A stretch of 44,360 bases of DNA from a virus. Numbering within the stretch: position 1 is the stretch's first letter; each line of letters opens with the position of its first letter. The stretch lies in the UHGV virus genome UHGV-0173177; one strand, given 5' to 3'. Below the pieces are notes generated by a model. The model was given only the letters and a program-made list of their open reading frames with translations, had not been told where the DNA came from and made no database searches. The position numbers and the translations under genes are program-made. Below are positions 1 through 44,360 of the stretch, one piece after another.

Positions 1-203
1 ACGGCGCAGGCACAGAGGTGCGTGCTAACTCAGACGGGCGTTCAGTACAGACCGAACGCGTAGAGGGCGCGGTAACCGTCACCTACTTCAATAACGGCAG
101 CTCTGGCGCTACTACATCAATCACCGCAGCCGATGACGCCTTACGCCCGCTTCTTTGCGGCGGACTTAACAATGGCTTCTCGTTTAACGTGTACCGGGGT
201 TAA
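1..203 (+). CDS. C-terminal part of a head-tail connector-like protein (partial at window start; in frame with the ORF at 44051-44360 if the molecule is circular)
   Basis: Open frame from nt 1 (track ORF 18-203 begins at an internal GTG); stop at 201-203; frame matches the 3' partial ORF at the window end with no intervening stop. Confidence 0.5.
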   Translation, partial: GAGTEVRANSDGRSVQTERVEGAVTVTYFNNGSSGATTSITAADDALRPLLCGGLNNGFSFNVYRG

Positions 204-205
204 AA

Positions 206-856
206 ATGGCGAAGACTAAAACAGAGATATTTACGCTAATCGGGTCAGAATTACCGGATAACACAACCGGGCTAATCACCCCGGAGAAGTTACGCGGGGT
301 GCTAACCCAAATGGCCGACTCTCCTATTTATGCCACTCCTGGTGTGAAAGAGGTTGAGGTGCTTCGTGCGGCGTCTACTGTCGTCCAGGCTCCGTCCGCG
401 GTTGATACCGCGTTGCAGCTAACCTTCGGTGCCGCGCAAGGCAGCGCCTCAGACCTGGTTATGATTAACGCGGCGGGTCTGGTGACTTTCAACACCGCCG
501 GTAACTACGCCGTTCGCATCAAGTTACAGGCCGGGCGCACGGGCGCTAGCGGGACATCTATCCTGCTATCGCGCATCCTCATCAACGGCGCTCAGTACGG
601 CTCTCCCGCTGCCACAAAACTGGTAAGTGCCGACACCACAATCCCGATTGAATCTCGCGTCGTTATCAATCCTACCGCAGGTCAGACGTTTTCCGTGCAG
701 ATTATGCGGGATAGCGCCTTCCGCACTACTGGTTATTTCGAGACTGGAGGCCGCCTGATGAATAAGTTCACATGTGGTGTAGTTTTTGGTTTTCTTACCG
801 CGGTAGTCTTGCACAGTTACGGTGTTCTTTTGACGCTGCAAGAGGTGCTAAAATGA
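206..856 (+). CDS. hypothetical structural (neck/tail-region) protein
   Basis: 216-aa ORF in the co-oriented structural operon; ATG 206 right after the upstream stop; stop overlaps the next start (ATGA at 853-856). Confidence 0.5.
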   Translation: MAKTKTEIFTLIGSELPDNTTGLITPEKLRGVLTQMADSPIYATPGVKEVEVLRAASTVVQAPSAVDTALQLTFGAAQGSASDLVMINAAGLVTFNTAGNYAVRIKLQAGRTGASGTSILLSRILINGAQYGSPAATKLVSADTTIPIESRVVINPTAGQTFSVQIMRDSAFRTTGYFETGGRLMNKFTCGVVFGFLTAVVLHSYGVLLTLQEVLK

Positions 857-1212
857 GCACCGCTTTCAGTAAACGTATGCAAGGCGTCGGTACACGCCTG
901 CTAACCAAATTTGGTAGCACGGTATCCCTGGTTCGCGCTGGCTCGAAAGTGTGGGATGAAGTTCTCGGTGAGTATGTCCGGTCCGCGGATGAAGTGCTGC
1001 CGTTGAAAGCTGTTCCGGTTCCTGTTAACGCAGGACTGGTGAACGGTACGACGATTCAGGCGGGCGACATGATTGTTAAAGCGGATTGCAGTGTCGTACC
1101 GAAGATGGAAGACAAGGTGCAATCCGGCGGCGAGCAATGGTCTGTCGTAGCCATTGAGAAGAAGATGGTTAACGATGATGTCGTGGCATACTTTATTCAG
1201 GTGAGAAAATGA
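853..1212 (+). CDS. putative head-tail joining/adaptor protein
   Basis: 119-aa ORF (MSTAFSKRMQG...) with ATGA coupling to the upstream gene; size and position between connector and tail-completion genes; track ORF 772-1212 trimmed to ATG 853. Confidence 0.45.
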   Translation: MSTAFSKRMQGVGTRLLTKFGSTVSLVRAGSKVWDEVLGEYVRSADEVLPLKAVPVPVNAGLVNGTTIQAGDMIVKADCSVVPKMEDKVQSGGEQWSVVAIEKKMVNDDVVAYFIQVRK

Positions 1213-1604
1213 GTTTCGCGCTTGATGTCTCTAAGTTCGTGGAAAAGGCGAAGAAGAACCCAGAGAAGGTGATGCGTCAGGTGTCTATCAAGCTGTTTTC
1301 CGCTATTATAAAGGCGAGTCCGGTAGATACAGGCCGCTTTCGTATGAACTGGATGGTATCTGGTGGTACTCCTGCTTCCGGGATTACGGACGCTACGGAT
1401 AAATCAGGAAACACAGCAACCGGAAACGCTACAAGTTTCGTACTGAAAGCCGCCGACTGGCGCGAGTTCACGCTGACAAACAACCTGCCGTATGCTCAAC
1501 GGCTGGAGTATGGCTGGTCGCAGCAAGCGCCCGCCGGGATGGTCAGGACTAACGTGTCTCGCTTCCAGCAACTCATTAATGAAGAAGCCAACAAGGTGAA
1601 ATAA
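1209..1604 (+). CDS. HK97 gp10-like neck/tail-completion protein
   Basis: 131 aa containing a DTGRFRMNW motif resembling the DTGxLR signature of the HK97 gp10 family; translationally coupled to neighbours. Confidence 0.55.
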   Translation: MSFALDVSKFVEKAKKNPEKVMRQVSIKLFSAIIKASPVDTGRFRMNWMVSGGTPASGITDATDKSGNTATGNATSFVLKAADWREFTLTNNLPYAQRLEYGWSQQAPAGMVRTNVSRFQQLINEEANKVK

Positions 1605-2017
1605 TGGGCTACTTTGAGGACTTAACCAAAGCGTTTGATGTGCCGTTGGTAGCCTTCGGGAACGCAAACGGCATCAAGGTTGCGCTTGAAAACATCGACG
1701 CGCCGACGTCAACCGATACGCCGTATCTGGCGAGTTACATGTTGCTGGCAGATACGGAACAGGCGGATTTGTTCTTCACCGAGCAACGCTCTGGTATCTA
1801 TCAGGTCGACATTAACTACGCATCGGTGAAAGGTAGCGCGCCAATCAATAAAATGGCAGACTTACTTAACACGGCGTTTAAAGCAGGTAAGTCATTTTCA
1901 CGTAACGACATCTGCGCCGAGGTTCAATCGGTTAGCCTGGGGCCGCTGATTGTAGAAAACGGATGGGCCAAAAGACCATTGTCAATTAACTTTATTACAT
2001 TCACCAAGAGGCTGTGA
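1604..2017 (+). CDS. putative tail terminator / tail-associated protein
   Basis: 137-aa ORF immediately upstream of the major tail gene; TAATG overlap with the upstream gene. Confidence 0.4.
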   Translation: MGYFEDLTKAFDVPLVAFGNANGIKVALENIDAPTSTDTPYLASYMLLADTEQADLFFTEQRSGIYQVDINYASVKGSAPINKMADLLNTAFKAGKSFSRNDICAEVQSVSLGPLIVENGWAKRPLSINFITFTKRL

Positions 2018-2019
2018 AT

Positions 2020-3186
2020 ATGGCTACAACTCCTTTTAAGGGCGCGACTACCGCGCAATTCTATGTGGCGGAAGTCACCCCGGGCGTAACACCGGCTAAC
2101 CCTGTCTGGTCGCCGTTGCGTAACACTGGCGGTGTTCCTGCTATCACCCGCGACACGCTGACCTCCAACGAACTGGACGGCAGCCGTGAAACTACATCCA
2201 TCCGCACCGGTAACAAACAGGTTAGCGGTGAATACGCGATCGAGCTTAGCTCGAAAAGCCAGGATGACTGGCTGGCTGGTGCTTTAGGCTCTACGTGGCA
2301 ATCCGGTGTTTCCCTGTCCAGTCTGTCGATTACCGTCGCACCCGCGGGCAAGACGTTCACACGCGCTACCGGCAGTTTTATCGCTGACGGAGTTGGGGTA
2401 GGCGACCTGATTGCATTTACCGATTTAACAGGCGATAACGCAAAACCATTTATTGTTACTGCAGTAACGGCTACGGTTGTTACTGGTGCGGGCATCCAAC
2501 ACACCCTGACCACCGAGACAAAAACTAGTAAGGCTAAAACCGGCGACACGCTGGAAACCGGTAACACGTGTAAGACGTTCTCTATCCTTACCTGGTACAA
2601 AGGCCAGTGCGGCGGTACTGACGCGTACACGTTAACCAAAGGCGTGGAAGTTTCTGGTTTTACCATCGAACAGGCTGTTAACGCGATGGTAACTGGCAGT
2701 TTCCCGTTCATCGGGCGCAGCCAGGAGATTCTCGCCACGCCGCCGACAGGTTCTGATTTCTCCTCTGTCACGTTTGGTGACGAGCCGTTCTCTTCGGTTG
2801 ACGTTTCTGTGTTCGATGGCTCAACACCGTTGCGCTGCGACAGCCTGACCATCACCAACGATAACAGCGCGTCCGCTCAGTTCGAACTCGGTAATACTAA
2901 CGTAGCGTTTATTGAGCGTAGCCGCGCGGCTAACACCTTCTCCATCTCCGGCAAGCTGTACGACATGGCTATGATTCAGAAGTTTATCAACGAACAACAG
3001 GTAGAGATTAACTCTATTCTGGCGGGGGTAAACGGGGCTATGTCTTTCAGTCTGAAACGTGCAGAACTCACGGCGGTTACGCCAGAGATTGGCGGGCCTG
3101 AGTCAATCACTCAGAGCATAGAAGGACAGTCCACAGGCAATCAATACCAGTCGTCTATTGTTATCCAGCGTATCACCTACGCATAA
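2020..3186 (+). CDS. major tail protein (tail tube)
   Basis: 388 aa; ATG 2020 with AAGAGG 8 nt upstream (track start 2014 is a GTG); last gene before a strong intrinsic terminator; position upstream of chaperones and tape measure. Confidence 0.55.
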   Translation: MATTPFKGATTAQFYVAEVTPGVTPANPVWSPLRNTGGVPAITRDTLTSNELDGSRETTSIRTGNKQVSGEYAIELSSKSQDDWLAGALGSTWQSGVSLSSLSITVAPAGKTFTRATGSFIADGVGVGDLIAFTDLTGDNAKPFIVTAVTATVVTGAGIQHTLTTETKTSKAKTGDTLETGNTCKTFSILTWYKGQCGGTDAYTLTKGVEVSGFTIEQAVNAMVTGSFPFIGRSQEILATPPTGSDFSSVTFGDEPFSSVDVSVFDGSTPLRCDSLTITNDNSASAQFELGNTNVAFIERSRAANTFSISGKLYDMAMIQKFINEQQVEINSILAGVNGAMSFSLKRAELTAVTPEIGGPESITQSIEGQSTGNQYQSSIVIQRITYA

Positions 3187-3190
3187 AACT

Positions 3191-3214
3191 AAGGCCCCTT
3201 TCGGGGCCTTTTTC
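3191..3214 (+). terminator. intrinsic terminator, probably bidirectional, between convergent genes
   Basis: AAGGCCCC-TTTC-GGGGCCTT stem-loop followed by a T-run; sits between the + strand tail-tube gene and the - strand ORF ending at 3219. Confidence 0.7.
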
Positions 3215-3218
3215 TCAC

Positions 3219-3395
3219 TCACTCACTTTTGAATGGCATTTCGTAGAAGTTAGTTAACTGCCCCCGGTCACTCCGTTCTGTCATTTCTTTCGAAGCCTCT
3301 TCCTTACTACCCACGGCGTAAATATCTACCCACTCGTCCCATTCTTTGTCGTATACGCGGATTACGTATATTGTTTTCATTACATTCTTACTCAT
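3219..3395 (-). CDS. small hypothetical protein (58 aa)
   Basis: Hand-translated - strand ORF MSKNVMKTIYVIRVYDKEWDEW...; below the 60-aa track cutoff; GGAG upstream; last gene of the - strand island. Confidence 0.3.
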   Translation of the reverse strand: MSKNVMKTIYVIRVYDKEWDEWVDIYAVGSKEEASKEMTERSDRGQLTNFYEMPFKSE

Positions 3396-3618
3396 CAATA
3401 TTACTCCTGTACTCCCGTAACTTCTCCAGACTTTCTATTGCTTCTGCTAAGTCGGTTCCTGTGTCTTTGTGTCCGCGAAGGCCCATACACAACAGCTTCT
3501 TCAATGCGTGCTGTAGCGCCGGGTCGCGTATATCGAAGGCGCGTAGCACATCATAAACGTCTACTGTCATAGTGCTGCCGTGAGTGTTTGTCATTGTGCG
3601 GTTGTATTTATTTGTCAC
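3388..3618 (-). CDS. hypothetical protein (76 aa)
   Basis: ORF in the - strand island; GTG start at 3618 with GAGAG upstream, or the internal ATG at 3594. Confidence 0.45.
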   Translation of the reverse strand: MTNKYNRTMTNTHGSTMTVDVYDVLRAFDIRDPALQHALKKLLCMGLRGHKDTGTDLAEAIESLEKLREYRSNIDE

Positions 3619-3625
3619 TGTTAAC

Positions 3626-3675
3626 TCTCTTAAATCTGGCTATGCCTGACTCTCTTAAATCTGGCTATGCCTGAC
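3626..3675. repeat. perfect 25-bp tandem direct duplication (2 copies) of TCTCTTAAATCTGGCTATGCCTGAC
   Basis: Read directly: 3626-3650 is identical to 3651-3675; overlaps the 3' end of the - strand ORF 3630-3833. Confidence 0.9.
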
Positions 3676-3833
3676 TCGTTAATGCTGCCTATTTCAAAGA
3701 AGCTGCGATATTTAGGCGAATACATTCTTACGTCGCCGTTCTCTAGGGTGACCCCTTCATATACAGCGCCTACTTCGAATCCATTTTTCTCCGCGTACGG
3801 ACTCACATCGGTGCATTCATACATATCTTTCAT
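3630..3833 (-). CDS. hypothetical protein (67 aa) whose C-terminus is altered by the 25-bp duplication
   Basis: ORF ends ...FKRVRHSQI*; with one repeat copy removed the frame would read ...FKRVNSDK*. Confidence 0.45.
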   Translation of the reverse strand: MKDMYECTDVSPYAEKNGFEVGAVYEGVTLENGDVRMYSPKYRSFFEIGSINESGIARFKRVRHSQI

Positions 3834-4960
3834 CCCAGCATCTCCGGTGAAATAGTTAAACGTGCGACCTCGCCATATTCGGCACTATAGGTAATTACAT
3901 TTGCGCTACGGCCTGACATCCATCCACCGCGCGAGGCGTAGGCGTCTTTAGCCGCCAGGGTGCGGTGTTGCTCAACAATCATGTTACGGCTTTCCACAAT
4001 CTTCTGATGGTGGAGGTGGCCTACGTGGGCGTAGCTGTAAACGCTTTCGCCAAATGCTTTGCGGAACTTGGCAATCATAACCGGTTCGATAGCGTCGAAT
4101 CGTGCCTTATGCCCGTGGTGAAAGAACAGCGTCGTTTTGCCGTGTTGCACCATCTTGTAAACATCTGGCGACGTATCGACGAACACACGAGGCTCATTGT
4201 CGTACAGCGTACTAAACATCTCAGCTAACCAAATCATTCCGCTTTCGTCGTGGTTTCCTTGCACGATAAGCAAGCGAACATTTTTATGCTTAACCAGCGC
4301 CATACCGACAACACGGCGGACCATACGAATCATGTAGCGGACAAGTTTCTGATAGCGAGTGTCCGCATCAAGGGCGTGACCGCTTGCAGGCGTAACGGCA
4401 ACCAGACTGTCGAAGTGCGCGAAGTCGCCCAGCAGGTTAATAACTCCAGTTCCTGCATCCGGCGCTTTCTGGAACGCCGCATCGAACCAGCGAGAAAACA
4501 GGTCTTCCGCAATCTTCATATCCCAGTCGTCGCCACTCTCGTCGGCCCAGGCCAGCATACCAAGATGGAAATCAGATACAGTGTAAAGATTGAGTAGTTT
4601 ATCGTCACGTTTGGTGCGAACGGCTTTAACTGGTACAACGGGAGTAATCTCCGACTTCATGCCTTCGATTACGGCTTTCATCAACTCGACCTGACGTTCA
4701 GCGTCAGTGTCTGTCTTAACCCATTGCAACTTAGTGTTGCCGAACTCGTCCACAAGCGACGACGTTCCTTTAATCTTGTAGCCGTCCGGGACAAGATGGC
4801 TAACGTCACGACCGTGACCTACGCCTTTCTTCGCCAGCTTCGCTTTACGGATACGAATAACGCGGTCTGAGATGCCGTATTTACGGGCGATGTCTACATT
4901 CTTCATCCCGGCGTTCAATTCTTCCTGTAACTGTTCGTCGGTTATTTTCTTCTGGGCCAT
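3830..4960 (-). CDS. metallophosphoesterase (calcineurin-like) with N-terminal helix-turn-helix domain
   Basis: 376 aa; N-terminus DIARKYGISDRVIRIRKAKL is HTH-like; ordered metallophosphatase motifs DFHLG, GDFAHFD, GNHD, HHGH, GHLHH. Confidence 0.6.
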   Translation of the reverse strand: MAQKKITDEQLQEELNAGMKNVDIARKYGISDRVIRIRKAKLAKKGVGHGRDVSHLVPDGYKIKGTSSLVDEFGNTKLQWVKTDTDAERQVELMKAVIEGMKSEITPVVPVKAVRTKRDDKLLNLYTVSDFHLGMLAWADESGDDWDMKIAEDLFSRWFDAAFQKAPDAGTGVINLLGDFAHFDSLVAVTPASGHALDADTRYQKLVRYMIRMVRRVVGMALVKHKNVRLLIVQGNHDESGMIWLAEMFSTLYDNEPRVFVDTSPDVYKMVQHGKTTLFFHHGHKARFDAIEPVMIAKFRKAFGESVYSYAHVGHLHHQKIVESRNMIVEQHRTLAAKDAYASRGGWMSGRSANVITYSAEYGEVARLTISPEMLG

Positions 4961-5025
4961 GCTTACTTCCTCGTGTTTAGGATTTGTCCTATTTAACCAC
5001 AGTGGATTCCTTTAAATAAAGGCAA

Positions 5026-5352
5026 CTATTTACTTTCTGCGCCTATTGCCCATCCAGTCATTACCATTTGCAGACGGGTGGCTGTCAGTAGGCTGTAAAA
5101 CGCGTCTCCGTTTTTCTCTACCGAACGTATTACCGTGTATGTTACGGCTTGCGGAGGCAGGCCCGATTTACCAACCTCTACGGCGGACTCGCACTCGCGA
5201 ACTGTAGAGTCCTTAAATGCCTTTACAAGAGTAGGGTTGGCTTTCTCAAGCACACCAGAAGTCATAAGAACAGATTCACTAAATACCTGTTCGCACGGGG
5301 ACCCAAAAGTAGCAAAAGACATAAACCCCAGAGCTAGTACTAATTTACGCAT
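5026..5352 (-). CDS. small secreted/periplasmic protein (signal peptide)
   Basis: 108 aa; N-terminus MRKLVLALGFMSFATFGSPCEQ has n-, h- and c-regions of a Sec signal; first gene downstream of the - strand promoter at 5381-5409. Confidence 0.5.
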   Translation of the reverse strand: MRKLVLALGFMSFATFGSPCEQVFSESVLMTSGVLEKANPTLVKAFKDSTVRECESAVEVGKSGLPPQAVTYTVIRSVEKNGDAFYSLLTATRLQMVMTGWAIGAESK

Positions 5353-5380
5353 AATTATTTCCTCGGTAAGTTACAAGTGA

Positions 5381-5409
5381 ATAGTACCCTATTATATTGG
5401 GGTGCGCAA
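5381..5409 (-). promoter_or_regulatory. sigma70-like promoter (class 2: TTGCGC-17-TACTAT) with AATAG-N4-CTATT palindrome over the -10
   Basis: - strand reads TTGCGC accccaatataataggg TACTAT tcacttg; near-identical architecture to the promoters at 28979 and 30513. Confidence 0.5.
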
Positions 5410-5516
5410 GTAGTGTGCTAGAATAAGTTTGCGCCTAGTGTCGCACACGAAAAGCGGGTGGTTCCCGTCTGGCGCGTCAACCTTAACCTGTAACCTCTTA
5501 ACCAAAGGATTAAAGA

Positions 5517-5933
5517 ATGAAACTTTCTGATTTTTATTTTGCCGACCGCCACGCTACTGGCACTAAAATGCCTATCCTTCTGCCGAGTGGTAAAGACTCC
5601 GGTGAATGGCTGCAGGTCATTGGCCCCGATTGTGATGCGGGTGTTCGTGCAGGCCGCGCCTACACAACGGCAATTCGACGCCTTACGGAAGAACTTGCGC
5701 CATTAGATAAAGAGTGTGAGGCGCTGAATAACTGGGCGCGCTATAACGATGAGAAGGGCTGGCGGGTGATGGACCTGAACAAGCAGCTCGCTGTCGAAAT
5801 CGTCACCGGTTGGTCATTCGACGAGCCGTTCAGCAAAGAGGCGCTGGCTAACCTGTTCGACCAGTACAGCGGACTGGCAGAAGCCGTGGTTAAACACCAC
5901 ACCGATAGCCGCGAGAAACTCTCGGAAAAGTAA
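5517..5933 (+). CDS. tail assembly chaperone (lambda gpG-like position)
   Basis: 138-aa ORF with AAAGGA RBS, immediately upstream of the tape measure gene; the downstream -1 frame is open from 5909. Confidence 0.5.
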   Translation: MKLSDFYFADRHATGTKMPILLPSGKDSGEWLQVIGPDCDAGVRAGRAYTTAIRRLTEELAPLDKECEALNNWARYNDEKGWRVMDLNKQLAVEIVTGWSFDEPFSKEALANLFDQYSGLAEAVVKHHTDSREKLSEK

Positions 5934-6022
5934 AAGCGCTGTATGAATTTGCGCAATGGTGCTTTGTCGACCGCCACAAACGTAAGCAATTCGACGACAT
6001 CGCGGCAGGCCACCAGGCGGCT

Positions 6023-6295
6023 TTGATTGCAATGGGCGTGATTAAAGAACCGCAGATGAAAGAAGCGACGGGGCCAGAATGCCCCGTTTCTCTTATCGAC
6101 GCGTTCGAGAAATACCGTGCCATTAAATTCCTACAGCGCGAAACAGATGATACTATCGTTATAATCCCGCGCGATGCGCTCAAATGGCAAGATTTGGTAG
6201 CGTTTCGTGATGTCGCCGGTTACGGCATAAGTTTGTTCGAGGCCGAGGTTATCATGGGCTTAGACGGAATATTTGAGGGCAGAGAAGATGGCTGA
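6023..6295 (+). CDS. tail assembly chaperone frameshift extension (gpT-like), probably expressed as a fusion with 5517-5933
   Basis: Frame is -1 relative to the upstream gene and open from 5909 (the frames overlap 5909-5930 around GGAAAAG); track start 6023 is a TTG with no good RBS; ends overlapping the tape measure start. Confidence 0.4.
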   Translation: MIAMGVIKEPQMKEATGPECPVSLIDAFEKYRAIKFLQRETDDTIVIIPRDALKWQDLVAFRDVAGYGISLFEAEVIMGLDGIFEGREDG

Positions 6296-8600
6296 TACGG
6301 CTTCCCTAATTGCCAGAGTAAAAACAGAAGGTGCTGACGTAGCTGCCAAACAGCTTGACGCTATGGCGTCGTCTGCAGACCGCGCGGATACCGCGGTAAA
6401 CAAGCTGACTCCGGACGTTAATAAAGTAAACTCCACCACGTCTAAAGCGGCCTCCGACGGTTTCGCTAAGTTCCGTAACGCCGCAGGGCAGGTTGGCTTC
6501 CAGGTGCAGGACATGGTGGTCCAGTTGCAATCCGGCACGTCTGCATTCGTCGCGATAGGGCAGCAAGGTTCGCAGCTTGCCGGTGCTTTCGGTCCAGGTG
6601 GCGCGGTGCTAGGTGCGGTAATAGCGCTAGCGTCGGCGGTTGGTGGCGTTCTTTACAAATCATTAACTGAGGCTGAGGGTAGCTCAAAAGACCTGGAAGC
6701 CGCACAGAAACAGTTAAAGGACACCTTCCAACAAACGGCATCTGGCTCTCTTGAATTGACAGATGGTCTTATCCAGCTTACCCAAATCAGCAGAGAAGCG
6801 GCGGAGACTCAGCTTGCTCTGGCTAAGGCTAACGCGGACCTTATTGCACAGCAAACAGCTAAAGCCGTTCGTGAGGACGCAGAGTCGTGGGAAACGTGGA
6901 AGGCCTCCACGACATCGGCGATCAGCCAGTATGATGCGCTGGTCTCTAAGGGCGCCGATGTAGGCGACACATTAGAAAAACTAGGCGGCACTTACGAGGG
7001 TAACATCGTAGGCGTCAACATGCTGGCGCAGAATATCGCGGAGCTTAGCAGTAAGTTCGGGGTTAACCGTGACCAGGCGCTGGAGATGATAGCGGCGCAG
7101 AGTGCGTTTAACAAAGAACCAACCGCCGAGAATGCCCGTCGTATCGCCGATGTGTTTACCGACTGGCTAGGTAATACAAAACAGTTGAACCCGGAACTTA
7201 TCCGCCTGACCGACAACGCCAACAAGAACGCCACGGCACTGGAGAACGCGGAGAAGTCAGCAAACGCGGCGGCAGAGGCCCAAAAGAATCTCGGTCGTAA
7301 CGTCAACTCGACCACGCAGAGGTTCCAGGAACAGAACGAAGCTATCGTCAAAAACCAGCAAATTGCCATCTTAAGTGACCGTGAGCGCGTCCGGGCGCAA
7401 GCTGAACTGGATAAGCAGGCGTTTGCTAAACGTGAAGCTGTCACCAAAGAACAGATAGCCGCGTATAACGCTGCCCGTGACGCGGAAGCACAGCAAGACA
7501 TCGCTCGCATCGACGCGACCGAAAAAGCGAAGGCAGACCGCGAGGCTAAATCGAACGAGAAACGTCTGGCGGCACAAGCCAAACGCGAAGAAACTGCAGC
7601 GCAACGCCAGAAGAAAGCCGCGGAAGATTTCCTCGCTACGGTCGACCGAACAACGGGGGATGAAATTTCTCGTATCACAGCGGCAGAAGAGCAGAAACTG
7701 GCGAAACTTGAAGAGTTCAACCGCGCCGGAACAATAAGTCAGCAGCAGTACGAAAACGCCAAAACGCAGATTATGCTCACCGCCGAGCAGGCCCGACAGG
7801 AAGAACTGGATAAGAAAAGAAAAGAAGCCCAGGAAAAGCAGCAGAAAGGTGACGACTTCATGGCTCAGATTATGGGCCAGAACGCCGCTGAGCTTGAGCT
7901 TCTCGACATCCAGGAACAGCAGAAACTGGCGGTCGCAGATAAGTACCGTGAGCAAGGGCTTATTAGTGAGAAGCAGTATCAGGCCGCGCTTAACGCCATC
8001 AACGAGCAATACGCAACCAAGCGTGCCGACGCAACGGCAACCGCCTTCGGTAACATGGCCTCAAACATCGGGTCTGCGTTGGGTGAGGCTTCTGGCGCGT
8101 ACAAGGCATTCGCTATCGTACAGGCCACCATAGCCACGTACACCGCAGCTATCGAGGCGTACAAGTCCACGGCGGCTATCCCCGTAGTCGGCCCGTTCCT
8201 GGCCCCTGTAGCCGCTGCCGCTGCCGTTGGGGCGGGTATGGCGCAGATTTCCGCTATCAGGTCCGCGCGTGAGCAGGGCGGTCAGTTGTCCGCAGGGCAG
8301 GCTTCCACCATCGCAGAACGTGGTAAACCAGAAGTTATCATGCCCGCTGGCGCATCGCGTGTTCGCACCGCACAGCAGATGAAGGAAATTATGGGCCAAA
8401 ACGGGTCTTCTTCCGGCCCATCTAATGTTACCATCGTAAATAACACATCGAGTCAGATTGGCAACGTATCCACTGAGCAAGATGATGAAGGCCGTTTGCG
8501 TATCATCATCGAAGAGCAAGTGGCGGCCTCTTTGCAGAACAGCAACAGTAAGATTAGCAAGGCTCGCAAGGCCACAAGAAACGCGCCGGGGTTCAAGTAA
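6288..8600 (+). CDS. tail tape measure protein
   Basis: About 770 aa, Ala/Gln/Glu/Lys-rich and helical, hydrophobic Gly/Ala-rich segment near the C-terminus; follows the chaperone pair; ATG 6288 overlaps the upstream stop. Confidence 0.8.
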   Translation: MADTASLIARVKTEGADVAAKQLDAMASSADRADTAVNKLTPDVNKVNSTTSKAASDGFAKFRNAAGQVGFQVQDMVVQLQSGTSAFVAIGQQGSQLAGAFGPGGAVLGAVIALASAVGGVLYKSLTEAEGSSKDLEAAQKQLKDTFQQTASGSLELTDGLIQLTQISREAAETQLALAKANADLIAQQTAKAVREDAESWETWKASTTSAISQYDALVSKGADVGDTLEKLGGTYEGNIVGVNMLAQNIAELSSKFGVNRDQALEMIAAQSAFNKEPTAENARRIADVFTDWLGNTKQLNPELIRLTDNANKNATALENAEKSANAAAEAQKNLGRNVNSTTQRFQEQNEAIVKNQQIAILSDRERVRAQAELDKQAFAKREAVTKEQIAAYNAARDAEAQQDIARIDATEKAKADREAKSNEKRLAAQAKREETAAQRQKKAAEDFLATVDRTTGDEISRITAAEEQKLAKLEEFNRAGTISQQQYENAKTQIMLTAEQARQEELDKKRKEAQEKQQKGDDFMAQIMGQNAAELELLDIQEQQKLAVADKYREQGLISEKQYQAALNAINEQYATKRADATATAFGNMASNIGSALGEASGAYKAFAIVQATIATYTAAIEAYKSTAAIPVVGPFLAPVAAAAAVGAGMAQISAIRSAREQGGQLSAGQASTIAERGKPEVIMPAGASRVRTAQQMKEIMGQNGSSSGPSNVTIVNNTSSQIGNVSTEQDDEGRLRIIIEEQVAASLQNSNSKISKARKATRNAPGFK

Positions 8601-10012
8601 TGAGCGACTTATATTTCCCACGTAGCCTTAAGCCAGTGGTATCGAAAGGCTACTCAATGACCAGACGCAACAACGTCTGGAGCGTCGATTTAGCCGGTGG
8701 CGGGGTGCGTCAGGGGCGTGACACGTATTACGACGTGTTTCCGATAAGCGTAACCCTGATTACATCTGCACTAGGGCGGCAGGCGTTCCTGTCGTTCCTC
8801 GAAAAAGTCGATGGTGGTGCGTCAAGTTTCTGGATGGCGCACGACTTCGGCATGGGCATCGAGGATTATCAGGTAACAATCACGTCAACCATCGCCGAGT
8901 CCACAGAAGATGGGATTAACTGGACAATCACTTTCACAGCAACCGCCGAGAAATCCCCGTTCCAGAACCTCGAGAATCAGTGCCTGATTAACAATCTGCC
9001 AGATTTGTATGGTTGCTACGGGGATTGTCTGGGTAGTTTCCTGAAAATATACGCGAACTATGAGACTACGTTCCCGCGCATCTGGAGCGATGAAGGGCCC
9101 GCAGGATACCCGCCGATTAACCTTCTGGCGTCCGCCCTGGATAGCCGCATTGTGTACGACGGGCCGCAGGTTTATTACATCAACCGCAACGGCAATCTTG
9201 TGCAATCAGCCACTAATGAATGGCCCCTAACATTTATTGATGGTGTTGCCGTTGGGCGTGTGCCGCCAGAAAACGCTGCTACAAATTTACTCTATAAATC
9301 TGAGGATTATTCTATTCAAGACGGCGCCTGGAGTAGCGTAAGGGTTAGCGTAAACTACGGCGAAACTGAGGCGCCTACAGGAGAGAATACCGCAGGAAAA
9401 GTTACACCAACAACTGATAACAACACCCATACAATTATACAGACTATTACACCGGACGGTAATTCTGAATATGTGCTATCAGTATTTCTCAAGAGTAACG
9501 GCTACACCAACGCTATGGTTCAGATAGGCATCTTCGCAAGCCAAACAGCGCGCAACGTGGTACATGTAGATTTATCAAATGGGGTTATCACTTCGGCCTC
9601 CGATAGTAGCCGCTGTGGCATTCATATAATCGGCGACGGTTGGTACCGGGTGTGGACGAGAGTATCCACCATTGAATCCCCCACGACAATAAATGCTTCG
9701 GTATACGTAGCCGGTACCCGCGGTAATACTTCATTTGCGGGAGACGGTGTTAGTGCTATATCAGTTTTTGGCGCCCAAATGGAGAAATCTACCAATTCAT
9801 CGTCGTATGTTAAAACCGAAGAAAATTTAATTACACGCCCCGCGGCATCGGCAAAAGTAGCCATGAATGGTGCGACAAGCATCGACATTACATACTCTGA
9901 TGGTTCCACCGTAAACGTGCCCGCAGTAGATAACTACGCCACCATCCCCCAAGCGGATTCGGCGTGGGGTAGTAAATATATCACCCGTATTGATTTTAAT
10001 GTGGACGGTTAA
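8600..10012 (+). CDS. minor tail protein with lambda gpM-like N-terminal domain and long C-terminal extension
   Basis: N-terminal ~110 aa (…AFLSFLEKVDGGASSFWM…) recalls the gpM family; the remaining ~360 aa is an extension; TAATG coupling to the tape measure gene. Confidence 0.5.
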   Translation: MSDLYFPRSLKPVVSKGYSMTRRNNVWSVDLAGGGVRQGRDTYYDVFPISVTLITSALGRQAFLSFLEKVDGGASSFWMAHDFGMGIEDYQVTITSTIAESTEDGINWTITFTATAEKSPFQNLENQCLINNLPDLYGCYGDCLGSFLKIYANYETTFPRIWSDEGPAGYPPINLLASALDSRIVYDGPQVYYINRNGNLVQSATNEWPLTFIDGVAVGRVPPENAATNLLYKSEDYSIQDGAWSSVRVSVNYGETEAPTGENTAGKVTPTTDNNTHTIIQTITPDGNSEYVLSVFLKSNGYTNAMVQIGIFASQTARNVVHVDLSNGVITSASDSSRCGIHIIGDGWYRVWTRVSTIESPTTINASVYVAGTRGNTSFAGDGVSAISVFGAQMEKSTNSSSYVKTEENLITRPAASAKVAMNGATSIDITYSDGSTVNVPAVDNYATIPQADSAWGSKYITRIDFNVDG

Positions 10013-10015
10013 CTT

Positions 10016-10531
10016 ATGAGCCAGGAATCAGTAGAAGCAGCCTACCGCCGTAAGCTGGCGTCTAACCCGGACGGCGAGATGGATTACATCACGTTGCAAA
10101 TCAGCCATCCGTTGCTGTCAAAGACGTATTATCTTGTGCGCGGGCTACAGGAACTTACGGCAACACTGGAGACAGGCGAAACAATAACATTCGAGCCAAC
10201 CCCGATGGAGGCGTCGGGAGCGGCTAACAACAGTGATATGGACCAGACTACGACGTTTACTTTACCGGATATCCTCAATCAACTGGATGATGAGATGGAT
10301 AAAATCCCGATGAGCAATACTGAGTTGCCTAAGTTCGTCTTCCGTCGTTATGTCAGCACCGACCTGTCTTACCCGGCTGACGGCCCTGTCGTGTACGAGT
10401 TACAGGCCATCCACCAGGAGAAGGGCGAGTTCTCCGCGGATGTCGGTACACCTATGCTGAACCAACGAAGCACTGGTATACTGATGACACCTAAAGAGAT
10501 ACCGTTATTACGCGGCCTGTTGACAACATGA
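10016..10531 (+). CDS. minor tail protein (gpL-like position)
   Basis: 171-aa ORF between the gpM-like and gpK-like genes; call rests on gene order and size. Confidence 0.4.
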   Translation: MSQESVEAAYRRKLASNPDGEMDYITLQISHPLLSKTYYLVRGLQELTATLETGETITFEPTPMEASGAANNSDMDQTTTFTLPDILNQLDDEMDKIPMSNTELPKFVFRRYVSTDLSYPADGPVVYELQAIHQEKGEFSADVGTPMLNQRSTGILMTPKEIPLLRGLLTT

Positions 10532-10893
10532 ATATTAACGACTACACGGGCATACCTTACGACTTTCGCAAGCGCAATTGCTGGCATCATGTGCGAATTG
10601 TGCGGGCGGATGCCGGGTTAGAAACCCCGGCGTTCGACGTCACAAGCCCAACGGCAATTAATGAAGCGTTCGACGAAGGACATCGCAACACGAAGGGGCT
10701 TACGAAAATAGATAAGCCTGAAAACTTCTGTGCGGTGCTTATGGGGTATCGCCGTGGTGGTCGTATCGTGTGGCACGCAGGAGTTTACTTCGACGGGATG
10801 GTTAGCCATTGCGAGCTTGCTTCTCGTCAGGTACGGCTTGACAGGCTGGCGGACCTCAGAGACACGTACACGGAGATTGAATTTTGGCGATAA
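10528..10893 (+). CDS. tail assembly protein, gpK-like, with possible NlpC/P60-type Cys/His motifs
   Basis: 121 aa; Cys in RNCWHHVR and His in WHAGVY; ATGA coupling to the upstream gene. Confidence 0.45.
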   Translation: MNINDYTGIPYDFRKRNCWHHVRIVRADAGLETPAFDVTSPTAINEAFDEGHRNTKGLTKIDKPENFCAVLMGYRRGGRIVWHAGVYFDGMVSHCELASRQVRLDRLADLRDTYTEIEFWR

Positions 10894-13439
10894 TCCTGCA
10901 CTACACGCGAAACGCTGATGGCGCTTTCGACCGTACAAAACACGTCGGGATGCCGATGGAGTTTGTCGTTAACCGTATCCCGGACGGCGTGCCGGTGCGC
11001 GTCTACCTCGGCGAAATTGGTGATGATACCGACGTAACTGACGACTTCGACGCACTCAAAGACGAAGACGCCGTGTACCACATTATAGAGGGTGCTGGTA
11101 GCGGGGCGCTTGGTGCCGTTAGTAAGGTGTTTGGTTTTATCCTTAAGCCAATCGCTAAGTTGTTTGGTCTGAACATGTCCGCAAACGCCAACTATACGGC
11201 GACTAACAACCAGACAACATCACCAAATAACAGCCTCACAGACCGCTCAAACAAACCACGCCCTTACGAGCGCTCCTATGACATCTGCGGGACCGTGCAG
11301 ACGATCCCTAATGACCTGATGCGGACGTATAAGGCGTTCAACTCCACTGGTGCTTTGCTGGAATATTCGTACTATGACGCAGGGCGCGGACATCTGCATA
11401 TTGAGGCTGATGGCGTCACAGAGGGCGACACCCTGATAAGCGACATCACAGGTTCCTCTGTTGCCATATATGCACCGTATACGTCACTGAACAACACCAC
11501 ATCGCCGCAACTACAAATCGGCGACGTCATTGACCAGAAACTCTATGTGACATACTCCAACGACGACGTTGACGGTATTGTACTGAAAGCACCAAACGAC
11601 ATCGGGGCCAACCCAAGCTCCGGTGGAACCGCCAAACGTATTTCGACCACCGGCTACCTATATGACCCGTCGGGTGATTCTGCTTTTTCTGAGTTTCTTA
11701 GTGTTGGTGATGTCGCAGTGTTGAGCAATTTCGACGTTAAGGACGTCACTAACCTAAACGGCTCGTTTGAAGTTTTATACGTCGACGACTTTGAGGTTCG
11801 GTTGTACGTCGGGGATATAGGTAACTGGGGCAATCTTAATAACGGAGAGACTTACGCACTTACAGAGCGTTCTGACACGTTTATCGCCCCGAGCAACACC
11901 TATGACGTATCTCTTACGGACTGGTATTACATGGTGCGCGGAGAGGTTGACCGGGTGCTTGCTAACGTTGCCGGGCAGAACGGCCTCTACAAATACGACG
12001 GGGGCTATAACCGCACCAGTGTAACGGTGGAACTCCAGTACCAGATGATTGACTCCCAACGCAACCCTTTGAGCGACATTTACACGGTACAGGCTACAAT
12101 TACAGGCAACAGTACGGATTACGTCGGTACGTCTATCTACGGGCAGTTGCCGACCGCGTCTCGTTTCCGCGCCCGCATGCGCCGTATAACTAATTTCGAC
12201 AAGGACTACGACGGTACAGTAAGCGACGAGATAACGTTCATCAACCTGTACGGTCAGTCACTGGACACTACCCCGCATTACGGCAACCGAACTACAGTAC
12301 ATTGCGCCCGTAAACAGACACCACGCGCCGCCAGTATCGATAACCCTGAACTGCGCATGATTGCTACAGAGATGTGCTATAAATACCTCGGCAATGGGGT
12401 ATTCGATACAGTAATGTCGCCAAACACTCAGGCCGTGCAGTCGCTAATCAGACTGGCTCGCGACCCGGCGGTGGGCAATCTGGAACTGACAACGGCAAAC
12501 ATGGATAAGTTGCTTGCCGTGCAGGAAGAAATTGAGTCCTATTTTGGCAGTGAATTAGCCGGACAATTCTGCTACACGTTCGACGACTACGATACCACGA
12601 TGCAGGACATAGTTCAGACCATAGCGGAAGCCGTATTCTGTACTGCGTACCGCAAAGGTGCAGATATTATGCTGCGATTCGACCGTCCGGTTGCGGGGCC
12701 TGAAATGGTGTTCACCCACCGCAGTAAGACGACCGGTACGGAGAAATGGACACGCACGTTCAATGATTCGACAACCTACGATAGCTTGTCGTTCTCGTAC
12801 ATCGACCCGGATACTAACGTACAGGAAACGATTTATATCCCGGAAGAACTCGGCGCAAACACCGAGGAATACGAATCGAAGGGCGTACGTAACTATCAGC
12901 AGGCGTATTGGCTGGCGTGGCGGCGCTACCAACGCAACGCGTTAAGTAAAGTTGTCGTAGAGTTTGAAGCTACCGAAGAAGGTGCGCTCGCTACCCCAGG
13001 CGGCGTAATCAGCGTTGTTAAAGGTTCACGTATTGCGCCGCAGGATGGTTATGTTGTTGCCGTTAATGGGCTCACACTTACGCTGTCACAGCCAGTTACG
13101 TTCACACCCGGCGACGACCACTCAATCATCCTCAAGAAGCGCGATGGCTCCGTGCAGAGTATCTCGGTTATCAAAGGAAGCCACGACCGCGAGGTGATTA
13201 TGCTATCCGCGCCAGAGGAAGCGATTTATACCGGGAATAGCGCACTAAAAACTGAGTTTTCATTCGGCAACGAAGCAAGGCATAATGCACAGAGGATAGT
13301 TGTCTCTTCAATAGACCCTGGTGATGACCGCACGGTTAAGATTACAGGTTACAACTATGACGAAGGTTTCTACAAATACGACGGCGTCGCGCCTTTCGGT
13401 CGCGGTTTCTCCGACGGATTCAGCAACGGTTTTTATTAA
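10884..13439 (+). CDS. tail tip / central fibre host-specificity protein (gpJ-like)
   Basis: ~850-aa ORF after the M/L/K-like genes; track start is a TTG overlapping the upstream stop; first in-frame ATG is at 10950. Confidence 0.5.
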   Translation: MAIILHYTRNADGAFDRTKHVGMPMEFVVNRIPDGVPVRVYLGEIGDDTDVTDDFDALKDEDAVYHIIEGAGSGALGAVSKVFGFILKPIAKLFGLNMSANANYTATNNQTTSPNNSLTDRSNKPRPYERSYDICGTVQTIPNDLMRTYKAFNSTGALLEYSYYDAGRGHLHIEADGVTEGDTLISDITGSSVAIYAPYTSLNNTTSPQLQIGDVIDQKLYVTYSNDDVDGIVLKAPNDIGANPSSGGTAKRISTTGYLYDPSGDSAFSEFLSVGDVAVLSNFDVKDVTNLNGSFEVLYVDDFEVRLYVGDIGNWGNLNNGETYALTERSDTFIAPSNTYDVSLTDWYYMVRGEVDRVLANVAGQNGLYKYDGGYNRTSVTVELQYQMIDSQRNPLSDIYTVQATITGNSTDYVGTSIYGQLPTASRFRARMRRITNFDKDYDGTVSDEITFINLYGQSLDTTPHYGNRTTVHCARKQTPRAASIDNPELRMIATEMCYKYLGNGVFDTVMSPNTQAVQSLIRLARDPAVGNLELTTANMDKLLAVQEEIESYFGSELAGQFCYTFDDYDTTMQDIVQTIAEAVFCTAYRKGADIMLRFDRPVAGPEMVFTHRSKTTGTEKWTRTFNDSTTYDSLSFSYIDPDTNVQETIYIPEELGANTEEYESKGVRNYQQAYWLAWRRYQRNALSKVVVEFEATEEGALATPGGVISVVKGSRIAPQDGYVVAVNGLTLTLSQPVTFTPGDDHSIILKKRDGSVQSISVIKGSHDREVIMLSAPEEAIYTGNSALKTEFSFGNEARHNAQRIVVSSIDPGDDRTVKITGYNYDEGFYKYDGVAPFGRGFSDGFSNGFY

Positions 13440-13451
13440 AGAGGATTCTAT

Positions 13452-15689
13452 ATGTCAAGCGGATGCGGTGACGTTTTAAGCCTGGCGGATTTACAAACCG
13501 CCAAGAAGCACCAGATTTTCGAAGCTGAGGTTATCACCGGTAAATCCGGCGGTGTTGCTACGGGTGCTGATATCGATTACGCGACAAATCAGGTTACTGG
13601 GCAGACACAGAAGACGTTACCTGCCGTGTTGCGTGATGCTGGTTTTTCTCCTGTATCGTGGGACTTTTCTACAGGCGGTACGTTAACAGTTAATGACCGC
13701 GACAAAGTGGTGTACGACCCTGTAAGTAAAACGTGGTACTCGTACGCGGGGACGTTACCAGTTACAGTTCCCGCGAGTTTTAATCCTGTAGGTAACGCTA
13801 ACTGGAGGCCACAGACCGATCCTAATTTACGTGGTGAGTTATCCATCATTGAAAACATAGCTGAGCTTATGTCTAAAACGCCAAACCCAGAACTCACGTA
13901 CACCGTGAAAGGCTATGCCCCAGGTACGACTTTCGGCGGGGGCATTTTCTACTGGGACGCCACCCTCCCTAAGTCACAACACAACGGCATCACTGTATTT
14001 AGTCCAACGGTGCCATGGGACGGAACCTACACCACTCTCGCGACCTTCTTAGCTGGCACAGGGGAAACCACCCCATCCGGCAGCGGATGCTGGGTCCGTA
14101 TGCAGAACAGCCGCGACATGCTCGTTTCTTGGGGCGGCGTTGACATCACAGGGACGAACGTTGCGGACGCCGCTGTAACCGCTGTTATTAAGTATGCTAA
14201 TACGGTCAAGCGTTCTGTTAGATTTGACTCTGGTGCAAATATTAAATGGGGCTTCTCTACCCTTGTCCAGCACTTTGACAAGTTCAATCGTAATGTGCAA
14301 TGTTCTGTTGTTCTGGAGAATATCAGCGGGATTAAGGTTTACGCGGAGAATGACGTTGAGTTCAACACTGACCACCCTACTTATGCGGAGCGTGTTGTCT
14401 TTCGCCTTAAAAACTGTAGCGAAGTAGAATTCTCTGGATTCAACTTCAACTCCAATTTCACCGACTATTCGACGACGACATCGGACACTACGTACAAGCC
14501 CCAAGAATGGTGGCAGGGCTTCACGGCCGAAGGTTGTTCTAATCTAGAAATCACTAAGCATCACGTTAATGCGTGCCAAGTATTTGTAGGGGCTGATTGT
14601 ACAAACTTAGCAGCAAACCTTCATAACATAGATATTCATGTTACAGATAACATGTTTAAGTATGTAACGAATTACTGCGTTATTTCCAGAAACATAAATC
14701 TGGTTGAATTCAGCCGCAACAAGGTTTCATTTAATGGGCGTAACTGGCACACATTCGGAGAGGCGTTCGCCCCTACGACAGGCTCCCTTAATATAATTGC
14801 CAAAGATAACATTTTTACTAACCAAATTGCGCAGCAGTCGTGTATTACGCCAACTCTGGGCGCTTCATCTGTAACTATTCAAGGTAATTATTGCCGTCGA
14901 CATTATGGTATTTTTGTCGAACTCGGTAGTTCGAGCAATGTGTTAATTTCAGGTAACACATCAATAAGTACTGGCGAACGTGCGGATACACCACACATTC
15001 TTATGGTTGGAGAGGTAGACGGCAACCCGGCGGGAGGTCTTTCAAACGTCAACATTACTGCAAACTATTTTGAGGGTGGTGGTTTTGCCGTTCAAGAATA
15101 CAATACCGGGTCTGCATTGCGCAGGGGTTTCAGTATAACTAACAACCATATGGTTGACTGCAAGTTACCCGCCATAACCAACCAATCTTACATTGGCGTG
15201 ACTGTTCGCGGTAACTATATGGAAGCACCCACTAACTTTCCTGATTTAGCTATCGCAGGACAGAGGCCTGTTATAGACGGTAACATGTTTGTTGGCGTTA
15301 GGGTGCGTGCAAGAGATTTAGGGTATAGCGTAATAGCTCCTAAGGTAACCAACAACGTATGGAGAGCAAACTCCATAGGGGAATCATATCCAGCACTTAT
15401 CGACTATACCGAATTCACCGCATTAGTGGCGGATGGCAACGACTCAACAGCAGCGGCGTACACGGACTTCATTGTCCACCCTTTAAATTGTAATAATGTA
15501 GGGTTCCGCAGAGTAGGCCATACTGAAGGGTTTACTGTCAGCCCTACTGCAAGATTTGGAGCCAAGCTCACTGATGCCAGAGTAGGTGATTTTGTAGCTA
15601 ATTCGTCCCCTACAGCATCTGGTGCTTATGCGTGGGTATGCGTTAGCCAATCAACAAAAGCGTTCAGTTCTATCGCATTGCGCGCATAA
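13452..15689 (+). CDS. tailspike / receptor-binding protein with probable beta-helix domain
   Basis: 745 aa, GAGGA RBS, last structural gene before a strong terminator; Asn/Gly/Thr/Val-rich repetitive middle region. Confidence 0.5.
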   Translation: MSSGCGDVLSLADLQTAKKHQIFEAEVITGKSGGVATGADIDYATNQVTGQTQKTLPAVLRDAGFSPVSWDFSTGGTLTVNDRDKVVYDPVSKTWYSYAGTLPVTVPASFNPVGNANWRPQTDPNLRGELSIIENIAELMSKTPNPELTYTVKGYAPGTTFGGGIFYWDATLPKSQHNGITVFSPTVPWDGTYTTLATFLAGTGETTPSGSGCWVRMQNSRDMLVSWGGVDITGTNVADAAVTAVIKYANTVKRSVRFDSGANIKWGFSTLVQHFDKFNRNVQCSVVLENISGIKVYAENDVEFNTDHPTYAERVVFRLKNCSEVEFSGFNFNSNFTDYSTTTSDTTYKPQEWWQGFTAEGCSNLEITKHHVNACQVFVGADCTNLAANLHNIDIHVTDNMFKYVTNYCVISRNINLVEFSRNKVSFNGRNWHTFGEAFAPTTGSLNIIAKDNIFTNQIAQQSCITPTLGASSVTIQGNYCRRHYGIFVELGSSSNVLISGNTSISTGERADTPHILMVGEVDGNPAGGLSNVNITANYFEGGGFAVQEYNTGSALRRGFSITNNHMVDCKLPAITNQSYIGVTVRGNYMEAPTNFPDLAIAGQRPVIDGNMFVGVRVRARDLGYSVIAPKVTNNVWRANSIGESYPALIDYTEFTALVADGNDSTAAAYTDFIVHPLNCNNVGFRRVGHTEGFTVSPTARFGAKLTDARVGDFVANSSPTASGAYAWVCVSQSTKAFSSIALRA

Positions 15690-15693
15690 AACT

Positions 15694-15717
15694 AAGGCCC
15701 CTAACGGGGCCTTTTTC
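15694..15717 (+). terminator. intrinsic terminator (copy 2 of a reiterated module), probably bidirectional
   Basis: AAGGCCCC-TAAC-GGGGCCTTTTTCTT; the flanking 36 bp almost match the terminator at 3183-3218; the convergent - strand ORF ends at 15718. Confidence 0.7.
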
Positions 15718-15855
15718 TTACTCTTCTGATAACTTCTCCAGTACAAACGCCAGTTGCGCATTAGCGGCATATCTTTGCTGGCGTAGGCGTAGAACCTCCT
15801 CCTCGAGTTCCTTGATACGTTTTTGCAATGCTGGAATCGGGGCTATGATGTTCAT
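15718..15855 (-). CDS. small coiled-coil protein (45 aa)
   Basis: Hand-translated ORF MNIIAPIPALQKRIKELEEEVLRLRQQ...; ATGA overlap with the upstream TOPRIM gene; below the track cutoff. Confidence 0.3.
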   Translation of the reverse strand: MNIIAPIPALQKRIKELEEEVLRLRQQRYAANAQLAFVLEKLSEE

Positions 15856-16367
15856 CTGGTAAATTTCCTCGCAAGATACGTTATTTCTTCTTCACAAAGT
15901 TCATCGAGGTCGTTAGATACAAATCCTCTGGTGAATGTTTTGCTGAACTTTAAGCCCGCTTTATCATTGTCACCGGCGCACACCCATTCATACGGCAAAA
16001 GTGACATTTGCTGCCGTAAGTCAGCTGGTATGTTCGACCCCAATGCGCTAACTGCATTAAACCCGCAATTCATCAAAGCAACAGCTTTAAATATGCTTTC
16101 GGTAACAAATACCACCCCGCTACTTGGCAAATACTCAAGTCCCCATAAACACGGCCTTGTTGTTCGGGTAAAGTACCGCGCATCCTTTGGGTTCTTGCAG
16201 TTCTTTTCAGCATGTGGCTTGTAATGCTGGTACCCGCGTAGCTTACCGTCAAAACCCCACAGGTAAAACGTAGCTACTCCAGGGCCTAAGACTACACGTA
16301 AACGGTCCGCGTCAAAACCTCGTGACAGCAGATGCGCCTTAAGTAGTAACTCCTCGCCGTCCATCAT
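15852..16367 (-). CDS. TOPRIM-domain protein (primase-like)
   Basis: 171 aa with VFVTESIFKA (conserved Glu) and CAGDNDKAG (DxD), spaced as in TOPRIM folds. Confidence 0.5.
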   Translation of the reverse strand: MMDGEELLLKAHLLSRGFDADRLRVVLGPGVATFYLWGFDGKLRGYQHYKPHAEKNCKNPKDARYFTRTTRPCLWGLEYLPSSGVVFVTESIFKAVALMNCGFNAVSALGSNIPADLRQQMSLLPYEWVCAGDNDKAGLKFSKTFTRGFVSNDLDELCEEEITYLARKFTR

Positions 16368-17788
16368 TTCTTACCTCGTCTCTTCATGTAATTAAGCAAC
16401 TCTTCCTGTACCGATTTCTTCTCGTCCGTACGCGCGGCAACAACCTCATCCAGTGTGTCTTTAGCGACGATGTGATAGAGGAACACCGGGCGCTCGTGCC
16501 CCGCCTGCTTCTGGCGAACAGGGCCTATGCGCTCGACAACCTGCAAATAGTGTTCAAGGTTCCAGCCTTGTGAGATGAACGCCAGATGATGCCCGCCGTC
16601 CTGTAAATTCAAACCATGACCGGCTGACGCAGGGTGCACGCATAAAATCTCGATTTCACCACGGTTCCATGCTTCCATCTGCTTGTTCCCCTTAGCGCCT
16701 TTGGCGAACGCCTGTGCCTGTGGGAATCGCTTAAGGATACGCTCCAGTTCGTGTTTAAACTGATAGGCTACCAGCAACGGCTCACCCTGCAACTCCTCAA
16801 CAATCGACTCGAGCGCATCCAGTTTCGTGTCGTGCACTTTCTCCCAGTCTTTGGTCGCTTCGCCATCCGGCCCTGACACATACACGGCACCGGATGCAAT
16901 CTGCAAACATTTCGACGTCTTCGCCGCGGCGTTAGCCGCTTCGACTTCTCCGCTCTCCAGCTCAGCGAATAACTTCTCCTCCATATCGATGTACGCCTGA
17001 CGCGCTTTCTTCGGCAGGTCGATTTCAACCGGCACAATAATCGGCGCTTCACAACCGAACCACTCGGCAGGGTCGATGGTCAGGCTGATGTCTTTCATCT
17101 TCTGATGAATTTCATTATCTGCACCTGGTCGCGCATGATATTCACGCGCCATAGCCGACTTACCTTTCTGTACCGAGTTAAACCAGCGGTCTGTGAATGC
17201 CGTATACGAAGAGCCGAGGCGCTCGCCAGCGTCGATAAACCAGTTCTGACCCCACAAGTCTTTGAGGCCGTTTGGTGACGGTGTGCCAGTCAGGTTGATG
17301 AAACGCTTAACCTTTCCGAACGCAACCTTGCTGAGCGCCTTTGCCCGCTTGCTACCACCCGAACGGCTGCGGAACGATTTAAGCTTCGTGCTTTCATCGG
17401 CAACGATAACCGTAAAAGGCCAGTCGTCTTTGCCGTAGTAGTCAATTAGCCACTCGATAACTTCGTAGTTAGTGCACACCACGTTAGCATCTGACTCCAG
17501 CGCCGCGATGCGGCGCTTCTCCGAACCAGTTGCATCTACGACACGCAGACAAGGGAATTGCCATTTCTCTTGTTCAGCGGGCCACGTACCGGACGCAACA
17601 CGTAACGGGGCAAGGATTAACACGCGGTCCTCTTCCGTAAGCTGCCCGTTGCGGAACAGGCGGTTGAGCACCCACATAGTGGAGGAGGTTTTACCTCCCC
17701 CCATTCCGCACCAGATATTACAGCGCGGGTGTTGCAGCATGAACGAAGTCATGAGCTTCTGGTATTCGCGCCTTTGAAACTTACTCAT
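16364..17788 (-). CDS. SNF2/DEAD-like superfamily 2 helicase
   Basis: 474 aa; Walker A CGMGGGKTSS, DExx-type IVADESTKLK, C-terminal helicase-domain-like region. Confidence 0.7.
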   Translation of the reverse strand: MSKFQRREYQKLMTSFMLQHPRCNIWCGMGGGKTSSTMWVLNRLFRNGQLTEEDRVLILAPLRVASGTWPAEQEKWQFPCLRVVDATGSEKRRIAALESDANVVCTNYEVIEWLIDYYGKDDWPFTVIVADESTKLKSFRSRSGGSKRAKALSKVAFGKVKRFINLTGTPSPNGLKDLWGQNWFIDAGERLGSSYTAFTDRWFNSVQKGKSAMAREYHARPGADNEIHQKMKDISLTIDPAEWFGCEAPIIVPVEIDLPKKARQAYIDMEEKLFAELESGEVEAANAAAKTSKCLQIASGAVYVSGPDGEATKDWEKVHDTKLDALESIVEELQGEPLLVAYQFKHELERILKRFPQAQAFAKGAKGNKQMEAWNRGEIEILCVHPASAGHGLNLQDGGHHLAFISQGWNLEHYLQVVERIGPVRQKQAGHERPVFLYHIVAKDTLDEVVAARTDEKKSVQEELLNYMKRRGKK

Positions 17789-18734
17789 TTACCGCCCCCA
17801 TGAATGCCTTTATAAATTCAGCGGCTACTTGCGGGACGATGGCATTGCCATAACCGCGCAATCGTCCCACTCTGGCGGGTATCCCATTAGCCAGCGGGAA
17901 TGCGCCGGGTTCAACTGGCCTGAATTTTCCATCCCGGCATCCGAGCCAGTCAGTATCTGACCAGAAGCCGTGATGCGGATTGGTTGTGTTATTTTCAGAC
18001 CCTGCTCCGTCGAGTAGTCCAGCCTGTCGAATGTTCTGTCTTTTCCGTCCTTGCGAATAACTGTCTCTCCGCTCCCTCTGTAATCGTTCGCTGTTGGGGT
18101 CGGCCATGCCAAAAGGTATTGTGCGTGCGTCGCCAGATTGCAATTCGCATTCGGTCTGTTGAAGCGTTTTTCCGCGTAGGCTTGTGGGTCTTTCGCTCTG
18201 CTGTTGTTGTCGTCCGCAACCGCTGGCGTCGGCCAGGTTGTGCGCGCCGAAGAACAGTCTGTCGCGTTTGTGCGGTGCGCCGACGCTACAAGCTGGGAGT
18301 ACGGCAAACCCGACGGCGTAGTCTTCTCCTTCCAGGTGAGTTTGTAAATCGCACATCCACGATTTTGCAATTGCTGGCGCAACCTGCTCCCCAAAGAGGA
18401 CTGGAGGTCGGCACTCGCTGATAAGGTCGAGGAACACAGGTGCGAGGTGTCTCTGGTCGAACTGTCCGAGTTGCTTTCCCGCCGCGCTAAACGGTTGGCA
18501 AGGCGGGCTTCCCGTCCAGAGAGGCGCATCTTCCGGAACTCCCGCAAGTCTGAGCGCGAGAGGCCAGCCGCCGATACCAGCGAAAAAATGACACTGGGTG
18601 AACCCGTCAAGGTCTTCTGGCTTAACTTCGGTAATGCTTCTTTCATCTACAACTCCAAAAGGTATGTGACCCTGTTTTATCAACTCACGCAGCCACGCGG
18701 CTGCGCCTTTATCCCATTCATTGTAATAGTTCAT
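17781..18734 (-). CDS. DNA (cytosine-5)-methyltransferase
   Basis: Motif I FFAGIGG, motif IV SPPCQPFS, LFGEQV (ENV-like), RDRLFF, C-terminal GNAIVPQV, in the canonical order. Confidence 0.65.
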   Translation of the reverse strand: MNYYNEWDKGAAAWLRELIKQGHIPFGVVDERSITEVKPEDLDGFTQCHFFAGIGGWPLALRLAGVPEDAPLWTGSPPCQPFSAAGKQLGQFDQRHLAPVFLDLISECRPPVLFGEQVAPAIAKSWMCDLQTHLEGEDYAVGFAVLPACSVGAPHKRDRLFFGAHNLADASGCGRQQQQSERPTSLRGKTLQQTECELQSGDARTIPFGMADPNSERLQRERRDSYSQGRKRQNIRQAGLLDGAGSENNTTNPHHGFWSDTDWLGCRDGKFRPVEPGAFPLANGIPARVGRLRGYGNAIVPQVAAEFIKAFMGAVNE

Positions 18735-18922
18735 TTCGCCACCAGAACTAACTCTTTACGACCGAACGCCGTAACGTTACCGGTTACATCTTCGATAACC
18801 AGTTTACCGTTTGACTCGACGTACACCGTATCAACGGCAACAGGGTGGCGGGTCTTAACGCTGAAAATCATGTCGCCTGGTACGATGTCACGTGCTGGCT
18901 TGCGGTCATATTCGTGTTTCAT
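18731..18922 (-). CDS. hypothetical protein (63 aa)
   Basis: ORF with ATGA coupling to the methyltransferase gene; downstream of the promoter at 18956-18984. Confidence 0.4.
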   Translation of the reverse strand: MKHEYDRKPARDIVPGDMIFSVKTRHPVAVDTVYVESNGKLVIEDVTGNVTAFGRKELVLVAK

Positions 18923-18952
18923 TTCTCAATTCCTTATATTGTTGGTGTGTGA

Positions 18953-19237
18953 TTAACTATAATAGCTCGCTATTAGGTCGTCAACCTGTTTAAACGAACC
19001 AACGACAAAAACATTTGCACCACGTTTACGCATCCGCTCATGCTCGCGTAACTGGTGCGGGTCTGGCTTCGTGTTTTCGTCTTTTTTAACCTCGACGAAC
19101 CAGATGATGCCGCCGGGGAGAATTACCAGCAGGTCGGGAGCGCCGGAGCGCCCCTCGTAGGAAAGTTTACGAACGAGGCCCCCAATGGCCTCGAATCGCT
19201 CTTTTGCGTATTTCTGAATCTTGCCTTCCGGTGTCAT
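18953..19237 (-). CDS. VRR-NUC domain nuclease
   Basis: 94 aa; …GAPDLLVILPGGIIWFVEVKK… matches the PD-(D/E)XK core typical of VRR-NUC proteins. Confidence 0.6.
   Translation of the reverse strand: MTPEGKIQKYAKERFEAIGGLVRKLSYEGRSGAPDLLVILPGGIIWFVEVKKDENTKPDPHQLREHERMRKRGANVFVVGSFKQVDDLIASYYS
18956..18984 (-). promoter_or_regulatory. sigma70-like promoter (class 1: TTGACG-17-TATAGT) with AATAGCTCGCTATT palindrome in the spacer
   Basis: - strand reads TTGACG acctaatagcgagctat TATAGT; lies within the last codons of the VRR-NUC gene. Confidence 0.45.
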
Positions 19238-19396
19238 CAGTCCGTTACCTTACACAAAACGGCAACACCTAAAAACACGGCTACGATTACCATAATAAGG
19301 GTAAGCATTGTCATAATACACACCCCTCACGTTTCGTATGCTCAATCCCGCAGCGCGGACAGATTCGACAGTCTTCTTCGTAGAACCAGTAAATTT

Positions 19397-19528
19397 TCAT
19401 TCCAGCACCCACAGATAAATTGCGATGAGCATGCCTAATACGGCGACAGTCATGCCGTATTGACCCTCGTGACAGTAGACACCGGCGGCGAATCCCGCCA
19501 GTACCGCGATAATAAGTTTACTTAGCAT
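19397..19528 (-). CDS. small membrane peptide (43 aa); first of three overlapping tiny ORFs
   Basis: Hand-translated MLSKLIIAVLAGFAAGVYCHEGQYGMTVAVLGMLIAIYLWVLE with two hydrophobic segments; followed by 28-aa and 25-aa ORFs joined by ATGA overlaps. Confidence 0.25.
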   Translation of the reverse strand: MLSKLIIAVLAGFAAGVYCHEGQYGMTVAVLGMLIAIYLWVLE

Positions 19529-20213
19529 CTCTACATTCTCCTTCAGGCCACCTATTAGGGAAAGACGGTATATGTGAAACTTCTCTCGCCGCTTTTATTC
19601 TTTTAATGGCGGGACCTATCTCCGTAACCATTTCGATGAATGTAAACCGGTGTCCTCTGGTAAGATTACATGTCTGACAACAAGAAACGCAGTTAGATAC
19701 TATGTGTCCGCTTGTGTTATCAATGCGGTCTACCCCGACTTTTGTAGTGCTTCCGCAATAATGACACGGCTGTGATATCAGTTTAATAACACTTTCCAGT
19801 GTTAAATCGCACATAAGCCCTTTCCCTGAATCCGCTCTTTTGTACCCCAACAAAAGCGCGTACGCCCGCGTCCTTTGGTCCTTATTCACCAGTTCCCTGC
19901 GTTGCTTGTTGAGACACTCTCGGCAATCTTTCCGGATATGAGAGCCGTTGCTTTTATTTCCTTTCCGGAAGTTTTCCTCTGTTAAGGGTTTTATCTCTCC
20001 GCACTTTCTGCATTTAACAGGCTTCCCCGTGAAAACATACCAAGGGCTTTCTCGCCGTGATTTACCTTGTAATTTAAGTTTTTCGTCATACTTTTCCTTC
20101 CTGTTGGCGTTTACACACTCTTTACACCAGCTTTGCAGACCGAGGCGCGTTGACTTTGAAAAATACTCCGTAGTCGCGGGTTTATCTTCACCACATCTTG
20201 AACACTTTTTCAT
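19518..20213 (-). CDS. HNH homing-type endonuclease with zinc-ribbon repeats
   Basis: HNH core HYCGSTTKVGVDRIDNTSGHIVSNCVSCCQTCN plus two CxxC…C repeats; start trimmed to ATG 20213 with GGAG RBS; visibly AT-rich compared with neighbours. Confidence 0.6.
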   Translation of the reverse strand: MKKCSRCGEDKPATTEYFSKSTRLGLQSWCKECVNANRKEKYDEKLKLQGKSRRESPWYVFTGKPVKCRKCGEIKPLTEENFRKGNKSNGSHIRKDCRECLNKQRRELVNKDQRTRAYALLLGYKRADSGKGLMCDLTLESVIKLISQPCHYCGSTTKVGVDRIDNTSGHIVSNCVSCCQTCNLTRGHRFTFIEMVTEIGPAIKRIKAAREVSHIPSFPNRWPEGECRDAK

Positions 20214-20289
20214 TAGTAACTCCAAAAAAAATACCGACATAGTCATTATATCGGTATTTACATTTTCTACAGCGTATTTCCTAAATCTA

Positions 20290-22464
20290 CTACTTGGCGT
20301 ATCTGTACATTTCGCTGCCTTCTGCAACCAAAGGGAAGCCTTCTGCCCATTCCGGTAATTCGCACATCAACCGCTCAAGCTCTGCGACATTGTATTCCGG
20401 TAAATCTGGCGTCTCGCAGATAATCTCATCGTGTACGTGAAGTACAATCGGGTAGCCGTTTGCTTCTACGTTCAGCAGTGCATTAGCCAGCAAATCACGG
20501 CACAGCGCCTGAGTACAGTTTTCCACCAGTTTACCGGAGTAGGTGTACTGGAATCCCCACTGACGAGTTAACTGGTTTTCTCCCTGATACTTGATGCGCA
20601 CGTTAGTAGACACCTTTCCATCTTCGTCTGTCTCTTTCGACACGCTCAATCCGACGCCGGGGTAGGACATAACGCGGCCAGACGGCAACGTCATACGCAA
20701 CCACCAACCGGCGACCTTGTTGCCGTTGTTGTCCGTTTCTACGTTGCGCGAAAACTTAACACCCCGCGGCCCTGCAGTGAACTCTTTACCAGGATTGCGG
20801 ATGGCCGCCATAGCCGCGTCTTCAATATCGCGCCAGAATTGTACTATCGCCGGATTGGCCTCTCGGTACATGCGTTTCAGAGCGTCACATGTTCTCCATA
20901 CTTTCTTATCAAGTATATATGATGGTCGGTCATCCTTTTCACCAGGACGCGGTGGTCGCTTGGCTTCCTGAATACGCGCCCACTCGTAACCGCGTGCGGT
21001 AGCCGACCAAATATGGTCCGGGAAAGTTCCGTCTAAAGTGCGGGTCATATCGTTCAAATCAAGACCTAAGTTTTTAGCAAACGTGACGAAAGCACCGACA
21101 CCCCCCGCGTAGCCGAGGCCCAGAACCATTGCTTTGGCTATTTGTCTTTGGTCCTTTGTTACATCCTCATAAGCAACGTTGAACACCGTTGATGCGAGTT
21201 TCTTATACACATCAACCCCGTTTACAAATACTTCGATTAAATCGTCTTCGCCCGCCAGCCACGCAAGCCCACGGCCTTCAACGTTAGAGTAATCGGCGAC
21301 GACAAACTTGTGCCCAGCTTCCGGTATGATGCAGCTACGTACCGTCGATGCCGTTAGCTTGGCTACATCGAAACGGCGATGAGCGCGACCCTTAAGTAAC
21401 GCTGAAATTCCTTTATCCAGTTCATCATCGTGATAGTACCCGCGCGCCAGGTTCTGTGGCTGGAAGCCTTTACCTGCAAATCGTAACGTACGCTTTGCCC
21501 CGCCATACTGTATGCAACCACGGCGACGGTCGTCAGAAGAACGGCCCAACAGCAGTGGGTTATATTTAGTTGATGCAGTTGAAGCAGCCCCGAGGCGCAT
21601 TTCGATAATCGTACGCGCATCGTCCGGTAAATCATCATCTGCCAGCAGGTCATTCAGCGTCGACTTCTGCGCGTTGTGGATACGGTGCGCCGGTGCGAGT
21701 TCGCGAAGAATCGGAAGGAAGTCTTTACCAGTAAGAGAGCCGCCGTATTTGCGCTGGGCTTCTTCCTGTAACTGTGCCTTGTGCTTCTCCACGGCCTCGA
21801 TAGCGGCTTCCGCCAGTGCGACGTCAACCTTAAACCCGCGGTCGTTGATTAACTGGTCAAGTTCCAGTACACGGTCTTCGAACTCGGAGTTACCCCACCG
21901 CGGCAGCTTATGGAAGACTTCACGCATCGCAGTGATGTCGCTCACGGCGTACTTGATGAACAGCGCCCACTCGTCCGGGTGTGTTTCTGCGGTGTAGCGG
22001 CGGATTTTGTAATTCTTCGGTGTCGGTTTAGAGAAACGCTGAATCAGCGCCTTGCCGCGTTTATCTTTTGCATTGTCAGCATACACGCCAAGCACTTCAC
22101 ACAGCGCATCAAGTGAACCCGGCAGCGCGTGACGAAACGCCCAAATCATCGTATCAATGGTGTTGCTTACGGGAATATCAAAGCCCCAGCAGTGTTTCAT
22201 GATGAGCCTGTCGAACATTGAGCCGTTGTGCCACACCATCTTAATACGACTGTTCGGCTTAACCAGGCGGCGCAGTGCGCGGTGCAAATCACCCGGCATG
22301 TCGCTGCCGTCGGTGCAATCCCATACCCGCACAGGCTCGTCGTCAAAAGCATATGTGCAGATAAGCACTTCGGTAGTCGGGTGTTCGGCGTAAGCGTAGG
22401 AGCCGACTTTCTTTAAATCGATGCCGCTGTAGGTTTCAAAGTCTAGATAGAGTAATTCTGGCAT
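20290..22464 (-). CDS. family A DNA polymerase with 3'-5' exonuclease domain
   Basis: ~724 aa; N-terminal exonuclease motif LYLDFETYS; large polymerase-domain-like C-terminal region; track TTG start at 22494 lies in the upstream terminator, so start trimmed to ATG 22464. Confidence 0.8.
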   Translation of the reverse strand: MPELLYLDFETYSGIDLKKVGSYAYAEHPTTEVLICTYAFDDEPVRVWDCTDGSDMPGDLHRALRRLVKPNSRIKMVWHNGSMFDRLIMKHCWGFDIPVSNTIDTMIWAFRHALPGSLDALCEVLGVYADNAKDKRGKALIQRFSKPTPKNYKIRRYTAETHPDEWALFIKYAVSDITAMREVFHKLPRWGNSEFEDRVLELDQLINDRGFKVDVALAEAAIEAVEKHKAQLQEEAQRKYGGSLTGKDFLPILRELAPAHRIHNAQKSTLNDLLADDDLPDDARTIIEMRLGAASTASTKYNPLLLGRSSDDRRRGCIQYGGAKRTLRFAGKGFQPQNLARGYYHDDELDKGISALLKGRAHRRFDVAKLTASTVRSCIIPEAGHKFVVADYSNVEGRGLAWLAGEDDLIEVFVNGVDVYKKLASTVFNVAYEDVTKDQRQIAKAMVLGLGYAGGVGAFVTFAKNLGLDLNDMTRTLDGTFPDHIWSATARGYEWARIQEAKRPPRPGEKDDRPSYILDKKVWRTCDALKRMYREANPAIVQFWRDIEDAAMAAIRNPGKEFTAGPRGVKFSRNVETDNNGNKVAGWWLRMTLPSGRVMSYPGVGLSVSKETDEDGKVSTNVRIKYQGENQLTRQWGFQYTYSGKLVENCTQALCRDLLANALLNVEANGYPIVLHVHDEIICETPDLPEYNVAELERLMCELPEWAEGFPLVAEGSEMYRYAK

Positions 22465-22480
22465 GGTATTTTGACCCTTA

Positions 22481-22510
22481 GTAAAAAGGCCCAATGAAGG
22501 GCCTTAGTTA
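22481..22510 (-). terminator. intrinsic terminator (copy 3 of the reiterated module) after the SSB-like gene
   Basis: - strand reads AACTAAGGCCC-ttcatt-GGGCCTTTTTACT, sharing the AACTAAGGCCC…GGGCCTTTTT core with the terminators at 3191 and 15694. Confidence 0.6.
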
Positions 22511-22524
22511 AATTAATTCAGATA

Positions 22525-23151
22525 TTAACGGCGACGACGTTCTCGGCGCGGTGCTTCATCTTCTTCTTCGTCTTCCAGGTCGTCGACACTTGCAGCTACT
22601 TTAGAACCGCCGAACGCTTTACCTTCGCCGACGTATTTAATAGCCAGCAGGTTAACGCCGAGGACTTTGTATTTCTGGCTGAACCAGATTTCAACGCTTA
22701 CGTTAGCGACGCAGCCGCTGTAAACCTGTTCACCTTCAATCTGTTCCCCGTCTACGTTGAAGTCCTGTTCTACCTGAGTCTCACCCTTTTTAGAGGTTAC
22801 GATCAGTGGCTGTTTCTGTGCCTTCGCTTTGAAGTAGAAGCCTTCCGGGAAGTCTTCAAACGGATTGTCGCGCTCGGCAATGTCTTTAATCGCGCATTTA
22901 TCCATGTGCTTCCCTTCGCCGTAGTTGGACTTCATCCATTTCTCGGCAGCGGCTGCGCCTAACGCTTCTTCAACTACAGCGTAAACTGTGTCGTAGAGCG
23001 CGTCGATTTGCGCATGGTCAGACGACAGAATGATAGTCGCGCTGTACTGACCTTTAGTGATTGAGCCATCATCGTTTTCACGGTCTTTTTCGCGTTCGAA
23101 TACGTTAACCCAAGCAGTGTTTACTTTACGCAGATTCAGTTTCAGTCCCAC
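22525..23151 (-). CDS. putative phage single-stranded DNA-binding protein (DUF2815-like) with acidic C-terminal tail
   Basis: 208 aa; acidic tail …DDLEDEEEDEAPRRERRRR; sits between a Cas4-like nuclease and the DNA polymerase; GTG start with GAGGG RBS. Confidence 0.45.
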   Translation of the reverse strand: MGLKLNLRKVNTAWVNVFEREKDRENDDGSITKGQYSATIILSSDHAQIDALYDTVYAVVEEALGAAAAEKWMKSNYGEGKHMDKCAIKDIAERDNPFEDFPEGFYFKAKAQKQPLIVTSKKGETQVEQDFNVDGEQIEGEQVYSGCVANVSVEIWFSQKYKVLGVNLLAIKYVGEGKAFGGSKVAASVDDLEDEEEDEAPRRERRRR

Positions 23152-23214
23152 AGTTCAGCCCTCATTAAGTTTAGATTTTCAGTTTACTCCGGGAACTGCC
23201 CGGCCAGTGATTTA

Positions 23215-23243
23215 ACTATAATAGTTAGCTATTCAGGTGTCAA
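23215..23243 (-). promoter_or_regulatory. sigma70-like promoter (class 1: TTGACA-17-TATAGT) with AATAGTTAGCTATT near-palindrome in the spacer
   Basis: - strand reads TTGACA cctgaatagctaactat TATAGT; about 60 nt upstream of the SSB-like gene start. Confidence 0.55.
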
Positions 23244-23247
23244 CACT

Positions 23248-23403
23248 TTATTTAAACGTTTCTTTTGTCATACGGATAATTTTCGCCGACTCGTCTCTAA
23301 TTACCATACTGAATACACGGTATACGGCTTTGCTCCGGCCTAGCTTTGCTCCGTTTCGGTGTTGTTGTAGATAGCTTTTATGCAGTTCTTGAATCGTGCT
23401 CAT
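23248..23403 (-). CDS. hypothetical protein (51 aa)
   Basis: ATG 23403 with GAGGAGG RBS and ATGA overlap with the nuclease stop; the longer track ORF (to 23433) overlaps the nuclease. Confidence 0.45.
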   Translation of the reverse strand: MSTIQELHKSYLQQHRNGAKLGRSKAVYRVFSMVIRDESAKIIRMTKETFK

Positions 23404-24650
23404 TCCAAATCCTCCTCTGTTACCTGATTCCACTCAGGACGTTTGTCGTCCGCCGTTGCGACACATGGTGCACCCGGCTTACGTGTGATAAATGGCTCAA
23501 GCGCTGCCATCTCATCTGCCGAAAGAACTTTTGCCGCCTCCGTAGGGGACATCAATACCTCTTTTTTGAGAATGTCTCCGTGCGACACTTCAATCGCATC
23601 GGCGTCTTTCCACGCACGATTACCAGGACGACCTTCTACCAGCTTGTACCCCGGTACTTTTTTACCGGAATGCAACGCAGCAGCCATCGCTTTCTCAACC
23701 TTGTCGATGTGCTGGCGCAACAACGGCAACTTCTCATACTCAGCTACAAGTTGCTCTGGCGTAAGTTCCAGTGCAAAGTCGTCTTCCAGTTCTTCCGCCA
23801 GTACATCGTTAACGGTTTTTGTACGCGCGGCGCACTGTTCCGAGAACCGACACCACTGACAACCGTCGACAGACGGCCGGAAGTCCGACGCTTTCAGGTT
23901 CTTCTTACCTCGGGAATAAGCATCAAGCGCTAACAGTGCTCGTTTCTGCGCGAACTTAGCGAACAGTTCCAGGCCTTCAACCGAGATGTCCCACTCCGAC
24001 GCACCGCCCGCGTACGGCTGGAAGATGACCAGACGAACAGTCGTTATGTTATAACGTCTCTTGAGCCGGCGATAAACACCGAGAGCATAGAGCATAAGCT
24101 GCTTGTTTTCTTTCGCTTCGACACGATGCCGTCCAGTTTTCAGGTCGCCGATGATAAGCATGTGCTCGTCGGTGTTAGCCAGTTCCTGGACGGCAACAAG
24201 GTCAGCAGTTCCGAACGTCTCAACGCCTTCATACCCCGGATGCAACACCTCAGTAAGATTGACACGCATCTCGAGCTTCGCATAAGTCGCTACGTCGATA
24301 ATCGGTTTGCAGTAGTCCGTGTACTTGCGCACCTGCTCAATCATGTCCGCCGTAATCAGTACCGCGCCTTTCATCGGACTGATTAGTGCCTTAATCTGAC
24401 CTTTACCTTCATCCAGCACGTAAGCGCCGACTTCACGCTCTAAAGGCAACGCAGTGCCTTTGATGTACTGGTTTAGATGGACCTCAGCTATGGTGTGCAT
24501 GGCTGTACCTAATACAGCGGCTTTACCCGACGTGTTAGGAATATCTTTTTCACAAGCCAGAGATGCACTGCACGCCAGCCACTTTTTAGCGCCTGATGGT
24601 GACAGTAATGCGTGAACATCGTTATTGCCACCGCGTTCCTTTAAAATCAT
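23400..24650 (-). CDS. PD-(D/E)XK nuclease, Cas4-like/DUF2800-type recombination exonuclease
   Basis: N-terminal HALLSPSGAKKWLACSAS signature and C-terminal Cys cluster CQWCRFSEQC (CxxCx5C); start trimmed to ATG 24650. Confidence 0.6.
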   Translation of the reverse strand: MILKERGGNNDVHALLSPSGAKKWLACSASLACEKDIPNTSGKAAVLGTAMHTIAEVHLNQYIKGTALPLEREVGAYVLDEGKGQIKALISPMKGAVLITADMIEQVRKYTDYCKPIIDVATYAKLEMRVNLTEVLHPGYEGVETFGTADLVAVQELANTDEHMLIIGDLKTGRHRVEAKENKQLMLYALGVYRRLKRRYNITTVRLVIFQPYAGGASEWDISVEGLELFAKFAQKRALLALDAYSRGKKNLKASDFRPSVDGCQWCRFSEQCAARTKTVNDVLAEELEDDFALELTPEQLVAEYEKLPLLRQHIDKVEKAMAAALHSGKKVPGYKLVEGRPGNRAWKDADAIEVSHGDILKKEVLMSPTEAAKVLSADEMAALEPFITRKPGAPCVATADDKRPEWNQVTEEDLE

Positions 24651-24919
24651 ACCCTGTTCTCCCACTGGTCAATTAAATGCCTGGTCTTGTGGTCGCAATG
24701 TAAGGCCCACCCATACATCGACTCGAAGACATAAAAGTCAGGTTTGGCGAAAGTTGTGCGCTTAATCTGTGACACGTGACGGCCAATATCTTTATGCCGT
24801 GGTACTTTGCCTAAGTACGCCATCTCTTCCATCTGGTGAGCACCGGACGGCGCACGCAATAGCCATAGCGCCTCTGTGTTATCCCGCCTGTCGACGGCGC
24901 GGTAGAGTTGGTAAATCAT
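24647..24919 (-). CDS. hypothetical protein (90 aa)
   Basis: ORF with ATGA coupling to the nuclease gene; no motif confidently recognised. Confidence 0.45.
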   Translation of the reverse strand: MIYQLYRAVDRRDNTEALWLLRAPSGAHQMEEMAYLGKVPRHKDIGRHVSQIKRTTFAKPDFYVFESMYGWALHCDHKTRHLIDQWENRV

Positions 24920-24962
24920 AATTCCGACCCTCAGTTAAAGCGGCCCGAAGGCCGCGGGATAG

Positions 24963-25481
24963 TTATTCTTCTTCGAAATACTTGTTCTTGATTGCCATCA
25001 GGCGTTCCAGGTACTCGGCCAGGTCTTCGTCTTTAATCGCAGCAATCTTCATCTTCTTACCCGTGAACTCCTCCAGCAGTTCATCAGAATCGTCGCACGC
25101 GGCGTCGCTCGGGCCTTCGTTAATCGCATCGTCGATAGCCTGAATCTGGTCACGAAGAGACTGATAATCGACTTCCTTATCCTCTTCCGGCTCTGGCGTT
25201 GGTTCCTCTACTTTAGCTTTACGCGGCTTGCGTTTCGGCTTCTCTTCCTCCGCAGGTTTAGTGTCGACGATGTCTTCACCTTCAACCGGGATTTCTTTCG
25301 CCTTCTCGACTTCTTCAAGTGCTTTAGCCAGTTCTTTTTTAACTGTCTCTACCCCAGTTACCGCGACGTCAACAGTCAATTCACCTACAGATTTGCTAGT
25401 CGGTTGTTTCACACTGTTTGCAGCAATCAGTTCGTGGGCGACTACGAAACGTTCCAGTAATACTAAGAATTTCTCTAACAT
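24963..25481 (-). CDS. highly acidic protein (172 aa), first gene of a leftward early operon; candidate DNA mimic
   Basis: Long Asp/Glu-rich stretches with one basic KPKRKPRKAK patch; ATG 25481 about 25 nt downstream of the promoter at 25513-25541, with ACGAGAGGAG leader. Confidence 0.5.
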   Translation of the reverse strand: MLEKFLVLLERFVVAHELIAANSVKQPTSKSVGELTVDVAVTGVETVKKELAKALEEVEKAKEIPVEGEDIVDTKPAEEEKPKRKPRKAKVEEPTPEPEEDKEVDYQSLRDQIQAIDDAINEGPSDAACDDSDELLEEFTGKKMKIAAIKDEDLAEYLERLMAIKNKYFEEE

Positions 25482-25512
25482 TTGTTTCTCTCCTCTCGTT
25501 TGGTATGGGCTA

Positions 25513-25541
25513 ACTATAATAGTGAACTATTCACATGTCAA
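25513..25541 (-). promoter_or_regulatory. sigma70-like promoter (class 1: TTGACA-17-TATAGT) with AATAGTGAACTATT palindrome in the spacer
   Basis: - strand reads TTGACA tgtgaatagttcactat TATAGT; a second operator-like site (AATATGGTACTATT, 25562-25575) lies 44 bp away toward the HTH gene. Confidence 0.55.
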
Positions 25542-25605
25542 TGGGCTTTTCTAAAATAATTAATATGGTACTATTCACATATCAACTAACTAAGGAGTAA
25601 TTGTC

Positions 25606-25821
25606 ATGCAACCATCTGAACTAGGCATCCGTGTAGAAAAACGCCGTAAAGAACTCGGCATCTCCCAGCGCCGTCTGGCGGTGCTGACCGGGGTTTCCCA
25701 GGGCGCAATTAACCAGCTGGCACTTGGGGTAACCCAGGACGTCCGCCCGGCAACGCTGTTTAAACTGGCGGAAGTGCTGGAGGTAGACGCCAAGTGGCTG
25801 GCGCTAGGTGAAGGGGCTTAA
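25606..25821 (+). CDS. XRE-family helix-turn-helix transcriptional regulator (Cro/CI-like)
   Basis: 71 aa; LGISQRRLAVLTGVSQGAINQLALG is a classic XRE HTH; AAGGAG RBS; sole + strand gene, divergent from the 25481 operon and convergent with the primase gene. Confidence 0.7.
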   Translation: MQPSELGIRVEKRRKELGISQRRLAVLTGVSQGAINQLALGVTQDVRPATLFKLAEVLEVDAKWLALGEGA

Positions 25822-25838
25822 CGCCCCTTTCTTTTTAC

Positions 25839-28079
25839 CTATTCCAAATCCTCTTCTGTCACTACCAGCATTTCATTCGGTTCGTATATTGTCTTCGGTC
25901 TTAGTCTATCCCCTATTCTTTCAGGTATACGATACGTTCTCGGTACTACTTCGCCATTAGCATCACAGCCTAGCATTAGTTCACCATCTTTCAGCATTTT
26001 ATCAAGATGGGTGTTAGTCACAGAAAAGTCACCGGAACGGGCCACTATCTGCTGCTGAGTAAAACCGCGACCTGTGTCATCTGACTGTTGCAGGTCTTCC
26101 AGTGCCGAAAGTATCGACTCCTTCCTTACTTCATCCCTGCCGCGTTTAACTTCTTCCTTTACTTTTTGTTTACCTTCGTTAGTTAACCCTTCTTCCCGCT
26201 CCTTCTCCTCGTCAGTTTTGAACGGCTCGAAGCCCCACGGCATCAGAACAAGCGCCTTGTGTGGTTCCGGCAGGTCGAGGTTTACGATTGTGCCGTATTC
26301 CTCTGTGCTGCCCAGGAACTCAACAGCACGGTACTCTTTCGGCGGTGGTGCTTCACGGAACTGTACAGACTCCAACACCATGCCAACCGTTTTCTGTTGA
26401 GGGCCGTGCTTAAATTTTGAGTGGTATACGTTTATCTGACGGTCGGTTGCGCGTTCAATTGTCAGTTCCACGTCGACCCCAGCATACAACGCCCCGCTGC
26501 CACGGGCTTTCTTTCCACCTTTCGGTGTATGGTGGACAACACCCACCGCGGCTTTGGTTGCGTCGCGTACTTCTTTCAGGATGGCGATAACCTTACCCAT
26601 GCCGATTGCCGTTGATGAACTGTTCTCGTCGAACTTATCAATCGTCAGGGCCAGTGTCTGGTTGAGAGTATCGAACGCGACCATGCCGATGGGTTCGCCA
26701 CCCGCAGTTTCTCGCATTAGCTTAATCAGGCTTTTCAGTTTGCCAACTTCGCCCATATCGATGACATGTACATAATATTTACCTTCCTCGCCGTATTTAG
26801 CCGCGAGTGCATCAATACGGGTGCGTGTGGCAGCACCGCCCTCGCCGTCAATATAGAAATGGTGGCAACGCTGTGTATCAGCGCCGGCAAACCGGTACCC
26901 GGCGGCGCTCAGGTACATCATCCCCAGCGTATAGAAGGATTTGTACGTGCCGGATTCCCCGACGATGTCCCAGATGCAATCCGAGGGCATGTACCCTTCA
27001 ACGACGAAATCAGCCTTTACCGGTTCAGGTAACTCGTCCTCCTCTGAGCCTTCGTCATCTTCCAGGTCGTCCAGGCTGCATGAAACGGACTCTCGCGCAC
27101 CCCAACCGATAGCCTCTGCTACTTCACTGAATGGCAGCCCGGTCGCATCGCACGCATACTTCCACACCTCTTTCGGTGACATGCCTTCGGTTGCCGTAAT
27201 GTCGGTGTCGTGAATCATGGTTACGTTTGGCGCGGCGTAACCCTCTCGCGGAAAGCACAGCAGGAAATCATCCGGGCGTGGCGTCGGGTCGCTGTAGTTT
27301 TCTGCGTGTTCTGGTGTGGCAGGCATTTTAAGGCCGCGGGGTGTCATAATACCGCCATACTCGAATGCCAGTGCTTCAAACGCATCGGTAAACGCAGTGC
27401 GCAGTTCTTCCGGTATCTGGTAATCCGATGCGCTGCTAACGTCAACGGCGGGGATGCCTTCCAGCAGTTCTTCCGGGTCAATCAGGTCGTTGCGGCGCGA
27501 CCAAATAACGGTAGAGCCAACCGGCGGCAGGTACATCGGCTGCGACAGAGTGAACCCGCTGCGGTCAGCGCCCATGCCTTTGAAGAAGTGCTCGAGCAAT
27601 CCGTGGCGAACGCGGATGATGTCGCCACCTTCGACCGGGCGACCAAGCGGCATAACGACGCGAAAGCGCGGTGACCCATCGGTATGTGATGCCGTGGTAT
27701 AGAGGCACATGGCCAGGCGGCTGCGCTTAACCAGGTGCACAGCTTCCTGATACTCTTCCGGCGTTGCACTGTCGAAGTCCAGGTAGGCCAGTGATGATTT
27801 GCTTACAGAGGCGTCGCAGCGATAGAAGAAGCCTTTACGCGCTTGCTTAAAGTCCCCGGTTTCCTGGTCTTTTACGGTGCTGTGTGTTGAGTCGCACGCG
27901 GCTGTGATATAGCCGGGCGCGGTCTTAGGGTTAACCCCATCACGAACAGCATCGAGCGGCCGGATTAACTCTTTCAGGTCGTCCAGTGTTGCCGTGTGTG
28001 TGGTTCTGACGTTTATATCCTTTTTCTCTGCCCGCGCGTTGCGACGAGACCACGAGTAGGATAAAATTACATCGGACAT
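25839..28079 (-). CDS. primase-helicase (N-terminal primase-like region, C-terminal RecA-fold helicase domain)
   Basis: 746 aa; Walker A GESGTYKS within a RecA-like region; Walker B-like VVHHT; large N-terminal domain typical of phage/plasmid primases. Confidence 0.65.
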   Translation of the reverse strand: MSDVILSYSWSRRNARAEKKDINVRTTHTATLDDLKELIRPLDAVRDGVNPKTAPGYITAACDSTHSTVKDQETGDFKQARKGFFYRCDASVSKSSLAYLDFDSATPEEYQEAVHLVKRSRLAMCLYTTASHTDGSPRFRVVMPLGRPVEGGDIIRVRHGLLEHFFKGMGADRSGFTLSQPMYLPPVGSTVIWSRRNDLIDPEELLEGIPAVDVSSASDYQIPEELRTAFTDAFEALAFEYGGIMTPRGLKMPATPEHAENYSDPTPRPDDFLLCFPREGYAAPNVTMIHDTDITATEGMSPKEVWKYACDATGLPFSEVAEAIGWGARESVSCSLDDLEDDEGSEEDELPEPVKADFVVEGYMPSDCIWDIVGESGTYKSFYTLGMMYLSAAGYRFAGADTQRCHHFYIDGEGGAATRTRIDALAAKYGEEGKYYVHVIDMGEVGKLKSLIKLMRETAGGEPIGMVAFDTLNQTLALTIDKFDENSSSTAIGMGKVIAILKEVRDATKAAVGVVHHTPKGGKKARGSGALYAGVDVELTIERATDRQINVYHSKFKHGPQQKTVGMVLESVQFREAPPPKEYRAVEFLGSTEEYGTIVNLDLPEPHKALVLMPWGFEPFKTDEEKEREEGLTNEGKQKVKEEVKRGRDEVRKESILSALEDLQQSDDTGRGFTQQQIVARSGDFSVTNTHLDKMLKDGELMLGCDANGEVVPRTYRIPERIGDRLRPKTIYEPNEMLVVTEEDLE

Positions 28080-28137
28080 GTTGTATTTCCTTCAGCAAGT
28101 AATTTGGCCTCGGCGTTCACCGCGTCGGGGCTTTCTT

Positions 28138-28371
28138 TTATTCCAGGTCTTCTAAAGTAGCGGTCATTCCGCGAACTTCAGCAACGGCGCTATATTTCCC
28201 GCCAACATTTTTCACGACACCAGATTTAACCAGCACCTTCAACGACCCTTCAATAATGGCTGAACTATAGTACTTAAAATAACTACGGCGCAAGTCAATA
28301 ACGCTACACGACCCTTTTTTACGTGTTAACGAAACGACTGCTGTAAATACGCGTGACTGAAACTCGGTCAT
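28138..28371 (-). CDS. hypothetical protein (77 aa)
   Basis: ORF with ATGA coupling to the upstream HTH gene. Confidence 0.4.
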   Translation of the reverse strand: MTEFQSRVFTAVVSLTRKKGSCSVIDLRRSYFKYYSSAIIEGSLKVLVKSGVVKNVGGKYSAVAEVRGMTATLEDLE

Positions 28372-28538
28372 TTCACGTTCTCCTTAATCCATGCTTCCAC
28401 TTTCTCCGGGTCAAACGTACCTGGCTGACGACGGCCCATAATGCGGATGCAGCAATCCGGGAACTTCCCGCTCTTTAACCAGTTATTCAGCGTGCGACGG
28501 GTAACCCCGATACGCTCAGCTACCTCATTCTGTGTCAT
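28368..28538 (-). CDS. small helix-turn-helix DNA-binding protein (AlpA/excisionase-like)
   Basis: MTQNEVAERIGVTRRTLNNWLKSGKFP is an AlpA-type HTH; start trimmed to ATG 28538 with GAGGG RBS (track start 28571 is a TTG). Confidence 0.55.
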   Translation of the reverse strand: MTQNEVAERIGVTRRTLNNWLKSGKFPDCCIRIMGRRQPGTFDPEKVEAWIKENVK

Positions 28539-28570
28539 TCTCAAACCCTCATTATTAGTTAACGAAACCA

Positions 28571-28599
28571 AGTATACATTGCGAATAATGGGAAATCAA
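28571..28599 (-). promoter_or_regulatory. sigma70-like promoter (TTGATT-17-TATACT) for the leftward HTH/primase operon
   Basis: - strand reads TTGATT tcccattattcgcaatg TATACT, about 35 nt upstream of ATG 28538. Confidence 0.5.
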
Positions 28600-28978
28600 A
28601 CATAATCGCACCTATTGACATTATGAAAATCTTCGTTTAAGGTGCTTCTATATCTTAGTTACTTTGATTCCTGTTCACCTTGTAAAACCGCTTAAAACGC
28701 AGCTGCGCGCAGCGCAAGCAAAGTGTTAAGCGAAAGTTTACTGAACACGAGAATTATCGTAACTTTCCTTCCTAAGTATCTCCGGTTGCCCTGGGCAAGC
28801 TCTATTCACATCGGCAGCATATCTCTTAAGTATCTGATTTTCTTAATGTGCCGTAGATTCGCAACCGTAAAAATGTAACGATTATTGGGCAGGCTTAGGG
28901 CCTGCCCTTTAGTTACCAAGTAATAAGAATAAAGGCACAACCTTCCCAGAAGAATCACAACGGCAACGTAACTATCTC

Positions 28979-29007
28979 TTGCACGCCCCAACATAATAGG
29001 ATACTAT
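28979..29007 (+). promoter_or_regulatory. sigma70-like promoter (class 2: TTGCAC-17-TACTAT) with AATAGGATACTATT palindrome over the -10
   Basis: TTGCAC gccccaacataatagga TACTAT tcactt, followed by leader ACGAGAcagAGGAG and ATG 29042. Confidence 0.55.
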
Positions 29008-29041
29008 TCACTTATCGAAACGAGACAGAGGAGTGAGGGTT

Positions 29042-29233
29042 ATGTTTAAGAAGGGTCAGTTGGTTAAATGCGCCGACGGTAAACACGGTGTGATTGAATT
29101 AAAATCCGCTTTATTTCCGGGAGAGTACCTAGTTACTGTGCAAAAGGTGAGAGGAGTAAATTCGGCGGCATACGTAGCGGAAGAGAATTTAAAACTCATC
29201 GGCAACAATTTTAAATTCAAAGAGGTGAAGTGA
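29042..29233 (+). CDS. hypothetical early protein (63 aa)
   Basis: ATG 29042 with GAGGAG/GAGGG RBS (track start 29033 is a GTG); first gene after the promoter at 28979. Confidence 0.5.
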   Translation: MFKKGQLVKCADGKHGVIELKSALFPGEYLVTVQKVRGVNSAAYVAEENLKLIGNNFKFKEVK

Positions 29234-29442
29234 TGGAAGAATTAATTTGCGTGAAAAGTAAATTAACGGAGTTTAAGCCGGGGCGTTTATACAGCAGTTA
29301 CCCAACACCTGATTACGATTATGTTATTGATGAAACAGGAGGCGAATGGGTAGTTGACCAGTTCGGAGATGATGAGTTCGGTATATTTGATGGTGGACTG
29401 AGAGCCTCATTCACAACGGCATCGGATAAAGAGGCGAAGTGA
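29230..29442 (+). CDS. hypothetical early protein (70 aa)
   Basis: ATGA coupling to the upstream gene; acidic small protein. Confidence 0.5.
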   Translation: MMEELICVKSKLTEFKPGRLYSSYPTPDYDYVIDETGGEWVVDQFGDDEFGIFDGGLRASFTTASDKEAK

Positions 29443-29645
29443 TGCAAGAATTATTTGAAGAACTGAAACATCATGAACTAGAAGAAGTGCATTTCATAAT
29501 TGGCCATTACAAAGTCACTTTATTAGACGGTACAACCATTTCTTCAGGGGCAAGTGACGATTTGTTGAAATTTTTACGTTTACTACGAACGGCATCGAAT
29601 CATGATGCGAGTGTCGACGACTCTGAGGGAGGTTGCCGTGAATAA
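29439..29645 (+). CDS. hypothetical early protein (68 aa)
   Basis: ATGA coupling to the upstream gene. Confidence 0.5.
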   Translation: MMQELFEELKHHELEEVHFIIGHYKVTLLDGTTISSGASDDLLKFLRLLRTASNHDASVDDSEGGCRE

Positions 29646-29699
29646 GTTTGTTTTAATCATCAGCGCCGTTTATGTGGTGCACGCGTTGCGGGGGTTAGT

Positions 29700-29855
29700 A
29701 TGAGAATCCGTATAACTGACCGCAGGCTTATAGATTTCGGTATCTCGGTAGGTGATGTTTTTCTGGCGTTCAGCAGCAACCATTATGGTTTTATGATTGA
29801 GTACAAAGGGTCGTTATTGTTCGTGTATCGGGATGAGTGCGAGGTTCTGGTATGA
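29700..29855 (+). CDS. small hypothetical protein (51 aa)
   Basis: Hand-translated ORF below the track cutoff; stop overlaps the next ATG (ATGA at 29852). Confidence 0.3.
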   Translation: MRIRITDRRLIDFGISVGDVFLAFSSNHYGFMIEYKGSLLFVYRDECEVLV

Positions 29856-29995
29856 GAGAAGCATTTGAACGGTGGGCCGTCATCGAGGGGCTGCCTGTTA
29901 ATAAGGGTTCGAAGAAAGAGTACCTGAACGTTAAGACGCGTCTCGCGTGGCGGGCGTGGAAAGCTGGTGTGCAAGCTGTGATGAATACGAGGTGA
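29852..29995 (+). CDS. small hypothetical protein (47 aa)
   Basis: Hand-translated ORF MREAFERWAVIEGLPVNKGSKK… filling the gap before 29999. Confidence 0.3.
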   Translation: MREAFERWAVIEGLPVNKGSKKEYLNVKTRLAWRAWKAGVQAVMNTR

Positions 29996-29998
29996 GAT

Positions 29999-30199
29999 AT
30001 GAGTAAGTGGATTAAGTGCAGTGAGCAGATGCCCGCTCCTTTCTCTCATGTACTTGTGACCGATGGGGGAGAGGTTGAGATTAAATGGTTCGATGATGAT
30101 TCGGATGAGTGGGATAGTTGGGATGAATTCAACTCTGTCATAGACAACGAGGATATAACGCACTGGAGGAAATTGCCTAAACCGCCGAAACTGGTGTAA
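29999..30199 (+). CDS. DUF551-like small phage protein
   Basis: MSKWIKCSEQMP…VLV…W…THWRKLPKPP matches the recalled W/P-rich DUF551 pattern. Confidence 0.45.
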   Translation: MSKWIKCSEQMPAPFSHVLVTDGGEVEIKWFDDDSDEWDSWDEFNSVIDNEDITHWRKLPKPPKLV

Positions 30200-30334
30200 C
30201 AGGTCAATAGGTTACTATTTGACTGAGTGACTTACGCTGCTACACAGCAGCGTACAACTTTAGATTAGTGTCGTCAAAAAGCGACACTTTCACCGAACGC
30301 AACAATCGAAGCGACTATTGCAGGAGATGCAACA

Positions 30335-30505
30335 ATGAAACTGAATGACATCGTAACCTGGACCGGTAGAAACGGAGAAAAGCGATTCGGGCTTATTGTT
30401 GCGTCAGACGGCAACAAGTACCGTGTTATGCGATGGCGTCAGTGGGCGAGACGCCCGAGATACTACTGGATTCGCAGCGAACGATTATCGTTAAAACACC
30501 AATAA
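30335..30505 (+). CDS. small basic protein (56 aa)
   Basis: Hand-translated ORF with AGGAG RBS 8 nt upstream of ATG 30335; Arg/Trp-rich. Confidence 0.3.
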   Translation: MKLNDIVTWTGRNGEKRFGLIVASDGNKYRVMRWRQWARRPRYYWIRSERLSLKHQ

Positions 30506-30512
30506 AATTTAC

Positions 30513-30541
30513 TTGCACGCTAGGATAGAATAGGCTACTAT
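30513..30541 (+). promoter_or_regulatory. sigma70-like promoter (class 2: TTGCAC-17-TACTAT) with AATAGGCTACTATT palindrome over the -10
   Basis: TTGCAC gctaggatagaataggc TACTAT tcattt, followed by leader ACGAGAGGAGAGACAGAAG-ATG (30573). Confidence 0.55.
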
Positions 30542-30572
30542 TCATTTACACGAACGAGAGGAGAGACAGAAG

Positions 30573-30695
30573 ATGTACAGCGAATTTGATTTGTGGGACG
30601 TGGTTCTTATGTGGGCCTCCGGGGAAGATGTTGTTTGCGACGGCGACACATTAAGTATCATATGCGAGGAGCCAGAAGATGTTCCTGGAATGTAA
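30573..30695 (+). CDS. small acidic protein (40 aa)
   Basis: Hand-translated; AGGAG RBS; ends …CEEPEDVPGM overlapping the next start inside a duplicated 16-bp junction GAGGAGCCAGAAGATG. Confidence 0.35.
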   Translation: MYSEFDLWDVVLMWASGEDVVCDGDTLSIICEEPEDVPGM

Positions 30696-30897
30696 ATCCT
30701 ACGATGGCTATTGGGTGCTGACTAAAAACGACCTGTACCACCTCAAAGAAGACGGCGACGAGAGCCGCTGCTACATAATAGACGACAACGGCACTGAACT
30801 CGATGTCTATTACACCGGGTATGGTCGATGGGCGTTATCGGCGGACGACGACTTTGTGTTCGAAGAATATAACGGGGAGGAGCCAGAAGATGAGTAA
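30679..30897 (+). CDS. hypothetical acidic protein (72 aa)
   Basis: Starts in the first junction copy and ends …NGEEPEDE in the second copy (30877-30892). Confidence 0.5.
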   Translation: MFLECKSYDGYWVLTKNDLYHLKEDGDESRCYIIDDNGTELDVYYTGYGRWALSADDDFVFEEYNGEEPEDE

Positions 30898-31204
30898 CAA
30901 AAACGAGGTATTCGAGTACCTGATTGACCAACTACGGCAGCAGGTAAATAACAACCAGTGCGAAGACCTGGCGCATGAGGTGCAGTCACTTAAGAATCAG
31001 TTACGTGATGCGTCGGCGCAGATTAAGGAGTTGAAGCTGGTGCTGGCAAAAGCTACAGGTGACGTAGAGGCGTACAAACTTATCCGCGAACAGGAGCAAT
31101 CCGGTTGCCGTAAGGAAGATACTCAGGAATGTGAGCACGTGTGGAATAGGTACATTGTACACCCTCACAGAAAGATATGTTTAGTATGCGGGTTAAAGAA
31201 ATGA
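30890..31204 (+). CDS. hypothetical coiled-coil protein (104 aa)
   Basis: ATG 30890 in the second junction copy (track ORF 30803 trimmed); heptad-like Gln/Leu/Lys-rich region. Confidence 0.45.
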   Translation: MSNKNEVFEYLIDQLRQQVNNNQCEDLAHEVQSLKNQLRDASAQIKELKLVLAKATGDVEAYKLIREQEQSGCRKEDTQECEHVWNRYIVHPHRKICLVCGLKK

Positions 31205-31404
31205 CCAGCATCCTATTTATCTGGGTATTGTCCGCAGGCCAGATGCAACTCGCGGCAGCAGAAACGTTTTATTCGATGGAGGCGTGCCAGTCAGCGGCGC
31301 GCGCCGCAGAAAACGCGCACTTCCTGTTTCAGGGCGACAAGCCCAACGATTCAGAGGTACGCGCTATCTGCTCACCTAAGCGACTTGGTAAACAGGAGAA
31401 GTGA
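31201..31404 (+). CDS. small secreted protein (67 aa, signal peptide)
   Basis: ATG 31201 with ATGA overlap; N-terminus MTSILFIWVLSAGQMQLAAA looks like a cleavable signal. Confidence 0.45.
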   Translation: MTSILFIWVLSAGQMQLAAAETFYSMEACQSAARAAENAHFLFQGDKPNDSEVRAICSPKRLGKQEK

Positions 31405-31406
31405 TT

Positions 31407-31610
31407 ATGGTACAGAGATACTCTAAGTATGGGTCTGACAACCATTTCGGGGACCGTCACGGGGCGTGGGTTAAGTTTGAGGACTACCAGAATCTTGACC
31501 ACAAGCTGTTGGAAGTTGAAGCCGAGTTACAGAAATACAAAGACCAGTTTCCGGATTACGTCGAGTGCGCGAACTGCGGGTCAATTACACATGTGGAAGG
31601 GGTGGAGTGA
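31407..31610 (+). CDS. hypothetical protein (67 aa) with C-terminal CxxC
   Basis: ATG 31407 with AGGAG 8 nt upstream (track start 31401 is a GTG); …CANCGSITH. Confidence 0.45.
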   Translation: MVQRYSKYGSDNHFGDRHGAWVKFEDYQNLDHKLLEVEAELQKYKDQFPDYVECANCGSITHVEGVE

Positions 31611-31915
31611 TGATTGACGCGTATATCTATTGGAGTGGGGTAGCTTTTAATTTTACCCTTATCCCTGTGATTCTTTGGGCACTTTGGTGTTTGGTACTGT
31701 TCCCCGCCGTAGAAGCTGCTAGCATGGCGCGGTACTACCGAAGAATCGGAAAAGTTCACGGGATTAAAGTGCACAGCTGGTTCAGGCTTTTCCGCGCTAA
31801 CTACGAATTGTTTGGGCGCACGTTCACAGCACAGCGGTGCTCTTACGGCTATTGGGAAGGAGTAGGGCGATGGGAAGTATTTCCTGCGGAGGCCGAAAAT
31901 GAGCCTCGCAACTGA
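31610..31915 (+). CDS. small membrane protein (101 aa)
   Basis: ATG 31610 with GGAG RBS overlapping the upstream stop; hydrophobic segment FNFTLIPVILWALWCLVLF. Confidence 0.45.
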   Translation: MIDAYIYWSGVAFNFTLIPVILWALWCLVLFPAVEAASMARYYRRIGKVHGIKVHSWFRLFRANYELFGRTFTAQRCSYGYWEGVGRWEVFPAEAENEPRN

Positions 31916-32192
31916 TATCCTGAAACGAAGCGGCCTTGCGCCGCTGTCACCGAGAGTTAGAACACAGATATACAAGCGCCGCCATAACGCGCTGTACCCT
32001 GAGATTCAGGCCAGACGCAAAGCGGTCCGCGCCTGTGGATTCCAGAACGGGAAGGCCGTTAACCTCGGTGAGTTTAAAACACAGGAACGGGCAGCTATTG
32101 CGAACCGGCTATTTAATTACTGGAAATCGCTGGGATACGATGATATTCCGACGAAACCACAGAGGCGACAATACATCTGGAGACATAAATAA
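31899..32192 (+). CDS. hypothetical basic protein (97 aa)
   Basis: ORF overlapping the upstream gene end; precedes the lysis cassette. Confidence 0.45.
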   Translation: MSLATDILKRSGLAPLSPRVRTQIYKRRHNALYPEIQARRKAVRACGFQNGKAVNLGEFKTQERAAIANRLFNYWKSLGYDDIPTKPQRRQYIWRHK

Positions 32193-32222
32193 ACCGTTAT
32201 TAGGATAATTCCTACCCGTGGT

Positions 32223-32262
32223 ATCCTCCAGTTACTGCATACTTAATACGCACCTGGAGGAT
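32223..32262 (+). promoter_or_regulatory. stem-loop that would sequester the Shine-Dalgarno of the first holin gene
   Basis: ATCCTCCAG (32223-32231) is the exact reverse complement of CTGGAGGAT (32254-32262); the 3' arm contains the GGAGG RBS for TTG start 32268. Confidence 0.4.
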
Positions 32263-32267
32263 TCATC

Positions 32268-32576
32268 TTGGATAAATTTACTGAAACAGTGACGGGGTGG
32301 CTTCTCGCCGCCGCACTGGTCGGTGGATTGGTCGGGCTAAGACAACATAAAAAGTCTATATCCGGGCCGATTGACGGACTGGTATTTCTTCTCACCGGCT
32401 TCGCGTGTGCCATTTTCGGCGCACCTCTTGCGGCTCAATGGTTCGGTATTACTGGTGAGCGCGAGATAGCTGGCCTCGGATTCATCATTGCCATTCTCTG
32501 GATGCCTATCTATTCCCGCCTTTCTGGCATCGTATCGGGCGGCGATATTGCCCGCCCAGGAGGACCGCATGACTGA
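32268..32576 (+). CDS. holin-like membrane protein (three hydrophobic segments)
   Basis: 102 aa, TTG start with GGAGG RBS; three hydrophobic helices; immediately upstream of a second small membrane protein and the endolysin. Confidence 0.5.
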   Translation: MDKFTETVTGWLLAAALVGGLVGLRQHKKSISGPIDGLVFLLTGFACAIFGAPLAAQWFGITGEREIAGLGFIIAILWMPIYSRLSGIVSGGDIARPGGPHD

Positions 32577-32841
32577 GCTATTCTGGTTTGTCGTAATGCT
32601 GGCGATGGGCGCTTCGTCCCTGTTCAACGTGTATAATGAACACGTGGACGACGGGCTATTTGGGCGTGTGCTCTATATCCTGACTGCTATCGTCTGCGCC
32701 GCCGGGTGTATCCACCTGTTACAAGGCAGCATGTCACCTACGTTGCCCGAGACGTTAATCACATTAGTTGCGCTGCGTCAGATTCGTCAGGCGTGGCTGT
32801 CGTATGGAGGACATAAGTGTGTCTCGAAATATTTCAGATAA
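32569..32841 (+). CDS. holin/antiholin-like membrane protein (two hydrophobic segments)
   Basis: 90 aa from ATG 32569 with AGGAGG RBS (track ORF 32488 trimmed); helices FWFVVMLAMGASSLF and VLYILTAIVCAAGCIHLL; overlaps the endolysin start. Confidence 0.5.
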   Translation: MTELFWFVVMLAMGASSLFNVYNEHVDDGLFGRVLYILTAIVCAAGCIHLLQGSMSPTLPETLITLVALRQIRQAWLSYGGHKCVSKYFR

Positions 32842-33304
32842 TGGATTGCATTTCACTGCCGCATTTGAGGGGTTCCGTGGAACTGCGTATCGTGCTACCC
32901 CGAATGAGAAGTACCTGACTATTGGTTACGGGCACTACGGGCCAGACGTAACGCCCGGAAAGACCATCACGCCGGGACAAGGACTCCTGCTACTGAATCG
33001 CGATATGGCTAAGGCCGTAGCTGCGGTTGACGCAGCAGCACACCATTCACTGGCACAGGCGCAGTTCGATGCAGTGTGCGACCTGGTGTATAACGCGGGT
33101 GCTGGTGTGATTGCAGCTACTACAGGCACGGGTAAGGCGCTGCGTTCCGGTGATATTGCGACTCTGCGGGATAAGCTGGCGCTGTTCATCAACCAGAACG
33201 GCAAACCGTTACTTGGCCTGCGTCGCCGTACAGCCGGTCGTTTGGCGCTGTTCGACGGTAAACCGTGGCGGGAGGCGGAAGCTATCGGGAGGGCTGTTAA
33301 ATGA
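32804..33304 (+). CDS. endolysin, phage lysozyme (GH24-like)
   Basis: N-terminal catalytic region …AAFEGFRGTAYRATPNEKYLTIGYGH… and …QAQFDAVCDLVYNAG… resemble the P22 gp19 / T4-lysozyme family; start trimmed to ATG 32804. Confidence 0.75.
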   Translation: MEDISVSRNISDNGLHFTAAFEGFRGTAYRATPNEKYLTIGYGHYGPDVTPGKTITPGQGLLLLNRDMAKAVAAVDAAAHHSLAQAQFDAVCDLVYNAGAGVIAATTGTGKALRSGDIATLRDKLALFINQNGKPLLGLRRRTAGRLALFDGKPWREAEAIGRAVK

Positions 33305-33431
33305 TGGACGAATATGAAGGCGTTTAGTAAACTTATCCCTACGCTGTTTGTGCTTGCATACTAAGCCCCGGTAAACCCGAAGCAGCAGCCCAAGCGGTGG
33401 AGACTGCGTAGGGTTCAAGGGCTTATGACCG

Positions 33432-33462
33432 AAACCCGGACCGCGAATCCGGGTTTTATTTT
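33432..33462 (+). terminator. intrinsic terminator after the lysis cassette
   Basis: AAACCCGGA-ccgcgaa-TCCGGGTTT followed by TATTTT. Confidence 0.6.
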
Positions 33463-33467
33463 ACCAA

Positions 33468-33568
33468 TTGACACCTGAGACCAATCAGACGATACTTAAA
33501 TCACCTCCTGTTCCATCCCTCTGCTCTCCAGTTTTATCCCGGCACTGACCCAGCCGGGATTTTTTTTA
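33468..33568 (+). ncRNA. candidate small RNA unit: promoter-like element, ~65-nt transcript and intrinsic terminator, no ORF
   Basis: TTGACA(33468)-17-GATACT(33491); transcribed region contains CACCUCCUGUUCC; terminator CCCGGC-actgaccca-GCCGGG + T8 at 33538-33568. Confidence 0.3.
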
Positions 33569-33589
33569 TCTATTTTCTGCAATGACTAG

Positions 33590-33618
33590 TTGACTATTAC
33601 CCTCGACCTTATTATATT
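33590..33618 (+). promoter_or_regulatory. sigma70-like promoter (TTGACT-17-TATATT) for the operon starting at 33652
   Basis: TTGACT attaccctcgaccttat TATATT, followed by leader …ACGAGAacGGAGtagagaag-ATG. Confidence 0.5.
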
Positions 33619-33651
33619 TACTCCATCGACAACGAGAACGGAGTAGAGAAG

Positions 33652-33849
33652 ATGAGTAACGTATCGACGATAGAAATAACCGAGGAACTTGAAGCTAAAT
33701 GCATCGCGTCTGCTATGGGTGGGGATTCGGTGGAAAAACTACAGATGAGGGCCGCTGCGGGCTACATACGTAGAGCTAATTCCGCGATGACTGATGTTTT
33801 ACGTAAACGTTACCTCGTGAAAGCGTTAGAAATCCTGGAGAATAACTAA
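33652..33849 (+). CDS. hypothetical protein (65 aa)
   Basis: First ORF after the promoter at 33590; GGAG RBS. Confidence 0.5.
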   Translation: MSNVSTIEITEELEAKCIASAMGGDSVEKLQMRAAAGYIRRANSAMTDVLRKRYLVKALEILENN

Positions 33850-33998
33850 TGAAAATCACGGATATCGAAGCATTCAAAGACGCACAACTGATGGCGCGCA
33901 TCGCCGTTAGTAACCTGAGCAACAGCATTCCCGCGGACGCGTTCTGGTTCGCTGCAATGCAGACACTGAAAGCAGCTTATGCAGGAGAGAAGAAATGA
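33849..33998 (+). CDS. small hypothetical protein (49 aa)
   Basis: Hand-translated; TAATG and ATGA overlaps with neighbours. Confidence 0.3.
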   Translation: MKITDIEAFKDAQLMARIAVSNLSNSIPADAFWFAAMQTLKAAYAGEKK

Positions 33999-34153
33999 GC
34001 GAACACGGTGAAGTAAGCCAACCCTTACGAGTAGGCCGTAAAGTCAGTCACACCCCGTTCCCGACACGCGAGGAACTGATGAAACGTAACAGTTTCCCGG
34101 GACCGGACAAGAACAAGTATCTCAATCGCATGTGGGGAGAGCGTAAAGAATGA
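33995..34153 (+). CDS. small hypothetical protein (52 aa)
   Basis: Hand-translated; AGGAG RBS; ATGA coupling on both sides. Confidence 0.3.
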   Translation: MSEHGEVSQPLRVGRKVSHTPFPTREELMKRNSFPGPDKNKYLNRMWGERKE

Positions 34154-34368
34154 AAAAGTATAAATTCATAATTGGTGACAATCTTATGTATAACTCAACC
34201 CATTTGCGCCGTGTCCGTTGGTACAATCTACTATTTGTACGTGCAGGATTAGTTAACGTTATTGAGTGGGAGGGCATTGAGTCTGACGTTAAGGTGGCGG
34301 AGGGTTTTGCGCGCTTGTACTTCAAGAAACGCGGCATGACACCGCATGTTATGGGGCACGAGTTATGA
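34150..34368 (+). CDS. hypothetical protein (72 aa)
   Basis: Track ORF; ATGA coupling. Confidence 0.45.
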   Translation: MKKYKFIIGDNLMYNSTHLRRVRWYNLLFVRAGLVNVIEWEGIESDVKVAEGFARLYFKKRGMTPHVMGHEL

Positions 34369-34610
34369 CCGACCGTGAATACGAAAAGATGATGGTAGAG
34401 GCTGTTAACGGCGGCGTAGACATCGGTCGCGTGATGCACGTCCTGAATACTAAAATCGCGGTAGCGGAGCAAATGGTTGAGTCGCTCTATGAGACACGCC
34501 GTGAACTGATTAACCGCTTCAACCTGAACAAGTGCGAACATAAGTTCGACTACAATCCGAAAGATATGTGCGGCCAGTGTGTTAAATGTGGGGTACAGAG
34601 ACATGCCTAA
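34365..34610 (+). CDS. hypothetical protein (81 aa) with C-terminal Cys cluster
   Basis: …CEHKFDYNPKDMCGQCVKCG… suggests a small zinc-binding motif. Confidence 0.45.
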   Translation: MTDREYEKMMVEAVNGGVDIGRVMHVLNTKIAVAEQMVESLYETRRELINRFNLNKCEHKFDYNPKDMCGQCVKCGVQRHA

Positions 34611-34806
34611 AATCACAATCGCATCACTCGAGCGCCGTATCCTGGTGCTTGAGTCTGAGAAACAGACGTTAGGCGGACAACTGTCAATTAACGGTGAGTT
34701 TCAACTGGAGGCGTTTAAGTTGTTGCTCGTGAAATTGAAGGAAGAAGAGCAGAAGCTACTACTTTCCCCTGAGTTCGATTACGGTGTTGACGATGAAAGC
34801 GCCTGA
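34603..34806 (+). CDS. hypothetical coiled-coil protein (67 aa)
   Basis: ATG 34603 (track GTG start 34579 overlaps the upstream gene). Confidence 0.4.
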   Translation: MPKITIASLERRILVLESEKQTLGGQLSINGEFQLEAFKLLLVKLKEEEQKLLLSPEFDYGVDDESA

Positions 34807-34975
34807 GCCAGTAGTTATCGATGACGTCCTGTGGAAACCTTACTCGGTTAACCACATCGACGCCGACGGGAAGAAGTTCAGCTTCTACATTTTTGCAATT
34901 AGCCGTGAACACGCCGCTTGTGTGGTCGACGATATACGAGAAACGGCGTGGCTCGGTGATGAGATAGTGGGGTGA
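34793..34975 (+). CDS. hypothetical protein (60 aa)
   Basis: ATG 34793 (track ORF begins at GTG 34784). Confidence 0.4.
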   Translation: MKAPEPVVIDDVLWKPYSVNHIDADGKKFSFYIFAISREHAACVVDDIRETAWLGDEIVG

Positions 34976-34979
34976 GAGT

Positions 34980-35210
34980 ATGTTTCACGAACTAAAGATA
35001 TTACCTGAGCATTTTGAACCTGTTATGGTAGGAATCAAGCTGGCGGAACTGCGATTAAACGACCGCGATTTCAAGGAAGACGACACTCTGTGCCTGCGAG
35101 AATACGAAAACGGTGAATACACAGGCCGTATCGTTTACCGCCGCGTTATTCATGTTGCGGACGTAGGTGCTTACCTGCCTGGATACGTGCTATTAAGTAT
35201 GGAGGATTGA
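34980..35210 (+). CDS. ASCH-like (DUF3850-type) small protein
   Basis: MFHELKILPEHFEPVMVGIKLAELRLNDRDFKEDDTLCLREYENGEYTGR… matches the recalled DUF3850 pattern. Confidence 0.45.
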   Translation: MFHELKILPEHFEPVMVGIKLAELRLNDRDFKEDDTLCLREYENGEYTGRIVYRRVIHVADVGAYLPGYVLLSMED

Positions 35211-35212
35211 TT

Positions 35213-35383
35213 ATGTTCAGTGACATTAACGCAGCAATAGAAGAAGCAATCTGGCGCCGGTACAACGGCGATCAACAACGGCACTTCTGCCTGGTGCAGC
35301 GCGGTAACATGATTGCCGTAGTGCAGGACCGCGATAATAAATACCCAAATGCAATGTGGACGACGAGGAATTTCTTAGGATGA
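35213..35383 (+). CDS. small hypothetical protein (56 aa)
   Basis: Hand-translated; GGAGG RBS 6 nt upstream; ATGA overlap with the next gene. Confidence 0.3.
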   Translation: MFSDINAAIEEAIWRRYNGDQQRHFCLVQRGNMIAVVQDRDNKYPNAMWTTRNFLG

Positions 35384-35616
35384 TTACCAGCATTCCGAAC
35401 CTGATTAAAGAATTTGGCACGATGGCCGAGACATGCCGACAAACCGGCCTCAACGAAATGACGATTGCGAAGTACAGTAAAGACGTTAACTGTGAGCGCC
35501 ACGTAATTTATAACAACCGTCTCATGACGCACGTTAAGACAAGCCCTGTGTTATTCACCCGCCGGGGTATCACTAAAACTGAGCAACGTATCGCACGAGA
35601 GGAGGGTGATGTATGA
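35380..35616 (+). CDS. hypothetical protein (78 aa)
   Basis: ATG 35380 (track ORF 35356 trimmed); ATGA coupling. Confidence 0.4.
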   Translation: MITSIPNLIKEFGTMAETCRQTGLNEMTIAKYSKDVNCERHVIYNNRLMTHVKTSPVLFTRRGITKTEQRIAREEGDV

Positions 35617-35768
35617 AAAAGTTAACGGTGTACTGGAAGACAGGCGCTACATCAGAACTTGATGTTTTCAGCGTAACGCAATGTGAGAAGTTCTGGTACG
35701 CCGAAACATTCAACGGTGAAGTGAGAATCCCGTTAGCACTGGTAGACGGCGGATATATCACCGGGTAA
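35613..35768 (+). CDS. small hypothetical protein (51 aa)
   Basis: Hand-translated; GGAGGG RBS; last ORF before the terminator at 35779. Confidence 0.3.
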   Translation: MKKLTVYWKTGATSELDVFSVTQCEKFWYAETFNGEVRIPLALVDGGYITG

Positions 35769-35778
35769 CCGACCATCA

Positions 35779-35801
35779 AGCCCTCTACGGAGGGCTTTTC
35801 T
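35779..35801 (+). terminator. intrinsic terminator separating the small-gene block from the packaging/head operon
   Basis: AGCCCTC-tacg-GAGGGCT followed by TTTTC. Confidence 0.6.
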
Positions 35802-35830
35802 GTACATCCAGCCCAATCCCCTTATATAAT
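35801..35830 (+). promoter_or_regulatory. candidate promoter for the packaging/head operon (perfect -10 TATAAT, weak -35)
   Basis: TATAAT at 35825-35830 with TGTACA 18 bp upstream; inverted repeats CGTCTGA…TCAGACG at 35851-35878 lie in the leader. Confidence 0.3.
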
Positions 35831-35895
35831 CCCTTTAGACGCGTAGGGCGCGTCTGATGCGCTCTGATGGTCAGACGCATATGTCAGGGGGTTAT

Positions 35896-36441
35896 ATGAA
35901 ACTTACACTTAAGCAACCATCACCTGAGGTGGTGCAAGCTGCACATGAAGAGGCTGTTAGTGCCAACCGTCGCCGTAAACGACCGCGCGGTAAACAGAGT
36001 CTTTATCAATCATCCCGTAATTCCGCCGCGTTGTGGGACCCGGACTATTGCGACGCGTTAATCGAGTTCTTCGACCGCACGTCTTGGGAGCTTGTGCCTA
36101 CGTCTAAGGGTGACGAACGCCCGTTGATTCAGGATAAACCCCCGTCACTGGCCCGCTTCGCCTTACATATCGGCGTCACTATCCCTATTATTAAGCTGTG
36201 GCTGCGCGAGATTCCCGCATTTGCAGAAGCCTGGGAAACCGCTCAGGCGCTGGAAGAGGCGTATTTCACTGAGACAGGCGCTGCCGGTATCTCCGCTACG
36301 TTTGCTGCGGCTAAGCTGGGCTTAAGCAAAGAGAAACCTGTTGAATCCTCCGAAGAAACTGCGCCGACTGAGATTGTGTTCACCGTAGCGGAGCCGGTAG
36401 GTAAAATCGTTACCACGAACATGGGTGAGGTAGGGGAATGA
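35896..36441 (+). CDS. terminase small subunit (putative)
   Basis: About 180 aa, immediately upstream of and ATGA-coupled to the large terminase gene; basic N-terminal region; start assumed at ATG 35896. Confidence 0.5.
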   Translation: MKLTLKQPSPEVVQAAHEEAVSANRRRKRPRGKQSLYQSSRNSAALWDPDYCDALIEFFDRTSWELVPTSKGDERPLIQDKPPSLARFALHIGVTIPIIKLWLREIPAFAEAWETAQALEEAYFTETGAAGISATFAAAKLGLSKEKPVESSEETAPTEIVFTVAEPVGKIVTTNMGEVGE

Positions 36442-37688
36442 GTATTCAGCTATCCGCTCCTCAGGCGCTGTTCCTTAACTGCGATAACAAATACAAGGCC
36501 TATGTCGGTGGCTTCGGTAGCGGTAAGACGTTTGTTGGCTGTCTGGACCTGCTTACATTCATGCTTAAGCACCCCGGTACGCGCCTTGGTTACTTCGGCC
36601 CGACCTACCCGGCTATCCGCGACATCTTCTACCCGACATTCGAGGAAGCTGCTAACCTCCTGGGCCTTGATGTGCTGGTTAAATCCGGCGACAAAGAGGT
36701 CGTCGTTGCGAGAGGTAAGACAGTAATCGGTACAGTAATCTGCCGTTCGATGGATAACCCAGGCTCTATCGTCGGTTTCAAAATAGCCGCGGCGGTCGTT
36801 GATGAACTGGACGTTCTGAGCCGCGAGAAAGCGGAACTGGCGTGGAACAAAATCGTAGCCCGTATGCGTCTGGTTATCCCTGGAGTGGTAAACCACATCT
36901 CCGTTACCACGACACCGGAGGGATTCAAGTTCGTCTATGCCAAGTTCAAAGAGAACCCGACACCTAGCTACTCGATGGTGCAGGCTTCCACACACGAGAA
37001 TGCGCGGTTCCTCCCGCCGGATTACATTAGCTCGCTGACCGAGACTTACCCCGCGCAGCTGATTAACGCGTATCTTAACGGGGAGTTCGTCAACCTGACA
37101 TCCGGCAGCGTGTATTACGCCTACGACCGGCGCAAGCACCGCAGCAAAGAGACAATTCAACCTGGTGACACTTTGTACATCGGCCAGGACTTCAACGTTA
37201 CGAAGAATGCAAGCGCCGTGTATGTGCAACGTAAAGACGGCTGGCACGCAGTAGCAGAACTGAAAGGTCTGTTCGATACGCCGGATACCGTGCGCGTAAT
37301 TACAGAGAAGTGGAAGTCACAAGGCCACCGCATCGTCGTTTACCCCGACGCCAGCGGCAAGAACCGCAAGACCAACTCGGCGTCCATCTCTGACATCGCC
37401 TTACTACAGCAGGCTGGTTTCGATGTACGGGCTAAATCAGCCAACCCGCCAGTTAAAGACCGTGTTTTAGCAGTGAATACCGCACTGGAAAAAGGTAAGC
37501 TGTGGGTTAATGACCACTTATGCCCTGAGATAGCGAAGACGCTGGAGCAGCAGGCTTACGACGATAACGGGGAGCCATCCAAAGACGGCATCATAGACCA
37601 TATGGCGGATGCTCTCGGCTATCCTGTAGTTTACGAGATGCCGGTGGTTAAACCAGTAATCAACATCCCGGTGACTTTTGCACTTTAA
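36438..37688 (+). CDS. terminase large subunit
   Basis: Walker A YVGGFGSGKTF, Walker B AAVVDELD, C-terminal nuclease-like half; 416 aa. Confidence 0.85.
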   Translation: MSIQLSAPQALFLNCDNKYKAYVGGFGSGKTFVGCLDLLTFMLKHPGTRLGYFGPTYPAIRDIFYPTFEEAANLLGLDVLVKSGDKEVVVARGKTVIGTVICRSMDNPGSIVGFKIAAAVVDELDVLSREKAELAWNKIVARMRLVIPGVVNHISVTTTPEGFKFVYAKFKENPTPSYSMVQASTHENARFLPPDYISSLTETYPAQLINAYLNGEFVNLTSGSVYYAYDRRKHRSKETIQPGDTLYIGQDFNVTKNASAVYVQRKDGWHAVAELKGLFDTPDTVRVITEKWKSQGHRIVVYPDASGKNRKTNSASISDIALLQQAGFDVRAKSANPPVKDRVLAVNTALEKGKLWVNDHLCPEIAKTLEQQAYDDNGEPSKDGIIDHMADALGYPVVYEMPVVKPVINIPVTFAL

Positions 37689-37700
37689 GAGGATTATTCA

Positions 37701-39182
37701 ATGTTAACTATGAACGGTCAGAATCAGGGTGTTAAGACAAAACACCGGGAATGGCTGCATCACTTCGATAAATGGCAGAAGGTACGCCACGCTCTGGAAG
37801 GCGACCTTATTCGTTATCTGCGCAATGTCGGGAAGAACGAGCCGGACCCGACCTACGCGGCACAGCGGCAGGAAGAATACGAGAACGGCGCTATCTGCTA
37901 CAACTTCACCAAGCGCACTCTGGCGGGGATGGTGGGGTCGGTGATGCGCAAAGACCCAGAGCAGATTATTCCGCCTGAACTGGAGTACCTGTTACGCAAT
38001 GCGGACGGTTCCGGTGTCGGGCTGTGGCAGCACGCGCAAGACACTCTTATGGAAATTGACTCGGTAGGCCGTGGCGGGTTGCTGGTCGACGCCCCGGAGA
38101 CCGCCGCCGCAACGGCAGCAGAGCAGAACGCAGGATTATTAAACCCGGTCATCGCTTTCTATACCGCAGAGAACATCATCAACTGGCGACTGACCCGCAT
38201 CGGTTCGGTTAACCGTGTGACAATGGTCGTGCTGCGTGAGGTGTGGGAATACTCAGAACCTGGCGCAGAGTTTGAAACCAAGTTCGGTGGGCAATACCGT
38301 GTCCTTGACCTGATTGACAGCCGCTATCGCCAGCGCATATACCGTTTCGATGCCGAAGGTGGTGCGCAGGGCGAAGTAATCGAAATATTCCCTGAACTTG
38401 GCGAACAGTTACGCGGCAAAATCCCGTTCACGTTCATCGGGGCAAGCAACAACGATGCCACCATCGACGACGCACCTTTGCTACCGTTAGCTGAGCTGAA
38501 TATCGGGCATTTCCGTAACAGCGCGGACAATGAAGAGTCCAGTTTCGTTGTAGGCCAGCCCACTCTGTTCATCGCCCCGGGCGAGAACATGAGCATGGAA
38601 CAGTGGAAAGAGGCCAACCCACACGGCGTGCGCATGGGGTCTCGTTCAGGCCATAACATCGGGTACGGCGGCAACGCGTTTCTGGTTCAGGCAGGGGAGA
38701 ACAACCTGGCTAAGCAGAACATGCTGGATAAAGAGAATCAGGCCATCCAGATTGGCGCGCAGCTTATCACCCCGACGCAGCAAATAACCGCTGAATCGGC
38801 CCGCCTGCAACGTGGTGCGGATACGTCTGTTATGGCGACAATCGCACGTAACGTAAGCATGGCGTACACCGATTCGTTGCGCTGGGTGGCTGCGATGCTA
38901 GGGTTGCGTGAAGGCACAGAGATTGAGTTCAAACTTAACATGGAGTTCTTCCTGCAACCGATGACCGCTCAGGACCGCGCTCAGTGGATGGCGGACATTA
39001 ACGCTGGCTTGTTACCCGCCACTGCTTATTACGCCGCGCTGCGTAAGGCTGGCGTAACCGACTGGACCGACGAGGACATTCAGAACGCTATTGAGGATGC
39101 GCCGCTGCCGTTGGGTGCGGTTACTCAGGTGACAGGCGAGATTCCGCAGGAGGCGCAGCAACAAGACGCCACTCAGCAGTAA
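37701..39182 (+). CDS. portal protein
   Basis: 493-aa ORF with GAGGA RBS directly downstream of the large terminase gene. Confidence 0.65.
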   Translation: MLTMNGQNQGVKTKHREWLHHFDKWQKVRHALEGDLIRYLRNVGKNEPDPTYAAQRQEEYENGAICYNFTKRTLAGMVGSVMRKDPEQIIPPELEYLLRNADGSGVGLWQHAQDTLMEIDSVGRGGLLVDAPETAAATAAEQNAGLLNPVIAFYTAENIINWRLTRIGSVNRVTMVVLREVWEYSEPGAEFETKFGGQYRVLDLIDSRYRQRIYRFDAEGGAQGEVIEIFPELGEQLRGKIPFTFIGASNNDATIDDAPLLPLAELNIGHFRNSADNEESSFVVGQPTLFIAPGENMSMEQWKEANPHGVRMGSRSGHNIGYGGNAFLVQAGENNLAKQNMLDKENQAIQIGAQLITPTQQITAESARLQRGADTSVMATIARNVSMAYTDSLRWVAAMLGLREGTEIEFKLNMEFFLQPMTAQDRAQWMADINAGLLPATAYYAALRKAGVTDWTDEDIQNAIEDAPLPLGAVTQVTGEIPQEAQQQDATQQ

Positions 39183-39192
39183 GTTCACATAT

Positions 39193-39214
39193 AGCCCCGA
39201 AAGGGGCTTTCTTA
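39193..39214 (+). terminator. intrinsic terminator/attenuator between portal and head-morphogenesis genes
   Basis: AGCCCC-gaaa-GGGGCT followed by TTCTTAT (interrupted T-run, so likely partial). Confidence 0.45.
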
Positions 39215-39218
39215 TAGT

Positions 39219-40295
39219 ATGCTATTAACTTTAGCGTCACAGGGTTTATCTATGAGCTTACTTACATCCCTAATCAGCCACCAGATATGGCTGCAACGCA
39301 CCGCATCCGGTGAAGTGAAAGACCTCGCACCGTTCCTTCAGGAGATGCGGGACGAAATCAAACGGCAGGTGCTGTTATTCGGCGACGACGGGCGAAGCAC
39401 CGCGCGACTGAATAAACTGTTACGCGACCTTGAAGAAGCACTTACCGCGCTTACCGGTGACTGGCAAACGAAGCTGACAGAAGACCTTAAGGAGCTGGCC
39501 GCGTATGAGGCTGAGTGGAACGTAAAGACACTGGCAACCAACGTTAACGCGGAATTTGTTACGCCTACCGCCGAACAAGTGTGGGCCGCTGCTGAGTTTC
39601 AACCGCTCTCACTGAGCGACAAGCCAGTTGATTTCGTGAAGCTGATGGAAGGCTGGGGTGAAACGGAAGTATCGCGCCTTGTAACCGGCGTTAAGATGGG
39701 CTTTGTACAAGGTCAAACCACACGGCAGATTGTTAAGAATGTTGTAGGTGCTGGTGGGCTGGCGGACATCTCTGAACGCAACGCGGCTACGGTAATCCGC
39801 ACCGCGCTTTCCCATGTATCAAACGAAGCCCGTAACGAGACGTACCGTCAGAACGACGACATCATCGAGAAATACGAGTGGGTGTCAACGCTGGACAGCC
39901 GTACCAGTACGATTTGCAGAGCCAGAGACGGAATGACATGGGAAATTGGTAAAGGGCCGATGCCCCCCGCCCATCCGAACTGTCGGTCGTGCACGGCGCC
40001 AGTAATCAGTTCCGAGTTCGACTTCCTAGATAAAGGTGCAAAACGCGCGGCTAAGGGTGCGGACGGCGGTATGCAGGTAAGCGCAGACACCACCTATTAC
40101 GAGTTCCTGAAACAGCAACCGGCATGGTTCGTGGATGAAGCACTCGGCCCGGTGCGGGGTAAGATTTTCCGCAACAGCGGTATATCGCCGGAAGAGTTTC
40201 GCGTAATATCTGTAGATGGTTTCGGGAATCCGCTGACGCTTAAGCAGATGGCGGAACTCGATAAACGTGTTGCTGATTATCTGAAAGGGGAATAA
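39219..40295 (+). CDS. head morphogenesis protein (SPP1 gp7 / Mu F-like)
   Basis: C-terminal region …TLDSRTSTICRARDGMTWEIGKGPMPPAHPNCRSCTAP matches the Mu F / SPP1 gp7 family signature; start uncertain (39219 or 39252). Confidence 0.6.
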   Translation: MLLTLASQGLSMSLLTSLISHQIWLQRTASGEVKDLAPFLQEMRDEIKRQVLLFGDDGRSTARLNKLLRDLEEALTALTGDWQTKLTEDLKELAAYEAEWNVKTLATNVNAEFVTPTAEQVWAAAEFQPLSLSDKPVDFVKLMEGWGETEVSRLVTGVKMGFVQGQTTRQIVKNVVGAGGLADISERNAATVIRTALSHVSNEARNETYRQNDDIIEKYEWVSTLDSRTSTICRARDGMTWEIGKGPMPPAHPNCRSCTAPVISSEFDFLDKGAKRAAKGADGGMQVSADTTYYEFLKQQPAWFVDEALGPVRGKIFRNSGISPEEFRVISVDGFGNPLTLKQMAELDKRVADYLKGE

Positions 40296-40756
40296 TGATG
40301 GGCTTTTTCAAAGTAACTGATGTGCTGTCACGTCGTGTAGTCCAGTACGCCCGCGTGTCTGGCTCTGGCGAGAACGTGGTATTTATCGAAGATGAAAGTG
40401 TACTGGGTACACCAGTAGACGATATGCCGTTTGCGGATAAAACCGGTATTGCGTTGCCAGCCGCGGGTATGCTTTATGAAATTCCGTATCTGGCTGACGC
40501 AGGCGACGTGTACTTCTCGGCGCAACCGCAGGACGCTGAACTGGCGGACGGCAGCGCAACTATCACTGTCGAAGTTAAGGCGGGCAAAGCGCCGTATGCT
40601 CTTACCTGGTACAAAGACGGTAAGGAAGTTGTAAACGCACCTGAAGAGGCCTTGTCTCTGACGGTTAACGCAGCAGGTGAATACTTCGTTAAAGTCACCG
40701 ATGCCGGTGGCGTAGAGGCCGTCAGTAAAGCGGCGAAGGTAACTAAGCCAGAATGA
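40295..40756 (+). CDS. Ig-like domain protein (possible capsid decoration/accessory protein)
   Basis: C-terminal ~80 aa has the Ig pattern …YALTWYKDGKEV…AGEYFVKVTDAGG…; paralogous to the domain in 43493-43831. Confidence 0.45.
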   Translation: MMGFFKVTDVLSRRVVQYARVSGSGENVVFIEDESVLGTPVDDMPFADKTGIALPAAGMLYEIPYLADAGDVYFSAQPQDAELADGSATITVEVKAGKAPYALTWYKDGKEVVNAPEEALSLTVNAAGEYFVKVTDAGGVEAVSKAAKVTKPE

Positions 40757-40760
40757 TAAA

Positions 40761-40783
40761 AAGCCCCGTTAAGGGGCTTTTTA
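40761..40783 (+). terminator. intrinsic terminator
   Basis: AAGCCCC-gtta-AGGGGCTT followed by TTTT. Confidence 0.7.
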
Positions 40784-40832
40784 GTGCCTGTGATTATTCC
40801 AGTTATTCCACTAAATTGTAAATGTTGGAATA

Positions 40833-40848
40833 AACTATTCGAATAGTT
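40833..40848. promoter_or_regulatory. perfect 16-bp palindrome AACTATTCGAATAGTT, overlapping a promoter-like -35 (TTGACT, 40847-40852)
   Basis: Read directly; half-sites CTATT/AATAG are those of the promoter-associated palindrome family, in everted arrangement. Confidence 0.5.
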
Positions 40849-41055
40849 GACTTTTCACTGAAAATATGATAAGCTCCACCTGAGCTTGTGAAGTATGAAC
40901 AAGCGACCGCGGCGCGGGCAGGTAACGGAGCGGGACGTAAGTCCTGAGTGTAGTTACGCTGACGCGTTCGGAAGGGCCATACTCTATTGCTTGTGTAAAA
41001 AGTAACTGGTTTACTGAGATTACGCCGTTTCTATGTTTAAATGATAAGGACTAGC

Positions 41056-41080
41056 GCCCCGCTTTATGGCGGGGCTTTAC
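41056..41080 (+). terminator. candidate intrinsic terminator closing the 40.8-41.1 kb non-coding unit
   Basis: GCCCCGC-tttatg-GCGGGGC followed by TTTACTTAT (interrupted T-run). Confidence 0.4.
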
Positions 41081-41099
41081 TTATCGAGAAAGGAGAAAC

Positions 41100-41486
41100 A
41101 TGAATCTTAAAGCAACTGTCGTAGCGGGAGCATGTTTCATCATCCTGGCTTACGCACACGGCATCTACCAGTATCGCAGCGGCTGGAACGAAGGCCGGGC
41201 GAATCTCGTTTCGCAGCAACAGCATGAAGCACAAGCTGAGTTAGCGAAGAAAACACAACGGCAGCAGCAGGATGAATCAAAGGCCGCCGCCGCCGACAAC
41301 GAAGGCAAGACGAAATCAGAGGTCATTACCCGTGAAGTCGTTAAGTACATTAAAACGCCTGGTCGCAGCGTGTGCACTTTCGATGATGCTCGCGTCCTGC
41401 TCAAGTCCCGAGCCGTCGCAAACGCCAATTCCATACCCGGATACGACAATGATGCAGCCGCCGTGCAAACTGGCCGCACCAAGTAG
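41100..41486 (+). CDS. Rz: Rz-like inner-membrane spanin
   Basis: 128 aa; N-terminal transmembrane helix, Gln/Ala/Lys-rich coiled-coil middle, periplasmic Cys; AAGGAG RBS; contains a +1-frame lipoprotein ORF. Confidence 0.55.
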   Translation: MNLKATVVAGACFIILAYAHGIYQYRSGWNEGRANLVSQQQHEAQAELAKKTQRQQQDESKAAAADNEGKTKSEVITREVVKYIKTPGRSVCTFDDARVLLKSRAVANANSIPGYDNDAAAVQTGRTK

Positions 41487-41595
41487 CGATGCCGACGAGG
41501 ATTTGGCTATCGACGTCCAGAACGCCGAATGTGTACGGCAACTGAGGCTGAAAGTGTTCATGTTGCAGGATTACGTGAGGAATATTCTGGAATAG
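41332..41595 (+). CDS. Rz1: Rz1-like outer-membrane lipoprotein spanin, overlapping Rz in the +1 frame
   Basis: GTG 41332 with GAGG upstream; signal peptide ending in lipobox LASC; Pro-rich mature region CSSPEPSQTPIPYPD…. Confidence 0.5.
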   Translation: MKSLSTLKRLVAACALSMMLASCSSPEPSQTPIPYPDTTMMQPPCKLAAPSSDADEDLAIDVQNAECVRQLRLKVFMLQDYVRNILE

Positions 41596-41677
41596 TTGCC
41601 TTGCATGTTGGAATAATTTATTCTTGACATGTAAATCCGGGCGGCCCGGGTTCCAACGTCCAGGGGACATACTGACT

Positions 41678-42379
41678 ATGAATCGTTTTTTACGTTATCC
41701 GTTCCAGGAAGAAGCTGGAGCAGAAGATAAAGCTGGTGGCGGTGACGCACCAAAAATGTTCACCGCTGAAGAAGTTCAGGCGCTGATTGAGAAAGAAGTT
41801 GCCGGGCTTAAGGCAAATCAGGAAGCGTTGCTGGCGGAGAAGAAAGAAGCCGCTCGCAAAGCAAAAGAGGCCGAAGAACAACGGCAGCGCGCGCACCAGG
41901 AGGCGTTAAAGGCTGCTGGTAAGATGGACGAGTTCGAAAAAACGATTCGTAGCCAGTATGACCCGGTGTTAGCCGAGAAAGATGGTCGCATCTCCAAAAT
42001 GGCGGAGCGCATCCTCGGCAGCGAACGTAAAGCGGTGTTAGGCTCTTTTGCGGGTGACTTTATTACCCCGGAAGCAGCGGACATTCTTGCACCGTTCGTC
42101 AAGACTGAGTTCGAAGGTGATGATGTGGTTACTAAGTTTGTCGGCCCAGACGGCAACGTAATCACGACTGACCCGGAACAGTTCCGCAAATACCTGCGCG
42201 AACACAAAGCGTTTTCGCATTTGATTAAAGCAAATGCAGCTTCCGGCGGCGGGGCTTCCGGTAGCAAAGGCGGCGGGGCCGCACCAGCGTTTAAAGACAT
42301 GAGTGAAGCAGAGCGTTTAGCCCTGTATAAATCGAACCCTGCCGAATTTGAACGGCAACTTAAAGCCCTGAGGAAATAA
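41678..42379 (+). CDS. scaffolding protein (putative)
   Basis: ~230 aa, Ala/Glu/Lys-rich and helical, immediately upstream of the major capsid gene; track TTG start 41624 trimmed to ATG 41678. Confidence 0.5.
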   Translation: MNRFLRYPFQEEAGAEDKAGGGDAPKMFTAEEVQALIEKEVAGLKANQEALLAEKKEAARKAKEAEEQRQRAHQEALKAAGKMDEFEKTIRSQYDPVLAEKDGRISKMAERILGSERKAVLGSFAGDFITPEAADILAPFVKTEFEGDDVVTKFVGPDGNVITTDPEQFRKYLREHKAFSHLIKANAASGGGASGSKGGGAAPAFKDMSEAERLALYKSNPAEFERQLKALRK

Positions 42380-42381
42380 TA

Positions 42382-43431
42382 ATGGCAATTACCACTATCG
42401 GCGATATCGTAACTGGCAACATCCCGGTCCTGGCGTCTTACATGACCGAGGACCCGGTAGAAAAAACTGCGTTCTTCCAGTCCGGTATTCTGACCCCGAC
42501 TCCGCACGCTGCCGAGATTGCCCGCGGCCCGTCCAACGTCGCTAATATTCCGTTCTGGAAAGCGATTGACACTTCCATCGAGCCTAACTACTCGAACGAC
42601 GTATACCAGGACATCGCTACCCCGCGTAACGTGCAGACCGGCGAGATGATGGCGCGCGTTGCATACCTGAACGAAGGCTTTGGCCAGGCGGACCTGACCG
42701 TTGAACTGACCAGCCAGAACCCGCTGCAATCTGTGGCTTCTCGCCTGGATAACTTCTGGCAGCGTCAGGCACAACGCCGTCTGATTGCTACTGCGCTCGG
42801 TCTGTACAATGACAACGTAGCTGCTACCGACGAATACCATGAGCAGAACGACATGGTAATCGACGTGTCCTCTACTCTGGGCTTCGACGCTGGCGCGTTC
42901 ATCGACGCTACCCAGACTATGGGTGATGCACTGATGGGTAACGGTGGTGAAGTGCTGGGCGCTATCGCTATGCACAGCTTCGTATACGCGCAGGCGCGTA
43001 AGCAGCAGCTCATTGACTTCACCAGAGACGCCGACAACGACACCCTGTTTGCCACCTACCAGGGCTACCGTGTGATTGTTGACGACAGCATGACTGTAGT
43101 CGGTACCGGCAGCAGCCGTAAGTTCATCTCCATCATCTTCGGCAACGGCGCTATCGGTTACGGAGAAGGTAACCCGACCAATCCGCTGGCATATGAGCGC
43201 GAAGAGTCCCGCGGCAACGGCGGTGGCGTCGAAACCCTGTGGACACGTAAGACTTGGTTGCTGCACCCACTGGGCTACCGCTTCACCAGCGCGGAGATCA
43301 CCGGCAACGGCACCGAGACCGTCGCACGCTCCGCTTCCTGGCAGGACCTGGCGAACGCCTCCAACTGGAACCGTGTTGTTGGCCGTAAGCACGTACCGAT
43401 TGCCTTCCTGGTAACTGGTGTAGGGTCTTAA
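42382..43431 (+). CDS. major capsid protein
   Basis: 349-aa ORF with GAGGA RBS after the scaffold gene and before a strong terminator; assigned by gene order, size and context. Confidence 0.65.
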   Translation: MAITTIGDIVTGNIPVLASYMTEDPVEKTAFFQSGILTPTPHAAEIARGPSNVANIPFWKAIDTSIEPNYSNDVYQDIATPRNVQTGEMMARVAYLNEGFGQADLTVELTSQNPLQSVASRLDNFWQRQAQRRLIATALGLYNDNVAATDEYHEQNDMVIDVSSTLGFDAGAFIDATQTMGDALMGNGGEVLGAIAMHSFVYAQARKQQLIDFTRDADNDTLFATYQGYRVIVDDSMTVVGTGSSRKFISIIFGNGAIGYGEGNPTNPLAYEREESRGNGGGVETLWTRKTWLLHPLGYRFTSAEITGNGTETVARSASWQDLANASNWNRVVGRKHVPIAFLVTGVGS

Positions 43432-43446
43432 GGTTAAGATATAATC

Positions 43447-43471
43447 GAGAGGGACTTCGGTCCCTCTTTTC
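43447..43471 (+). terminator. intrinsic terminator after the major capsid gene
   Basis: GAGAGGGAC-ttcg-GTCCCTC followed by TTTT. Confidence 0.7.
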
Positions 43472-43492
43472 ATTTACTAAGAGGATTCCTCA

Positions 43493-43831
43493 ATGGCAGA
43501 CGTACTGAAACGACGCACTACTGGTGTTTCTGCGGATTGCGGATACAGTTGGCGCATGGAGACGATTTCTCCCGCGTCTTTCTCATCCGCTCTTAACCCT
43601 ACTACCGCGGTAACCGCAAGTGAAACTATGACACTGACCGTAACCGTAACAGGCGGACTGGAGCCGTATTCCTACCAGTGCTACAAGAACAACAACGCTA
43701 TCGCCGGGGCGAACGCTGCTTCCTATGTGAAGGCGTCCACTACTACCGCAGATTCCGGTACGTATAAAGTGGTTGTTCGCGATGTGTATGGTAATATTAT
43801 CTCCAGCAGCACTGTAGCAACTGTGTCTTAA
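43493..43831 (+). CDS. Ig-like domain protein (second paralog; decoration/accessory candidate)
   Basis: …GGLEPYSYQCYKNNNAIAGANAASYVKASTTTADSGTYKVVVRDVYGN… is a classic I-set Ig pattern. Confidence 0.45.
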   Translation: MADVLKRRTTGVSADCGYSWRMETISPASFSSALNPTTAVTASETMTLTVTVTGGLEPYSYQCYKNNNAIAGANAASYVKASTTTADSGTYKVVVRDVYGNIISSSTVATVS

Positions 43832-43867
43832 TGCGACGGCCCTTCGGGGCCGTAATAAGGAAAGGTC

Positions 43868-44047
43868 ATGGCAGATAATTATGTAATCCGCGAAAAATAC
43901 ACCCACGTTGATGTTGTTGACGGTCAGGTGATACCAGTTCGCGGTGTTGTAGAAGCGGACGAGCTGGTTGCAACCCAACCGGACAGCGAAGAAGCGCACA
44001 ACAACGGCGGCGGTACTAAGCGTCGTCGCCGTAAGTCAGAGGAATAA
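43868..44047 (+). CDS. small hypothetical protein (59 aa) with basic C-terminal tail
   Basis: Hand-translated MADNYVIREKYTHVDVVDGQVIPVRG…KRRRRKSEE; just under the track cutoff. Confidence 0.3.
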   Translation: MADNYVIREKYTHVDVVDGQVIPVRGVVEADELVATQPDSEEAHNNGGGTKRRRRKSEE

Positions 44048-44050
44048 TTT

Positions 44051-44360
44051 ATGCCGCTAATCGTGGAAACGGGAGAAATCGTACCTGGCGCTGACAGTTA
44101 CATTAGCCTGGCTGACGCCCGCGCGTTAGCGGCTAATTATGGCCTTGAGCTACCGGAAGACGATACCGCAGCAGAGGTGGCCTTGCGCAACGGCGCTACT
44201 TATGTCGGCCTGTCCGAACCGCAGATGTGTGGTCGCCGTGTGTCAGCCGAGCAGTCGCTGGCGTACCCACGAACCGGGGTAACGCTGAACGGCTTCCCTG
44301 TGGCGAACAATGTAATCCCTAAGCAGGTAATTCTTGCTCAGGTAATCGCCGCGGTAACAT
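44051..44360 (+). CDS. head-tail connector-like protein, N-terminal part (partial at window end; continues in frame into 1-203 if circular)
   Basis: MPLIVETGEIVPGADSYISLADARALAANYG… resembles the N-terminal signature of phage head-tail connector/DnaT-like domain proteins; no stop before the window end. Confidence 0.5.
   Translation, partial: MPLIVETGEIVPGADSYISLADARALAANYGLELPEDDTAAEVALRNGATYVGLSEPQMCGRRVSAEQSLAYPRTGVTLNGFPVANNVIPKQVILAQVIAAVT

Follow-up and report, generated by a model that had tools for sequence, protein, structure and literature searches.

A putative small-RNA gene with its own promoter and terminator downstream of the lysis genes in Kagunavirus and related Guernseyvirinae phages

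The window that we have analyzed (UHGV virus genome UHGV-0173177, 44,360 nucleotides) is the complete genome of a Kagunavirus (Guernseyvirinae), a phage of E. coli, and it carries, in the gap that separates the lysis genes from the following operon, a putative small-RNA gene that runs on the + strand from a promoter of its own (P1) to an intrinsic terminator. By sequence comparison, the promoter, the terminator and the non-coding nature of this unit can be recognized, and its RNA is under purifying selection. A preliminary description had proposed a unit of ~65 nt, non-coding and autonomous, that runs from a promoter to a terminator, and this proposal is borne out by the selection on P1, by the conservation that starts at the predicted +1 and by the compensatory changes in the hairpin. 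The P1-to-terminator unit is present in 445 phage records. On our best reading, the unit is new as a gene but would be built like the known bacterial Hfq-type regulatory RNAs; more specifically, we give about even chances to its being a Guernseyvirinae small-RNA gene of the Hfq type whose CU-rich motifs base-pair with ribosome-binding sites rich in purines.

The P1 promoter (33468-33496, + strand) is composed, as had been read from the window initially, of TTGACA (33468-33473), a spacer of 17 nt and GATACT (33491-33496), and it matches 10 of the 12 consensus positions. The GATACT sequence is also the -10 element of the strong T7 A1 promoter. A lone promoter-like match of this kind is not above chance (7 sites found in 6 kb, 6.1 expected); the comparative pattern of the unit is far beyond it. 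The entropy of P1 among 31 distinct variants is low in the hexamers (0.03 for each of them) and much higher in the discriminator (0.83) and the spacer (0.75), and the hexamers are always 17 nt apart. In one relative (L027), a different promoter (TTGACA-17-CATACT) occupies the same place and is joined at the RNA start. The alignments indicate that the hexamers of P1 and their spacing are under selection. Between Kagunavirus and Jerseyvirus, identity is 100% in the promoter hexamers, 81% in the hairpin, 67% in the RNA body and 33% in the discriminator, with a baseline of 37-46% at synonymous sites and of 37% at the fourfold-type sites of the adjacent endolysin. In both genera conservation picks up again at the predicted +1, at about A33503, which implies an RNA of ~63-65 nt and corrects the preliminary description. 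In another relative (L017), a hairpin of 100 nt has been inserted directly after the +1, leaving the CU-rich body and the terminator intact. Thus, the unit has its own selected promoter, predicted from sequence, a start at a conservation boundary and no coding content, i.e., the features of an independent small-RNA gene.

The predicted small RNA (33503-33567, + strand), whose 3' end would lie inside the T-run, begins with a C/U-rich body of 33 nt (33503-33535) that is unpaired in both the minimum-free-energy and the consensus folds. This body contains the motifs CUCCU (33506-33510), CAUCCCUCU (33514-33522) and GCUCUCC (33523-33529), and it ends with a U-rich tract, GUUUU (33531-33535), directly 5' of the hairpin. 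The CCUCCU sequence noticed at the outset is indeed present (33505-33510), but it is not invariant among relatives, being replaced by ACUCCUUG in some Kagunaviruses and by GCUCCUG in Jerseyvirus; the conserved pieces of the CU-rich region are CUCCU and CAUCCCUCU. The intrinsic terminator (33536-33567) has a G+C stem of 8 bp, in which AUCCCGGC (33536-33543) pairs with GCCGGGAU (33553-33560), a 9-nt loop (ACUGACCCA) and eight T (33560-33567). The strong terminator claimed for this position was thus found there, and folding of the RNA yielded exactly this hairpin (-14.3 kcal/mol, z = -2.5) with 35 unpaired nt upstream. A simple terminator scan missed the hairpin because its loop limit was 8 nt. 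A loop of 9 nt is longer than that of ideal terminators, and some read-through into the downstream promoter (P2) may therefore occur. In the hairpin alignment, 99% of the cells are paired and four of the eight pairs have changed on both sides across three genera, whereas the slid controls gave no compensatory pairs. The annotators of the Shelanagig record have independently marked the hairpin as a terminator. All relatives have a tail of 7-14 T, none of 26 distinct sequences from three genera departs from the UUU that immediately precedes the hairpin, and the loop motif CUGACC is also conserved.

The surroundings of the unit differ among phages. In the window, an intrinsic terminator (33432-33465, + strand) with the stem AAACCCGGA / TCCGGGTTT (33432-33440 with 33448-33456), followed by TTTTATTTT, lies upstream of P1, so that the placement of the unit just after a lysis-operon terminator is correct for this phage and for a minority of its relatives. 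It does not hold for most of them: this terminator is part of an insertion (33305-33467) found in the minority, whereas in most relatives the homology to the window begins at 33468 and the -35 hexamer overlaps the endolysin stop codon or begins at most 2 nt from it, and thus the small-RNA hairpin is their sole lysis-operon terminator. More generally, the slot between the endolysin stop and the early promoter holds differing non-coding cargo in related phages. Cornellvirus carries a homologous module, formed by UUCCA...CCAG...UUU, a hairpin and U8-10, and the order P1-terminator-ATCT-P2 is kept as a single block in the three genera. The search for further copies yielded little: a degenerate pattern scan of viral contigs gave mostly chance matches, which were filtered with a profile; a scan with the Cornellvirus-module pattern gave no further true loci; and in a bacterial genome collection the only true matches were phage-like contigs in one Bacteroidota assembly, with no chromosomal homologue.

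The P2 promoter of the next operon (33590-33618, + strand; TTGACT-17-TATATT, 10 of 12 consensus positions) lies outside the RNA. Its hexamers are 100% identical between genera and its spacer 65%, and it belongs to a conserved P1-RNA-terminator-P2 module. The alternative raised initially, that the unit is a leader for the promoter at 33590, has to be abandoned, since no promoter can have its leader upstream of itself, and P2 is a separate conserved promoter with a leader of its own.

This arrangement would also suit a terminator or insulator combined with an accessory promoter, in which the hairpin serves to end the lysis operon and to protect P2, and the RNA is a by-product with no function in trans. 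P1 would then do no more than add read-through transcription to the downstream operon or, by polymerase occupancy or supercoiling, exert a local effect on P2. The hairpin being the sole terminator of the lysis operon in most relatives, the conservation of the P1-terminator-ATCT-P2 block in three genera and a 9-nt loop that may leak are all consistent with this explanation. The possibility named at the outset, that the terminator acts only on read-through from the upstream operon, stands insofar as no other terminator follows the endolysin gene in most relatives but leaves the conserved promoter in front of it unexplained: the hairpin would have a second job in ending the lysis operon, and P1 is not accounted for by that job. 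In fact, a mere terminator has no use for a near-consensus promoter 40 nt ahead of it, and P1 is retained even where the promoter sequence has been replaced (L027). Furthermore, a by-product does not require a conserved loop and UUU tract, nor a single-stranded body with 67% identity between genera against a neutral baseline of 37%, and in the window, where a separate terminator already closes the lysis operon, the unit has been kept unchanged. We consider this explanation unlikely.

Returning to the small-RNA reading, we infer from the sequence the transcript itself, its binding by Hfq, its targets and its regulatory outcome. The host sigma-70 RNA polymerase would initiate at P1 near A33503 and transcription would halt at the hairpin and T8 (33536-33567), freeing a non-coding RNA of ~65 nt. 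The 3' part of this RNA, i.e., the U-rich tract, the G+C hairpin and at least seven U, corresponds to the minimal module with which the small RNAs of enterobacteria bind Hfq, which includes a Rho-independent terminator hairpin followed by at least seven U (Ishikawa et al., 2012, as summarized in PMC5558911). The window has an 8-bp G+C stem and eight T, and a U-rich sequence (GUUUUAU, 33531-33537) is present before the hairpin, from which Hfq binding is predicted. The CUCCU, CAUCCCUCU and CUCUCC motifs would pair with purine-rich ribosome-binding sites and block the initiation of translation. The likeliest partners would be the leaders of the early-type operons of the phage itself (consensus ACGAGAGGAGAGACAGAAGAUG), and the segment 33514-33529 (CAUCCCUCUGCUCUCC) would cover the Shine-Dalgarno sequence and the AUG of one of them, leader a (30560-30575). 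Host mRNAs with strong Shine-Dalgarno sites could also be hit, since the 5' ACCUCCU equals the 16S anti-Shine-Dalgarno sequence. In a second role, the hairpin would close the transcription of the lysis operon and protect P2 against read-through. The one Kagunavirus RNA-seq paper, a time course of vB_Eco_K1B4 (PMC12645636), reported genes only and does not mention the gap occupied by the unit; RNAs this small are lost from standard libraries.

Pairing with Shine-Dalgarno regions is plausible, as it fits the three conserved CU-rich motifs and the purine-rich early leaders. The best candidate partner of 33514-33529 would be leader a, which belongs to an early-type promoter on the + strand (30513-30575; TTGCAC-17-TACTAT) and carries GGAGAGACAGAAGATG at 30560-30575 with the ATG at 30573. 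Its predicted duplex with the RNA has an energy of -25.1 kcal/mol, compared with -20.7 kcal/mol for the P2 leader (33625-33654, + strand; ACGAGAACGGAGTAGAGAAGATG, ATG at 33652), which contains a ribosome-binding site and is another candidate partner. The P2 leader was rejected as a specific target, since its site ranks 8 of 76 initiation regions in fEg-Eco06 and 19 of 66 in Shelanagig and is not favored over other leaders. In Shelanagig, leader a ranks first of the 66, and no site on the + strand is more complementary to the RNA, and in fEg-Eco06 the early leaders rank 4, 7, 8 and 23 of 76.

The genus-specific differences are mirrored between the RNA and leader a. The Kagunavirus leader reads GGAGAG-A-CAGA-A-GAUG and the complement of its RNA GGAGAG-CAGA-GG-GAUG; the Jerseyvirus leader reads GGAGCUA-A-GAG-AA-AUGAAUAA and the complement of its RNA GGAGCUA-GAG-GG-AUGAAUAA. 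The cognate duplexes are stronger, the Jerseyvirus RNA giving -23 to -29 kcal/mol with its own leaders and -15 to -22 kcal/mol with those of Kagunavirus. This mirroring between the two genera is in effect a single evolutionary event, and no fine-scale covariation between RNA and leader was found within a genus. Against dinucleotide-shuffled RNAs, the preference for early leaders has p ~0.08 for the Kagunavirus and 0.017 for the Jerseyvirus examined, and the predicted early-leader pairing step is thus weakly significant; much of the complementarity to leaders is compositional.

Target scans of the window by sliding duplex energy and by Smith-Waterman alignment of the complement yielded a continuum of scores with no outlier and no leader singled out, and their best hits fall inside coding regions. 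When 5,426 E. coli genomes were searched with the complement by BLAST, a method blind to short seeds, the search gave one marginal hit and none of at least 11 nt. The Cornellvirus homologue has no anti-Shine-Dalgarno motif, and its RNA gave no outstanding complementary site in its own genome and none at an initiation region, so that leader pairing, if real, would not be the ancestral shared function.

What the Kagunavirus, Jerseyvirus and Cornellvirus RNAs do share is C-richness, G-poverty, the lack of structure and an Hfq-type 3' module, and not an anti-Shine-Dalgarno sequence. These properties, together with the fact that no specific target is prominent in any scanned genome, would agree with a protein decoy, i.e., an abundant unstructured RNA, rich in C and poor in G, that titrates Rho (as a rut-like YC-rich RNA), Hfq or ribosomal protein S1. 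However, the invariant blocks (CAUCCCUCU, UUCCA and the loop CUGACC) exceed what mere composition would demand, a Rho loading site would be expected to be longer than 33 nt, and the decoy rests on inference only; we regard it as distinctly improbable.

With respect to the pairing model, the architecture of the unit resembles that of the Hfq-dependent small RNAs of enterobacteria, which are likewise stand-alone genes of 60-90 nt running from a sigma-70 promoter to an intrinsic terminator, with a single-stranded seed complementary to ribosome-binding sites, a U-rich tract and at least seven U. CyaR, for instance, has an anti-Shine-Dalgarno-like seed containing CACCUCCU. The RNA described here differs from them in being encoded by a virulent phage, in its lack of Rfam homology and of a chromosomal homologue, and in that its Hfq binding is predicted. 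A resemblance to the type I 3'-UTR-derived small RNAs, such as DapZ and MicL, is seen in most relatives, where P1 overlaps the endolysin reading frame at its end and the upstream mRNA has its terminator in common with the RNA; in the window, unlike in these, the inserted terminator (33432-33465) separates the mRNA from a free-standing RNA gene.

No match to Rfam 15 was obtained at the gathering thresholds for the window and 13 related loci, and permissive E-values added only terminator-driven sub-threshold matches; no tRNA or tmRNA was found, and a literature search combining Kagunavirus and small RNA retrieved no paper. The best Rfam match was RF02278, a toxic small RNA of Betaproteobacteria, also short and made of pyrimidine-rich motifs and a terminator. 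This family is thought to work through anti-Shine-Dalgarno motifs. Its members are toxic upon cloning in E. coli (PMC4603805). Membership was rejected because the score, 23.8 bits, falls short of the gathering score of 50, the alignment consisted mainly of a generic G+C hairpin and U-tail plus UGCUCUCC, and the family belongs to another host clade. A boxA/nut-like reading of UGCUCUCC and the hairpin was also discarded, since the motif is not conserved (UACUCUCC, UGCGCUCC or UAGCUCC in relatives) and the hairpin is a terminator, and so was a replication-origin or primer reading, no iterons or repeats having been found around the unit.

Among phage RNAs, the CI RNA of P4 masks the leader of a phage operon by imperfect, interrupted complementarity. 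The c4 RNA of P1/P7 masks the ribosome-binding region/leader of a phage operon in the same manner (PMC12197685). Both are processed from the leader of the operon that they control and belong to temperate elements, whereas the unit has its own promoter, lies in a virulent phage and gave no match to the Rfam C4 family. The OOP RNA of lambda and the sar RNA of P22, which measure 68-77 nt and also run from a promoter to a terminator, act as repressors of phage translation (PMC12197685), and they are cis-antisense to the gene that they control. This type of action was rejected for the unit, as it is flanked by + strand genes only, has no gene on the opposite strand and its minus-strand frame is not conserved; the candidate targets lie ~3 kb upstream or 110 nt downstream.

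The lambdoid PR'-proximal leaders (lambda 6S, with a short form in HK620/P22-like phages) likewise have a strong promoter with a terminator ~60 nt on, and they suggest a late leader in which P1 would be controlled by antitermination, its short RNA being terminated until a phage antiterminator permits read-through of this terminator and of later ones into the terminase and structural genes. The P22/HK620-type leader (TTGACT-17-TAAATT, ~60-nt terminated RNA) has the same architecture, the hairpin found in the slot of one relative (L047) is identical in 31 of 31 positions to the lambdoid PR'-proximal terminator, and there are more terminators downstream, e.g., at 35781-35803 before the small terminase gene. 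Nevertheless, no Q-like or other antiterminator was recognized in 20 flanking small proteins (10 downstream with Pfam, 10 upstream with PHROGs), and the fEg-Eco06 annotation contains none, although small proteins of unassigned function remain. None of the hexamers in the stretch from +1 to +25 (33503-33527) combines an A at position 2 with a T at position 6, and therefore the sigma-dependent pause element that Q requires is absent. Unlike the lambdoid leader, the unit follows the lysis genes instead of preceding them; the strong conserved P2, 22 nt past the terminator, would make read-through from P1 redundant, and a separate promoter-like site (TGTACA-18-TATAAT) belongs to the small terminase gene. 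A late leader thus seems very improbable to us.

The initial claim that the unit contains no meaningful ORF agrees with the finding that the predicted RNA has no AUG, GUG or UUG and that no frame is conserved among relatives. Only two ORFs lie over the unit, a + frame of 26 aa with a TTG start inside the -35 hexamer and a minus-strand frame of 28 aa. Indels of 1, 2 and 4 nt distinguish the genera, so that reading frames are not maintained from one to another, and the minus-strand frame has 6, 15, 28, 32 or 40 aa in close relatives, following the length of the T-run. A micro-protein encoded by the + frame or by a minus-strand frame of 28 to 40 aa, the latter annotated as hypothetical proteins in the Bas76 record, might be suggested by these ORFs and by the hypothetical proteins that Bas76 and Shelanagig have over the region. 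It can be practically dismissed, since transcription would begin only downstream of the start of the + frame, the RNA lacks start codons and the minus frame is not maintained. The small hypothetical proteins called across the unit are probably artefacts; phage records either leave the unit blank or mis-call tiny ORFs in it, and it has no Rfam family.

As virulent phages that are common on E. coli and Salmonella, the Guernseyvirinae (Kagunavirus, Jerseyvirus and Cornellvirus) have been widely isolated for therapy and food biocontrol. Few regulatory RNAs are known in virulent phages, and most of what a recent review on the small RNAs of phages covers concerns temperate ones (PMC12197685). A bolder form of the pairing model, which we put forward tentatively and think unlikely, is that the RNA is an inverted degenerate copy of an early leader, comprising Shine-Dalgarno and AUG, placed behind a strong promoter and co-evolving with its targets, which would shut off the translation of several early operons at once as it accumulates, while its 5' ACCUCCU may damp host mRNAs with strong ribosome-binding sites. 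If this were true, the unit would constitute an RNA-only early-to-late switch in a virulent phage. In any case, it represents a compact candidate for the RNA-based control of phage or host translation, present in hundreds of genomes.

The window is a complete Kagunavirus genome of 44,360 nt (Guernseyvirinae; K1G/K1ind-like E. coli siphophages), with the same gene order as annotated relatives such as fEg-Eco06 and Bas76, and 320 phage records match the 401 nt around the unit studied here with 80-97% identity. The unit sits in a gap of about 350 nt between the endolysin stop at 33304 and the next ATG at 33652, with which a run of a dozen small rightward genes begins, upstream of the terminase and structural genes. 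This downstream operon encodes a 76-aa DUF3850/ASCH-like protein with a putative RNA-binding fold (34980-35207), and relatives annotate a T7 Gp2-like RNA polymerase inhibitor in it.

The preliminary description had proposed an ORF-free promoter-to-terminator unit encoding a small RNA, and all the elements that it described are present in the window. The promoter P1 (TTGACA-17-GATACT, 33468-33496) and the promoter of the next operon, P2 (TTGACT-17-TATATT, 33590-33618), both match the consensus at 10/12 positions; a 6-kb scan gave seven promoter-like sites, of which three matched this well, these two among them. Since 6.1 promoter-like sites were expected, a lone match is not above chance, and the case for the unit thus rests on comparison. 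Relatives came from IMG/VR, queried with the endolysin protein and with DNA patterns, and from GenBank phages. In 31 distinct versions of the promoter region the -35 and -10 hexamers each have a mean column entropy of 0.03, against 0.75 for the spacer, 0.83 for the six-base stretch following the -10 hexamer and 1.22 for the upstream sequence; the spacer is always 17 nt long. A comparison of the window with the Jerseyvirus Shelanagig gives 100% identity for the hexamers, 53% for the spacer and 33% for the discriminator, against a baseline of 37% at fourfold-type synonymous sites of the adjacent endolysin gene. In one locus (L027), the upstream DNA including the promoter has been swapped, and a new promoter, TTGACA-17-CATACT, is joined a few bases 5' of ACCUCCUG.

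Conservation restarts at the expected sigma-70 transcription start, A33503 in the window. The corresponding base in Jerseyvirus is the G of GCUCCUG, and the same RNA is found there behind two unrelated discriminators (AAACCT and GGTGTC). The predicted RNA of about 65 nt (33503-33567 approximately) reads 5'-ACCUCCUGUUCCAUCCCUCUGCUCUCCAGUUUUAUCCCGGCACUGACCCAGCCGGGAUUUUUUUU, and its body is 67% and its hairpin 81% identical between Kagunavirus and Jerseyvirus. Folding leaves the 35 nt 5' of the hairpin unpaired, and the single-stranded conserved blocks, CUCCU, CAUCCCUCU and (G)CUC(UC)C, all complement GGAG-type Shine-Dalgarno sequences. The CCUCCU motif noticed earlier does exist, but it is not invariant, being replaced by ACUCCUUG in some Kagunaviruses and by GCUCCUG in Jerseyvirus. 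Invariant in Kagunavirus, Jerseyvirus and Cornellvirus are the UUU directly 5' of the hairpin and at least seven T after it.

The hairpin (AUCCCGGC/GCCGGGAU, 9-nt loop, eight T; 33536-33567) is the only structure in the fold (-14.3 kcal/mol, z = -2.5), and a terminator pattern scan overlooked it solely through its 8-nt loop limit. Over 26 distinct sequences from the three genera, 99% of cells pair, and four of the eight pairs have changed on both sides (A-U to G-C, U-A to C-G, G-C to A-U and C-G to U-A); all six slid controls gave 0 such changes. The loop CUGACC is kept between genera, which is more than a plain terminator would require. On comparative grounds, this is a conserved, autonomous, non-coding predicted promoter-to-terminator unit. 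That it is transcribed and selected as an RNA is probable, a small-RNA gene being well supported by the comparison.

In most relatives homology begins exactly at 33468, and their endolysin stop codon either adjoins the -35 hexamer or overlaps it (...GGTTGACA). Cornellvirus has its -35 hexamer inside the final codons of the endolysin gene and its -10 hexamer directly after the stop. In all these phages the lysis operon has no terminator other than this hairpin, and formally their RNA can be classed among the small RNAs derived from a 3' end, with a promoter of its own. The element might then be just a terminator or insulator with an accessory promoter, which would account for the block structure. 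We consider this unlikely, since it leaves the conserved RNA sequence, loop and U-tract unexplained, and since P1 is kept in the window although another terminator (33432-33465, real as originally described) already closes the lysis operon.

The mechanism that we prefer, and find plausible, is that the RNA would pair with purine-rich ribosome-binding sites, above all those in early leaders of the phage itself. Near-consensus sigma-70 promoters form a family here, with homologous leaders that end in ACGAGAGGAGAGACAGAAGAUG; they were found at 29020, 30554 and 33632 (plus strand; the last is P2) and 25499 (minus strand), the units spanning 28975-29044, 30513-30575, 33590-33654 and about 25540-25480, respectively. 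The homologous leader behind each promoter measures about 30 nt, has ACGAGA(G)GGAG...AGAAGATG at its end and is conserved up to the ATG, and the first gene behind each differs between phages, suggesting that these units are portable cassettes, which probably define early operons. One of these leaders, leader a (30560-30575), is complementary, with interruptions, to RNA segment 33514-33529, with 14 pairs in the window spanning the Shine-Dalgarno sequence and the AUG. The Kagunavirus leader reads GGAGAG-A-CAGA-A-GAUG versus GGAGAG-CAGA-GG-GAUG for the RNA complement. In Jerseyvirus, GGAGCUA-A-GAG-AA-AUGAAUAA faces GGAGCUA-GAG-GG-AUGAAUAA (18 pairs); leader and RNA diverge alike from Kagunavirus, and the bulge and internal loop are kept. 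Jerseyvirus RNAs reach -23 to -29 kcal/mol with Jerseyvirus leaders versus -15 to -22 with Kagunavirus leaders, the cognate preference of Kagunavirus RNAs being weaker. In Shelanagig, leader a comes top among 66 initiation regions and has the highest complementarity of any plus-strand site; the four early leaders of fEg-Eco06 rank 4, 7, 8 and 23 of 76. Dinucleotide-shuffled RNAs did nearly as well (p about 0.08 in Kagunavirus, 0.017 in Jerseyvirus), genome-wide complementarity scans of the window gave a continuum of scores, and no complement of at least 11 nt occurs in E. coli genomes. In Cornellvirus, the RNA (AUUCCACCCAGCCAGCCUUU and the hairpin) lacks an anti-Shine-Dalgarno motif, nor is a target evident. 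These ranks, shuffles, scans and limits make ribosome-binding-site pairing a proposal of modest strength; the best explanation as a whole, a small-RNA gene whose product would pair in this way, has about an even chance of being right.

What all three genera share is C-richness, not anti-Shine-Dalgarno sequence, as would suit a protein decoy for Rho, Hfq or S1, a purely inferential idea that we regard as quite improbable. Still more doubtful is a lambda PR'-type leader waiting for an antiterminator. The architecture is that of HK620/P22-like phages, and the hairpin in this slot of a more distant relative (L047, 3806-3836) is 31/31 identical to the PR'-proximal terminator just 3' of PR'/qut in HK620, HK97, mEpX1, Emek and other lambdoid/P22-like phages. 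However, there is no Q-like protein among 20 neighbouring small proteins and, within the 25 bases transcribed first, no -10-like pause element; P2 follows immediately, the P2 operon has its own intrinsic terminator (AGCCCTC TACG GAGGGCT TTTCTGT, 35781-35803), and a promoter-like site of its own serves the small terminase gene. This site, TGTACA-18-TATAAT, is accompanied up to 35856 by a perfect inverted repeat (AGACGCG-TAGGG-CGCGTCT) immediately ahead of that gene. The repeat, similar to one in Shelanagig, may help to control a late promoter or form a structure related to packaging. Pantoea phage AH01 is a further case of the lambdoid terminator in the slot, and it appears that a terminator module has been transferred between the late-control regions of temperate phages and the virulent phages considered here. 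A micro-protein is excluded as far as can be judged from sequence, since the frames are not conserved (a 26-aa plus-strand frame begins inside the -35 hexamer and the length of a minus-strand frame annotated in Bas76 varies with the T-run) and the predicted RNA contains no AUG, GUG or UUG. The small hypothetical proteins that Bas76 (Bas76_0074 and Bas76_0075; L002, 3162-3398) and Shelanagig (gp59; L203, 1375-1578) annotate over the RNA gene, either in minus-strand orientation or in overlap with the 3' end of the endolysin gene, have frames that are not conserved and are probably annotation artefacts.

No Rfam family matched at threshold; the best sub-threshold match, mainly through the terminator, was the Betaproteobacteria toxic small RNA (23.8 bits versus 50), a pyrimidine-motif RNA toxic in E. 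coli (PMC4603805), a functional analogy and not membership. Our literature search found no paper connecting Kagunavirus with a small RNA; the sole Kagunavirus RNA-seq study found gives gene-level results only, and a 2025 review on phage small RNAs treats OOP, sar, c4 and others, mainly from temperate phages. Among 185,579 bacterial species genomes there were no chromosomal homologues, the only true matches being phage-like contigs of one assembly; these scaffolds of the Bacteroidota isolate Taishania pollutisoli CZZ-1 (L237, L240 and L249) carry the Jerseyvirus version and are most likely phage DNA contamination. Lacking Rfam, literature or chromosomal matches, the element would be a previously undescribed representative of a familiar class, the phage-encoded small RNAs of Hfq type that extend from a promoter to a terminator, with predicted Hfq binding.

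Segment 33305-33467, with its own terminator, is an insertion in a minority of relatives (7 of 38 loci in one comparison; in another, 42 of 445 records, those with query coverage of at least 80%). This insertion, which only some Kagunaviruses have, also carries a hairpin, UAAGCCC...GGGCUUA, after a tiny frame (ATGATGGACGAATATGAAGGCGTTTAG) overlapping the endolysin stop. The fold z-score is only -1.7, and the segment may be either a remnant or a further non-coding RNA. In L017 (3683-3785) a 100-nt perfect-stem hairpin ending in perfect inverted repeats of 13-14 nt (GTTAGGCGAGTAGT / ACTACTCGCCTAAC) is inserted directly after +1, leaving the C/U-rich body and terminator unaltered (whole RNA z = -3.7); it is either MITE-like or an added 5' RNA domain. 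Six Cornellvirus-like loci (L035, L038, L039, L046, L048 and L049, at about 3490-3600 of each) carry 0-190 nt of variable non-coding cargo between the promoter at the endolysin stop and a conserved 3' module (AAAUUCCA..CAGCCAGC..UUU, hairpin, U8-10), from none in FSL SP-031, whose RNA is about 48 nt, to about 190 nt in L039, which folds with z = -2.6. The slot seems to be a hot spot of innovation in non-coding RNA.

Follow-up and report, generated by a model that had tools for sequence, protein, structure and literature searches.

A previously undescribed structured RNA family between head and lysis genes of Guernseyvirinae phages

The interval and its signals

What does the non-coding interval at positions 40784–41099 contribute to the phage that carries it? 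It lies between a gene for an Ig-like/Hoc-like decoration protein (40295–40756) and the i-spanin gene Rz (41100–41486), in which Rz1 is embedded, and the scaffold and major capsid genes are next downstream. The window, by which we mean the whole stretch of 44,360 nucleotides analysed here, is an almost complete Kagunavirus genome (Guernseyvirinae); over the query, phage 536P11 (Kagunavirus) is 100% identical to it and Escherichia phage K1ind3 is 99.8% identical. A preliminary description had listed a terminator, an inverted repeat, a palindrome, a promoter-like element, a 36-codon ORF and a second hairpin, all of which are present where it placed them. It had read them as a small transcription unit, for an sRNA or a micro-protein, or as a structured cis element. 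Singly, these features do not appear to rise above chance, but the conservation of the interval does. Comparison with related phages indicates that the interval encodes a structured RNA that is strongly conserved, has a defined fold and represents a family not described before. By analogy with known phage systems, its most likely mechanism is control of transcription read-through.

The interval was found in 281 phage records, all of them from Guernseyvirinae or mislabelled relatives. About 180 of these, some Salmonella Jerseyviruses among them, are 95–100% identical to it, and in most Jerseyviruses the same slot is occupied by a version with an identity of just ~57%. Nowhere in the head region is conservation higher than in the RNA part. 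Compared with Salmonella phage SP-101, the core (40882–40992) is 98.2% and the 3′ part of the RNA 96.8% identical, whereas the neighbouring genes are 73–86% identical; compared with Shashou, both RNA segments are 100% identical and the genes 84–95%. Pattern scans (IMG/VR, one genome per species, metagenomes) gave ~90 copies. We distinguish four types. Type A is that of the window and type C that of Jerseyvirus, both in the late slot; type B occurs in some Kagunaviruses as an additional copy in the early region, and type D occupies the early slot and was found once in the late slot. Type A is nearly invariant, with 98–100% identity over ~175 nt.

A bidirectional terminator hairpin at 40757–40783 (TAAAAAGCCCC/GGGGCTTTTTA) closes the upstream head-morphogenesis/Ig-like decoration genes and forms the left boundary of the unit. 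Its 11-nt arms are 100% complementary and flanked by a T-run on both sides, and a terminator is annotated at the homologous site of Shashou. It is followed by three TTATTCC(A) motifs on the + strand (40794–40833). Two of them form the inverted repeat of the preliminary description, TTATTCCA (40803–40810) and TGGAATAA (40826–40833); an additional direct TTATTCCA at 40794–40801 had been missed there. These repeats are kept into Jerseyvirus and recur at 41575–41622, and query positions 10–70 are the sole matched part in ~100 divergent records. A similar motif set is located at about 41575–41630, where a GGAATA triplet and ATGTTGGAATAA lie upstream of a TTGACA (~41625) before the scaffold gene, which may have its own promoter at 41625. 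The TTATTCC repeats are probably a regulator-binding region upstream of the promoter described below, and the two motif sets look like binding sites of a common late-promoter regulator.

Of the nested palindromes of the preliminary description, the 16-bp palindrome is not conserved as the repeats are. This perfect palindrome (AACTATTC followed by GAATAGTT, 40833–40848), which overlaps the −35 hexamer, occurs once in the window, and simple arithmetic gives an expectation of ~0.7 by chance in 44 kb. It is present in type A only and has no counterpart in type C of Jerseyvirus, and therefore it is probably not essential to the RNA family.

A sigma-70 promoter is predicted on the + strand at 40847–40875, with the −35 hexamer TTGACT (40847–40852), a 17-nt spacer and the extended −10 element TGaTAAGCT (TG at 40867–40868, TAAGCT at 40870–40875). 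The consensus promoter scan omits it; TAAGCT matches TATAAT at 3 of 6 positions. The −35/−10 spacer is kept between types A and B, and the Jerseyvirus counterpart reads TAGACT-17-TGtTACGCT. At the predicted transcript start, a near-repeat of the −10 hexamer (TGAGCT/GAGCTT, 40881–40887) follows 3–5 nt after it, the pair being TACGCT/TACGCT in type C and TAAGCT/TGAGCT in the three other types. By analogy, this is suggestive of a sigma-dependent pause element, where the covariation between the hexamer and its near-repeat amounts to one position and the near-repeat doubles as the 5′ arm of hairpin P0. From these signals we infer promoter activity, a start site at about 40882, the pause and any effect on termination that is considered below.

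The predicted transcript passes through the RNA core into an AU-rich 3′ part (40993–41055) with a small hairpin, AGUAA/UUACU, at 41001–41015. The 3′ part is 97–100% identical among type-A phages, and types B and C share blocks of it only. It ends at a GC hairpin of 7–8 bp (GCCCCGC/GCGGGGC, 41056–41075) that is listed as terminator-like by the scan. In the window this hairpin is followed by TTTACTTATC, and together with UUUACUUAU the feature extends over 41056–41084. Its stem reads CCCAGC/GCTGGG, CCCTGC/GCAGGG or CCCGAC/GTCGGG in relatives, and these are compensatory changes. A usable U-tract follows the hairpin only in type A (UUUACUUAU); the tract is poor in type C (UUAGCGUAU) and in type B, where ACUGCGUUG stands after a longer stem. 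The GC hairpin could thus be a terminator, an attenuator or an RNA-end hairpin. A hairpin-terminator between the promoter and the first gene is present in the window's type, and its U-tract is weak or absent in types B and C; lacking a proper U-tract, the RNA of these types must therefore mostly remain the 5′ leader of the downstream mRNA.

Rz is the first downstream gene, with a Shine-Dalgarno sequence AAGGAG and an ATG at 41090–41102 (+). Only 25 nt separate the hairpin from the start codon, too few for another promoter. Because of this short gap and the strong terminator just upstream (40757–40783), Rz and Rz1 would depend on the promoter at 40847–40875.

A covarying fold in four types and two genomic slots

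The structured core of ~110 nt (40882–40992, + strand) was delineated with a covariance model, RNAalifold and alignments. All four types share a 5′ hairpin P0, a long irregular helix, a hairpin P5, a tail AAGGG(C/U)C and the sequence CUAUUG. P0 (40884–40889/40899–40904) begins no more than 2–3 nt from the predicted 5′ end in every type. The irregular helix consists of CCG/CGG (P1, 40907–40909/40969–40971), a bulged C (40910), GGNGC/GCNUU with two G·U pairs (P1b, 40911–40915/40964–40968, where the G·U pairs are in tandem), P3 (40919–40921/40959–40961), a bulge, and P4 (40922–40926/40953–40957). An internal loop, GGAGC/GAGUGUA in the window (40927–40931/40946–40952) and GNARC/AGYGUA across types, connects it to P5 (40932–40945). 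The invariant tail AAGGGCC (40972–40978), five hypervariable nucleotides (40979–40983) and CUAUUG (40984–40989) follow the helix. A further closing helix, AAGCGA/UUGCUU, which would compete with P0, is good in types A and C and weak in types B and D.

RNAalifold recovered the outer helix from a plain MAFFT alignment that had not been fitted to any structure, and the N pair of P1b appears there as C-G, U-A or A-U. In the model-fitted alignment, which leans towards structure, 95.5% of the cells are paired and 13 of 29 pairs are changed on both sides. When the partner was slid by 1–3 columns as a control, 31–44% of the cells were paired and 0–3 pairs were changed on both sides. A hand alignment gave 261 paired cells out of 264, with compensatory changes in P0, P1b, P3, P4 and P5; these changes stem from about four lineages and are thus few independent events, spread over many pairs. 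The structured element of the preliminary description, for which conservation in related genomes had been named as the touchstone, is therefore borne out by a fold that is conserved with covariation. The G·U pairs indicate that the RNA is specific to the + strand.

The covariance model (R1) has a single match in the window, at 132 bits, and no second copy of the RNA within it. None of the 4227 Rfam models reaches its gathering score in the window, and at E-values up to 10 no model, riboswitch families included, covers 40882–40992. The best resemblance is to enterobacterial sRNA models (E = 0.027, 24 bits against a gathering score of 70) and is limited to generic terminator hairpins. A tRNA/tmRNA search of the window gave none. 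Several candidate elements were rejected. The RfaH ops sequence (GGCGGTAG) and boxA, judged by eye, are in inconsistent register across types. In type A, the AAGGGCC tail could pair with the 3′ arm of P5, and the hypervariable linker could form AGUAUG/CAUACU with the P0 loop, but neither pairing is kept in the other types.

A second copy, which extends from the −35 hexamer to CUAUUG and beyond, heads the early rightward operon of some Kagunaviruses. In both slots the conservation of the RNA includes the promoter, while the DNA upstream of the second copy's −35 hexamer is unrelated to that of the late slot. From the −35 on, the late-slot sequence TTGACTTTTCACTGAAAATATGATAAGCT resembles the early-slot sequence TTGACTTTTACTTAAAAATATGCTAAGCT. 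Because the two copies are alike only from this point onward, the duplicated unit is the promoter together with the RNA. Cores appear to have been exchanged between the slots, as type D occurs in both. In the early slot, another promoter (TTGCAC-17-TACTAT) stands between the hairpin of the RNA and the first gene, and most relatives have a different conserved non-coding unit there.

The RNA family is, as far as the searches indicate, confined to Guernseyvirinae. No copy was found in 5,426 complete E. coli genomes, and one “plasmid” match is actually a phage genome. A species-genome collection (185,579) gave five matches, four of them due to chance and one from a contaminant scaffold. We also rejected ~25 soil-metagenome matches of 15–24 bits, a chance match inside one conserved coding gene, and the output of a looser IMG/VR pattern, which was mostly GC-rich chance matches.

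The interval has no coding capacity. The ATG of the 36-codon ORF (40895–41005, + strand) is located in the P0 loop, which is absent from type C. In type B the ORF has no ATG or meets a stop after 17 codons, in type D its frame is broken, and among close type-A relatives 1-nt indels cut it to 9–17 codons. We therefore rejected it as a gene, since neither its start codon nor its frame is conserved. A mini-ORF was rejected as well. It starts at the UUG of CUAUUG, 10 nt after an SD-like GGAAGGG, and has 1–10 codons in every type with no peptide conservation; the UUG is CUG in some type-C phages. With these results, the sRNA or structured cis element of the preliminary description appears right in kind and its micro-protein wrong. 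The small transcription unit stands as far as a conserved promoter sequence, a conserved downstream hairpin and a structured RNA between them are concerned.

Cis-acting leader or independent RNA

We favour, with a probability of roughly 0.4, the reading that the RNA is a cis-acting leader that sets the read-through into Rz/Rz1 and the scaffold and capsid genes. It is favoured because the order of promoter, −10 repeat, ~200-nt leader, hairpin and lysis/head genes is the layout of lambda pR′-6S-tR′ and, given a conserved RNA fold beside the promoter, of HK022 PL-putL. Host sigma-70 RNA polymerase would start at ~40882 from the conserved extended −10 promoter, with the timing probably set by a phage protein on the TTATTCC repeats. 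The first ~110 nt would then fold into the 5′ hairpin and the long irregular helix, of which the base CCG-C-GGNGC/GCNUU-CGG and the tail AAGGGCC are invariant. About 65 nt further on, polymerase would reach the GC hairpin, 25 nt short of the Rz start. The folded RNA, acting in cis on the transcribing complex or the transcript, would let a set fraction pass both this hairpin and the later terminators that follow the capsid gene and the tail tube gene. The remaining transcripts would end as an RNA of ~200 nt. By analogy, the RNA could either be the modifier itself, like put, or serve as a docking site for an unrecognised factor.

Rightward transcription in such phages runs from the early operon through holin/endolysin to the terminase, portal, head and tail genes and crosses several annotated terminators. 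In the window, the terminator scan lists a further terminator downstream in the same direction (43447–43468, + strand). The hairpin at 3191–3210 is listed on the − strand only, and we read it on the + strand by analogy with the bidirectional terminator after the tail tube gene of Shashou. The annotation of Shashou contains no antiterminator of the Q, N or AlpA kind, and none of these families was recognised among 30 small proteins, most of them of unknown function (all 30 compared with PHROGs, the first 10 also with Pfam). The 67-aa HTH_17 protein adjoining the early slot has an excisionase-type HTH, not the Pseudomonas AlpA fold. We found no experiment, transcript data or transcript map for any Guernseyvirinae phage in the literature searched.

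The downstream + strand terminators and the lack of a recognised Q-/N-like gene would be consistent with the cis-acting leader. The same can be said of Rz/Rz1 having no other promoter, of the −10 near-repeat at the position of a pause element, of the missing U-tract in types B and C, and of helices P0, P1b, P3, P4 and P5 covarying across the four types. Promoter and RNA travel as one module. Phages of E. coli and of Salmonella, with proteins that differ by 15–30%, have the same invariant residues, which is consistent with a target conserved in the hosts, for instance RNA polymerase.

Several observations count against the cis-acting leader. The extra promoter of the early slot means that a cis role would not be required there, and the 98–100% identity over ~175 nt in type A seems to exceed the needs of a fold alone. 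The RNA has no similarity to put, only one position of the −10 repeat covaries, and the scaffold gene may be served by its own promoter at 41625. In addition, phages that do not use antitermination commonly have a terminator behind the capsid gene.

A more specific form of the cis-acting leader would make the RNA a second class of protein-independent processive antiterminator RNA, unrelated to and following HK022 put. It would be found in virulent siphoviruses of E. coli and Salmonella, in their late and in some also their early rightward operons, with promoter and RNA as a portable module. We regard this form as doubtful.

The strongest alternative, which we consider somewhat unlikely, is that the interval encodes a stable trans-acting small RNA of ~200 nt with its own promoter and terminator. 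The targets of such an RNA would be mRNAs of the host or the phage, or a protein that it sequesters, and Rz/Rz1 would be fed by incidental leak-through. The window's type has the promoter sequence and the terminator-like hairpin that this requires, the 5′-terminal and 3′ hairpins are typical of stable RNAs, and the near-perfect conservation over ~175 nt would be explained. The short pR′ transcript of Stx phages, which is processed into the sRNA StxS, is a precedent. The early-slot unit, followed by a separate promoter, has a self-contained look, and the different conserved non-coding unit in that slot of most relatives resembles an exchangeable RNA gene. However, the hairpin of types B and C lacks a usable U-tract, so that no defined 3′ end and no Hfq-type tail would form there. 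The helices differ wholly between types, and only the helix base, the tail and the internal loop are fixed; this fits a recognised shape better than a base-pairing seed. The co-conservation of promoter and RNA also speaks against a trans-acting RNA.

An attenuator controlled by a ligand or a phage protein, in which the core would alternate with a pairing to the 5′ arm of the terminator, appears improbable. The layout of promoter, conserved fold, terminator and Shine-Dalgarno sequence would suit it. In the window, the P5 segment 40929–40945 is 82% complementary to 41047–41063 in the 5′ flank of the terminator, and the duplex of −23.7 kcal/mol was reached by 1 of 300 shuffles. However, the same pairing in types B, C and D is equalled by 117, 264, 191 and 30 of 300 shuffles, and we rejected it as an antiterminator pairing because it is restricted to type A. 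Types B and C are also without a real terminator, no riboswitch family matches at an E-value up to 10, and no sequestration of the Shine-Dalgarno sequence by pairing is visible.

A role in mRNA stability or processing seems no less improbable. Here the 5′-terminal hairpin and the GC hairpin would keep RNase E and exonucleases from degrading an excised leader or the late transcript, and transcription itself would not be affected. P0 is close to the predicted 5′ end in all types, as this role would demand, and the GC hairpin is kept by compensatory change in two types that lack the U-tract. Nevertheless, a simple hairpin would suffice for this purpose, and the invariant helix base, tail and internal loop, the co-conserved promoter and the −10 repeat would be left unexplained.

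A micro-protein gene (the ORF exists, and some records list it as a hypothetical protein) or an element that works as DNA, such as a packaging site or a transcription-primed replication origin (the second copy adjoins primase/helicase genes at the cumulative GC-skew minimum) is very improbable, since the ORF is not conserved, the G·U pairs and compensatory changes indicate a single-strand-specific RNA, and the skew minimum, at 28–29 kb, coincides with the switch to divergent transcription and has no equivalent at 40.9 kb, for which reason we rejected an origin at the interval.

Guernseyvirinae (Kagunavirus, Jerseyvirus) are among the phages most often isolated for therapy work on E. coli K1/UTI and Salmonella, and hundreds of their genomes carry this RNA, which is either missing from the annotation or wrongly called a hypothetical ORF. 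Should it prove to be a cis-acting read-through element, it would account for the transcription of ~25 kb of late genes by host polymerase with no antiterminator recognised here. It would also be only the second known type of phage antiterminator RNA and a compact promoter-plus-leader part for synthetic biology. If it acts in trans instead, it would be an abundant phage RNA with a host target to be found. Either way, the RNA deserves an entry in RNA family databases, and annotations of the small ORF should be withdrawn.

Comparison with known systems

The sRNA StxS of Shiga-toxin phages, which comes from the terminated pR′ transcript and with which no homology is expected, requires Hfq and a canonical terminator. 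It illustrates how a short transcript that starts at a late promoter and stops at the first terminator could also have a function in trans. The difference is that types B and C of the present family are without a canonical terminator.

The terminated RNA predicted here, of ~200 nt, can be compared with lambda 6S RNA, which has 194 nt. The lambda pR′-qut-6S-tR′ and Pseudomonas aeruginosa PalpB-tB cassettes share with this interval a promoter, a −10-like hexamer at about −1 to +6, a ~200-nt leader and a terminator. In PalpB the −10-like element is located at −1 to +5, and Q and AlpA need it for pausing and loading (PMC9371919). Lysis genes, here Rz/Rz1, and head genes follow in these cassettes as well. 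In contrast, Q and AlpA use a DNA site and a protein nozzle and have no need of a structured leader RNA, whereas here the RNA fold is conserved. In addition, no Q/AlpA-like gene was found in the Guernseyvirinae proteins searched (the 30 small proteins and the Shashou annotation).

The HK022 put RNAs show no similarity to the present RNA in sequence or by covariance model. A blastn-short comparison with the HK022 immunity region gave only chance words of 8–13 nt, and model R1 matches nothing in HK022 22–36 kb. The put RNAs have ~70 nt rather than the ~110 nt found here, and they belong to temperate lambdoid phages, not to virulent Guernseyvirinae. The put RNAs suppress pausing and termination independently of a protein factor, by way of the zinc-binding domain of the RNA polymerase β′ subunit. 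The present RNA precedes late/lysis genes, and antitermination is proposed for it by analogy. Nevertheless, both are located where a long operon begins, immediately after a sigma-70 promoter (a predicted one here), on the sense strand and with terminators downstream (PMC9378689). They also share a layout of two stem-loops with bulges and invariant residues and an early −10-like element, which in putL is located at +23 to +28, and for neither is a dedicated protein recognised (PMC9378689).

A second non-coding unit in the early slot

A second conserved non-coding unit lies on the plus strand at 28600-28950, where the early rightward operon begins (the early slot). It comprises about 250 nt without a conserved ORF, bounded by a promoter (TTGACA-17-TAAGGT, 28616-28644, plus strand) and a terminator (GGGCAGGC..GCCTGCCC-TTT, 28887-28907, plus strand), and was found in 370 phage records, with an identity of approximately 77% in Jerseyviruses. 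In some Kagunaviruses, exactly the same slot is occupied by a copy of the studied structured RNA, either type B (a second copy in the genome) or type D, which replaces the unit. A weak local similarity was observed between the early-slot unit and the 3' half of the studied RNA, with a score about 4 sd above those of shuffled sequences; the segments alike in the two are GGGC-GAGCTATATT and AGATTCGC..CCGTA. The gene for a 67-aa HTH_17/excisionase-type DNA-binding protein (28368-28571 and 28138-28371, minus strand) is divergent from this RNA unit and adjoins the early slot in all relatives examined, regardless of which RNA the slot holds.

Surroundings and internal features of the late-slot RNA

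Several relatives carry 270-570 bp of extra sequence between the terminator of the Hoc-like decoration gene and the TTATTCC repeats upstream of the studied promoter: L012 (a locus recovered in the searches) and RP180, SCS44, and 22664BS2, whose matches to the interval are split into two pieces. The L012 insert (2651-2995 of that locus, minus strand) holds a 114-aa lipoprotein-like gene with the lipobox LSGC, oriented opposite to the studied unit. A moron insertion site lies directly at the left edge of the unit. The motifs found upstream of the studied promoter recur at 41575-41640 (GGAATATTCTGGAATAG...ATGTTGGAATAATTTATTC-TTGACA), 5' of the scaffold gene, the true start of which is ATG 41678. 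This TTGACA has a poor -10 and is followed by a CCGGGC/GCCCGG hairpin; the site may be a late promoter co-regulated with the studied one.

Within the RNA, the UUG of the invariant CUAUUG (40984-40998, with an equivalent place in all types) is located a constant 10 nt downstream of an SD-like GGAAGGG. It begins a frame of 1-10 codons in every type, reduced to UUG-UAA in type D, and is replaced by CUG in some phages of type C, the Jerseyvirus late-slot form. This UUG could mark a start-stop or the beginning of a leader peptide, or it could have no role at all. The sole recognisable RNA-binding candidate in the genome is a 76-aa DUF3850/ASCH (PUA-like) protein (34980-35210, plus strand), which has the PHROG name 'RNA-binding protein' and is encoded in the operon upstream of terminase; nothing ties it to the studied RNA.

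Copies in unexpected records

The 44-kb E. coli 'plasmid' record CP088689.1 (PLSDB) is a Kagunavirus genome in which the studied element occurs twice. In a Taishania pollutisoli assembly, one 738-bp scaffold (L123, NZ_JACVEL010000048.1) also has a Jerseyvirus-type element; this scaffold is probably phage contamination. The search pattern CCGCGGCGCGG..78 nt..GCGTTCGGAAGGG additionally matched L127, L128, L145, L167, L182, L197, and about 20 more soil or peat metagenome loci. These share a near-identical GC-rich stretch that scores only 15-24 bits against the covariance model and appears to belong to a conserved protein-coding gene read from the opposite strand, of which it forms the 3' end; they were rejected as copies. 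The case shows that the two invariant motifs are non-specific by themselves.

A family of repeated promoter-like sites

About eight near-identical promoter-like sites (TTGCRC-17-TACTAT) occur in the window, one at 28980-29012 and others with motif matches starting at 5380, 23220, 25518, 25531, 25575, 30219, and 30542. In these sites, AATAG(G/T)NNNCTATT spans the spacer and the -10, and the family probably represents a class of early/middle promoters that carry an operator. Its counterparts in the Kagunavirus fBC-Eco01 are seven 'phage promoters' (tgAATAGTa-ccTATTat-T) that PHIRE predicted there (PMC9825357).

Follow-up and report, generated by a model that had tools for sequence, protein, structure and literature searches.

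A Jersey-family spanin pair among the head genes of a Kagunavirus genome, with a conserved structured RNA just upstream

The window, a stretch of 44,360 nucleotides (UHGV virus genome UHGV-0173177) that was analysed as a whole, is a genome of the genus Kagunavirus (Guernseyvirinae) with about 98% identity to Kagunavirus 536P11. Two overlapping genes are found there at 41100-41595, with a Hoc-like gene (40295-40756) upstream and the scaffold gene (41678-42379) downstream. The DNA of this region is 94-98% identical to Kagunavirus genomes in which the pair is annotated as i-spanin and o-spanin, and such an annotation is carried by K1G, K1ind1-3, Sciku and Shashou. A preliminary description of this DNA had called the two genes an Rz/Rz1 spanin pair read in two frames and placed between an Ig-like protein gene and a scaffold gene; PHROG families confirmed both neighbours, and PHROG spanin families matched both products of the pair.

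The i-spanin gene (41100-41486, + strand) starts with ATG and encodes a protein of 128 amino acids that matches phrog_2536, 'Rz-like spanin', with an E value of 2.7e-54. The protein has a hydrophobic segment at residues 5-23 (Kyte-Doolittle 1.72), predicted to form an N-terminal transmembrane helix, and no second segment of this kind. It contains two cysteines, Cys12 and Cys92, the second of which would be periplasmic and is present in 48/48 sequences. The single-sequence AlphaFold2 model consists of helices at residues 3-84 and 94-107, with pLDDT values of 74-88 over residues 1-60 and below 50 from residue 81. A Shine-Dalgarno sequence, AAGGAG (41090-41095, + strand), is found 4 nt 5' of the ATG and is kept as AAGGAG or AAGGGG among relatives.

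The +1 frame is open from 41272 to 41595, and within it the o-spanin gene (41332-41595, + strand) starts with GTG and encodes a proline-rich protein of 87 amino acids (8 Pro) with a predicted signal peptide and the lipobox LASC. This ORF matches two families named 'Rz-like spanin', phrog_5672 (3e-30) and phrog_1267 (6e-18). A lipoprotein signal was what the preliminary description had asked for in this frame, and from GTG 41332 the product conforms to the PROSITE rule PS51257, with Cys23 in the LASC motif and a lysine within the first 7 residues. The mature protein has Ser at position +2, where relatives have Ser, Asn, Arg, Gln or Ala and no Asp; a lipoprotein in which Asp is absent at +2 sorts to the outer membrane. 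Additional cysteines are Cys45 and Cys67. PS51257 is passed by 38/48 o-spanins, including all 34 Kaguna-like ones (LASC, LSAC or LSGC), and 10/48 have LNGC, which fits only a looser definition of the spanin lipobox. In nearly all Kaguna-like loci no in-frame start other than the GTG at 41332 is found in the 40 codons before the lipobox cysteine; one of these loci also has a TTG two codons downstream of the GTG, and in some Jersey-like loci ATG replaces GTG at the same position.

The overlap of the two genes is 155 nt long (41332-41486, + strand) and codes in both spanin frames, the o-spanin being in the +1 frame, as had been described. It is very improbable that the +1 ORF is open by chance alone, with the 128-residue membrane protein as the only real product. 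Chance would be consistent with the frequency of the lipobox pattern, which a six-frame search of the window finds at 12 start codons, in about 9 ORFs; the pattern is not rare, and the case for the o-spanin therefore rests on the combination of its features. Several public records also have only a 47-aa fragment at the o-spanin position, or nothing. Against chance stand the matches of the ORF to PHROG spanin families and the preservation of the start codon, the lipobox and the two cysteines across lineages that are just 61-65% identical. The distribution of variable sites among 34 Kaguna-like relatives argues in the same direction, since both frames are under purifying selection with a switch of frame exactly at the Rz stop. 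In the Rz-only segment the variable sites favour the third position of the Rz codons (52 versus 25 and 17, p 2e-5), and past the Rz stop they move to the third position of the +1 frame (23 versus 10 and 4 in the Rz1-only segment, p 7e-4). Among the coding segments the overlap is the least variable (30% of sites), and its codon periodicity is weakened.

We are highly confident that this Kagunavirus locus encodes a two-component spanin of ordinary type, belonging to the 'Jersey' overlapped family. As described by Kongari et al. 2018, this family has an overlap of 155 bp and constant o-spanin cysteines Cys45 and Cys67, and its members include Jersey, SETP3, K1G, K1H, K1ind1-3, HK578 and SO-1 (PMC6139136). 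The pair in the window shares with the family the 155-bp overlap, the two o-spanin cysteines and the N-terminal transmembrane helix of the i-spanin, and the DNA of its locus is 94-96% identical to that of K1G and K1ind1-3. There is no difference of substance, and the pair reads as another member of the family.

Like Rz and Rz1 of lambda, the pair combines a type II inner-membrane protein with an outer-membrane lipoprotein that is small, rich in proline and encoded in the +1 frame, both systems have periplasmic cysteines, and the role is presumed to be equal. Unlike the lambda genes, those in the window lie outside the lysis cassette and off the late leader of holin and endolysin, and the o-spanin gene extends past the end of the i-spanin gene, whereas that of lambda is fully embedded. 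Sequence homology is also undetectable: Pfam, searched with E values up to 0.01, has no family for either product, so that homology to the lambda proteins, whose Pfam families we take to be Phage_lysis and Rz1, was ruled out and 'Rz/Rz1' serves as a functional label only. The spanin function of the pair is predicted from features of the two sequences and by analogy with lambda. In the literature searched, we found no experimental study of this phage or of any Jersey-family spanin.

The lysis cassette is found at 32268-33304 on the + strand. It begins with a holin gene (32268-32576; TTG start; phrog_2359, E 2.4e-32; holin in PV656002, RP180), followed by a second holin gene (32569-32841; phrog_2508, E 3.4e-34), which had earlier been termed antiholin-like, and by the gene for an endolysin of the phage lysozyme type (32819-33304), which matches PF00959 Phage_lysozyme (E 6.5e-27) and PHROG endolysin families. 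Pfam had no match for either of the holins. By eye the N-terminus of the endolysin is not hydrophobic, and the enzyme therefore appears to be of the soluble type. The cassette closes a block of small genes whose upstream end is the divergent region near 29042. The preliminary description had put the lysis genes, with these coordinates, at the end of an operon and roughly 8 kb from the spanins; we agree with the coordinates and the distance, and the genes do end a + strand block. The block is closed by a terminator hairpin with a U-tract (33431-33465, + strand; dG -14.4, z -3.2), followed at 33468-33618 by two promoters with a short hairpin between them. The endolysin stop and the start of Rz are 7,795 bp apart, and several hairpin terminators lie in this distance. 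A canonical contiguous cassette of holin, endolysin and spanin genes was not found in the window.

The same gene order, Hoc, Rz/Rz1, scaffold and major capsid protein, is found in 47/47 related IMG/VR loci, and in none of these 47 is there a holin or endolysin gene within 4 kb of the spanins. In the Dhillonvirus SO-1 and in Pantoea phage AH01 the spanins are at the equivalent place. The placement of the spanins in the head cluster is an inherited trait of the whole clade formed by Guernseyvirinae and Dhillonvirus. Such an arrangement had been reported before (PMC6139136; PMC6763661). For Escherichia phage Schulenberg, a Guernseyvirinae-like phage, the spanins have been reported as genetically separate from the lysis cassette, as they are here, although the announcement concerns another phage and discusses neither mechanism nor timing (PMC6763661). 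In T4, the spanin genes pseT.3 and pseT.2 are likewise far from the holin gene t and the endolysin gene e (PMC6139136), but they are separated genes of another family and lie outside the head-gene cluster. That the T4 spanins are unlinked to holin and endolysin indicates that linkage is not needed for function. Both the spanin pair and its placement among the head genes are already known, conserved and published.

Less ordinary is what lies directly before the spanins, a conserved structured RNA that the preliminary description overlooked. It had described the interval before the pair as bounded by terminators, and the part of this that stands is the strong terminator T1 after the Hoc-like gene (40757-40783), with a perfect stem of 11 bp (dG -17.2, z -4.4). 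Sciku carries a terminator annotation at T1. With an A-run on one side of its stem and a T-run on the other, T1 can work bidirectionally, and transcription arriving from the upstream head genes may pass it. However, the interval is not a mere spacer, as it contains a sigma-70-like promoter, a structured RNA of about 120 nt with compensatory changes, and a second hairpin, T2, with a poor tail.

The promoter-like site (40847-40875, + strand) consists of TTGACT, a spacer of 17 nt and TGaTAAGCT, an extended -10 element. It is conserved in three sequence lineages: Jersey-like loci keep its architecture (TAGACT or TTGACT, 17 nt, TGtTACGCT), and the paralogous promoter in the early operon of relatives reads TTGACT, 17 nt, TGgTAAGCT. 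The site is below the threshold of a simple scanner because its weak -10 hexamer, TAAGCT, matches at 3/6 positions, and a generic promoter scanner gave fewer promoter-like sites in the region than are given by shuffles. Adjoining the -35 element are operator-like palindromes (40828-40848), GAATAAACTATTC and the perfect 16-mer AACTATTCGAATAGTT. The exact form GAATA-N3-TATTC is present only twice in the window, at 40828 and 41611, and with at most one mismatch there are six matches in the window, a count reached by no shuffle. The near-match at 44042 coincides with a ribosome-binding site and start codon and was taken as chance. The 12-mer ATGTTGGAATAA was rejected as a genome-wide promoter motif, having two local copies only and a count not above chance.

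Immediately downstream of the promoter is the core of the structured RNA (about 120 nt, 40878-40997, + strand), which RNAalifold folds into a 5' hairpin, P0, and a long irregular hairpin, P1-P2-P3, with a GUAA loop, followed by the invariant UUCGGAAGG. A covariance model of this RNA, R1, has one match in the window (141 bits, E 1e-35) and 59 matches in related contigs, 36 of them distinct. In the alignment 91.9% of cells are paired, versus 30-41% in slid controls, and 10 pairs have changes on both sides. The covariation score is 0.223 versus 0.091 for shuffles, and 0/500 shuffles reach 0.223. Identity of the RNA is 95% or more in 179/183 phage records, and that of the spanin genes ranges from 60 to 98%. 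Over the whole window Rfam 15 gave no match at gathering score; below threshold, with E up to 5 across 40700-41700, the best scores were 13.6-15.7 bits (E 1.8-4.1), over the RNA and its 3' hairpin. ARAGORN detected neither a tRNA nor a tmRNA. Many records annotate the region of the RNA as a hypothetical protein of 36 aa, an ORF (40895-41005) that we rejected as a gene, as it has neither codon periodicity (14/14/10) nor a PHROG match.

Many relatives have the promoter and RNA twice, the second copy standing at the head of the operon that closes with holin and endolysin, and a separate promoter then serves the genes downstream of that copy. Some genomes carry the RNA before both lysis-related operons. 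The window has no second copy, whether searched by BLAST or with the covariance model run unfiltered; at its early-operon site the RNA copy is absent and the site's own promoter is retained. SO-1 and AH01 have the spanins at the same place without the RNA. A scan for the RNA pattern in 185,579 bacterial genomes, one per species, gave 29 matches. We took 27 of these as chance, because they were unconfirmed by the model and came from unrelated, mostly high-G+C taxa, and the two real matches are in small phage-like contigs, one mis-binned and one a contaminant. No host homologue of the RNA was found in this set of one genome per species. Complementarity of the RNA to the rest of the window was limited to 11-nt matches, which is the level of chance.

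The T2 hairpin (41056-41085, + strand) has an 8-bp stem with 7 GC and a weak tail, TTTACTTATC (dG -16.4 to -18.1), and ends about 15-25 nt before the Rz start codon. Its stem is preserved by compensatory changes (CG to GC, GC to AU), and its tail reads UUUACUUAUC in the window, which is poor, and UUAGCGUAUA in Jersey-like loci, which is not a U-tract. T2 may terminate transcription in part, or it may be a hairpin for processing or stabilisation. No promoter-like sequence was seen in the 24 nt that separate it from the Rz start codon, and the pair is therefore most likely read through from the promoter of the RNA.

On the other side of the pair, the intergenic region between Rz1 and the scaffold gene (41596-41677, + strand) is the most conserved stretch of the locus, with 12% of sites varying among 34 Kaguna-like loci versus 30-41% in the spanin coding segments. 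It carries the second copy of a 19-nt repeat, ATGTTGGAATAAtTTATTC, present as a direct repeat with 17/19 positions identical, together with the GAATAATTTATTC palindrome, TTGACA and the hairpin CCGGG-CGG-CCCGG, the dG of which (-10.9) is no better than that of shuffles. The scaffold side may have a promoter of its own in this region.

By analogy with lambda, the N-terminal helix would anchor the 128-aa product in the inner membrane, from where this protein would reach into the periplasm, and the 87-aa product would be exported, lipidated at Cys23 and delivered to the outer membrane. The two would bind through their C-termini and form covalent dimers through periplasmic cysteines. Once the holin triggers and the endolysin clears the peptidoglycan mesh, the complex would collapse and fuse the inner and outer membranes, thereby completing lysis. 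In the lambda system the spanins accumulate in the envelope and are inactive under intact peptidoglycan until the endolysin acts. Spanins need only accumulate before the holin fires, and so their genes need not adjoin those of holin and endolysin; since peptidoglycan holds them inactive until then, no special coupling is required. As for transcription, we infer that transcripts from the upstream head genes would mostly end at T1 and that the promoter at 40847-40875 would initiate a structured leader of roughly 200 nt. Some transcription would pass the weak-tailed T2 into Rz/Rz1 and probably onward in the direction of scaffold and capsid. Likely points of control are the GAATA-N3-TATTC palindromes and the leader RNA.

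The preliminary description had seen in the separation a division of timing, with holin and endolysin in an early or middle operon and the spanins in a late head operon, so that outer-membrane disruption could be tied to late expression. In this reading the tie would be a deliberate safeguard of timing. The two gene sets do lie in different terminator-bounded blocks, that of the endolysin beginning at the divergent region near 29042, and the palindromes at the spanin-side promoter are missing from the early-operon copy of relatives, which makes separate control possible. We nevertheless consider a division of this kind unlikely. In the sole Kagunavirus RNA-seq study, the transcriptome of vB_Eco_K1B4, which resolves time very coarsely and whose text does not mention the spanins by name, lysozyme and head genes fall into one 'middle' class (PMC12645636), and its supplementary tables have no per-gene phage expression classes (PMC12645636). 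The same promoter and RNA module heads both blocks in many relatives, and this points towards shared rather than split control. In addition, the + strand blocks from 29042 onward are all co-directional, 'early' is an assumption, and a holin made early would still set the time of lysis by its own triggering, so that the safeguard is not obvious.

One tentative reading, which we take to be less likely than not, is that the RNA regulates in cis, either by a put-like read-through of T2 and later terminators or as a terminated leader in the Q-dependent style of lambda PR'-6S-tR'; in either form, the expression of the spanins and late head genes would possibly depend on it. The layout agrees with this in both contexts, as the RNA starts at its promoter and its two stem-loop domains are followed by a hairpin and then by genes. 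So do the compensatory changes that keep the structure across five sequence types, the conservation of the RNA beyond that of the spanin genes, and the stretch before Rz without promoter-like sequence. Yet the early-operon copy is dispensable, as it is absent from the window where its own promoter is kept, SO-1 and AH01 do without the RNA altogether, the covariance model has no significant match at PL/PR of HK022, and with so weak a tail at T2 antitermination may be unneeded. Perhaps, instead, the RNA is an independent sRNA gene unrelated to the spanins, which acts in trans on a host or phage target from a permissive intergenic hot spot. An own promoter, a terminal hairpin and extreme sequence conservation would suit such a gene, as would the separate promoter that follows the second copy in relatives. 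The gap from the Hoc-like gene to the RNA ranges from 0 to about 770 bp among relatives, which suggests a hot spot of insertion. However, Rz begins 24 nt past the hairpin with no promoter-like sequence seen between them, the complementarity within the window is not significant, and the search for a host homologue, in one genome per species, returned only the two real matches that look like phage DNA. We regard this alternative, too, as no better than a doubtful possibility.

Two known systems provide the models for an action in cis. The put RNAs of HK022 are promoter-proximal, have two stem-loop domains and act in cis in processive antitermination. The RNA described here resembles them in that many relatives have two paralogous copies per genome, each placed before a hairpin and an operon, and differs in that the RNA in the window is longer. 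Searched against HK022 24000-40751, model R1 found nothing significant at the PL/PR region, and its best match, of 13.9 bits over the PR' promoter, covers a partial hairpin only; homology to putL and putR was therefore dropped. The lambda arrangement PR'-6S RNA-tR', the Stx-phage version of which yields the sRNA StxS (PMC7547250), is alike in layout only, with a constitutive-looking promoter and a leader of roughly 200 nt that ends in a hairpin and is followed by lysis genes. In contrast to lambda, the hairpin in the window has a weak tail and the leader precedes the spanins and head genes, not holin and endolysin; no Q-like protein was identified here, and sequence similarity is absent.

For the spanin finding itself little is at stake. 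Automatic annotation of the clade should call the full-length, GTG-initiated o-spanin, and searches for spanins should not be confined to the neighbourhoods of endolysin genes. The added value lies in the upstream interval, with its highly conserved, structured, promoter-proximal RNA without an Rfam family. This RNA is a cheaply testable candidate for the control of late and lysis genes in the Guernseyvirinae, phages of which are widely used in therapy collections. It is possible, though we put this forward with some reserve, that the RNA (core 40878-40997) is a phage-specific molecule not described before and sets transcription into Rz/Rz1, scaffold and capsid genes, and that the paralogous copy of relatives does likewise for the holin/endolysin operon. 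If this is true, a single RNA module would bring both halves of the lysis system, physically apart as they are, under coordinated control.

The coordinates of the preliminary description all held, with open reading frames and PHROG or lysozyme matches at the spanin, neighbour, holin and endolysin genes. The i-spanin gene, here called Rz, is a 128-aa ORF on the + strand (41100-41486) that matches spanin family phrog_2536 (E 2.7e-54), and the o-spanin gene Rz1 (41332-41595, + strand) lies in the +1 frame, which is without a stop from 41272 to 41595, and matches spanin families phrog_5672 (E 3e-30) and phrog_1267. A Pfam search with both products gave no match. The Rz product has a single hydrophobic segment (residues 5-23) and two cysteines, Cys12 and Cys92, and its AlphaFold2 single-sequence model is one long helix over residues 3-84, with pLDDT 74-88 in the first 60 residues and low confidence at the C-terminus. 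The lipoprotein signal anticipated for the +1 ORF was found: translated from GTG 41332, the product matches the PROSITE lipoprotein rule, with lipobox LASC and Cys23, a lysine in the first seven residues and serine at +2, and it carries additional Cys45 and Cys67 and eight prolines. Over all six frames of the window, the lipobox pattern by itself is matched from 12 start codons, belonging to about 9 ORFs; it is thus the features taken together, and the comparison with relatives, that make the case for an o-spanin.

For the comparison we aligned the region from 47 related IMG/VR loci, and codon-position counts were made on 34 Kaguna-like sequences. Variable sites fell mostly at Rz codon position 3 in the Rz-only segment (52 versus 25 and 17; p 2e-5) and mostly at the third position of the +1 frame in the Rz1-only segment (23 versus 10 and 4; p 7e-4), and therefore purifying selection switches frame as the annotation predicts. 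The 155-nt overlap was the least variable of the segments compared (30% variable sites). In nearly all Kaguna-like loci, no in-frame start other than GTG 41332 lies in the 40 codons preceding the lipobox cysteine; one locus has an extra TTG two codons downstream, and ATG takes the place of the GTG in some Jersey-like loci. Across relatives the lipobox reads LASC, LSAC, LSGC or LNGC and the two downstream cysteines are conserved, as is Rz Cys92 (48 of 48 sequences). With spanin families for both products and selection in both frames, the description of an overlapping two-frame spanin pair is upheld, and as far as sequence can tell the identity is secure. "Rz/Rz1" is a label of role here and not of family, with no sequence homology to lambda Rz/Rz1 recognizable by Pfam. 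In some public records the o-spanin is cut to its C-terminal 47 residues (window 41452-41595; PV656002.1 9491-9634), starting at an internal Met and without the signal peptide and lipobox; the phrog_5672 profile (47 positions) is likewise limited to this part, and other records have no o-spanin annotated.

In size (44,360 bp) and gene order the window corresponds to a complete Guernseyvirinae genome. The 1 kb surrounding the pair shows 97.9% identity to Kagunavirus 536P11 and 93-97% to many E. coli Kagunavirus genomes that carry annotation, among them K1G, K1ind1-3, Sciku, Shashou and ST20. As described, the pair sits between a Hoc-like/Ig decoration gene (40295-40756; phrog_3945, E 1e-84) and the scaffold gene (41678-42379; phrog_206, E 7.6e-56). 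The two holin family matches (32268-32576 and 32569-32841) and the endolysin, a phage lysozyme (32819-33304), are indeed about 8 kb away, with 7,795 bp from endolysin stop to Rz start. A hydrophobic mini-ORF of 16 codons, MKAFSKLIPTLFVLAY, read by eye just past the endolysin stop (33314-33364), has no cysteine and is thus neither a lipoprotein nor a unimolecular spanin. On the - strand a 551-aa ORF (41818-43473) runs antisense over the scaffold and major capsid genes; PV656002.1 gives it as a CDS and leaves the scaffold and capsid genes out, almost certainly a gene-calling error given the + strand PHROG scaffold match and the annotations of Sciku and Raoultella phage RP180.

The order Hoc-like, Rz/Rz1, scaffold, major capsid was found in 47 of 47 IMG/VR loci, and none of the 47 had a holin or endolysin within 4 kb of the spanins. 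Dhillonvirus SO-1 has the order portal, head morphogenesis, Rz/Rz1, moron, scaffold, and Pantoea phage AH01 has a spanin pair between decoration and scaffold genes; by tblastn the i-spanin was found in 637 phage records. The position among the head genes is ancestral. Between Kaguna-like and Jersey-like genomes the spanins share 61-65% protein identity and the scaffold and capsid 88-92%, a faster divergence of the spanins than of the genes beside them. Around the cassette some loci are mosaics; three (L035, L036 and L049) join a Kaguna-like leader to a Jersey-like spanin, which suggests recombination there. Additional DNA, inside or beside the head-morphogenesis gene, is present in several relatives.

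The separation from the lysis cassette is a clade-wide trait that has already been published, for Escherichia phage Schulenberg in its genome announcement (PMC6763661). In the Sciku and Shashou records these two genes are labelled i-spanin and o-spanin with reference to the overlapping inner- and outer-membrane spanin proteins of K1G, and Kongari et al. 2018 placed K1G, K1H and K1ind1-3 in their 'Jersey' family of overlapped two-component spanins, whose 155-bp overlap and constant o-spanin cysteines at 45 and 67 equal those measured in the window (PMC6139136). In other papers ORFs 7-8 are given as the spanins and ORFs 66-68 as the holins and endolysin, with no further remark (PMC7203180). The spanins of T4, too, lie away from its holin t and endolysin e (PMC6139136).

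The pair had been described as preceded by its own terminator-bounded interval. Two hairpins are present, but the interval also holds palindromes, a promoter-like site and a structured RNA, and the second hairpin is at best a partial terminator. The first (T1, 40757-40783) is strong, with A- and T-runs on its flanks (dG -17.2, z -4.4), and is followed by the palindromes GAATAAACTATTC and a perfect 16-mer, AACTATTCGAATAGTT, the latter running into the TTGACT of the promoter-like site (40847-40875; TTGACT, 17 nt, TGaTAAGCT). A generic scanner misses this site because only three of six -10 hexamer positions match; Jersey-like loci, and a paralogous copy at another place in related genomes, retain its layout of -35 element, 17 nt and extended -10. 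A stretch of about 200 nt follows, ending in the second hairpin (T2, 41056-41075), 8 bp and GC-rich with the tail TTTACTTATC. In Jersey-like loci the T2 stem is preserved by compensatory changes and the tail is TTAGCGTATA, without a U-tract, which is why termination would be partial at best. The ribosome-binding site and start of Rz lie within 24 nt of T2, and no promoter-like sequence was seen in these 24 nt; Rz/Rz1 are most likely transcribed by read-through from the promoter at 40847. The spacing between the stop of the Hoc-like gene and the RNA differs by as much as about 770 bp among the 47 loci, which marks the space ahead of the RNA promoter (window 40784-40796) as an insertion hot spot.

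Of 183 phage records, 179 have the region downstream of this promoter at 95% identity or more, a conservation far above that of the spanin genes. Many records annotate a hypothetical protein at the equivalent of a 36-aa ORF (40895-41005), but its variable sites lack codon periodicity (14/14/10) and a PHROG search with it gave no match. Folding of Kaguna-like and Jersey-like sequences with RNAalifold gave helices with compensatory changes, and a covariance model (R1; 121 positions, 28 pairs) has a single match in the window, 40878-40997 at 141 bits, and 59 matches (36 distinct) in related contigs. In the R1-fitted alignment, which is biased towards the structure, being fitted to it, 91.9% of cells pair versus 30-41% with the partners slid, ten pairs are changed on both sides, and the covariation score is 0.223 versus 0.091 in shuffles (0 of 500 reach it). 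When tested on a plain MAFFT alignment, this structure had 88% of cells paired and a covariation score of 0.171, versus 0.077 in shuffles. In the fold, a short 5' hairpin precedes a long, irregular one, made up of P1 (which has a bulged C), P2 and P3 (with a GUAA cap in the window), and the invariant UUCGGAAGG comes last. Judged on these patterns, 40878-40997 is the core of a conserved promoter-proximal structured RNA (unit about 40847-41085) and not a protein gene.

This RNA is confined to Kagunavirus- and Jerseyvirus-like genomes. A pattern built from its invariant parts found 53 stretches in IMG/VR, one or two copies per contig, all in Guernseyvirinae-like contigs of 41-45 kb or fragments of such, and a bacterial scan with one genome per species found it in two small phage-like contigs only. 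An Rfam search gave no match, and R1 found nothing in SO-1 and AH01. The put RNAs of HK022 were considered as an analogue, and R1 gave nothing significant in that phage.

The gap between Rz1 and scaffold (41596-41677) is the most conserved part of the locus, with 12% of sites variable versus 30-41% in the spanin coding segments. It carries 17 of 19 bases of the motif preceding the RNA promoter, including GAATA-N3-TATTC, whose only exact occurrences in the 44-kb window are beside that promoter (40828-40848) and in this gap (41611-41623). The palindrome is also conserved in Jersey-like loci and is read as a putative operator for a phage regulator.

It had also been proposed that the lysis functions are split over differently timed units, with the lysis block expressed before the head genes. 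In lambda, spanins stay inactive until peptidoglycan degradation; expression from an unlinked site calls for no special explanation. The lysis cassette is indeed last in its block, and a U-tract hairpin (33431-33465) closes it, followed by a promoter, a short hairpin and a further promoter. These signals are dense (33431-33620): the terminator hairpin and TTGACA-17 nt-GATACT are followed only about 40-70 nt downstream by a second hairpin, eight T directly behind it, and then by TTGACT-17 nt-TATATT, so that the middle part would yield a very short transcript. The only Kagunavirus time-course classed the lysozyme gene as 'middle' together with head morphogenesis and capsid genes (PMC12645636); this is weak evidence on timing, since the study sampled over several latent periods and does not name the spanins. 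The proposed difference in timing, with its coupling of outer-membrane disruption to late gene expression, is unsupported and has a low probability.

Many relatives have, beside the spanin-side copy, a diverged paralogue of the RNA with a near-identical promoter (in RP180 at 38090-38200, 77% identity), upstream of a + strand block ending in holin, holin and endolysin, and followed by its own hairpin and a second promoter. In RP180 (MK737937, 38058-38290) the copy is followed by CTCA tandem repeats, the hairpin GGTGCC-TTCG-GGCACC and the second promoter, and a copy upstream of the holin/holin/endolysin operon also occurs in contigs L061, L064, L065, L070, L099 and L104. The window has no second copy and has a plain terminator at the corresponding place. 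The interval before Rz is worth attention in its own right, and in the two-copy relatives each half of the lysis functions is headed by the same module of promoter and RNA, which argues for shared, and against split, control.
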